Virus record (IMG/VR): IMGVR_UViG_2859827302_000004
From: a virus
Lineage: Duplodnaviria; Heunggongvirae; Uroviricota; Caudoviricetes
Strand: one strand, 5' to 3'
Length of the DNA stretch: 32,875 nucleotides
Made by a program: the position numbers and the translations under genes
The notes under the pieces: model-generated
What the model saw: the letters and a program-made list of their open reading frames with translations, nothing else
Told to the model about the DNA's origin: nothing
The model's database searches: none
Shown here: positions 1 to 32,875 of the stretch, piece after piece
How the letters are laid out: every line of letters begins with the position of its first letter
Position numbering within the stretch: position 1 is the first letter of the stretch

Positions 1-141
1 TTACTGCTTACACTGTAAGAACGCCGCAAACTCCGCTCCCCAGAAGCTCATCCGTATTTCGCACAGCGAACCGTGCAGCATCCAGATGATGAGGATTGCC
101 GTCACGCAGAACGTGATGGCCGTAAGCGATTTTTGCGACAT
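1..141 (-). CDS. Hok/Gef-family type I toxin-like small membrane protein (46 aa; absent from the supplied ORF track)
   Basis: Minus-strand ATG (139-141) to TAA (1-3) translates to MSQKSLTAITFCVTAILIIWMLHGSLCEIRMSFWGAEFAAFLQCKQ: polar N-terminus, single hydrophobic helix, then SLCEIR and AAF motifs as in Hok/Gef toxins (recalled from memory). Confidence 0.55.
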   Translation of the reverse strand: MSQKSLTAITFCVTAILIIWMLHGSLCEIRMSFWGAEFAAFLQCKQ

Positions 142-331
142 AGCGCTTGCTCCTTTTTCGGGGAGGCGCTAACCTATCACTTGCTTAGGGTAGACGGTTA
201 GGGCCTCGGTTAAACAAAAATGTTTTCCGGGGCCTTTCCACATCTGGCCTTCAGGTATTCCCTCCGACCATCAGCCGAAAGGCACCCGCGCGTAATCTAT
301 CGCTTTTTTGTTACTCCGGCAATTCTGCTCG
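142..331 (-). promoter_or_regulatory. Putative 5' leader of the hok-like mRNA (where mok/sok-type antisense control would lie)
   Basis: Position only, by analogy with hok/sok loci; no element identified by eye. Confidence 0.2.
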
Positions 332-492
332 TTAATTCTGAGGTAAGGGCAAACTCATCTGATTGTTTCTTCTGTGTGAAGTTGGCAGTTCATGCCACGG
401 GTAGACTGGCCCCCTGAATCTCCAGACAACCAGTATCACTTAAATAAGTGATAGTCTTAATACTAGTTTTTAGACTAGTCATTGGAGTACAG

Positions 493-858
493 ATGATTGA
501 TGTCTTAGGGCCGGAGAAACGCAGACGGCGTACCACACAGGAAAAGATCGCAATTGTTCAGCAGAGCTTTGAACCGGGGATGACGGTCTCCCTCGTTGCC
601 CGGCAACATGGTGTAGCAGCCAGCCAGTTATTTCTCTGGCGTAAGCAATACCAGGAAGGAAGTCTTACTGCTGTGGCCGCCGGAGAACAGGTTGTTCCTG
701 CCTCTGAACTTGCTGCCGCCATGAAGCAGATTAAAGAACTCCAGCGCCTGCTCGGCAAGAAAACGATGGAAAATGAACTCCTCAAAGAAGCCGTTGAATA
801 TGGACGGGCAAAAAAGTGGATAGCGCACGCGCCCTTATTGCCCGGGGATGGGGAGTAA
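493..858 (+). CDS. insC: IS2 InsC (orfA, HTH)
   Basis: [56 protein letters not shown]... recognised as IS2 InsC; ATG at 493 lies inside track ORF 448-858. Confidence 0.9.
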
Positions 859-1721
859 GCTTAGTCAGCCGTTGTCTCCGGGTGTCGCGTGCGCAGTTGC
901 ACGTCATTCTCAGACGAACCGATGACTGGATGGATGGCCGCCGCAGTCGTCACACTGATGATACGGATGTGCTTCTCCGTATACACCATGTTATCGGAGA
1001 GCTGCCCACGTATGGTTATCGTCGGGTATGGGCGCTGCTTCGCAGACAGGCAGAACTTGATGGTATGCCTGCGATCAATGCCAAACGTGTTTACCGGATC
1101 ATGCGCCAGAATGCGCTGTTGCTTGAGCGAAAACCTGCTGTACCACCATCGAAACGGGCACATACAGGCAGAGTGGCCGTGAAAGAAAGCAATCAGCGAT
1201 GGTGCTCTGACGGGTTCGAGTTCTGCTGTGATAACGGAGAGAGACTGCGTGTCACGTTCGCGCTGGACTGCTGTGAGCGTGAGGCACTGCACTGGGCGGT
1301 GACTACCGGCGGCTTCAACAGTGAAACAGTACAGGACGTCATGCTGGGAGCGGTGGAACGCCGCTTCGGCAACGATCTTCCGTCGTCTCCAGTGGAGTGG
1401 CTGACGGATAATGGTTCATGCTACCGGGCTAATGAAACACGCCAGTTCGCCCGGATGTTGGGACTTGAACCGAAGAACACGGCGGTGCGGAGTCCGGAGA
1501 GTAACGGAATAGCAGAGAGCTTCGTGAAAACGATAAAGCGTGACTACATCAGTATCATGCCCAAACCAGACGGGTTAACGGCAGCAAAGAACCTTGCAGA
1601 GGCGTTCGAGCATTATAACGAATGGCATCCGCATAGTGCGCTGGGTTATCGCTCGCCACGGGAATATCTGCGGCAGCGGGCTTGTAATGGGTTAAGTGAT
1701 AACAGATGTCTGGAAATATAG
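816..1721 (+). CDS. insD: IS2 InsD reading frame (DDE transposase; made as InsCD by frameshift)
   Basis: 301-aa ORF overlapping insC, recognised as IS2 InsD. Confidence 0.9.
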
Positions 1722-1732
1722 GGGCAAATCCA

Positions 1733-1928
1733 ACGGGATGCCCTCTGATGAGTGAATGGGGGAGGCGTGCTTTGAAGTGAATTTGTGGAAGGCTTCCAGT
1801 GTTGAGAAACATACGCCGCATTCTAGATTGTTACACTGATAATACTTTTGTCTCACGGTGTTTGAATCATTTTCCGGACGACTGGTGCGGATACGGGCAG
1901 ATGCGCCACAAAGCGGACAACGGAACAT
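1733..1928 (-). pseudogene. ogr: Ogr/Delta-family zinc-finger late-gene activator, 3' end interrupted by IS2
   Basis: MFRCPLCGASARIRTSRPENDSNTVRQKYYQCNNLECGVCF has the C-x2-C...C-x4-C pattern of P2 Ogr; first 65 codons native, then the ORF runs into IS2; native frame resumes beyond the ACGGG repeat and stops at 332-334. Confidence 0.7.
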
Positions 1929-2031
1929 AGCGACCTCTCTTATTGTAGTGCTTGCACTATTCTAGGTTGTATTCTCGGTAATGCTGCCAACTTACTGATT
2001 TAGTGTATGATGGTGATTTTAAGGTGCTTGC

Positions 2032-2307
2032 GTGGCTTCCATTTCCATCAGATGTCCTTCCTGCTCCGCTACTGAAGGCGTGGTGCGTAACGGCAAAAGC
2101 ACTGCCGGACATCAGCGCTATCTCTGCTCTCATTGCCGTAAAACATGGCAACTACAGTTCACTTACACCGCCTCTCAGCCCGGTACGCACCAGAAAATAA
2201 TTGATATGGCCATGAATGGCGTCGGATGTCGCGCCAGTGCACGCATTATGGGCGTTGGCCTCAACACGGTTTTACGTCACTTAAAAAACTCAGGCCGCAG
2301 TCGGTAA
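2032..2307 (+). CDS. insA: IS1 InsA
   Basis: GTG-initiated 91-aa ORF with the InsA zinc-finger/HTH sequence. Confidence 0.9.
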
Positions 2308-2729
2308 CCTCGCGCATACAACCGGGCAGTGATGTGATTGTCTGCGCTGAAATGGACGAACAGTGGGGCTACGTCGGTGCTAAATCACGTCAGCGCTGGC
2401 TGTTTTACGCGTATGACAGGATACGGAGGACGGTTGTGGCGCACGTCTTCGGTGAACGCACTCTGGCCACACTGGAGCGTCTTCTGAGCCTGCTGTCGGC
2501 CTTTGAGGTCGTGGTATGGATGACGGATGGCTGGCCGCTGTATGAATCACGCCTGAAGGGAAAGCTGCACGTTATCAGCAAGCGTTACACTCAGCGCATT
2601 GAGCGACATAATCTGAATCTGAGACAACATCTGGCAAGGCTGGGACGGAAGTCACTGTCGTTCTCAAAATCGGTGGAGCTGCATGACAAGGTCATCGGGC
2701 ATTATCTGAACATAAAACACTATCAGTAA
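2226..2729 (+). CDS. insB: IS1 InsB reading frame (expressed as InsAB' by -1 frameshift)
   Basis: 167-aa frame overlapping insA 3' end. Confidence 0.85.
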
Positions 2730-2802
2730 GTTGGAGTCATTACCAGTATTCTCTAAGATTTAAACATGACTTTCTCTATATAATGATTTTTAGCATTAGT
2801 TA

Positions 2803-2832
2803 ATAAACGAACGGCACTCTAAGGAGCGCCGT
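2803..2832 (-). terminator. Putative intrinsic terminator downstream of the 367-aa ORF
   Basis: Arms ACGGCACTC (2811-2819) and GAGCGCCGT (2824-2832) give a 9-bp stem with one G-U pair in the minus-strand RNA, followed on that strand by UCGUUUAUUA. Confidence 0.35.
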
Positions 2833-2840
2833 CAAAGATA

Positions 2841-3944
2841 TTATTCTGATGTCACTCTTTGCGAGTGAGCTATTTTTAAATCAGCGTTTCCTTCAAATAC
2901 TATATTCAACTCATAGTTAAGAGTTAGCTTGAATTTATCTGAGTCACTTTTGATATTCTCTGAAGTGACATTTACTAACTTATTATTATCATATTCTCTA
3001 ATAATTAATTTAGTGAAGTAGTTATCCTTTACCACAAGAGAAAATGGTTGATTAACAAATGGTAAGAAGTAAACCTTACGGGTACCGGATTCAGTAGTTA
3101 TGTTCATAGAGCCATCATCATTTTTTCTCATTAGTTCTCTGAGGTTGGGATTATCGAAAAGCATACGATTATATTGCTGAAAGATCTCTTTACTCATCAC
3201 AAGAACCAGTTTGCCAGCCAAGTCAGCAGATGATTTTATGTGATCAATCAACATATTGAAATCTTCTATTACGGTATGTTGCGAACAGCCAGTGCTAAAT
3301 AAATTTGAAAGTATTATTCTCTGGATGTCCTTGAGAATTAAGTCTGCTTGAATATCACCTTCATTGATATAAGGGATGGATTCTATTCCTTCGGCATACG
3401 GTTCTTTATCTATCTTAATAGATATCTTATGTTTTGTGAAACAATCGCTAGCCTGCTTAAAATCAATAGATTTGAAAAGTGAAAGAGGGAGCGTTTTCTT
3501 GATGCGTTTACGAAGATGTTCTGATGTTTTACGTGCAGTGCTATCTAGTCGATGTACATCTATGGCAGCATCCTGAAGTCTCATATCAAGATCTTTCTTT
3601 AGCATGTTAATATGCTCTTGAAGCAACTTTCTTAAGTTTTCTTTTTTTGTTTGGAGATCGTCCAATGTTAAAGTCAGCTTGATTTTAGTGTATTCGATGG
3701 AGTTACAAATTTTTGATAATACTCCAATGAATCGTTGCTTCTCACGATATGTTATATAGTTGTTTTCTATTGCTTCTTTTATTTCTTTTGATACGCTATC
3801 GTTCTTGTTAGAAAAAATTAATAATAGCTGAATCCATGATTGTTCCATATCAATAAATCCACAGTCAAAAACATTACTGTAAACTCTGCCCATCACCATG
3901 TCTGTTTTATCATAGTCACGTAAACGCCTTGCTAAACTATTCAT
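2841..3944 (-). CDS. Hypothetical protein, 367 aa, low-GC, apparently intact; distal gene of the cargo cassette
   Basis: Uninterrupted ORF; ATG directly abuts the upstream stop (TAGATG); GGAG about 13 nt upstream; no Walker A or other motif recognisable by eye. Confidence 0.75.
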   Translation of the reverse strand: MNSLARRLRDYDKTDMVMGRVYSNVFDCGFIDMEQSWIQLLLIFSNKNDSVSKEIKEAIENNYITYREKQRFIGVLSKICNSIEYTKIKLTLTLDDLQTKKENLRKLLQEHINMLKKDLDMRLQDAAIDVHRLDSTARKTSEHLRKRIKKTLPLSLFKSIDFKQASDCFTKHKISIKIDKEPYAEGIESIPYINEGDIQADLILKDIQRIILSNLFSTGCSQHTVIEDFNMLIDHIKSSADLAGKLVLVMSKEIFQQYNRMLFDNPNLRELMRKNDDGSMNITTESGTRKVYFLPFVNQPFSLVVKDNYFTKLIIREYDNNKLVNVTSENIKSDSDKFKLTLNYELNIVFEGNADLKIAHSQRVTSE

Positions 3945-4946
3945 CTACCCATTGTGCTCCATATTTTCAGACCATGTCCACAGGCAGATTCTAATTAATA
4001 TCTTGATTAGTTGGCTTGCATTATCAATTTCTTCAGTGGGAGTTTCATATCCACCGGTTTGGTCAATAAGTTTACCCTCTAAAATAAGTTTAATGTAATG
4101 TGTCATTAGTTTGTCAGAAGTATTGATTCTTGATGTCAGATAAAGACATGTGCATATACGCATGTCAGTCAACGCATTTATGATGGCAATATTGAACCAC
4201 TCTCTGTCTGAATTGAAGTTTAGTTTTTTGGATATGAAAAAAACCGGGTTAAAAAGCTGGCCTTTGTAACTGTATTTTTCTACCGAATGGCTGTCAATAT
4301 TCATTGAGTGCTGCCATCGGTTAATAAGATCGACGGCTGTATCAATAGTAGAAGGATCGCGAGTCTGTGTTGCATCAATAATCATCGATGGAAGTTCTTG
4401 TAGTTGCGTTTTGCAAAATAATTCAAATAAATCTGAATTCTCTGTATTGCAGAAACGAAAGTTTATGCTTTCTTGATATTGCTCCCAAACAGTGGTATAG
4501 GTTCTTAATATACGATTATAACGTGAACGAAGCGAGGCATTTAAGAGTGATTGGTTGTTTCGGAACCATTCTGTTAATATTGACCATTGTGAACGAGTAA
4601 TTCCCATATAGATACAAAGTTCATTGCTGATAAGATGTTTTCTATTATTGATAATACGCACTCCGCTCCAAAGACATAATTCAAAAAATCTTTCAGAAAG
4701 ATTAATTTTATCCATGGAATTATTTGATATTTTATAAACTTCATCTGAAAACTCATATTGAAAACTCCGTTCAAATAATTCTGTAGTGATCAGTAAGAAG
4801 TTATTGTTGGTATTATCATCTTGAAAAAAATACAAATCGCAGAGATTATTAAAGTTATTAATTAATGCAGAGATAGCATTGTCAAAACTAATGAGATCAG
4901 AATCCCGCAGATACATATACGTATCTGCTGTTATAGCCTGCATTGT
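3945..4946 (-). CDS. Hypothetical protein ORF (332 native codons); probably the C-terminal third of an IS-split ~670-aa gene
   Basis: Track ORF 3945-4979 begins inside IS600 (first 11 codons MVVSAIASTPH are IS-encoded); native frame is continuous with the ORF on the other side of IS600. Confidence 0.65.
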   Translation of the reverse strand, partial: TMQAITADTYMYLRDSDLISFDNAISALINNFNNLCDLYFFQDDNTNNNFLLITTELFERSFQYEFSDEVYKISNNSMDKINLSERFFELCLWSGVRIINNRKHLISNELCIYMGITRSQWSILTEWFRNNQSLLNASLRSRYNRILRTYTTVWEQYQESINFRFCNTENSDLFELFCKTQLQELPSMIIDATQTRDPSTIDTAVDLINRWQHSMNIDSHSVEKYSYKGQLFNPVFFISKKLNFNSDREWFNIAIINALTDMRICTCLYLTSRINTSDKLMTHYIKLILEGKLIDQTGGYETPTEEIDNASQLIKILIRICLWTWSENMEHNG

Positions 4947-4990
4947 GTGAGGTGTACTGGCAATAGCGGACACTACCATTTGTTCTTTTT

Positions 4991-5809
4991 TTAAGCAGCC
5001 ATCTGATGATATTTTTCCCTGAAGGCTGCCGGGGAGATATTCCCCAGACGAGAGTGACGACGCTGACGATTGTAGAAAATCTCAATGTATTCCCGTATTA
5101 CTGAGATGGCTTCATCCCGGTTATTAAAACGATAGTGGCTCAGGCTCTCATTTTTCAGCGTTCCCCAGAAGCTTTCCATCGGAGCGTTGTCGTAACAGTT
5201 ACCTTTACGCGACATTGATGTTTTCAGACCAGACTGCTCCTGTATGACCCGGTAATCGTATGCGCAGTACTGTGAACCTCGATCAGAGTGGTGGATTAGC
5301 CCGGCAGGTGGGCGCTGGCTCCTGAGCGCCATAAACAGGGCTTTACCTGTCAGCTCTTTTGTCATGCGCTCTCCCATGGCGTAGCCGACAATTTCGCACG
5401 TATAAACATCTTTGATGCCAGCGAGGTACAACCATCCCTCCTGAGTGGCAACATACGTCAGGTCCGCCACCCAGACCTGATTTGGTGCTGTAGGAGCGAA
5501 CGTCTGGTTCAGCAGATTTGGCGCAACTGGCAGATTGTGGTTCGGGTTCGTAGTCGCTCTGAACTTGCGTTTCTGCTTACAGCGTAGCCTTAGCTCCTTA
5601 CGAAGACGTGCCAGTCGGTCACGACCAACGATGATGCCATTCTCTGCCAGCTCCGTCTGGAGCCGCCGGGTTCCATATGTTTCGCGAGTGCGGATATGTG
5701 CCACCTTAATCTCCAGTTTTAGCCGCTCATCACTTTGTTTTCTGTCTGAGGGTTCATGCTGTACCCAGTTGTAATAACCGCTCCTGGATACACCAAATAC
5801 CTGACACAT
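4991..5809 (-). CDS. IS600 orfB (DDE transposase domain)
   Basis: 272-aa ORF in IS3-family orfA/orfB arrangement. Confidence 0.9.
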   Translation of the reverse strand: MCQVFGVSRSGYYNWVQHEPSDRKQSDERLKLEIKVAHIRTRETYGTRRLQTELAENGIIVGRDRLARLRKELRLRCKQKRKFRATTNPNHNLPVAPNLLNQTFAPTAPNQVWVADLTYVATQEGWLYLAGIKDVYTCEIVGYAMGERMTKELTGKALFMALRSQRPPAGLIHHSDRGSQYCAYDYRVIQEQSGLKTSMSRKGNCYDNAPMESFWGTLKNESLSHYRFNNRDEAISVIREYIEIFYNRQRRHSRLGNISPAAFREKYHQMAA

Positions 5810-5844
5810 CGCTTCAATGGGAAATTGTTGTCGCCATTGTTCGA

Positions 5845-6147
5845 TTAACGCGTATTTTTCAGCGACTCCTGTGCAAAATACGCTGTTGCTTTTTTTAATA
5901 TATCTCGCTCAAGGCGAGCTTCATTTAACGCCTTACGCAGTTGCAGAATTTCAGATTCCAGTTCAGCCACCGTGCGGGAACCAGGAGTACCGAGCCCTTT
6001 TCTGGCGGCGGTAACCCATTGTCCTAAAGTGCCTTCAGGAAGGGATAATCGGGAAGCGCCTTCACTGATCGAAAGTTGATTTTCAAGAACCGTTCTGACA
6101 GCTTCGGCTTTGAACTCTTTAGAGTAACGTTGGTTTTTTCTGCTCAT
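5845..6147 (-). CDS. IS600 orfA (HTH/leucine-zipper)
   Basis: 100-aa ORF MSRKNQRYSKEFKAEAVRTVLENQLSISEGASRLS... Confidence 0.9.
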   Translation of the reverse strand: MSRKNQRYSKEFKAEAVRTVLENQLSISEGASRLSLPEGTLGQWVTAARKGLGTPGSRTVAELESEILQLRKALNEARLERDILKKATAYFAQESLKNTR

Positions 6148-6211
6148 TATTAGCTCCTTCTGATGCCATTCTATTTCAGGAAGGAGTGTCCGTTAAACTC
6201 AGGCTACCTCA

Positions 6212-6950
6212 GTAAGACTTACGGAAAAATCTCCTCCTTTAATCGGAGCCCTATAAAAACATTGCTTAAGTATTTTTATTAATAAGCTGTCTGGTTTGAT
6301 ATTTTTAACGCTAAAAAGTATCTTACCCGTGGATTCTGTTTCTTTTGTACGATTATCACCAATGACAAATGACGCAAAATGATTCTTCTTTTTTAGTTGG
6401 TAATTAATAAGATTAAGAGTAAGTTGAAAAGGACGGTGATATAAACTTAACTCATCTTCCTTAGAATAACTGCTAGCCACAGATATGTATTCTCCTTTGT
6501 AATCGGCTTGCTTGATTTCTAAATTTGAATAGTTATGTTTTTGATAGATAGGGTATAACCTAAGCTTGGCTGAGATTTTGTTACAAATATGGGGCATTAC
6601 TATTTCGAAGGCAATGTATCGCTTTATAATTATTTGCCGTTTTACATCATCAAGAATTTCAAGACTCACGATAAAGAACCAAATAGAAAGAACTATGTTT
6701 ATCAAAAGCCATAATATGCTGATTAGACAAGCTATACCATAAAGATAACTTCCAAAGACAGTTTTAATTAGTACACTGAGAAGTATAAATCCTGATAAGA
6801 AAAGCCCGCTGAGTCCAGCAAGCATGAATCCTGAGTAACGCTGATAAGCAGTTTGGGCTATTTTTCTATCTGCCTTTTTTGGGAATAAGACACTTACTAA
6901 ACCTATAACAAGGGGGTATACAATACCAATAATTGTCAATTGGCCACTTA
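6212..6950 (-). pseudogene. Middle segment of the IS-split membrane-protein gene (TM helices 2-4 plus soluble region)
   Basis: Native part of track ORF 6199-7125; hydrophobic segments LTIIGIVYPLVIGLVSVLF, GFMLAGLSGLFLSGFILLSVLI, LYGIACLISILWLLINIVLSIWFFIVSL; bounded by IS1 (6951) and IS600 (6211). Confidence 0.7.
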
Positions 6951-7005
6951 GGTAATGCTGCCAACTTACTGATTTAGTGTATGATGGTGATTTTAAGGTG
7001 CTTGC

Positions 7006-7281
7006 GTGGCTTCCATTTCCATCAGATGTCCTTCCTGCTCCGCTACTGAAGGCGTGGTGCGTAACGGCAAAAGCACTGCCGGACATCAGCGCTATCTCTG
7101 CTCTCATTGCCGTAAAACATGGCAACTACAGTTCACTTACACCGCCTCTCAGCCCGGTACGCACCAGAAAATCATTGATATGGCCATGAATGGCGTCGGA
7201 TGTCGCGCCAGTGCACGCATTATGGGCGTTGGCCTCAACACGGTTTTCCGTCACTTAAAAAACTCAGGCCGCAGTCGGTAA
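7006..7281 (+). CDS. insA: IS1 InsA
   Basis: Same protein as the copy at 2032-2307 apart from one residue. Confidence 0.9.
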
Positions 7282-7703
7282 CCTCGCGCATACAACCGGG
7301 CAGTGATGTGATTGTCTGCGCTGAAATGGACGAACAGTGGGGCTACGTCGGTGCTAAATCACGTCAGCGCTGGCTGTTTTACGCGTATGACAGGATACGG
7401 AGGACGGTTGTGGCGCACGTCTTCGGTGAACGCACTCTGGCCACACTGGAGCGTCTTCTGAGCCTGCTGTCGGCCTTTGAGGTCGTGGTATGGATGACGG
7501 ATGGCTGGCCGCTGTATGAATCACGCCTGAAGGGAAAGCTGCACGTTATCAGCAAGCGTTACACTCAGCGCATTGAGCGACATAATCTGAATCTGAGACA
7601 ACATCTGGCAAGGCTGGGACGGAAGTCACTGTCGTTCTCAAAATCGGTGGAGCTGCATGACAAGGTCATCGGGCATTATCTGAACATAAAACACTATCAG
7701 TAA
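7200..7703 (+). CDS. insB: IS1 InsB reading frame
   Basis: Same protein as the copy at 2226-2729 apart from one residue. Confidence 0.85.
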
Positions 7704-7718
7704 GTTGGTGTCATTACC

Positions 7719-8004
7719 GGCCACTTAAAATGGTTGTTTGCCATTCGGTTAATGAATGCCTAAACGGGAAATAATGTAAAAGATTATTTTTTATAAATAA
7801 TTCGTTTAAATATCCAACATAAAGTAGTACAAATGAAAAAGCTGATATGCAAAGTACTGATTTAACCGGTGAGGATGTTAATCTTATGATGTTTTTTTCA
7901 ATAAAATTCCATTTTAAATTCGAATAAAATGGATTTTTAACCATTTTATTACGAACATAGTTCTTTGCTAAAATCTCTGTTGCACTTAAAAATTGTCCAA
8001 TCAT
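7719..8004 (-). pseudogene. N-terminal segment (95 codons, TM helix 1) of the IS-split membrane-protein gene
   Basis: ATG at 8002-8004; MIGQFLSATEILAKNYVRNK...VKSVLCISAFSFVLLYVGYL...; frame continues across the IS1 duplication into 6950-6212. Confidence 0.7.
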
Positions 8005-8334
8005 GAATTACTCTTCTATAAAGTGTGGGTCTACTAACTAAACTGGAACTTTTACTATTGAGTCATATTCCCTTGGACGGGATGGACTGTGAAGATTATA
8101 CTTGACTTCCTCTGTCATGTGGGAAAAACATCCGTATTATTGTTAGCATCTGGTTGATGCCCCAACCTCTGACATCTAGTGGGCTGATACATTATCTTTT
8201 GTTCTTACTGTCAGTGTAGAAGCACATCTCAAAAATAATATTTTTAAGAGATTTATTCTGTTTCTGCTATCCATTCCGGGATTTTTGCTTCAAGTTCAAG
8301 CTGCGTGGTAAAGCCGCTGGGTAATGACTCCAAC

Positions 8335-8712
8335 TTATTGATAGTGTTTTATGTTCAGATAATGCCCGATGACTTTGTCATGCAGCTCCACCGATTTTGA
8401 GAACGACAGCGACTTCCGTCCCAGCCGTGCCAGGTGCTGCCTCAGATTCAGGTTATGCCGCTCAATTCGCTGCGTATATCGCTTGCTGATTACGTGCAGC
8501 TTTCCCTTCAGGCGGGATTCATACAGTGGCCAGCCATCCGTCATCCATATCACCACGTCAAAGGGTGACAGCAAGCTCATAAGACGCCCCAGCGTCGCCA
8601 TAGTGCGTTCACCGAATACGTGCGCAACAACCGTCTTCCGGAGCCTGTCATACGCGTAAAACAGCCAGCGCTGGCGCGATTTAGCCCCGACGTATCCCCA
8701 CTGTTCGTCCAT
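8335..8712 (-). CDS. insB: IS1 InsB reading frame
   Basis: 125-aa track ORF with InsB sequence. Confidence 0.85.
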
Positions 8713-8756
8713 TTCCGCGCAGACGATGACGTCACTGCCCGGCTGTATGCGCGAGG

Positions 8757-9032
8757 TTACCGACTGCGGCCTGAGTTTTTTAAGTGACGTAAAATCGTGT
8801 TGAGGCTAACGCCCATAATGCGTGCAGTTGCCCGGCATCCAACGCCATTCATGGCCATATCAATAATTTTCTGGTGCGTACCGGGTTGAGAAGCGGTGTA
8901 AGTGAACTGCAGTTGCCATGTTTTACGGCAGTGAGAGCAGAGATAGCGCTGATGTCCGGCAGTGCTTTTGCCGTTACGCACCACCCCGTCAGTAGCTGAA
9001 CAGGAGGGACAGCTGATAGAAACAGAAGCCAC
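8757..9032 (-). CDS. insA: IS1 InsA
   Basis: [43 protein letters not shown]... Confidence 0.9.
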
Positions 9033-10296
9033 TGGAGCACCTCAAAAACACCATCATACACTAAATCAGTAAGTTGGCAGCATCACCAAGCCGCTGTTAT
9101 CAATGGTGTGCTCGGCTTTTGCAATAATCCAGTCCTGATAATCAATCTCGCTTTTAAAGCCTGTCACTGTGCCATGCATTTCGGGATAGAGTTCTGCACG
9201 ACCACGCGCCAGCGTGATGGAGAATGATGCGGCTCCGCGTTGTAGCTGCTGCCACTTTGCCGCCGCTGCGCGTCTTGCTGCCTGCTCGTTCTGATAAGTC
9301 TTGCGTAACACAAACACGTTGCCTTCCACACCTTCCATATAGTCGCCTTCCCGACTGCTGCTTTTCTCCTTTTTGGGTTTTGGCGGTTTGCGGCGTTTCA
9401 CGCTGACTTTTTTCTTTTTCCCGTAATTAAGATCAAGCCAGTAGGCGCGTACCCCCGTATACGCCTCGCGGTCAGCAATGCGGAACTGATGGCGATCGCC
9501 GCTGCTGCGTGTAATGGCGAACGAGGGCAACGGCTGCCCCTGTGCGTTCACGCCACCACCTGGCATGATGAATAACAGATTGCCGCTTTTTACCGTGGCG
9601 ATTGCTCCCAGCATTTCCGCCATGCGCGTAAGAAAGGACATGTCGCTTTCTTCGGTCTGGTCGGCGTGGTCGATTTCGATATCCATCAGCATTTCGCTGA
9701 TTTGCGGTTTCAGACCGTACCGATGAGCGATGGCGGATACCACACGCTCAACGGTCACATCATGCCAGGACACCTCACGTTTAACGTTAAATTCATCCCG
9801 AAAATCTGCGCTTCTGGCTGAAACAGTCAGCCTGTCCGGCGGTCCTTCGTGAGCGATTTCATCAACAATGTAAGTGCCTTTTTCTGTCAGCGGTTCCCCT
9901 TTCCAGCCAATGAGAACCGTCAGACGCGCGCCCCGTGGCGGTAGCTGCAACTGACCATCCGCATCATCCAGCGTGATGGTGAGCTGGTCCGCCTCAAATC
10001 CCCGGTTGTCGGTCAGTTACAGGCTCATCAGGCGCTCCGCCACGCCTGACAGCGTTTTACCCTCCGAGAGAATATCAAAATCCGGCATTTTCACGGGGGC
10101 CGTGCCCTGACTGAGCAATTGCATGGTGGTGTCGGTCATCTGCTCCCTCCCTGTGCGGCATGGTCGCATGTGCGTGCGGAGGGGGGGACTGCTTTTTGTT
10201 GTCGCCGTGGCGGGAGAACGGCGCAGGGGTGAGATTACGCGCGTGGTGGGTGATGATTGTTGCTGAATCATTTAACGGATACAAGGGGCTGAAGCT

Positions 10297-11481
10297 ATGA
10301 GTGAAACTCGTTTTCATGGTGCCCGTGTTACGGAGAATACCGACCTGGTAACAGCGATTAACGATGTTGATTCCAGCGTTATCGGTATCGTGGCAACGGC
10401 GGATGATGCGGACGCGAAGCTGTTCCCGCTGAACAAGCCCACACTGCTGACCCGCGTCAATGACGTGCTGGGAAAATGCGGGACAACGGGGACGCTTTAT
10501 CGTGCGCTTAAGGCCATCGCAGACCAGGTGAGCACAAAGGTGATCGTCGTTCGCGTGGCTGAACACAAAGAAGAAGACGGAAAAACGCAGGATCAACTGG
10601 TTATAGGTGGTTCTGAGGATGACGGCAGCTATATGGGGATGTATGCGCTGCTTGTTGCAGAGCAGGATGAAAGCATCGGATACCGTCCGCGTATTCTGGC
10701 CGCGCCGGAGCTGGACACGGAGGCGGTAACAAAATCCCTGTGCGTGATTGCAGATAAACTGCGCGCGTTTGTGTATGCCTCATGTCATGGCTGTAACACG
10801 ATGGCCGAGGCAATTACCTACCGCCAGAAATTCAACGAACGTGAGGTGATGCTCTTATGGCCGGACTTCATCGCCTACAACCCGAAAAATGGCAAAAACG
10901 AAACGTTCCCCGCGCCTGCCTATGCGTGCGGCCTTCGTGCGTACATTGACCATGAACAGGGATGGAACAAATCGCTGTCCAACGTTCCGGTTAAAAATGT
11001 GCTGGGGATGTCGAGGCATGTGTTCTGGTCGTTGCAGGCCGAAGACAGCGATGCCAACAGCCTCAACAACAAAGAAATCACGACCATTATTCGTCGCAAC
11101 GGGGTCCGCTTCTGGGGTAACCGCACACCGGAAACGAACGCCTACATCTTTGAGGTGTATACCCGAACCGCACAGGTGCTGGCTGATTCAATTGCGGAAG
11201 CGCAGTTTGAAACCATCGACAGTCCACTGACGCCTGCGAATGTGAAGGATGTTATCAGTGCCATCAGGGCAAAACTGGATTCACTGGTGACTGCCGGGAA
11301 ACTGATTGGCGCGGAGTGCTGGTATGACGTGGTGGATAACAGCACCACGGATTTACGTCAGGGACGTGTGCGTATTCGCTACAAATATACGCCCGTTCCG
11401 CCACTGGAAGACATGGAGCTTTACCAGACGTTTACTGATGAATACTTTGAACCCGCATTTGCGGTGCTGGGAGGTGCCTGA
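10297..11481 (+). CDS. FI: Contractile tail sheath protein, P2 FI family
   Basis: 394-aa ORF with [50 protein letters not shown] and YTPVPPLE motifs shared with P2 FI as recalled. Confidence 0.85.
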
Positions 11482-11786
11482 TGGCTGTGCCAAAACATCT
11501 TCGCTTTTTTACGCTGTTTGTGGATGGTGAAAACGAAGTGGGTAATGTGACGTCCGTCACTCTGCCTAAGCTGACGCGCAACACCGACAGCTACCGGGGT
11601 GGTGAAGTGGCTAAACTGGAAGAAGAACTGGGTTATCACGATGGTTTTCTCGACACCGCTGAACACTTTTACCTGTTTGTGATTCAGGGGCCGAAATCCT
11701 TAGCGACTGAGCTGCGCCTTAGTTACAACATCCTATATGCCTTTATCATTAACAGGTGCCACATGCAGCGCCTGTTAATGTTGTAA
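11481..11786 (+). pseudogene. FII: Tail tube protein (P2 FII-like), 3'-truncated
   Basis: ATG overlaps the sheath stop (ATGA); N-terminus contains VTLPKLTR as in P2 tube; ORF runs only ~100 codons before the prophage remnant gives way to the yneE upstream region. Confidence 0.45.
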
Positions 11787-11872
11787 GCTTGTAGGTAATT
11801 TGTAAGTAGCGTCTTGAGAATGTGATCGTAATCACGTTTAATAGGGCGACTTTTCCACGCCTGAAGATAACC

Positions 11873-12787
11873 ATGATTGTTCGTCCACAACAACACTGGC
11901 TGCGCCGTATTTTTGTCTGGCACGGCTCAGTATTATCCAAGATATCCTCGCGCTTACTACTCAATTTTCTCTTTTCTATCGCTGTTATTTTCATGCTGCC
12001 CTGGTACACGCATCTGGGCATCAAATTCACCCTCGCACCGTTCAGCATTCTCGGTGTCGCCATCGCCATTTTTCTTGGTTTTCGTAATAATGCCGGGTAC
12101 GCCCGTTACGTTGAAGCGCGAAAACTTTGGGGACAGTTGATGATTGCCTCACGGTCGTTACTACGTGAGGTAAAAACGACATTGCCGGATTCGGCAAGTG
12201 TAAGGGAGTTTGCCAGGCTGCAAATCGCCTTCGCCCACTGTTTACGCATGACATTACGCAAACAGCCACAGGCGGAAGTGCTGGCTCATTATCTCAAGAC
12301 TGAAGATCTTCAGCCTGTACTGGCTTCGAACTCTCCAGCTAACCGTATCTTGTTAATAATGGGGGAGTGGTTGGCGGTTCAGCGCCGCAATGGGCAGCTT
12401 TCAGAAATCCTGTTTATTAGCCTCAACGATCGGCTTAATGATATTTCAGCGGTCCTGGCAGGATGCGAGCGCATTGCCTATACGCCAATTCCCTTTGCCT
12501 ACACCCTGATTTTGCATCGTACTGTTTATCTGTTTTGTATCATGCTGCCGTTCGCGCTGGTCGTGGACCTGCATTACATGACGCCTTTTATCTCTGTGCT
12601 GATTTCCTACACTTTTATTTCGCTGGATTGTCTGGCGGAAGAACTGGAAGATCCGTTCGGTACTGAAAACAATGATTTACCGCTGGATGCCATCTGCAAC
12701 GCTATTGAAATTGACCTCTTACAGATGAACGATGAAGCCGAAATTCCAGCAAAAATTCTTCCCGATCGTCATTACCAGCTGACGTGA
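11873..12787 (+). CDS. yneE: Bestrophin-family membrane protein YneE
   Basis: MIVRPQQHWLRRIFVWHGSVLSKISSRLLLNFLFSIAVIF... recognised as E. coli YneE; ATG at 11873 inside track ORF 11822-12787. Confidence 0.85.
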   Translation: MIVRPQQHWLRRIFVWHGSVLSKISSRLLLNFLFSIAVIFMLPWYTHLGIKFTLAPFSILGVAIAIFLGFRNNAGYARYVEARKLWGQLMIASRSLLREVKTTLPDSASVREFARLQIAFAHCLRMTLRKQPQAEVLAHYLKTEDLQPVLASNSPANRILLIMGEWLAVQRRNGQLSEILFISLNDRLNDISAVLAGCERIAYTPIPFAYTLILHRTVYLFCIMLPFALVVDLHYMTPFISVLISYTFISLDCLAEELEDPFGTENNDLPLDAICNAIEIDLLQMNDEAEIPAKILPDRHYQLT

Positions 12788-12790
12788 TAT

Positions 12791-13545
12791 TTACTCCATA
12801 CGCCGGGCAACAATAAAAAGACGCGGAAATGCCAGCAGTATCTGTCCGTTCTCTTGCAGTGGATACTGCTCTTCCAGCATCTGATGGTAGCGCTTAAGAA
12901 AAAGCTGCTGTTCGCTCTCGGTCAGATCCTGTAACCACGGACGTAATCCAGTGGCGGTCACCCAATCGATAATCGCCTGGTGCGACGGCATCTGGTGATA
13001 GTAGGTGGTTCGCCAGATATCGACCTCACATCCGGCTTCGCTCAAAATATCGTAGTAAGCATGAACGCCAGCCAACGGCTCACGCCCGCGATCCGGGTAG
13101 TTTTGTTCCCAGGCAACTTCGCGCATGAGCACATGGGTCGGCTCCAGCCAGTTATCTGGCATCTGTACTGCCAGCACGCCCTGCGGATTAAGTAAAGAAA
13201 CCAAGTGAGGAAACAATTCGTAGTGGTCAGGCAGCCATTGCAGTGAGGCATTAGCAAAAATCAGATCGAGTGCCTGTACCGGTTGCCAGTTGCGGATGTC
13301 TGCTTCCACGAACTGGCAGTCTGGCAAAGCACTGCGCGCTTCAGCAATCATCGCCGGAGACGAGTCGATGCCTGTTATCCTGGCCGCAGGCCAACGTTGT
13401 TGTAGAAGGGCGGTGCTGTTACCTGGGCCACAGCCAAGATCGGCGACATATTCGACATTTTCCAGCGGCACTCTGGCAAGCAGCTCCACCGCCGGACGCG
13501 ATCGTTCAGCGGAAAAGTGCAAATATAAAGAGGGGTTCCAGTCAG
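12791..13545 (-). CDS. tam: Trans-aconitate 2-methyltransferase Tam, native start codon removed by IS4
   Basis: ...[47 protein letters not shown]... recognised as Tam; IS4 terminus begins at 13546, leaving no ATG. Confidence 0.8.
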
Positions 13546-14971
13546 TAATGCCGATCAGTTAAGGATCAGTTGACCGATCCAGTGGCTGTGTAAGAATCCG
13601 GAAACGCTCACTTGTTTCCGGATTTTTTTATGCACATTGGACAGGCTCTTGATCTGGTATCCCGTTACGATTCTCTGCGTAACCCACTGACTTCTCTGGG
13701 GGATTACCTCGACCCCGAACTCATCTCTCGTTGCCTTGCCGAATCAGGTACTGTAACGCTACGCAAGCGCCGTCTTCCCCTCGAAATGATGGTCTGGTGT
13801 ATTGTTGGCATGGCGCTTGAGCGTAAAGAACCTCTTCACCAGATTGTGAATCGCCTGGACATCATGCTGCCGGGCAATCGCCCCTTCGTTGTCCCCAGTG
13901 CCGTTATTCAGGCCCGCCAGCGCCTGGGAAGTGAGGCTGTCCGCCGCGTGTTCACGAAAACAGCGCAGCTCTGGCATAACGCCACGCCGCATCCGCACTG
14001 GTGCGGCCTGACCCTGCTGGCCATCGATGGTGTGTTCTGGCGCACATCGGATACACCAGAGAACGATGCAGCCTTCCCCCGCCAGACACATGCCGGGAAC
14101 CCGGCGCTCTACCCGCAGGTCAAAATGGTCTGCCAGATGGAACTGACCAGCCATCTGCTGACGGCTGCAGCCTTCGGCACGATGAAGAACAGCGAAAATG
14201 AGCTTGCTGAGCAACTTATAGAACAAACCGGCGATAACACTCTGACGTTAATGGATAAAGGTTATTACTCACTGGGACTGTTAAATGCCTGGAGCCTGGC
14301 GGGAGAACACCGCCACTGGATGATACCTCTCAGAAAGGGAGCACAATATGAAGAGCTCAGAAAACTGGGTAAAGGCGATCATCTGGTGAAGCTGAAAACC
14401 AGCCCGCAGGCACGAAAAAAGTGGCCGGGACTGGGAAATGAAGTGACAGCCCGCCTGCTGACCGTGACGCGCAAAGGAAAAGTCTGCCATCTGCTGACGT
14501 CGATGACGGACGCCATGCGCTTCCCCGGAGGAGAAATGGCGGATCTGTACAGTCATCGCTGGGAAATTGAACTGGGATACAGGGAGATAAAACAGACGAT
14601 GCAACTGAGCAGGCTGACGCTGAGAAGTAAAAAGCCGGAGCTTGTGGAGCAAGAGCTGTGGGGTGTCTTACTGGCTTATAATCTGGTGAGATATCAGATG
14701 ATTAAAATGGCGGAACATCTGAAAGGTTACTGGCCGAATCAACTGAGTTTCTCAGAATCATGCGGAATGGTGATGAGAATGCTGATGACATTGCAGGGCG
14801 CTTCACCGGGACGTATACCGGAGCTGATGCGCGATCTTGCAAGTATGGGACAACTTGTGAAATTACCGACGAGAAGGGGAAGGGCCTTCCCGAGAGTGGT
14901 AAAGGAGAGGCCCTGGAAATACCCCACAGCCCCGAAAAAGAGCCAGTCAGTTGCTTAACTGACTGGCATTA
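13546..14971 (+). mobile_element. IS4, complete 1426 bp copy
   Basis: Ends TAATGCCGATCAGTTAAGG (13546) and CTTAACTGACTGGCATTA (to 14971); 442-aa transposase; no matching flanking direct repeat. Confidence 0.9.
13630..14958 (+). CDS. IS4 transposase
   Basis: [40 protein letters not shown]... recognised as IS4 transposase. Confidence 0.9.
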
Positions 14972-15011
14972 GGGCAGTATGCCCCCGTTTTTTACTGAAC
15001 CGGAAAGAAAT

Positions 15012-15470
15012 ATGGCAAAGAAAGACGAGAATCTGAAACGTCTGAAAGAGCTGTCAGAATTGCTGGGGCGTGAGCCTGATATGTCGGGAAGCGCGGCAGA
15101 TATCGCACAGCGTGTGGCAGAGCTGGAAGAGGAGCTTGGTGGTGTGGATGGCACTGACAACCAGGCAAGTGTGCTTACCGGGCAGGAAAATAACGGGGAG
15201 GCAGTTCCGCCGGAGAGGATGATTCAGAATACGGATGAGGACGACTGGCAGGCTGTTCTGCATATTGCCGTTTTCGTCCGTGCACAGGCGCCGGATTCTG
15301 AGCTGGATACGTGGATGGAGAACACCATATTTCCGGCCATGAAGGATATTCCGGTGCTTTCCGGACTCATCGACACCATGATCCCACTCGGTTTTAACTA
15401 TCAACGTGATAATGAGATGGCCACCTGGGCGATGGCGGAAATCACGTACCAGATCACGTACACGAATTAA
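15012..15470 (+). CDS. Hypothetical acidic protein, 152 aa, probable phage/island remnant
   Basis: ATG at 15012 (track ORF starts earlier at 14979, which abuts the IS4 terminus); MAKKDENLKRLKELSELLGREPDMSGSAADIAQRVAELEEELG...; no family recognised. Confidence 0.5.
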   Translation: MAKKDENLKRLKELSELLGREPDMSGSAADIAQRVAELEEELGGVDGTDNQASVLTGQENNGEAVPPERMIQNTDEDDWQAVLHIAVFVRAQAPDSELDTWMENTIFPAMKDIPVLSGLIDTMIPLGFNYQRDNEMATWAMAEITYQITYTN

Positions 15471-15583
15471 GGAGGTGGCAATAACCACACCAAATCGTGT
15501 CGTTACGGGGAAGTCATCTTCACAGGGATCTTCGGTCAGTTAGTATTACCGACATCCATTCACCAACTTACCGGAGATAATCG

Positions 15584-15775
15584 ATGTCAAAACCCCGATG
15601 GACCATTGAACAGAAAAGGCAGCACGTTGCTGCCTGGCGCGCCAGTGGTCTTACACGTCAGCAATACTGTGAACTCAACGATATTCCCTTCACATCACTT
15701 CGCGAATGGCCGCAGGATGTCGCAAAAGCTGAACGCCGGGCAAATGAACCGACCGTTCTTCCCGTTCATATGTAA
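15584..15775 (+). pseudogene. 5' part of a transposase-associated HTH gene (IS66-family tnpA-like or IS3-type orfA-like), split by an IS66-family insertion
   Basis: MSKPRWTIEQKRQHVAAWRASGLTRQQYCELNDIPFTSLREW fits the HTH orfA pattern; stop at 15773-15775 lies in the inserted element terminus; frame resumes at 18220 and ends at 18341-18343. Confidence 0.4.
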
Positions 15776-15808
15776 GCGTGCAGCAAGAACCGTATTGACG
15801 GGGATGTG

Positions 15809-17346
15809 TTATTCAGTCGGCAGTGCTACGCGCCAGGGGAGCAGTTCGCCGACCCGGTTTATCGGCCAGTCGGCTATGACGTCAAGGACATAGCGGAGGT
15901 AGCTTTCTGGCTCCACTCCGTTCAGTTTGCACGTCCCGATCAGGCTGTACAGCAGCGCTCCCCGCTCTCCTCCATGATCCGAACCGAAGAACAGGTAGTT
16001 TTTGCGGCCCAGACTGACCATCCGCAACGCATTTTCAGCGATGTTATTGTCCGCCTCAGCCCAGCCATCATCTGCATAGTACGTCAGCGCCGGCCACTGG
16101 TTCAGGGCGTATGCGAACGCTTTCGCCAGTTCTGAGTGTCGCGACAGGGTTTTCATCTTTTCACGCAGCCAGCTTTCCAGGGATTTCAGCAGCGGTTTCG
16201 TTTTCAACTGACGTTCGGCAAGGCGCTGCTCCGCCGTCATTCCCCTTATCTCTGCCTCGATGGCGTACAGTTCGCCGATCCGTTTCAGCGCTTCCTCCGT
16301 CAGGGCTGACGGGGTGCGAACGTGCACATCGTGGATTTTACGGCGGGCGTGAGCCCAACAGGCGGCTTCCGTTATCCGGCCATCCCGGTACAGCTCGTTG
16401 AACCCGGCGTATGCATCCGCCTGCAGTACACCACTGAACCCCGCAAGATGGGTCTGCGGATGGATGCCTTTTCTGTCCGGGCTGTAAGCGAACCACACCG
16501 CCGGCGCCAGCGTTGACCCGGCGTTACGGTCGTCACGAACGTAGGTCCATAACCGCCCGGTCTTCGTTTTCTTATTGCCTGGCAACAGCACCGGGACAGG
16601 CGTGTCATCGCATGGAGCTTACCGTCAGTCAGCACATAGTCCTGAAGCGCTTCTTCCAGCGGTGACAGTAGCCGGCAGCATGCATCCACCCAGCCCGACA
16701 GCAGTGAACGACTCAGCTCCACGCCCTGGCGGCCGTACATTTCAGACTGGCGGTACAGCGGGGTGTGCTCTGCATACTTTGAGATCAGCACGCGGGCCAG
16801 CAGCCCCGGTCCTGCGATACCCCGCTCGATGGGCCGTGAAGGCGCGGGGGCCTGCACGATGGCATCGCACTGAGTACAGGCATGCTTTTCACGTACAGTC
16901 CGGATAACCCGGAAGACGCTGCGCATCAACTCCAGCTGTTCGGCGGCATCCTCACCCGGATAGCTCAGTGAGCCTCCACATTCCGGGCAGCATGACGCTG
17001 CCGGCAGCAGCCGTTTTTCATCGCGGGGGAGTGATTCGGGGAACGGTTTGCGGGTGCGGGTTTGACGCAGCGGGCGCTGCACGGCCGGGTCGTCAACCCG
17101 ACCGGTAAGGGTATCACTTTCTTTCTGAAGTGCCTTCAGGTCAGCTTCCATCTGTGCGATACGACGGGAGACTTTTTCGGAGCGGCTGCCGAAGTTCATC
17201 CGGCGCAGCTTATCCAGCTGTGCCTGCAGATGGTCTATTTCGCGTTCACGCTCGTTCAGCTTTTCCAGCAGGGCACGGTTCAGCGCCTCCTGTTCGGCAA
17301 GGAGACGTTTCAGTGCATTGATATCGTCAGGAAGTGAGCTGCTCAT
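15809..17346 (-). pseudogene. IS66-family tnpC with a frameshift
   Basis: Track ORFs 16372-17346 and 15809-16591 are the two halves; a single missing base near 16609 changes [13 protein letters not shown] into HAMTRLS. Confidence 0.8.
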
Positions 17347-17394
17347 ACCGGGTATATTACCAGGCTCATTCAGCGTCGACCAGGATAAAGAGGC

Positions 17395-17742
17395 TTACAA
17401 CATAGTCAGGGACGTAAGCAGTCTTTTAGGCTGCCGCCAGTCGATACCTTCAAGGAGCATCGCCAGCTGTGCCGGTGTGAGGAACACTTTGCCATCCCGG
17501 GCTGACGGCCAGGCGAAGCGGCCGCGCTCCAGCCGTTTGGTCAGCAGACACAGTCCATCGCCGGTAGACCAGAGGAGCTTTACCTGACTGCCATTACGCC
17601 CACGGAAGATAAAAACGTGACCTGACATCGGATCGTCTTTCAGCGTCGTCTGCACCTTTGCCGCCAGGCCGTTGAAGCCATTTCTCATATCGGTGATACC
17701 GGCAACCAGCCAAATTTTGGTCCCGGAAGGTAACGGGATCAT
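17395..17742 (-). CDS. IS66-family TnpB
   Basis: 115 aa, IWLVAGITDMRNGFNGLA... motif. Confidence 0.85.
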   Translation of the reverse strand: MIPLPSGTKIWLVAGITDMRNGFNGLAAKVQTTLKDDPMSGHVFIFRGRNGSQVKLLWSTGDGLCLLTKRLERGRFAWPSARDGKVFLTPAQLAMLLEGIDWRQPKRLLTSLTML

Positions 17743-18140
17743 CGCTTCAGTTCCTGTATCAGCAGAGTCAGGAGCTTTTCGCTGACATTGCCATTGAAGC
17801 GGAGCGTCCCGTGCCGGAACGTTACCTCACAGCTGATACTGAGGGTTTCCGGATCCTCTGCGAGCGATTCTGGCTGTTCGGCAGCTGCATCGAGAGTCAC
17901 AGGAAGTAGCTGGGGGCTCTCTGAAGAAGGTAATAGCAGCTTTCCCTCGCGCCATTGTTGTCGCCATTTGAACAACAGATTGGCGTTAATGCCATTTTCA
18001 AGAGCAAGTTTTGAGATGGATATCCCGGGTTCACAGGAGGCAGCAACGAGCTGCTGTTTAAATTCGGGAGGATAATTAGGGCAGCCTTTTCGCCTGCCGG
18101 GATTCACATTTTTCTGCATATCTGACACTTTGGTTCCCAC
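17739..18140 (-). CDS. IS66-family TnpA
   Basis: HTH protein with LLFKWRQQW motif; likely ATG at 18119. Confidence 0.8.
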   Translation of the reverse strand: MGTKVSDMQKNVNPGRRKGCPNYPPEFKQQLVAASCEPGISISKLALENGINANLLFKWRQQWREGKLLLPSSESPQLLPVTLDAAAEQPESLAEDPETLSISCEVTFRHGTLRFNGNVSEKLLTLLIQELKR

Positions 18141-18480
18141 TACTTATTTGGTGGACACCACTTTGTCTAATTCGTCAGATTCTGACCAGACGGTTCAGGC
18201 TGTACGCTTACGTTCATATTGCGCCACCACTGCATGCTGATGTACCACAGCCCGTCACGAATGAGCCAGTCACGCTCTTCCTTCCCGGTGGAGTACGGAT
18301 GTGCTGTCAGCCGTCACAACTTACCGATGTCTATTTGGTGTAAGCTTCCGGGGAACTCATATTGACGCGTTTTTCAGGCGCGCGTCATCGGCGGCGCATA
18401 CGAACGCTCGTGGTTTGATAACGGTTGATTTATTTTGTTGCACAGAGGCGATCGCCAGGCAGGTACCGGAGGCGGGCTCT

Positions 18481-18556
18481 GAAGTACTGAGTAGCGTGAT
18501 CGCGTCAGGCCGCGAAGTACTGACTCGGGGATTAATTGCAGGTGATGATGTACTGA
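18481..18556. repeat. Three direct repeats of GA(A/T)GTACTGA with exact 33-bp spacing
   Basis: Copies start at 18481, 18514 and 18547. Confidence 0.6.
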
Positions 18557-18629
18557 CCCGGGAATGACTCCGGGCTGATTCAGGTTCTTATTCGCTGTCA
18601 GCCCGCGTGGTTGCTGGTCTGGCTCATTT

Positions 18630-18695
18630 CCTGCCGTCAGGAGTTCAACTCCCGACTGCAGGTTATGGCCCGGTGCACGAACACCTGACGGCAGG
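18630..18695. repeat. Perfect 12-bp inverted repeat CCTGCCGTCAGG / CCTGACGGCAGG with 42-bp spacer
   Basis: Arms at 18630-18641 and 18684-18695, just downstream (minus sense) of the tnpC stop at 18702. Confidence 0.6.
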
Positions 18696-18701
18696 TATCA
18701 C

Positions 18702-20303
18702 TCACCCGGAGAAGGTAAATCCCTCAAGAGGCAGCAACTCTGCCAGTCGCTCCTCCGGCCACTCCGGCAGACGCATCAGGACGTCTGTCAACCAGGCATG
18801 CGGCTCCAGACCGTTGCGTTTCGCGGTTTCCAGCAAGCTCATTATTTGCGCGGCGCGTTCTCCCGCCATCTGCGAACCGGCGAACAGCCACGATTTTCTG
18901 CCCAGAACCACGTTTTTGATGGCCCGTTCACACACATTATTATCCAGCGGCACCGCACCATCTTCCAGGAAGCGGCTCAGTTCCACGCGATGAGACAGCG
19001 CATAGGCAATGGCTTTGTGTAATGCCTTTCCCGGAGAACATTGCGGTTCCTGCTCTTCAAGCCATGACCACAGTTCTTCCAGTATCGGACGGGCATAACG
19101 CTGTCGCCACTGGCGGATTTTTTCCACGGGGCGGCTACTGATCTTCTTCTCAAGACGGTACAACCCCGCGATTTTCTTCACGGCTATGGCAGCCCGTGGA
19201 TCTTTACTGATTTTATACAGGTCGGCGAAGCCCCTGCGGGCATGGGCCCAGCATCCGGCCAGCGTGATCTCCGGCACTTTGTTTGCCAGAGTCCGGTATG
19301 CTTTATGTCCGTCGACAACCAGCGTCCCGCCCCAGCCCTGAAGCCAGTTTTCAGGATACTCATGGCTACGTCCGGTCCGGCAGTCGAAGCACACAACTGA
19401 CGGTCCCGTCCTTTCTCCACTGACGTATGCCCACTGATAACCGGAGCAGGATTTACCGCCTTTCTTCGTGTTCAGGATCTTCAGGGTAGTCTCATCTGCA
19501 TGCACCACCGGACGGTTTATCAACTCGCGATGGAGTAACGCCGCCAGGGGAGATAATGCGGCACCCGCCGCGCCAACCATGTCAGCCATCGAACTGACGG
19601 GCAGCCCGACATCTGAACGGGCAAAGACCTGTTGCTGGCGATACAGAGGCAGGTGGTCACCGTATTTATTGATGATCACCTGTGCGATGACTGATGGCTC
19701 AACGGCACTTTTCGGGAGGATATGTGCCGGCATTTCACCGCTGAACACCTTCTGGCAACAGGGACAACTGTATTGCGGACGGACATAACGGTTCACCACA
19801 AAGTGAGCGGGAATATACTCCAGCTTTTCACTCACCGCATCGCGGATATAGTGCAGCGGCTCGTCACATTCAGGGCAATGGTCAGTGTCCGGCTGGATAA
19901 TTTTTTCCACCCGTGGAAGATGAACCGGTAAGGGTTTGGGTATCGGGCGTGAACGGGACGCTTTTTCATCTTCTTCAGGGGATTGCGGGAGCAGTTTATC
20001 CAGATGTGCGGTAAGCGCGGCGATATCGGCATCAACATCCTCTTCGAATAGGGAGCGTTGCATACCAGCCAGCGTTTCACATTTTTTTCCGAAGCGCTGT
20101 TGACGAACCAGTTTCAGCATTTCTTCCAGAAGCTGGATGCGCCGGCTTTTCTCCAGTAATTCCCGCTCTTTTTCGGCATTCTCCGACATGACTTCTTGTA
20201 CCATGGCAAGTGCCATAGCACGCAGTTTTTCGATGTCATTCGTGGTGTTGAGAGCGGAGATATCCATACAGGGGAGTATACCACTCCAGATACGGATATT
20301 CAT
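18702..20303 (-). CDS. IS66-family TnpC, apparently intact (533 aa)
   Basis: Contains HADET, CWAHARR and zinc-finger-like CPECDEPL...CPCC motifs. Confidence 0.85.
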   Translation of the reverse strand: MNIRIWSGILPCMDISALNTTNDIEKLRAMALAMVQEVMSENAEKERELLEKSRRIQLLEEMLKLVRQQRFGKKCETLAGMQRSLFEEDVDADIAALTAHLDKLLPQSPEEDEKASRSRPIPKPLPVHLPRVEKIIQPDTDHCPECDEPLHYIRDAVSEKLEYIPAHFVVNRYVRPQYSCPCCQKVFSGEMPAHILPKSAVEPSVIAQVIINKYGDHLPLYRQQQVFARSDVGLPVSSMADMVGAAGAALSPLAALLHRELINRPVVHADETTLKILNTKKGGKSCSGYQWAYVSGERTGPSVVCFDCRTGRSHEYPENWLQGWGGTLVVDGHKAYRTLANKVPEITLAGCWAHARRGFADLYKISKDPRAAIAVKKIAGLYRLEKKISSRPVEKIRQWRQRYARPILEELWSWLEEQEPQCSPGKALHKAIAYALSHRVELSRFLEDGAVPLDNNVCERAIKNVVLGRKSWLFAGSQMAGERAAQIMSLLETAKRNGLEPHAWLTDVLMRLPEWPEERLAELLPLEGFTFSG

Positions 20304-20309
20304 TATTTT

Positions 20310-20702
20310 TCACTGAGTTAGCAGTGTATTTTGCGTGTTTTCAGGGCGCAGTTCAGGTTCATTCTGCCAGACCCATTTCGTCAGGTCATGTCCCTTAACC
20401 TGCTGCCAGTCAACACCGGCAATCAGCCAGTTAAACTCGTCGGGAGTGAGGTGCCAGGCAGCGTCATTTGCACGTGGCCAGCGGAAGCTGCCTTTGTGCA
20501 GACGGCGGGTACACAACCACACCCCGTGTTTATCCCACCGGAGAACTTTGATACGCGAACGGGCTTTGTTAACAAAGACGAAGGCGGCTCCCTCATGCCA
20601 TGTCGACCGGAGTTCATCCTGTATATACTGCGTCAGTGAGTCGATGCCCCGGCGCATGTCAACAGGTTTAATTGCGATGAAGACATTATCAGGACTGAGC
20701 AT
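20310..20702 (-). CDS. IS66-family TnpB-like (130 aa)
   Basis: IAIKPVDMRRGIDSL...RIKVLRWDKHGVWLCTRRL core aligns with TnpB of the neighbouring elements. Confidence 0.75.
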   Translation of the reverse strand: MLSPDNVFIAIKPVDMRRGIDSLTQYIQDELRSTWHEGAAFVFVNKARSRIKVLRWDKHGVWLCTRRLHKGSFRWPRANDAAWHLTPDEFNWLIAGVDWQQVKGHDLTKWVWQNEPELRPENTQNTLLTQ

Positions 20703-20806
20703 ATTTGAGTGCCCTGAAGAGTAAGCGTAAACTGACCGCCGTATGTAGCCATTAAGCCTGTATTGGTAACGTAGGTGCCCACCTTTTCAACTAGTGGACA
20801 CCTGTT

Positions 20807-21226
20807 ATGGAACAGAAAGCATTATCTGCAGAACCCCGCAGATCATTTTCAAATGAGTTTAAACTTCAAATGGTTAAACTGGCTTCACAACCAGGAGCCT
20901 CTGTTGCCCGTATTGCCCGGGAACACGATATCAATGATAACCTGCTGTTCAAATGGCTCAGGCTCTGGCAGAACGAAGGGCGCATATCGCGGCGTCTTCC
21001 GGTAACAACCTCTTCTGACACTGGCGTTGAATTATTACCTGTGGAGATAACGCCGGATGAGCCGAAAGAACCGGTGGCTGCTCTTACTCCGTCTTTATCT
21101 ACTCAGACTACAGTTAGTGCCAGCTCCTGCAAGGTGGAGTTCCGTCACGGTAACATGACGCTGGAAAATCCTTCACCAGAGCTGCTCACTGTGTTGATCC
21201 GTGAACTGACCGGGTGGGGACGATGA
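20807..21226 (+). CDS. IS66-family TnpA
   Basis: 139 aa, RRSFSNEFKLQMVKL...LLFKWLR. Confidence 0.85.
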   Translation: MEQKALSAEPRRSFSNEFKLQMVKLASQPGASVARIAREHDINDNLLFKWLRLWQNEGRISRRLPVTTSSDTGVELLPVEITPDEPKEPVAALTPSLSTQTTVSASSCKVEFRHGNMTLENPSPELLTVLIRELTGWGR

Positions 21227-21573
21227 TCTCACTCCCGTCAGGCACCCGCATCTGGCTCGTTGCTGGGATAACCGATATGCGTAAGTCTTTCAACGGGCTG
21301 GGTGAACAGGTACAGCATGTGCTGAATGATAATCCCTTCTCCGGTCACCTGTTCATCTTCCGTGGCCGACGGGGTGACATGATTAAAATCCTGTGGGCTG
21401 ATGCTGATGGTCTGTGCCTGTTCACCAGACGCCTGGAGGAAGGCCAGTTTATCTGGCCTGCTGTGCGTGACGGCAAGGTATCCATTACCCGCTCGCAACT
21501 GGCAATGCTCCTCGATAAGCTGGACTGGCGTCAGCCAAAAACATCCCGCCTTAACGCACTGACAATGTTGTAA
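21223..21573 (+). CDS. IS66-family TnpB
   Basis: ATGA overlap with tnpA stop; MISLPSGTRIWLVAGITDMRKSFNGL... Confidence 0.85.
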   Translation: MISLPSGTRIWLVAGITDMRKSFNGLGEQVQHVLNDNPFSGHLFIFRGRRGDMIKILWADADGLCLFTRRLEEGQFIWPAVRDGKVSITRSQLAMLLDKLDWRQPKTSRLNALTML

Positions 21574-21603
21574 AAATGTCATGGCCGGATTATAAAAACG
21601 GCC

Positions 21604-21910
21604 ATGAATCAAAAATACCTCATTCGCATTGCAGAACTGGAATGCCAGCTCCGTCAGAAAGACCAGCAACTGAGTCTGGTTGAAGAGACGGAGGCCTTCC
21701 TGCGCTCTGCACTGGCCCGCGCCGAAGAAAAGATCGAAGAAGATGAACGGGAAATAGAACATCTGCGGGCTCAGATAGAAAAACTGCGCCGGATGCTGTT
21801 CGGTACCCGTTCTGAAAAACTGCGTCGTGAAGTTGAACAGGCTGAGGCCCTGCTGAAACAACGCGAACAGGACAGTGATCGTTACAGTGGGCGGGAAGAC
21901 GATCCGCAGG
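21604..21910 (+). pseudogene. IS66-family tnpC, N-terminal ~100 codons only
   Basis: Coiled-coil N-terminus ends where IS600 begins. Confidence 0.8.
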
Positions 21911-21974
21911 TGAGGTAGCCTGAGTTTAACGGACACTCCTTCCTGAAATAGAATGGCATCAGAAGGAGCTAATA

Positions 21975-22277
21975 ATGAGCAGAAAAAACCAACGTTACTC
22001 TAAAGAGTTCAAAGCCGAAGCTGTCAGAACGGTTCTTGAAAATCAACTTTCGATCAGTGAAGGCGCTTCCCGATTATCCCTTCCTGAAGGCACTTTAGGA
22101 CAATGGGTTACCGCCGCCAGAAAAGGGCTCGGTACTCCTGGTTCCCGCACGGTGGCTGAACTGGAATCTGAAATTCTGCAACTGCGTAAGGCGTTAAATG
22201 AAGCTCGCCTTGAGCGAGATATATTAAAAAAAGCAACAGCGTATTTTGCACAGGAGTCGCTGAAAAATACGCGTTAA
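21975..22277 (+). CDS. IS600 orfA
   Basis: Protein identical to ORF 5845-6147. Confidence 0.9.
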   Translation: MSRKNQRYSKEFKAEAVRTVLENQLSISEGASRLSLPEGTLGQWVTAARKGLGTPGSRTVAELESEILQLRKALNEARLERDILKKATAYFAQESLKNTR

Positions 22278-22312
22278 TCGAACAATGGCGACAACAATTT
22301 CCCATTGAAGCG

Positions 22313-23131
22313 ATGTGTCAGGTATTTGGTGTATCCAGGAGCGGTTATTACAACTGGGTACAGCATGAACCCTCAGACAGAAAACAAAGTGATGAGCGGC
22401 TAAAACTGGAGATTAAGGTGGCACATATCCGCACTCGCGAAACATATGGAACCCGGCGGCTCCAGACGGAGCTGGCAGAGAATGGCATCATCGTTGGTCG
22501 TGACCGACTGGCACGTCTTCGTAAGGAGCTAAGGCTACGCTGTAAGCAGAAACGCAAGTTCAGAGCGACTACGAACCCGAACCACAATCTGCCAGTTGCG
22601 CCAAATCTGCTGAACCAGACGTTCGCTCCTACAGCACCAAATCAGGTCTGGGTGGCGGACCTGACGTATGTTGCCACACAGGAGGGATGGTTGTACCTCG
22701 CTGGCATCAAAGATGTTTATACGTGCGAAATTGTCGGCTACGCCATGGGAGAGCGCATGACAAAAGAGCTGACAGGTAAAGCCCTGTTTATGGCGCTCAG
22801 GAGCCAGCGCCCACCTGCCGGGCTAATCCACCACTCTGATCGAGGTTCACAGTACTGCGCATACGATTACCGGGTCATACAGGAGCAGTCTGGTCTGAAA
22901 ACATCAATGTCGCGTAAAGGTAACTGTTACGACAACGCTCCGATGGAAAGCTTCTGGGGAACGCTGAAAAATGAGAGCCTGAGCCACTATCGTTTTAATA
23001 ACCGGGATGAAGCCATCTCAGTAATACGGGAATACATTGAGATTTTCTACAATCGTCAGCGTCGTCACTCTCGTCTGGGGAATATCTCCCCGGCAGCCTT
23101 CAGGGAAAAATATCATCAGATGGCTGCTTAA
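22313..23131 (+). CDS. IS600 orfB
   Basis: Protein identical to ORF 4991-5809. Confidence 0.9.
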   Translation: MCQVFGVSRSGYYNWVQHEPSDRKQSDERLKLEIKVAHIRTRETYGTRRLQTELAENGIIVGRDRLARLRKELRLRCKQKRKFRATTNPNHNLPVAPNLLNQTFAPTAPNQVWVADLTYVATQEGWLYLAGIKDVYTCEIVGYAMGERMTKELTGKALFMALRSQRPPAGLIHHSDRGSQYCAYDYRVIQEQSGLKTSMSRKGNCYDNAPMESFWGTLKNESLSHYRFNNRDEAISVIREYIEIFYNRQRRHSRLGNISPAAFREKYHQMAA

Positions 23132-23174
23132 AAAAAGAACAAATGGTAGTGTCCGCTATTGCCAGTACACCTCA

Positions 23175-24252
23175 TCTGGCCCTGCAGCAGCGCATCAGCG
23201 ACCTGGACGGGAAAAAGCTGACGGCAGATGAAAAGAGTGTGCTGGCCCGTAAGAATGAGCTGATTCAGGCGCTGACGCTGCTGGATGTGAAACAGCAGGA
23301 GCTGCAGAAACAGACAGCGCTTAACGACCTGAGAAAAAAAACGGTTCAGCTGACCAGCCAGCTGGCAGACAAAGAACGTGCACTGCGTGAGCAGCACAAT
23401 CTGGATATTGCCACTGCAGGTATGGGGGATAAGCAGCGGCAGCGCTACCAGGCACAGTTGCGCATCCGGCAGGAATACCGGCAACAGTTGCAACAGCTTG
23501 AGAATGACAGTCGCCAGAAAGGCACTTACGGGACGGAGGACTACCGGAGGGCTGAGGAGGTGCTGAAGGGGAGCCTGAAGCGACAACTGAATGAAAACAA
23601 ACGCTACTGGCAGGAACTGGAAGTGGCGCAGGGCGACTGGAAAAACGGTGCCATGCGGGCGTTTCAGAATTTTACGGCGGATGCGGATAATGCGGCGGGA
23701 ACGGCAGAACAGATGTTTACAGTGGCATTCAGCAGTGCCGGTAATGCACTGGCGACATTCTGTACCACCGGTAAGCTGAATTTTAAATCCTTCACCTCTT
23801 CCCTGTTGTCAGATATGGCCAGAATTATGGCACAGATGGCCATGATGCAGGCGGTAAAGGGCGTCGGTTCTTTATTCGGCTTCACGACTAATGCTGATGG
23901 CGGTGTTTACCAGTCTGCTGATTTGAGTCGCTACAGTGGCACGGTGGTTAACCGTCCGACGTTTTTTGCTTTTGCAAAAGGAGCGGGTGTGATGGGGGAA
24001 GCGGGACCTGAAGCCATTCTGCCACTGCGTCGCGGTGCTGATGGTAAGCTGGGGGTTGTGGCGGATACTGGTGGTTCAGGCATGGTGATGTTTGCCCCGC
24101 AGTACAACATCGGGATCAATAACGACGGCACGAACGGGCAGATAGGTCCGGCAGCACTGAAGGTGGTTTATGACCTCGGGAAAAAAGCGGCCGCGGACTT
24201 TATGCAACAGCAGGCCCGTGATGGTGGCCGGTTAAGTGGAGCATACCGGTAA
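23175..24252 (+). pseudogene. H: Lambda-like tail tape-measure protein H, C-terminal fragment
   Basis: ~358 native codons in frame with an IS600-encoded leader; coiled-coil-rich then Gly-rich C-terminus; immediately followed by M, L, K, I, J in lambda order. Confidence 0.7.
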
Positions 24253-24581
24253 TGGAGACGTTTCGCTGGAAGGTGCGCCCGGATATGAATGTGGTATCAG
24301 AGCCAAAAGTGGTGGCAGTGAAGCTGGGTGATGGTTATGAACAGCGTCGCCCGGCGGGACTGAATAATCTGCTGTCGACTTACAGCGTGACGATACGTGT
24401 TCGTAAAGGTGAACACCCACCTTTAAAAGCCTTTCTGGAACGGCACGGTGGCGTCCGCGCATTTCAGTGGACGCCACCTTATGACTGGAAACCGATCAGG
24501 GTGGTTTGTCGTAAATGGTCGGCAAGCGTGGGGGCGTTATGGGTGACTGTAACGGCCGATTTTGAACAGGTGGTGAACTGA
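24252..24581 (+). CDS. M: Lambda-like minor tail protein M
   Basis: METFRWKV...GDGY...ERHGG...FEQVVN resembles lambda gpM; start overlaps H stop (TAATG). Confidence 0.85.
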   Translation: METFRWKVRPDMNVVSEPKVVAVKLGDGYEQRRPAGLNNLLSTYSVTIRVRKGEHPPLKAFLERHGGVRAFQWTPPYDWKPIRVVCRKWSASVGALWVTVTADFEQVVN

Positions 24582-25279
24582 TGCAGGATATCCGGCAGGA
24601 AACACTGAATGAATGCACCCGTGCGGAGCAGTCGGCCAGCGTGGTGCTCTGGGAAATCGACCTGACAGAGGTCGGTGGAGAACGTTATTTTTTCTGTAAT
24701 GAGCAGAACGAAAAAGGTGAGCCGGTCACCTGGCAGGGGCGACAGTATCAGCCGTATCCCATTCAGGGGAGTGGTTTTGAACTGAATGGCAAAGGCACCA
24801 GTACGCGCCCCACGCTGACGGTTTCTAACCTGTACGGTATGGTCGCCGGGATGGCGGAAGATCTGCAGAGTCTGGTCGGCGGAACGGTGGTCCGGCGTAA
24901 GGTTTACGCCCGTTTTCTGGATGCGGTGAACTTCGTCAACGGAAACAGTGACGCCGATCCGGAGCAGGAGGTGATCAGCCGCTGGCGCATCGAGCAGTGC
25001 AGCGAACTGAGCGCGGTCAGTGCCTCTTTTGTGCTGGCCACACCAACGGAGACGGATGGCGTGGTTTTCCCGGGGCGTATCATGCTGGCGAATACCTGTA
25101 TGTGGACCTACCGTTCTGATGAGTGTGGTTACACGGGCAGGGCAGTGGCTGACGAGTTCGACAAACCAACGACGGATATCCGGAAGGACAAATGCAGCAA
25201 GTGTATGCGCGGGTGTGAGTTGCGCAACAATACCGGTAATTTCGGCGGTTTCCTTTCCATCAATAAACTTTCTCAGTAA
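24581..25279 (+). CDS. L: Lambda-like minor tail protein L
   Basis: 232-aa ORF with C-terminal Cys cluster CSKCMRGC; start overlaps M stop (TGATG). Confidence 0.85.
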   Translation: MQDIRQETLNECTRAEQSASVVLWEIDLTEVGGERYFFCNEQNEKGEPVTWQGRQYQPYPIQGSGFELNGKGTSTRPTLTVSNLYGMVAGMAEDLQSLVGGTVVRRKVYARFLDAVNFVNGNSDADPEQEVISRWRIEQCSELSAVSASFVLATPTETDGVVFPGRIMLANTCMWTYRSDECGYTGRAVADEFDKPTTDIRKDKCSKCMRGCELRNNTGNFGGFLSINKLSQ

Positions 25280-25283
25280 ATCC

Positions 25284-26027
25284 ATGACACAGACAGAATC
25301 AGCGATTCTGGCGCACGCCCGGCGATGTGCGCCAGCGGAGTCGTGTGGCTTCGTGGTGAGAACGCCGGAGGGAGACAGGTATCTTCCCAGCGAGAATATC
25401 TCCGGTGAGCCGGAGGAACGGTTCCGGATGGCTCCGGAGGACTGGCTGCGGGCACAAATGCAGGGTGAGATTGTGGCACTGGTCCACAGTCATCCCGGTG
25501 GTCTGCCCTGGCTGAGTGAGGCTGACCGGCGGCTGCAGGTGCAGAGTGATTTGCCGTGGTGGCTGGTCTGCCGGGGGGCGATTCACAAGTTCCGCTGTGT
25601 GCCGCATCTCACTGGGCGGCGCTTTGAGCACGGGGTGACGGACTGTTACACGCTGTTCCGGGATGCTTATCATCTGGCGGGGATTGAGATGCCGGATTTT
25701 CATCGCGGGGATGACTGGTGGCGTCACGGTCAGAATCTCTATCTGGATAATCTGGAGGCCACAGGGCTGTATCAGGTGCCGTTGTCATCAGCACAACCGG
25801 GCGATGTGCTGCTGTGCTGTTTTGGTTCATCGGTGCCGAATCATGCCGCCATTTACTGCGGCGACGGTGAGCTGCTGCACCATATTCCTGAACAACTGAG
25901 TAAACGAGAGAGGTATACCGACAAATGGCAGCGACGCACACACTCCCTCTGGCGTCACCGGGAATGGCACGCATCTGCCTTTACGGGGATTTGCAACGAT
26001 TTGGCCGCCGCATCGACCTTCGTGTGA
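25284..26027 (+). CDS. K: Lambda-like tail assembly protein K (MPN/JAMM + NlpC/P60 domains)
   Basis: ATG at 25284 inside track ORF 25020-26027; ESCGFVV...HSHP and GVTDCYTLF...H motifs. Confidence 0.85.
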   Translation: MTQTESAILAHARRCAPAESCGFVVRTPEGDRYLPSENISGEPEERFRMAPEDWLRAQMQGEIVALVHSHPGGLPWLSEADRRLQVQSDLPWWLVCRGAIHKFRCVPHLTGRRFEHGVTDCYTLFRDAYHLAGIEMPDFHRGDDWWRHGQNLYLDNLEATGLYQVPLSSAQPGDVLLCCFGSSVPNHAAIYCGDGELLHHIPEQLSKRERYTDKWQRRTHSLWRHREWHASAFTGICNDLAAASTFV

Positions 26028-26566
26028 AAACGGGGGCTGAAGCCATCCGCGCACTGGCCACACAGCTCCCGGCGTTTCGTCAGAAACTGAGTGACGGCTG
26101 GTATCAGGTGCGCATTGCCGGGCGTGATGCAGGTGAAACCGAATTGTCTGCCCGTCTTAATGAGCCGCTGGCAAATGGTGCAGTGATCCACATAGTACCG
26201 CGTCTGGTGGGAGCTAAAAGTGGCGGTGTGTTTCAGGCGGTGCTGGGGGCAGCTGTTATGGCGGTTGCTATATGGATGCCGGGGGTAGGAATTATGGCGA
26301 GTAATCTGCTGTTTTCTCTCGGTGCCAGTATGACGCTTGGCGGTGTTGCACAGATGCTGGCACCGAAAGCCAGAACTCCCCGTACACAGACAACGGATAA
26401 CGGCAAACAGAACACCTGTTTCTCCTCACTGGATAACATGGTTGCCTAGGGCAATGTTCTGCCTGTTCTGTACGGTGAAATGCGCGTGGGGTCGCGGGTG
26501 GTATCTCAGGAGATCAGCACGGCAGACGAAGGGGATGGTGGTCAGGTTGTGGTGATTGGTCGCTGA
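25925..26566 (+). pseudogene. I: Lambda-like tail assembly protein I with an in-frame amber codon
   Basis: MAATHTLPLASPGMARICLYGDLQRFGRRIDLRVK... reads to TAG at 26447-26449, after which the same frame continues GNVLPVLYGEMRVGSRVVSQEISTADEGDGGQVVVIGR to TGA at 26564-26566. Confidence 0.75.
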
Positions 26567-26585
26567 TGCAAAATGTTTCATGTGA

Positions 26586-26610
26586 AACCGCCTGCGGGCG
26601 GTTTTGTCGT
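26586..26610 (+). terminator. Hairpin plus T-tract between I and J (possible attenuator)
   Basis: AACCGCC-TGCG-GGCGGTT followed by TTTTGTCGTTT. Confidence 0.25.
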
Positions 26611-26626
26611 TTATGGAGCGTGAGGA

Positions 26627-29600
26627 ATGGGTAAAGGCAGCAGTAAGGGGCATACCCCGCGCGAAGCGAAGGACAACCTGAAATCCACGCAGTTGCTGAG
26701 TGTGATTGATGCCATCAGCGAAGGGCCGGTTGACGGTCCGGTGGATGGATTAAAAAGCGTGCTGCTGAACGGTACGCCGGTCCTGGACAGCGAGGGGAAG
26801 ACAAACTTTTCCGGTGTTACGGTGGTGTTCCGCGCCGGCGAGCAGGAGCAGACACCGCCGGAGGGGTTTGAATCTTCCGGCTCAGAGACTGTGCTGGGTA
26901 CGGAAGTGAAATACGACACGCCGATCACCCGGACCATCACGTCGGCAAACATTGATCGTCTGCGCCTGACCTTCGGTGTGCAGGCACTGGTGGAAAACAC
27001 CTCAAAGGGGGACCGGAATCCGTCGGAAGTCCGCCTGCTGGTTCAGATACAGCGTAACGGTGGCTGGGTGACGGAAAAAGACATCACCATTAAGGGCAAA
27101 ACCACTTCGCAGTATCTGGCCTCGGTGGTGATGGGTAACCTGCCGCCGCGCCCGTTTAATATCCGGATGCGCAGGATGACACCGGACAGCACCACAGACC
27201 AGCTGCAGAACAAAACGCTCTGGTCGTCGTACACCGAAATCATCGATGTGAAACAGTGCTACCCGAACACGGCGCTGGTCGGCGTGCAGGTGGATTCAGA
27301 GCAGTTCGGTAACCAGCAGGTGAGTCGCAATTATCATCTTCGCGGGCGCATTCTGCAGGTGCCGTCGAACTATAACCCGCAGACGCGGCAATACAGCGGT
27401 ATCTGGGACGGAACGCTTAAGCCAGCATACAGCAACAACATGGCCTGGTGTCTGTGGGACATGCTCACTCATCCGCGCTACGGCATGGGGAAACGTCTTG
27501 GTGCGGCAGATGTGGACAAATGGGCGCTGTATGTCATCGGCCAGTACTGCGACCAGTCAGTGCCGGACGGATTTGGCGGCACGGAGCCGCGCATCACCTG
27601 TAACGCTTACCTGACCACACAGCGTAAGGCGTGGGATGTTCTCAGTGATTTCTGCTCGGCGATGCGCTGTATGCCGGTATGGAACGGGCAGACGCTGACG
27701 TTCGTGCAGGACCGACCGTCGGATAAAGTGTGGACCTATAACCGCAGTAATGTGGTGATGCCGGATGATGGCGCGCCGTTCCGCTACAGCTTCAGCGCCC
27801 TGAAGGACCGCCATAATGTCGTTGAGGTGAACTGGATTGATCCGGACAACGGTCATGAGACGGCGACAGAGCTTGTGGAGGACACGCAGGCCATTCTCCG
27901 TTACGGTCGTAACGCCACGAAGATGGATGCCTTTGGCTGTACCAGCCGGGGACAGGCGCACCGCGCCGGGCTGTGGCTGATTAAAACGGAACTGCTGGAA
28001 ACGCAGACCGTGGACTTCAGCGTCGGCGCAGAAGGGCTTCGCCATGTACCGGGTGATGTCATTGAAATCTGCGATGATGATTATGCCGGTATCAGCACCG
28101 GTGGTCGCGTACTGGCGGTGAACAGCCAGACCCGGACGCTGACGCTCGACCGTGAAATCACGCTGCCGTCCTCCGGTACCACGCTGATAAGCCTGGTTGA
28201 CGGAAATGGCAATCCGGTCAGCGTGGAGGTTCAGTCCGTCACCGACGGCGTGAAGGTGAAAGTGAGCCGGGTTCCTGACGGCGTTGCAGAATACAGCGTG
28301 TGGGGGCTGAAGCTGCCGACGCTGCGCCAGCGCCTGTTCCGCTGCGTGAGTATCCGTGAGAACGACGACGGCACGTATGCCATCACCGCCGTGCAGCATG
28401 TGCCGGAAAAAGAGGCCATCGTGGATAACGGGGCACACTTTGACGGTGACCGGCGCGGCACGGTGAATGGTGTCACGCCGCCAGCGGTGCAGCATCTGAC
28501 CGCCGAAGTCACCGCAGACAGCGGGGAATATCAGGTGCTGGCGCGATGGGACACGCCGAAGGTGGTGAAGGGTGTGAGCTTCCTGCTTCGCCTGACCGTG
28601 GCAGCGGACGACGGCAGTGAGCGGCTGGTCAGCACAGCCAGGACGACGGAAACCACATACCGCTTCAGGCAGCTGGCGCTGGGGAATTACAGTCTGACAG
28701 TCCGGGCGGTAAATGCCCGGGGGCAGCAGGGCGATCCGGCGTCGGTATCGTTCCGGATTGCGGCACCGGCAGCGCCTGTCACTATTGAACTGATACCGGG
28801 GTATTTTCAGATAACGGCGGTCCCGAAACTGGCTATATATGACCCGACGGTGCAGTTTGAGTTCTGGTTTTCGGAAAAGCGGATTGCGGATATCAGGCAG
28901 GTTGAAACCAGCGCCCGCTATCTTGGCACGGCGCTGTACTGGATAGCCGCCAGTATCAATATCAGGCGGGCCATGATTATTATTTTTACGTTCGCAGTGT
29001 GAACACCGTTGGCAAATCGGCATTTGTGGAGGCCGTCGGTCGGGCGAGCGATGATGCGGAAGGTTATCTGAGTTTTTATAAAGGGTTGATCAATAAAACG
29101 CATCTCGGCAAGGAGTTGTGGACGCAGATTGATAACGGTCAGCTTGCGCCGGACCTGACTGAAATCAGGACGTCCATTACGAATGTCAGCAATGAAATCA
29201 CGCAAACCGTCAATAAAAAACTGGAAAATCAGAGTGCTGCAATCCAGCAGATACAGAAAGTTCAGGTTGATACAAATAATAACCTGAACAGCATGTGGGC
29301 TGTGAAGCTGCAACAGATGAAGGACGGACGCCTTTATATTGCGGGTATCGGTGCCGGTATTGAGAATACGCCAGCAGGAATGCAGAGTCAGGTGCTGCTG
29401 GCGGCAGACAGGATTGCGATGATTAATCCTGCGAATGGCAACACAAAGCCGATGTTTGTTGGTCAGGGCGATCAGATATTCATGAACGACGTGTTCCTGA
29501 AACGCCTGACGGCTCCGACCATTACCAGCGGCGGTAATCCTCCGGCATTTTCCCTGACACCTGGCGGACGGCTGACGGCGAAAAATGCCGATATCAGCGG

Positions 29601-30105
29601 TAACGTGAACGCGAACTCCGGGACGCTCAACAACGTCACGATTAATAAGAACTGTCGGGTTCTGGGAAAATTGTCCGCGAACCAGATTGAAGGCGATCTC
29701 GTTAAAACAGTGGGCAAACCTTTCCCACGGGACTCCCGGGCACCGGAGAGGTGGCCATCAGGGACCATTACCGTCAGGGTTTATGACGATCAGCCGTTTG
29801 ATCGGCAAATTGTTATTCCCGCGGTGGCGTTTCGCGGTGCTAAACATGAGCGGAAGAATAACAATATTTATTCGTCATGCCGCCTGATAGTGAAGAAAAA
29901 CGGTGCTGAAATTTATAACCGAACGACCCTGGATAATACGCTGATATATACGGGTGTTATTGATATGCCTGCCGGTCACGGTCACATGACGCTGGAGTTT
30001 TCTGTATCGGCATGGCTGGTAAATGGCTGGTATCCCACAGCAAGTATCAGCGATTTGCTGGTTGTTGTGATGAAGAAAGCCACTGCAGGCATCACGATTA
30101 GCTGA
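26627..30105 (+). pseudogene. J: Lambda-like tail tip / host-specificity protein J, frameshifted
   Basis: Track ORFs 26627-29002 (791 aa) and 28999-30105 (368 aa) are the two parts; frame changes between ASINI and GHDYYFY, consistent with one missing base near 28965-28970. Confidence 0.8.
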
Positions 30106-30123
30106 ATTTTATAACCCAGATAC

Positions 30124-30150
30124 GGGCACCAGAAATGGTGCCTTTTTTAT
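30124..30150 (+). terminator. Intrinsic terminator after J
   Basis: GGGCACC-AGAAAT-GGTGCC followed by TTTTTTATT. Confidence 0.5.
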
Positions 30151-30172
30151 TGCAGAAAAGCGAGAGGTAATT

Positions 30173-30772
30173 ATGCGTAAAGTTTGTGCAGCCATTTTGT
30201 CCGCAGCCATCTGTCTGGCTGTATCCGGTGCGCCTGCATGGGCGTCTGAACATCAGTCCACGCTGAGCGCCGGGTATCTTCAGCCCCATACTGATATGCC
30301 AGGCAGCGATGACCTGAAGGGCATTAACGTGAAATACCGTTATGAGTTTACGGACACGCTGGGGCTGGTGACGTCATTCAGCTATGCCAACGCTGAAGAT
30401 GAGCAAAAAACGCATTACAGCGATACCCGCTGGCATGAGGATTCCGTGCGTAACCGCTGGTTCAGCGTGATGGCGGGGCCGTCTGTGCGCGTGAATGAAT
30501 GGTTCAGCGCGTATGCGATGGCGGGCGTGGCTTACAGCCGTGTGTCGACCTTCTCCGGGGATTATCTCCGCGTAACTGACAACAAGGGGAGAACGCACGA
30601 CGTGCTGACCGGAAGTGATGACGGTCGCCACAGCAATACCTCTCTGGCGTGGGGGGCTGGCGTGCAGTTTAACCCGACCGAATCCGTGGCCATTGACCTT
30701 GCTTATGAAGGTTCCGGCAGTGGCGACTGGCGCACTGACGGTTTCATCGTGGGTGTCGGTTATAAGTTCTGA
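30173..30772 (+). CDS. lom: Lom-like outer-membrane protein (Ail/Lom family)
   Basis: 199 aa with signal peptide MRKVCAAILSAAICLAVSGAPAWA and C-terminal ...GYKF; sits between J and stf as lom does in lambda. Confidence 0.8.
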   Translation: MRKVCAAILSAAICLAVSGAPAWASEHQSTLSAGYLQPHTDMPGSDDLKGINVKYRYEFTDTLGLVTSFSYANAEDEQKTHYSDTRWHEDSVRNRWFSVMAGPSVRVNEWFSAYAMAGVAYSRVSTFSGDYLRVTDNKGRTHDVLTGSDDGRHSNTSLAWGAGVQFNPTESVAIDLAYEGSGSGDWRTDGFIVGVGYKF

Positions 30773-30799
30773 TTAGCCAGGTAACACAGTGTTATGACA

Positions 30800-30825
30800 G
30801 CCCGCTGGTTCAGGCGGGCTTTTTG
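30800..30825 (+). terminator. Intrinsic terminator after lom
   Basis: GCCCGCTGG-TTCA-GGCGGGC followed by TTTTTGT. Confidence 0.5.
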
Positions 30826-30835
30826 TGGGGTGAAT

Positions 30836-32122
30836 ATGGCAGTAAAGATTTCAGGTGTACTGAAAGATGGGGCGGGTAAACCTGTCGTAAATTGTGCGAT
30901 TGAACTGCGGGCCAGAAGAACCAGTCCGACCGTTGTGGCACACGTTGTTGCCACTTGCGTGACGGACAATAACGGTGCTTATGTGATTGAGGCTGAGCCG
31001 GGGTATTACGAGGTTGCGCTTCACTGTAACGGCTGGCAGCCAACCCGTGTCGGGGATATTGATGTGGCACCGACTGATGCACCGGGGACACTGAACGCGT
31101 TTCTGAATGCACCAAAGGATGGTGATTTACGTCCGGAGGTGATGAAGCGCTTTGAGGAAATGGTGGCGCAGGCGCAGCAGAGTGCCGGGGCTGCAGCCGG
31201 AAACGCACAGCAGACGGCGCAGGATGTGGCGGCAGCCGCAACGGCCCGTGATGATGCACAACGTTTTGCGGAGAAAGCCCGACAGGATGCAACCGTCACA
31301 GCTGAGGACAGAAAGGCCACTGCGGAAGATGTGACAAGCACAGGAGCAAATGCAGCAGCAGGCGAAAAGGCACAACAGAAGTCCCGGGATAATCTGGGGC
31401 TGAAAAGTGCGGCCACGATGGAAGCACAGAGCGACATTTACGATCGGACAAAAGGCCGTCTGGCGATACCCGGCGCATTCGGCTTTGGGTGTGCTTTTCT
31501 GCCTGAAGATGTTATCCGTTTTGACACTAAGAGTGATTTCCTGGCCTGGGTAAGGAATGCGCTGCCAGGTGAGTATTCCGTTGCTGGCCGCCTGGGCATC
31601 ATACCCGACACACGGTTTGAAGGGGTGCTCAGCATCCGGTGGACTGATGCACGCCCTGAGACAACAGAACCGCGGTACAGAGCCAAATCCCTTACTTTTT
31701 ACGGCATTAACGGCCCCATTTATCACCCCCGCTACTGCTACTGGCCCATATCCAGACTGACTGGCTGGGTGAAAATAAATATAACCACAGAAGATATTAT
31801 TTACAGAATCGTGGCGAGCTCTGTCCGCAACAGATGGGGAGACCCTGACATTGGCGGGCTGATTATTGCTGCGTACCAGGGAGAAGCTGACGGTGATAAA
31901 GTCATCAGACTTGTCAGGGGGCAGTCATACAGAGGCTCACGACTGGGACCGGTGGGGATTTCAGTGCCCAGTACTCCCACCGGAACGTATATAGCATCCC
32001 CACAATTTTTCATTACGGGATGTTCAGAGCATTCATTACCGGGGTCATATTGCGCCCTGTCCGGGGTGCCGGATGCACATGTCTCTGGCGCAATGCCCGG
32101 GCTTTTTATTCGCACATCGTGA
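30836..32122 (+). CDS. stf: Side tail fibre protein (Stf-like)
   Basis: ATG at 30836 (track ORF starts at 30794 inside the lom terminator); N-terminus MAVKISGVLKDGAGKPV as in lambda Stf; Ala/Gln-rich central region. Confidence 0.8.
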   Translation: MAVKISGVLKDGAGKPVVNCAIELRARRTSPTVVAHVVATCVTDNNGAYVIEAEPGYYEVALHCNGWQPTRVGDIDVAPTDAPGTLNAFLNAPKDGDLRPEVMKRFEEMVAQAQQSAGAAAGNAQQTAQDVAAAATARDDAQRFAEKARQDATVTAEDRKATAEDVTSTGANAAAGEKAQQKSRDNLGLKSAATMEAQSDIYDRTKGRLAIPGAFGFGCAFLPEDVIRFDTKSDFLAWVRNALPGEYSVAGRLGIIPDTRFEGVLSIRWTDARPETTEPRYRAKSLTFYGINGPIYHPRYCYWPISRLTGWVKINITTEDIIYRIVASSVRNRWGDPDIGGLIIAAYQGEADGDKVIRLVRGQSYRGSRLGPVGISVPSTPTGTYIASPQFFITGCSEHSLPGSYCALSGVPDAHVSGAMPGLFIRTS

Positions 32123-32132
32123 GGAATGCACC

Positions 32133-32696
32133 GTGGAAATTAAAAAAATCATTAATCCCCGTTATACCGAAAGTGGCGCAGTAGACTGTGACGTTTTTTT
32201 TGACGACAGGGACCAGGCAGTCCCCTACACAGCCACCGCTGATGATGTCGCTCCGACGGGTCAGCAAATCTGGCAGGAACTGCAAAGCGGCAAATGGGGT
32301 GAGATAGCCCCATTCACTGTGACACCAGAAATGCTGGAAGCGGCCAGAGAGGCCAGACGTCAGGAAATTGAAGCATGGCGCGCAGAACAGGAGGCGAAGC
32401 CGTTCACGTTTGAATGGAACGGTCGTATCTGGAATGCTGGTCCCGACTCACTGGGCCGCCTGTCCCCGGTAGTCATGCTGGCAAAATCTGTCACAGCACA
32501 AACACATATGGCGTGGAGCGATGCCGATAATCAGCAGGTGAAACTGTCGATGCCGGAACTGGAAGAACTGGCGGCAGCAATGGTGCAGGCGCAGGTCGAT
32601 CGCAACGATGAGATTTATCGCCGTCAGCGTGAAATGAAAGAGGAGCTGAGCGGTCTGGATGATTTGGCTTCAATTCGGGCGTTTGACGTTGAGTAA
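32133..32696 (+). CDS. tfa: Tail fibre assembly protein (Tfa-like)
   Basis: ORF directly downstream of stf in its frame; probable GTG start at 32133. Confidence 0.6.
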   Translation: MEIKKIINPRYTESGAVDCDVFFDDRDQAVPYTATADDVAPTGQQIWQELQSGKWGEIAPFTVTPEMLEAAREARRQEIEAWRAEQEAKPFTFEWNGRIWNAGPDSLGRLSPVVMLAKSVTAQTHMAWSDADNQQVKLSMPELEELAAAMVQAQVDRNDEIYRRQREMKEELSGLDDLASIRAFDVE

Positions 32697-32813
32697 TGAA
32701 TAAGCCGCAACTGGCGGAATCACAGAAGACCGCTTTGCTTACCGAAGCGGAGTCTGTCATCCGGCCGCGGGGGCGTGCTGTCAGGCTGAACAGGGAAACG
32801 GATGAATCCGGGG

Positions 32814-32839
32814 AGGCCCGGGGGCGGGCCTCTGTTTTT
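32814..32839 (+). terminator. Intrinsic terminator after tfa
   Basis: GAGGCCCG-GGG-CGGGCCTC followed by TGTTTTT. Confidence 0.5.
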
Positions 32840-32875
32840 CCGGAGTCAGTCCGGTCTGTGGTTTATGCGATGTGA

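Follow-up and report, generated by a model that had tools for sequence, protein, structure and literature searches.

The best-described relatives of the locus considered here are the hok/sok modules of plasmids, prophages, and bacterial chromosomes. In the hok mRNA of plasmid R1, the mok Shine–Dalgarno sequence lies at +104-107, the mok start codon at +116-118, and the hok start codon at +174-176, and the synthesis of Hok requires that mok be translated at least as far as the hok Shine–Dalgarno sequence (PMC9841398). A prophage-borne module is known from the Stx2 prophage Sp5, and a role in phage release or lysis has been demonstrated only for this system, hokW-sokW (PMC8621323). In Escherichia coli K-12, fbi of the chromosomal hokC/gef locus is disrupted by IS186, which lies on the downstream side of the hok frame (PMC3562002). 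Lastly, a survey of Hok homologs, available as a preprint that is not peer reviewed, tested overexpression alone, with the coding sequence placed under an arabinose promoter, and reported that 42 of 45 homologs were toxic, naming the three that were not; it states that mok, Sok, and the mRNA were not analyzed, and no identification of mok was attempted (bioRxiv 10.1101/2025.08.07.668861).

The window analyzed here is a stretch of 32,875 nucleotides (IMG/VR virus record IMGVR_UViG_2859827302_000004). At its left edge lies a prophage hok/sok cassette that is already known and occurs very commonly, and its 3' end is cut by the window boundary. Taken as a whole, the evidence is best explained by a functional-type prophage cassette to which a nearby IS2 is an unrelated later insertion, a reading to which we assign a probability of roughly 85%. 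Like the R1 system, the locus combines a Hok/Gef protein with tac, ucb, GAGGC/GCCUC (mok Shine–Dalgarno/dcb), and target hairpin elements in like order, a long-range pairing between the 5' and 3' ends of the mRNA, predicted from loci identical over window 1-340, and an antisense promoter, here predicted, just upstream of the hok start. It differs from R1 in encoding a Hok of 46 rather than 52 aa, in the position of the hok AUG (+147 against +174), in the absence of the 70-codon mok, whose R1 start codon position (+116-118) is occupied here by AAG, and in residing in a prophage rather than on a plasmid. The gene, its family, its prophage location, and a toxicity test of this Hok are already on record, and the missing canonical mok is the sole part of the locus with some novelty.

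The Hok Protein and Its Distribution

The hok coding sequence occupies positions 1..141 on the minus strand, running from an ATG start to a TAA stop that forms the first three bases of the window, and its product is a 46-aa peptide (MSQKSLTAITFCVTAILIIWMLHGSLCEIRMSFWGAEFAAFLQCKQ). Residues 7-44 align with positions 5-42 of the 42 in the Pfam HOK_GEF profile (PF01848) at 29.9 bits, where the gathering score is 22, and the PHROG 251 profile covers the whole peptide with E=1.3e-22. The best NCBIfam model is HokA (NF007290), and the motifs W-M, SLCE, and AAFL-C-K are common to this peptide and K-12 HokA; nevertheless, a score of 34 bits against an equivalog cut-off of 89 rules out that the peptide is HokA itself, and K-12 HokA belongs to a different 60% identity cluster (93, against 72 here). 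There is a hydrophobic helix at approximately residues 5-22. The residues that the preprint survey found conserved in >80% of Hok peptides, namely M1, C16, T18, L30-C31-E32, and E41 in its logo numbering, correspond in order and spacing to M1, C12, T14, L26-C27-E28, and E37 of the present protein. Among 79 unique cassettes, the length of 46 codons is constant in nearly all, despite amino-acid divergence of up to ~50%, and the variable columns number 27/18/35 by codon position, the third position being the most variable. On these sequence grounds, the open reading frame (ORF) is a Hok/Gef family toxin gene, as the initial annotation had proposed for this minus-strand frame of 46 codons at the window edge. 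Its family membership predicts that the peptide would insert in the inner membrane and collapse membrane integrity.

Given that the frame has just 46 codons and that short ORFs are common (the first 2.5 kb contain 46 that encode at least 20 aa), it could be argued that an open frame has arisen by chance at the window edge. The significant matches in three independent profile libraries (Pfam, NCBIfam, and PHROG) refute this argument, and the annotation of an identical protein in RefSeq, a structured leader that is probably homologous to hok leaders, and a toxicity test that has already been published all speak against it. The exact 46-aa peptide, identical at 46/46 residues, is 72_1621 in Table S2 of the survey, where it represents a high-abundance cluster (Hok cluster 72) and was cloned as LRP137; its coding DNA matches that of the window except for a single synonymous change at Leu22 (TTG against CTG), and it is not among the three homologs named as non-toxic (bioRxiv 10.1101/2025.08.07.668861). 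The alignment to Hok/Gef models that the initial annotation had suggested gave significant similarity, and overexpression of the identical peptide lies outside the three non-toxic cases of 45.

The same annotation had described the gene as unannotated and, by implication, new. The first description holds for the ORF track from which it was made, but not elsewhere. The NCBI pipeline calls the gene product a "Hok/Gef family protein," and under this name RefSeq protein WP_000078916.1, with an identical 46-aa sequence, is found beside ogr and at several chromosomal sites. In the records of phages Chuche, P88, Xuanwuvirus P884B11, and 500465-2, the same ORF is labeled "MokW-like host killing protein," a label that derives from a broad PHROG family. 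Although hokW-sokW and the present module are both prophage-borne, and phage pipelines attach the "MokW-like" label to the present gene, HokW is a different Hok of 51 aa, and the primer used to clone it encodes MKQQKAM (PMC8621323), which is also the N-terminus of HokD. The identification of the 46-aa protein as HokW is rejected on account of this length and HokD-like N-terminus.

The implied novelty is not borne out by the identical RefSeq entry, by the tested peptide 72_1621, or by the distribution of the cassette. A megablast search with window positions 1-401 matched 1545 of 5426 complete E. coli genomes, 1214 of them over at least 80% of the query, and among the matches listed every record carries a "Hok/Gef family protein" annotation at the matching site, usually with an "ogr/Delta-like zinc finger family protein" next to it. 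At two E. coli loci (L001 and L002), a P2-like prophage adjoining ihfA has the cassette as its final gene, and further copies adjoin serS or flk. It also occurs in intact phage genomes, for example, those of Chuche, P88, and Xuanwuvirus P884B11. The gene order in phage Chuche is tail gene D, the ogr-like gene, hok, com and a methyltransferase gene, and integrase; therefore, the hok cassette is accessory cargo near the attachment site. Cassettes with 74-84% identity are found in Stx2a and lambdoid prophages near lom/tail-fibre genes, and also in an island beside a type-B L31 gene; the 84% identical cassette of Stx2a phages is a separate 46-aa gene and is not hokW. Beyond E. coli, a near-identical copy is present in a Salmonella enterica chromosome, and a scan of genome contigs with a 17-base pattern recovered real cassettes in only two rows, both from S. 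enterica (L056 and L130), the remainder being mostly chance matches in GC-rich genomes.

Two further observations concern individual copies. Tandem cassettes of this cluster, two complete ones each, are present in two IMG/VR contigs (L239 5545-6424 and L151 4318-5464) with spacings of ~455 and 720 bp; the tandem copies are diverged and encode different Hok variants. In an extrachromosomal record of E. coli E110019 (L007 1630-1719), a homologous hok is annotated as a 29-aa product and the neighboring ogr and methyltransferase genes are both marked as frameshifted, so that this short hok may be either a decayed copy or the result of a low-quality assembly.

Two Predicted Folds of the hok mRNA and a Putative Sok RNA

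In an alignment across unrelated genomic contexts, the common sequence starts at the -35 hexamer of a predicted hok promoter (at approximately window position 322) and ends just past fbi. The window begins at the hok stop codon, and fbi and the terminator fall beyond its left edge; we therefore used L001, an uninterrupted locus of E. coli VG38-53E1 that is identical to the window over positions 1-340, for the 3' part. There, the cassette continues with the hairpin GACGGGGGAGCAAUCCCCCGUC, with AAGGCACCC (fbi), which is complementary to the 5' GGGUGCCUU, and with a terminator. The hok promoter is predicted at 294..322 on the minus strand, where a -35 element TTGCCG (322-317) and a -10 element TAGATT (299-294), separated by a 17-nt spacer, were read from the sequence and give 8 of 12 consensus matches. 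The 5' leader of the hok mRNA would span 146 nt (142..287, minus strand), its 5' end at G287 being assigned by homology. The Rfam model RF01794 (sok) matches positions 128..287(-), on the hok-sense strand, over model positions 1-157 with 46 bits and E=1.3e-8, below the gathering score of 59. Judging from this likeness, the leader is probably homologous to hok leaders. The same model also matches L001 at 4128-4287. At the gathering threshold, Rfam returned nothing in the whole window, and thus an annotation that uses Rfam at default thresholds would miss the RNA part of this common cassette.

Folding suggests two alternative forms of this mRNA. The full-length L001 mRNA of 408 nt folds at -174.5 kcal/mol (z -7.0) with the tac element paired with positions 337-352. 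This element comprises mRNA positions +1..+15 (window 287-273, minus strand) and its 5' GGGUGCCUU is invariant in 46 diverged cassettes. The full-length form has extra long-range helices (96-112 with 320-335), and in it a hairpin UAGCGCCUCC...GGAGCAAGCGCUA at 141..171(-), that is, mRNA +117..+147, buries the hok Shine–Dalgarno sequence GGAG (153-150) and extends up to the A of the start codon. When the mRNA is truncated to 320 nt, the 5' end pairs with +47..+59. This ucb-like segment, GUGGAAAGGCCCC, lies at window 229..241(-) and was delimited from an RNAalifold consensus in which it pairs with tac after removal of the 3' end. In the fold of the truncated mRNA, GAGGC (+81-85) also pairs with GCCUC (+121-125), forming the predicted Sok-target hairpin of the processed mRNA at 163..207(-), or +81..+125, and the Shine–Dalgarno hairpin is mostly open. 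On its own, the 60-nt tac/ucb hairpin folds at -33.7 kcal/mol (z -5.2) and the Shine–Dalgarno hairpin (141..171) at -12.8 kcal/mol (z -4.1).

The conservation of these folds was assessed in the 46 cassettes, which are mutually <97% identical. In the full-length structure, 90.2% of cells are paired against 39-44% with the partners slid, an advantage that is inflated because a single aligned sequence served to derive both folds. This choice does not affect the compensatory changes: both sides differ in 28 pairs, of which 6 belong to the long-range helix and 4 to the 3' hairpin. The tac-fbi helix (1-15/337-352), taken from loci identical over window 1-340, is 92.3% paired, and the helices of the Shine–Dalgarno hairpin are 100% and 95.7% paired. 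For the truncated form, the corresponding values are 99.3% for the tac/ucb helix (1-14/47-59), with 1 compensatory pair, and 91.1% for the target hairpin, in which 3 pairs change on both sides. According to these models, two mutually exclusive mRNA folds are retained across 46 diverged copies.

A Sok antisense RNA is predicted by analogy at approximately 182-238 on the plus strand. Its putative promoter (147..175, plus strand) consists of a -35 TTGCTC (147-152) and a -10 TAACCT (170-175) with a 17-nt spacer, hexamers that occupy what we take to be the position of the Sok promoter in R1. The complement of the -10 element (AGGUUA, mRNA +113..118) is invariant in the 46 sequences and that of the -35 element nearly so. 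A sigma-70 consensus scan with a threshold of 9 of 12 found no promoter for either hok or Sok, and both assignments consequently rest on position and conservation. The search of the leader for an antisense promoter, which had been recommended at the outset, thus led to a candidate whose hexamers are conserved in position and match the consensus weakly. The RNA itself (182..238, plus strand) would be ~57 nt long, its ends being approximate as drawn from the fold, with a 14-nt single-stranded 5' tail complementary to the loop of the target hairpin and a terminator-like hairpin at 200-236 (-23.2 kcal/mol, z -2.8). Two variants of this hairpin, differing at several stem positions, can be read by eye in the alignment of homologs.

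Based on the R1 paradigm, we infer that the full-length mRNA (~400 nt) would be locked, with its 5' tac paired with the 3' fbi (outside the window) and the hok Shine–Dalgarno sequence held in the local hairpin. Slow trimming of the 3' end would allow tac to switch to the ucb-like segment; this pairing would leave GAGGC free to pair with GCCUC, and the hok Shine–Dalgarno sequence would open. As long as the cassette is present and transcribed, Sok would prevent the synthesis of Hok, this short and unstable RNA (~182-238, plus strand) pairing with the processed mRNA and directing it to decay. Once Sok is exhausted, Hok would be made and would insert in the inner membrane, leading to cell death or growth arrest. 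A prophage copy could stabilize the prophage, exclude other phages, or help lysis.

A Leader without a Conserved mok Frame

The initial annotation had also suggested that the leader be searched for a mok frame, and here the outcome was negative for the canonical form. No ORF of at least 20 codons overlaps the hok start in any frame of the window, and a search of all three frames, in 13 and then in 79 cassettes, for a start codon that opens a frame across the hok start found none that is conserved. At the position aligned with the R1 mok AUG, the sequence reads AAG, and GAGG is conserved. The sole leader ORF consists of 24 codons in the hok frame (169..243, minus strand); it starts at AUG +45 (window 243) and stops at a UAG (171-169) that lies 27 nt before the hok ATG, at the 5' base of the Shine–Dalgarno hairpin. 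In the 79 unique cassettes, the length of the frame that begins at this AUG ranges between 1 and 78 codons, with all frames represented, and just 11 of these ORFs overlap hok. The variable columns of the ORF are spread over the codon positions as 11/13/13, with no bias. Although AUG +45 is invariant, we reject it as a mok start given this free variation in length and frame and the lack of codon-position bias; its invariance is accounted for by its location within the segment that pairs with tac. As far as the alignments indicate, the canonical mok frame is not conserved in Hok cluster 72, this locus included.

The absence of mok bears on whether the cassette is active at all. The hok ORF could be intact and yet never be translated from its own transcript, as the mok required in R1 is absent and the prophage is decaying and riddled with IS elements, in which case the locus would be an inactive relic. 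Such an interpretation would fit the lack of any ORF of at least 20 codons that overlaps the hok start in another frame, the AAG at the position of the R1 mok AUG, the several transposase genes of the window and its mixture of P2-like and lambdoid tail genes, and the precedent of K-12 hokC/gef, where fbi is disrupted by an IS (PMC3562002). We nevertheless consider it unlikely. The same arrangement without mok is found in intact, plaque-forming phage genomes, and window positions 1-340 are without differences from uninterrupted loci. Moreover, over a range of 74-100% nucleotide identity, the length of the ORF, its conserved residues, and both RNA folds have been kept, the latter with compensatory changes, and this maintenance argues for ongoing selection. 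We therefore favor the hypothesis that the cassette is of the functional type.

Either the coupling step is a different one here, or the natural level of expression is low. One tentative possibility, which we hold to be rather less probable than its converse, is that cluster 72 has lost the mok leader peptide and kept every RNA element of the R1 switch, with GAGGC acting solely as an anti-anti-Shine–Dalgarno sequence in a mok-independent variant of the switch. Under this hypothesis, tac/ucb pairing would let GAGGC capture GCCUC(C) and so directly unmask the hok Shine–Dalgarno sequence, and Sok would block the switch by sequestering GAGGC. Another option is that, in some copies, the short ORF of variable length may be enough, for example, in the present one, where its stop lies at the base of the Shine–Dalgarno hairpin. 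Were the mok-independent hypothesis true, a sizeable fraction of the complete E. coli genomes surveyed would carry such a hok switch. The commonness of a cluster 72 cassette without a recognizable mok also means that a considerable fraction of natural hok loci may lie outside the R1 model, in which translation is coupled to mok.

IS2, the ogr-Like Gene, and the Surrounding Prophage

The IS2 element (IS3 family) spans 1331 bp at 402..1732, with its transposase frames on the plus strand, and is flanked by a 5-bp target duplication, ACGGG, at 397-401 on the left and 1733-1737 on the right. RefSeq annotates matching IS2 copies as "IS3-like element IS2 family transposase." The element splits an ogr-like gene at codon 65. 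The 5' fragment (1733..1928, minus strand) retains 65 native codons with an Ogr/Delta zinc finger (Pfam Ogr_Delta, 52.7 bits) and reads 13 codons into IS2, to position 1692, and the displaced 3' fragment lies at 332..401(-), as identified by comparison with the uninterrupted gene (L001 4332-4592). When IS2 and one of the ACGGG copies are deleted, an ogr-like gene of 86 codons is recovered, and the 640 bp compared with L001 contain 1 mismatch. The initial annotation had recognized a simple insertion of IS2 into the 3' part of this gene, with the ACGGG duplication and about 260 bp upstream of hok, and these points agree with our analysis, in which the distance from the hok ATG (141) to the end of IS2 (402) is 261 bp. 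It had also supposed that the ogr-like gene runs into the hok leader. Instead, the restored gene stops at 334-332, abutting the hok promoter: the stop lies 9 bp upstream of the predicted -35 (322-317) and 45 bp upstream of the predicted mRNA 5' end (287). Further upstream, an IS1 at 1977-2744 lies 48 bp before the ogr-like start, where the similarity to L001 ends; thus, not only the 3' end but also the upstream region of the ogr-like gene is gone.

A functional tie between IS2 and hok, through which the element would silence or activate the toxin gene, had been hinted at by analogy with the IS elements near K-12 hok loci, among which hokA and hokE have the same IS topology as hokC/gef. IS2 does end only 261 bp upstream of the hok ATG, and its insertion would remove any read-through from the ogr promoter into hok, no terminator having been found between the ogr stop and the hok promoter; the removal of this read-through transcription is the one plausible effect of IS2 on hok. 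All the same, we regard a functional link as highly improbable. The element ends 80 bp upstream of the hok -35, beyond the segment common to cassettes in unrelated contexts, and its transposase genes have this hok-proximal end on their upstream side and point away from hok. The K-12 hokC/gef locus resembles the present one as a chromosomal hok locus with an IS nearby, but there the IS is downstream and disrupts fbi, whereas here IS2 is upstream, within ogr, and the sequence of the cassette is unchanged (PMC3562002). Many other IS copies are present in the window. In addition, a search with the ogr/IS2 junction found only four E. coli records that cover at least 80% of the query, and such a small number indicates that the insertion is sporadic. 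In the two best of these, two separate pieces are joined across a gap of ~645 bp; each of the remaining two is a single match of 93% identity, and hence the E. coli records searched yielded no near-identical junction. One IMG/VR contig carries the exact junction, and it likewise ends at the hok stop. The best interpretation of IS2 in ogr is that it is one among the many insertions that a decaying prophage has received, a later event that would have truncated ogr and left the cassette sequence as it was.

The remainder of the window (2841-32875) is mosaic, with transposase genes at 4991-5809, 7200-7703, and 18702-20303, P2-like tail genes that include a gpD-like gene (9066-9950) and a tail sheath gene (10297-11481), and a lambdoid tail-tip J-like gene at 26627-29002. 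PHROG gave no match for two ORFs, of 344 and 367 aa, at 2841-4979. This region looks like a degraded composite prophage, and with the prophage so heavily disrupted by IS elements, the selective context of hok may be gone.

The left boundary of the window recurs in other records. Many IMG/VR provirus contigs (e.g., L139, L148, L174, L192, L199, L201, and L209) have the 17-base pattern at positions 228-244, and thus start at the same base as the window. The trimming of provirus contigs at gene boundaries removes the 3' untranslated region of hok, with fbi and the terminator, and the regulatory half of the cassette is thereby lost from the records. More generally, type I toxin loci become hidden or incomplete when an ORF track applies a length cut or a provirus contig is trimmed to a gene boundary, as in the loss of the 3' regulatory element here.

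The neighborhood of the cassette also varies between prophages. In the P2-like prophage of E. coli VG38-53E1 (L001 4728-7847), a 3.1-kb gene annotated as "MFS transporter" lies between the ogr-like gene and a gpD-like tail gene, and in strain RM9088 the same slot is held by a DUF2971 gene. The slot between the ogr-like and gpD-like genes appears to be a variable cargo site by the hok cassette.

What the first reader, a model, noticed from the sequence alone, without database searches (positions are those of the whole stretch)
2746..8252. Low-GC cargo cassette between P2-type gpD and ogr: candidate undescribed membrane-protein plus partner module
P2 has gpD followed almost directly by ogr. Here about 4.3 kb of native DNA (IS copies excluded) lies between the gpD stop (8253) and the ogr start (1928), all on the gpD/ogr strand. 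It is conspicuously AT-rich: three 60-nt stretches counted by hand gave about 25%, 33% and 38% G+C, against GC-rich flanks. It encodes a protein with four N-terminal hydrophobic helices and a large soluble region, followed by a tightly coupled 367-aa ORF. I see no Walker A, HEPN-like, TIR-like or nuclease signature by eye and cannot match either protein to a family I know. Prophage location, atypical composition, a membrane-anchored protein with a coupled cytosolic partner, and inactivation by IS elements are the usual signature of phage-carried accessory modules (superinfection exclusion, abortive infection or other anti-phage systems).
Basis: partly seen in the sequence, partly recalled or inferred. 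Interest (0 to 1): 0.85.

Follow-up and report, generated by a model that had tools for sequence, protein, structure and literature searches.

The report
Broken membrane protein with capsid-like domain
The AT-rich DNA between the P2-type tail gene D and ogr is not a two-gene module but the wreck of one 1039-residue gene, from an undescribed family carried by phages, plasmids and defence islands, which joins a four-helix membrane anchor to a cytoplasmic domain predicted to fold like a phage capsid protein.

Summary
The low-GC cargo is real: 3.5 kb of native DNA at 33% G+C, against about 54% in gpD. It fills a variable slot between gpD and ogr in a decayed P2-like prophage. The "membrane protein plus coupled 367-aa partner" is one gene. 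In 5 of 5426 complete E. coli genomes it is an uninterrupted 1039-codon CDS. Here it carries an IS1, a 1264-bp IS3-family element and a TGG-to-TAG change at codon 672, which creates the apparent second ORF, plus substitutions at two positions conserved across the family.

The family has 511 clusters at 50% identity across Gammaproteobacteria. Members are almost all full length with no conserved neighbour, and none matches Pfam, NCBIfam, PADLOC or PDB sequences.

Members sit beside or inside known defence genes: between hsdS and hsdR of a type I R-M operon, and next to SIR2-HerA, PifA-like, HEC-04, HEC-08, PDC-S15, TIR and DUF3800 genes.

Best reading: a stand-alone, membrane-anchored anti-phage protein whose capsid-like domain engages phage head assembly. 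It is dead in this window. The function is inferred, not tested.

The parts
7728..8004 (-). Gene segment 1: codons 1 to about 92 (ATG at 8002-8004). Encodes the cytoplasmic N-terminus, TM1 and the first loop.
   Evidence: The IS-free reconstruction is collinear with the intact 1039-codon CDS of L001 and L002.
6951..7718 (+). IS1 copy (768 bp) inserted at codon 93, just before TM2. The 9-bp target duplication GGCCACTTA lies at 6942-6950 and 7719-7727.
   Evidence: InsA and IS1 transposase Pfam hits.
6215..6950 (-). Gene segment 2: codons about 93-338. Encodes TM2-TM4, the most conserved part of the family, and a small alpha/beta domain.
4948..6211 (-). IS3-family element (1264 bp, IS600-like by size and ends) inserted at codon 338.
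   Evidence: HTH_Tnp_1 and rve Pfam hits.
3945..4947 (-). Gene segment 3: codons 339-671 (helical middle region), ending in the premature TAG at 3945-3947. Intact alleles have TGG (Trp672) there.
2841..3944 (-). It contains a conserved linker motif M-[VI]-S-G-R-[VI]-Y-S-G followed by the HK97-fold capsid-like domain. The stop codon is at 2841-2843.
8191..8220 (-). Sigma-70 promoter-like site (TCTACA-18-GATAAT) in the 248-bp AT-rich spacer between the gpD stop and the gene's ATG.
   Evidence: Consensus scan on the intact locus L001 at 15402-15431, mapped to the window through. A consensus match only.
2810..2833 (-). Terminator-like hairpin (10 pairs, 6 G-C) followed by a T-rich tail, directly after the gene's stop codon.
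   Evidence: (L001 12065-12088), mapped to the window through.
1977..2744 (+). IS1 copy in the spacer between the cargo gene and ogr (8-bp duplication GTATTCTC).
8254..10139 (-). P2-type gpD (baseplate hub / late control D), split by IS1 at 8320-9087 (9-bp duplication AAGCCGCTG). This is the left boundary of the cargo slot.
   Evidence: Phage_GPD Pfam hit.
332..1928 (-). ogr/Delta zinc-finger gene (332-401 plus 1733-1928), split by an IS2-like element at 402-1732. This is the right boundary of the cargo slot.
   Evidence: Ogr_Delta Pfam hit.

Best explanation
The cargo is a pseudogene of a single-gene, horizontally mobile, inner-membrane protein of 1039 aa.

Anatomy:
- A basic cytoplasmic N-terminus.
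- Four TM helices, which are the best conserved part and rich in invariant polar residues.
- A small alpha/beta domain.
- A helical region of about 350 aa.
- A flexible linker with an invariant SGRxYSG motif.
- A C-terminal domain with the HK97 major-capsid-protein fold. The whole region of about 850 aa after TM4 is cytoplasmic.

Proposed function (inferred): a stand-alone anti-phage, or more broadly anti-MGE, protein expressed from its own promoter in the lysogen. The more variable capsid-like and helical part would be the sensor. It would engage an invading phage's head-assembly components (capsid protein, scaffold, prohead protease or portal) by mimicking a capsid subunit. The conserved four-helix membrane module would be the effector, oligomerising to compromise the membrane (abortive infection). 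A non-suicidal variant is that it tethers or poisons capsid assembly at the membrane.

In this window the gene is dead. It carries two IS insertions, a W672* nonsense mutation, and Q116P and C961R at conserved positions.

Shown: the single-gene architecture, topology, fold, distribution, neighbourhoods and inactivation. Inferred: the defence role, the sensor/effector assignment and the mechanism.
For: One gene:
- Intact alleles are a 1039-codon CDS in 5 E. coli genomes.
- Intact 1039-aa copies are also on record from Shigella sonnei and S. boydii.
- The window differs from an intact allele by 7 nt, including TGG to TAG.
- 183 relatives and 511 clusters at 50% identity are almost all full length (1030-1150 aa).
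- A hydropathy check of 15 members found the N-terminal hydrophobic segments in every one except a single 914-aa protein.

Stand-alone gene: no neighbour recurs across plasmid, P4-like island, ICE, chromosomal island and prophage contexts.

Defence company:
- In L032 the gene sits between hsdS and hsdR of a type I R-M operon, its start overlapping the end of hsdS and its stop 9 bp before hsdR.
- It lies adjacent to SIR2-HerA, HipA and nSTAND genes in Vibrio cholerae.
- Neighbours match PADLOC models: PifA (5e-65), HEC-04 (8e-42), HEC-08 (1e-134), PDC-S15 (4.5e-99), PDC-M04A/DUF3800 and TIR.
- A plasmid locus carries HsdR, an S-4TM effector and VapBC.
- The D-ogr slot carries alternative cargos, including DUF3800.
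- A preprint (10.1101/2024.10.15.618418) reports a third P2 hotspot between a tail protein and CI.

Fold and topology:
- AF2 full-length model: pLDDT 81, pTM 0.66.
- AF2 C-terminal model: pLDDT 83.4, pTM 0.75.
- The same HK97 hits appear with the full-length model.
- Foldseek against BFVD independently returns major capsid proteins, down to E = 8e-8.
- K+R counts of 8, 5 and 7 on the N-terminus, loop 2 and the post-TM4 segment, against 2 and 0 on loops 1 and 3, put the C-terminal region in the cytoplasm.

Conservation: the TM block is about 0.8 conserved, against 0.41-0.50 over residues 721-1000. This is the usual pattern of a conserved effector and a variable sensor.

Moron-like unit: 33% G+C, a promoter-like site and a terminator-like hairpin.
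Against: - No experiment exists. Defence is guilt by association only, with no background statistics computed.
- No enzymatic or known pore-forming signature was found.
- tblastn found no copy in 50,697 deposited phage genomes. IMG/VR holds only the same P2-type allele plus one distant copy.
- One V. cholerae lineage carries the gene alone among housekeeping genes.
- The HK97 similarity is fold-level on a predicted model: 6-11% identity, TM-scores 0.3-0.5, no sequence signal.
- Capsid folds can serve simply as oligomerisation platforms.
- Conserved polar residues in the TM helices could equally mean docking to a host membrane complex rather than pore formation.
Confidence: 0.5

Rival explanations
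1. Two-gene module, the first reader's model: a membrane protein plus a translationally coupled cytosolic partner acting together.
For: In the window the 367-aa ORF starts with ATG immediately after the TAG of the upstream ORF.
Against: All intact alleles read TGG at that codon and encode one 1039-aa protein. Relatives down to about 15% identity span both parts in one polypeptide. The short hits are consistent with fragments of broken or partial genes.
Confidence: 0.02
2. A non-suicidal assembly poison. The membrane-tethered capsid-like domain co-assembles with incoming phage capsid protein or scaffold and sequesters it at the membrane. This blocks head assembly without killing the cell, working like the satellite-encoded capsid remodellers.
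For: HK97 fold of the cytoplasmic domain. A SaPI capsid-morphogenesis protein, Ccm, which is itself HK97-fold, is among the hits (rank 14). Carriage by a P2-like prophage and a P4-like island.
Against: It does not explain why the TM block is the most conserved part, with many invariant polar residues. Stoichiometric poisoning by a single-copy lysogen gene is demanding. A resident P2 would need to be immune.
Confidence: 0.15
3. A non-defence accessory function for mobile elements, such as a transporter or channel (as the RefSeq name 'MFS transporter' implies), an entry-exclusion factor, or a stress or membrane-homeostasis protein.
For: Four conserved TM helices with polar residues. Frequent on conjugative plasmids, 377 PLSDB records. 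One V. cholerae locus has no defence neighbours. RefSeq and UniRef names.
Against: No MFS or any transporter profile matches the query or 44 diverse members. MFS proteins have 12 TM helices; this has 4 plus about 850 cytoplasmic residues. The gene is embedded in a type I R-M operon and defence islands. It is not located in tra or exclusion operons.
Confidence: 0.2
4. A domesticated nanocompartment or shell: the HK97-like domain assembles into an encapsulin-like or capsomer-like lattice tethered to the inner membrane, with a physiological rather than an immune role.
Against: No encapsulin or capsid Pfam match. No cargo-enzyme neighbour. A 670-aa N-terminal extension with TM helices is incompatible with a closed shell. 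The patchy distribution on mobile elements fits conflict systems better.
Confidence: 0.05

Closest known systems
HK97-fold major capsid proteins and encapsulins (for example HK97 gp5, T4 gp24, lambda gpE, Pyrococcus furiosus PfV, Streptomyces griseus family 2B encapsulin)
   Different: No sequence similarity (6-11% identity; no Pfam capsid or encapsulin hit). The domain is fused behind four TM helices and about 480 further cytoplasmic residues. The gene has no portal, protease, terminase or cargo-enzyme neighbours and is carried as a lone gene on plasmids, ICEs and islands.
PrrC-type genes embedded in type I R-M operons (prrC in the EcoprrI locus; from my knowledge of that literature)
   Same: One family member sits between hsdS and hsdR with near-overlapping boundaries. 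This is the classic position of a back-up abortive-infection gene.
   Different: No anticodon-nuclease or ATPase domain and no sequence relation. Most members are not R-M embedded.
Capsid-triggered abortive systems: F-plasmid PifA (T7 gp10 trigger, membrane leakage; from my knowledge) and CapRel SJ46 (PMC9712102)
   Same: The proposed logic: sense a phage head protein, then stop the infection. Like pif, homologues lie in the variable region near RepFIA on F-type plasmids.
   Different: No homology: PifA and other PADLOC models do not match. Those sensors are not capsid-fold proteins. The trigger here is hypothetical.
Membrane-anchored defence proteins: Kiwa (KwaA 4-TM plus KwaB) and SNIPE (1 TM, DUF4041, GIY-YIG; 10.1101/2025.11.03.685801)
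   Same: An inner-membrane anchor with a large cytoplasmic part, and carriage in prophages and defence islands.
   Different: KwaA, KwaB, DUF4041 and GIY-YIG profiles do not match. Kiwa has two genes. SNIPE has a nuclease. Neither has a capsid-like domain.
Satellite capsid-redirecting proteins (SaPIbov5 Ccm, P4 Sid)
   Different: Those proteins are soluble, small and part of satellite packaging modules. This one is membrane-anchored, about 1040 aa, and also found on plasmids and ICEs.

Membership tests
   Intact alleles and several hundred relatives are single polypeptides. The junction is a TGG-to-TAG mutation.
MFS transporter (RefSeq product name of WP_264716223.1) | Match to MFS profiles (for example Pfam MFS_1) and about 12 TM helices in two bundles of six | tested here: not met
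   No Pfam or NCBIfam hit for the query or for 44 diverse members. There are only 4 hydrophobic helices, all before residue 192.
HK97-fold capsid protein / encapsulin | HK97 fold of the protomer | tested here: met
HK97-fold capsid protein / encapsulin | Sequence membership of a capsid or encapsulin family (Pfam Phage_capsid, Linocin_M18 and others) | tested here: not met
   No Pfam, PHROG or PDB-sequence match.
HK97-fold capsid protein / encapsulin | Genomic association with portal, protease, scaffold and terminase (phage) or with a cargo enzyme (encapsulin) | tested here: not met
   None in any of the contexts read.
HK97-fold capsid protein / encapsulin | Self-assembly into capsomers or closed shells | not testable with these tools
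   No multimer prediction or experiment was available.
Known or candidate anti-phage systems in PADLOC-DB 2.0.0 (including Kiwa, PifA, Gao_Tmn, PD-T4/T7/lambda, HEC, PDC) | HMM match to a component of a listed system | tested here: not met
   No hit for the query at E<=1. One spurious hit (PD-T7-3, E 0.005) in 1 of 44 members.
Anti-phage defence genes in general (operational definition) | Enrichment next to known defence genes, on mobile elements and in hotspots | tested here: met
   Embedded in a type I R-M operon. Neighbours match PifA, HEC-04, HEC-08, PDC-S15, PDC-M04A, TIR and SIR2-HerA. The P2 D-ogr slot is variable. This is qualitative: no background frequency was computed.
Anti-phage defence genes in general (operational definition) | Protection against phage when expressed | not testable with these tools
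   Needs cloning of an intact allele and plaque assays.
P2-type prophage accessory gene (moron) | Atypical composition, own promoter and terminator, variable presence at a fixed slot between conserved phage genes | tested here: met
   33% against 54% G+C. A promoter-like site and a terminator-like hairpin, consensus matches only. gpD at >=95% identity occurs in 1388 of 5426 genomes, against the cargo in 5. Alternative cargos occupy the slot.

The most novel reading that the evidence does not exclude
A third domestication of the HK97 capsid fold, after encapsulins and gene transfer agents. In this reading a capsid-protein mimic is wired to a membrane effector and works as an immune tripwire. 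It is recruited into, or processed by, an invading phage's head-assembly machinery. The invariant SGRxYSG linker could be an N-arm contact or a prohead-protease site. That event would switch on the conserved four-helix membrane module to abort infection. This would be a new sensing principle in bacterial immunity: recognition of a virus by a decoy copy of its own building block.
Probability: 0.25. Interest if true: 0.92.

Novelty: categorically new. Interest (0 to 1): 0.74.

Why it matters
- If the family is a defence system, it adds a widespread single-gene system that current annotation tools miss. It is present on hundreds of clinical Enterobacteriaceae plasmids, in Vibrio cholerae islands and in P2-type prophages.
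- It would be the first defence system, to my knowledge and in the literature searched, to use a capsid-fold domain. That makes testable the idea that bacteria sense phages with mimics of phage structural proteins.
- Whatever its function, it is a new context for the HK97 fold, as a domain of a polytopic membrane protein. This bears on how viral capsid proteins are exapted by cells and mobile elements.
- It also corrects misleading database names ("MFS transporter", "nicotinate-nucleotide adenylyltransferase").
- For this particular window the feature is a dead gene in an IS-riddled Shigella-type prophage remnant. Its value is as a pointer to the intact family.

Tried and rejected
- **Profile searches.** PADLOC, Pfam, NCBIfam and PHROGs on the reconstructed proteins gave nothing, apart from one weak PHROG of unknown function at E 0.01. 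Pfam and PADLOC on 44 diverse members gave only isolated chance-level hits: SLAC1, SdpI, PD-T7-3. Pfam on 10 atypical-length members gave nothing.
- **PDB sequence search** with the family profile at E<=10 found nothing.
- **Foldseek against afdb50** was not available on the machine.
- **tblastn against deposited phage genomes** found no match.
- **Rfam** on the whole window found nothing.
- **Literature.** Searches for P2 hotspots, a capsid-like or HK97 domain in defence proteins, and the RefSeq accessions found no description of this family. The novel P4/P2 systems of 10.64898/2026.02.27.708500 (Crouga, Bandua, Aernus, Toga, Reve, Hailong) and SNIPE have different domain content.
- **Domain swapping.** I looked for the TM or capsid-like module in other architectures and found none. 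All full-length members keep the same layout.
- **Enzymatic sites.** I considered a nuclease, HEPN or NTPase site among the conserved residues of the helical region (W492, E493, D544, W549, N595, D599, R657). No fold or motif supports one.
- **The search for related loci** with the most diverse alignment failed for lack of conserved peptide stretches. The closer alignment worked.

Full report
**1. The observation**

The window's first 12 kb is a heavily IS-invaded remnant of a P2-like prophage. Repeat finding and direct reading give the following IS elements:
- Three IS1 copies: 1977-2744, 6951-7718 and 8320-9087. Each has a target duplication and InsA / IS1-transposase ORFs.
- A 1264-bp IS3-family element at 4948-6211.
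- An IS2-like element at 402-1732.

Outside these elements, the DNA between the gpD stop (8254-8256) and the ogr ATG (1928) is 30-36% G+C in 300-nt windows. The IS copies and phage genes are 52-57%. With the IS copies removed, the native stretch is 3505 bp at 33.2% G+C. gpD is 53.7%, and GC3 is 0.30 in the cargo gene against 0.58 in gpD. The compositional anomaly is real, but the native cargo is 3.5 kb, not 4.3 kb.

**2. One gene, not two**

Removing the two internal IS copies and their duplications gives a 671-codon ORF, a TAG, and the 367-codon ORF in the same frame. The IS-free DNA matches only 5 of 5426 complete E. coli genomes, at 98.9-99.8% identity. In two of these that I read, the region is one 1039-codon CDS with TGG (Trp672) where the window has TAG.

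The window allele differs from an intact one at 7 of 3120 nt. One change is synonymous and five are missense, including Q116P and C961R. Q116 is invariant and C961 nearly invariant in the 34-sequence family alignment. The seventh change is the nonsense mutation. The gene here is therefore a pseudogene hit at least three times.

Intact 1039-aa copies are also on record from Shigella sonnei and S. boydii. Many fragments come from S. boydii, S. dysenteriae and S. flexneri.

**3. The locus**

In the intact loci the order is hok/gef, ogr, cargo and gpD on one strand. The FI-FII-E-E'-T-U tail block follows on the other strand, then a second cargo position and the tail-fibre genes. The window keeps hok/gef (1-141), split ogr, the cargo, split gpD, FI and part of FII. 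It loses the prophage at 11602.

gpD at 95% identity or more is present in 1388 genomes, against the cargo gene in 5. In related prophages the same slot holds other single genes:
- a DUF3800 gene in O104:H4;
- a 340-aa hypothetical gene in ST131;
- a YecA-family gene in another strain.

A preprint (10.1101/2024.10.15.618418) reports a third P2 hotspot between a tail protein and CI, and invertase-linked inversions near the tail genes. Another (10.64898/2026.02.27.708500) lists minor P2 defence hotspots near the integrase and att site and within the late genes.

The gene is flanked by a promoter-like site in the 248-bp upstream spacer and by a terminator-like hairpin just after its stop. This is moron-like organisation, though both are consensus matches only.

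**4. The family**

A word-seeded search found 183 relatives. An exhaustive HMMER profile search of 1.84 billion representatives found 511 clusters at E<=1e-3, of which 153 reach E<=1e-30. Nearly all are 1030-1150 aa and align end to end.

Named members come from the following taxa:
- Enterobacterales: E. coli, Salmonella, Klebsiella, Serratia, Pantoea, Erwinia, Pectobacterium.
- Vibrio, Shewanella, Photobacterium, Pseudoalteromonas and Acinetobacter.
- A Desulforhopalus.

All are annotated hypothetical, or carry evidently spurious names.

377 PLSDB plasmids encode a homologue, 216 of them conjugative. No deposited phage genome does. IMG/VR holds eight copies of the P2-type allele and one distant member.

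Neither the query nor 44 diverse members match Pfam, PADLOC or NCBIfam. The family profile finds no PDB sequence at E<=10.

**5. Neighbourhoods**

No neighbour is conserved, so the gene works alone. The company is consistently defence-like.

| Context | Defence-type neighbours |
|---|---|
| ColM-type plasmids | HEC-04-like ATPase, RES toxin |
| IncF plasmid | HsdR, S-4TM effector, VapBC, DUF3800, next to ccdAB-repE |
| P4-like island | HNH, PDC-S15 (FRG), PDC-M04A (DUF3800) |
| ICE | RES-domain protein, Mrr-like protein, HEC-08 |
| Pectobacterium island | PifA-like KAP NTPase (5e-65) |
| Serratia island | DUF3800, HNH, TIR |
| V. cholerae island | SIR2-HerA, HipA, nSTAND |
| IMG/VR contig L032 | gene between hsdS and hsdR of a type I R-M operon |

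The L032 case is the most telling. The gene's start overlaps the end of hsdS and its stop lies 9 bp before hsdR.

One V. cholerae lineage has the gene alone among housekeeping genes. I did not compute a background expectation, so this evidence is qualitative.

**6. Structure**

The full-length AlphaFold2 model, built from a 34-sequence alignment, has mean pLDDT 81 and pTM 0.66. Its parts are as follows:
- TM1 at about 50-66, TM2 at 90-115, TM3 at 132-157 and TM4 at 164-192.
- A long helix to residue 224.
- A small alpha/beta domain at 236-330.
- A helical region at 334-683.
- One long disordered linker at 685-700.
- More helices at 706-820.
- An alpha/beta and beta-rich region at 831-1032.

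K+R counts are 8, 5 and 7 on the N-terminus, loop 2 and the post-TM4 segment, against 2 and 0 on loops 1 and 3. This places both termini, and so the whole 850-aa soluble part, in the cytoplasm.

The TM block is the most conserved part: 0.76-0.81 column conservation, against 0.41-0.50 over residues 721-1000. Its invariant polar residues include Q89, Q96, T98, Y104, S112, Q116, K118, N177, S181, D194 and R197. Across the 44-member alignment, P105, N177, R692 and F829 remain invariant.

The linker carries a nearly universal M-[VI]-S-G-R-[VI]-Y-S-G motif.

**7. The capsid fold**

- encapsulins (9bhu, 2e0z, 7bcv, 7k5w);
- HK97 gp5, lambda gpE, T4 gp24, T5 pb8 and phi29;
- herpesvirus floor domains;
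- the SaPIbov5 Ccm protein;
- a P2-family capsid protein (7oz4).

HK97-fold chains must be a small minority of the 48,164 chains searched (my estimate, not counted). A clean sweep of the top 60 is therefore not a chance result.

Foldseek against BFVD independently gave 66 hits at E<=1e-3, headed by major capsid proteins down to E = 8e-8 with probability 1.0. TM-scores were modest at 0.3-0.5, and identity is 6-13%.

This is a fold-level statement about a predicted model. There is no sequence-level relation to any capsid family.

**8. Interpretation**

Shown by the evidence:
- It is a mobile, stand-alone gene.
- It encodes a polytopic inner-membrane protein whose cytoplasmic end has a capsid-protein fold.
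- It is found where defence genes are found.
- It is inactivated here.

Inferred:
- It is an anti-phage, or anti-MGE, protein.
- The variable capsid-like and helical region senses, and the conserved TM module executes.

The most economical mechanism is mimicry. Phage head proteins assemble in the cytoplasm, and major capsid proteins are frequent triggers of bacterial immunity (CapRel, PMC9712102; PifA, from my knowledge). A capsid-fold domain is well suited to be bound by, co-assemble with, or be processed by head-assembly machinery.

The invariant motif in the flexible linker could be the equivalent of an N-arm contact or a cleavage site. That is speculation.

Rivals, with evidence for and against each, are given in the Rival explanations section:
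- a non-lethal assembly poison;
- a non-defence membrane function;
- a tethered shell.

**9. Comparison and novelty**

The gene fails membership tests for MFS transporters, for every PADLOC system, and for capsid and encapsulin families at the sequence and context level. It meets only the fold criterion of the HK97 lineage and the operational neighbourhood criterion of defence genes.

I found no paper describing a defence protein, or any membrane protein, with an HK97-fold domain. The tested novel P2/P4 systems and SNIPE are different proteins.

I therefore rate the family as categorically new in architecture, with an untested function.

**10. Verdict**

- Observation: partly confirmed.
- Confidence that the family is a defence or conflict gene: about 0.6.
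- Confidence in the best explanation as a whole: 0.5.
- Confidence in the specific capsid-mimic tripwire mechanism: about 0.25.
- Interest: 0.74.

Noticed in passing
window 3876-3905 (minus strand); residues 687-696 of the intact protein: A nearly universal linear motif, M-[VI]-S-G-R-[VI]-Y-S-G, lies in the only long low-confidence linker of the model, just upstream of the capsid-like domain. R692 is invariant, and Y694 nearly so, across 44 members at about 15-25% identity. It may be an N-arm-like contact or a processing or interaction site.
   Followed up: partly
L032 3890-13529 (IMG/VR contig IMGVR_UViG_2910955273_000001): A 1071-aa family member is embedded in a type I R-M operon, in the order hsdM, hsdS, family gene, hsdR. 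Its start overlaps the end of hsdS. hsdR appears split into two ORFs. Integrase genes flank the island.
   Followed up: partly
L001 16731-22306, L002 and L010; window 10297-11602: The tail block FI-FII-E-E'-T-U is inverted relative to gpD and the tail-fibre genes in this P2-like lineage. One locus (L010) has a resolvase/invertase gene next to gpU. A second cargo position there holds a 'transferase' in L001 and a serine O-acetyltransferase in O104:H4.
   Followed up: no
L017 4735-5904; L018 4854-5876; L019 4460-5599: The same gpD-ogr slot holds unrelated single genes in other E. coli prophages: a DUF3800 protein, a 340-aa hypothetical protein and a YecA-family protein. DUF3800 genes also recur next to family members elsewhere (L011, L008, L015) and match the PADLOC candidate PDC-M04A.
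   Followed up: partly
database records WP_264716223.1 and cluster P0052: The product names 'MFS transporter' (RefSeq/PGAP) and 'Nicotinate-nucleotide adenylyltransferase' (UniRef) attached to this family have no support from any profile or from the predicted structure.
   Followed up: yes
window 1-141 (minus strand): A hok/gef-family toxin gene lies at the prophage end next to ogr. Rfam found no Sok-like or other RNA family anywhere in the window at gathering thresholds.
   Followed up: partly
window 11602-12787 and about 15200-32875: The P2-like prophage ends abruptly inside FII at 11602, a deletion joint. A YneE/bestrophin-like ORF (identified from memory) follows at 11822-12787. From about 15.2 kb the window matches lambdoid prophage tail genes (gpJ, tape measure, tail tube) of E. 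coli genomes.
   Followed up: no
L011 (plasmid NZ_LC483178.1) 8001-11120: On IncF plasmids the homologue sits in the variable region beside ccdAB-resD-repE-sopAB (RepFIA). As I recall, the F plasmid carries its pif phage-exclusion genes in that region. This suggests a plasmid defence hotspot.
   Followed up: no
L001 15464-16317 versus L002 15464-16573: gpD is annotated as a full 369-aa gene in one genome. In many others it is a shorter 'VgrG/Pvc8 family' CDS plus a partial hypothetical protein, although the DNA is about 97% identical. This is probably an annotation or start-site inconsistency, or a frameshift.
   Followed up: no
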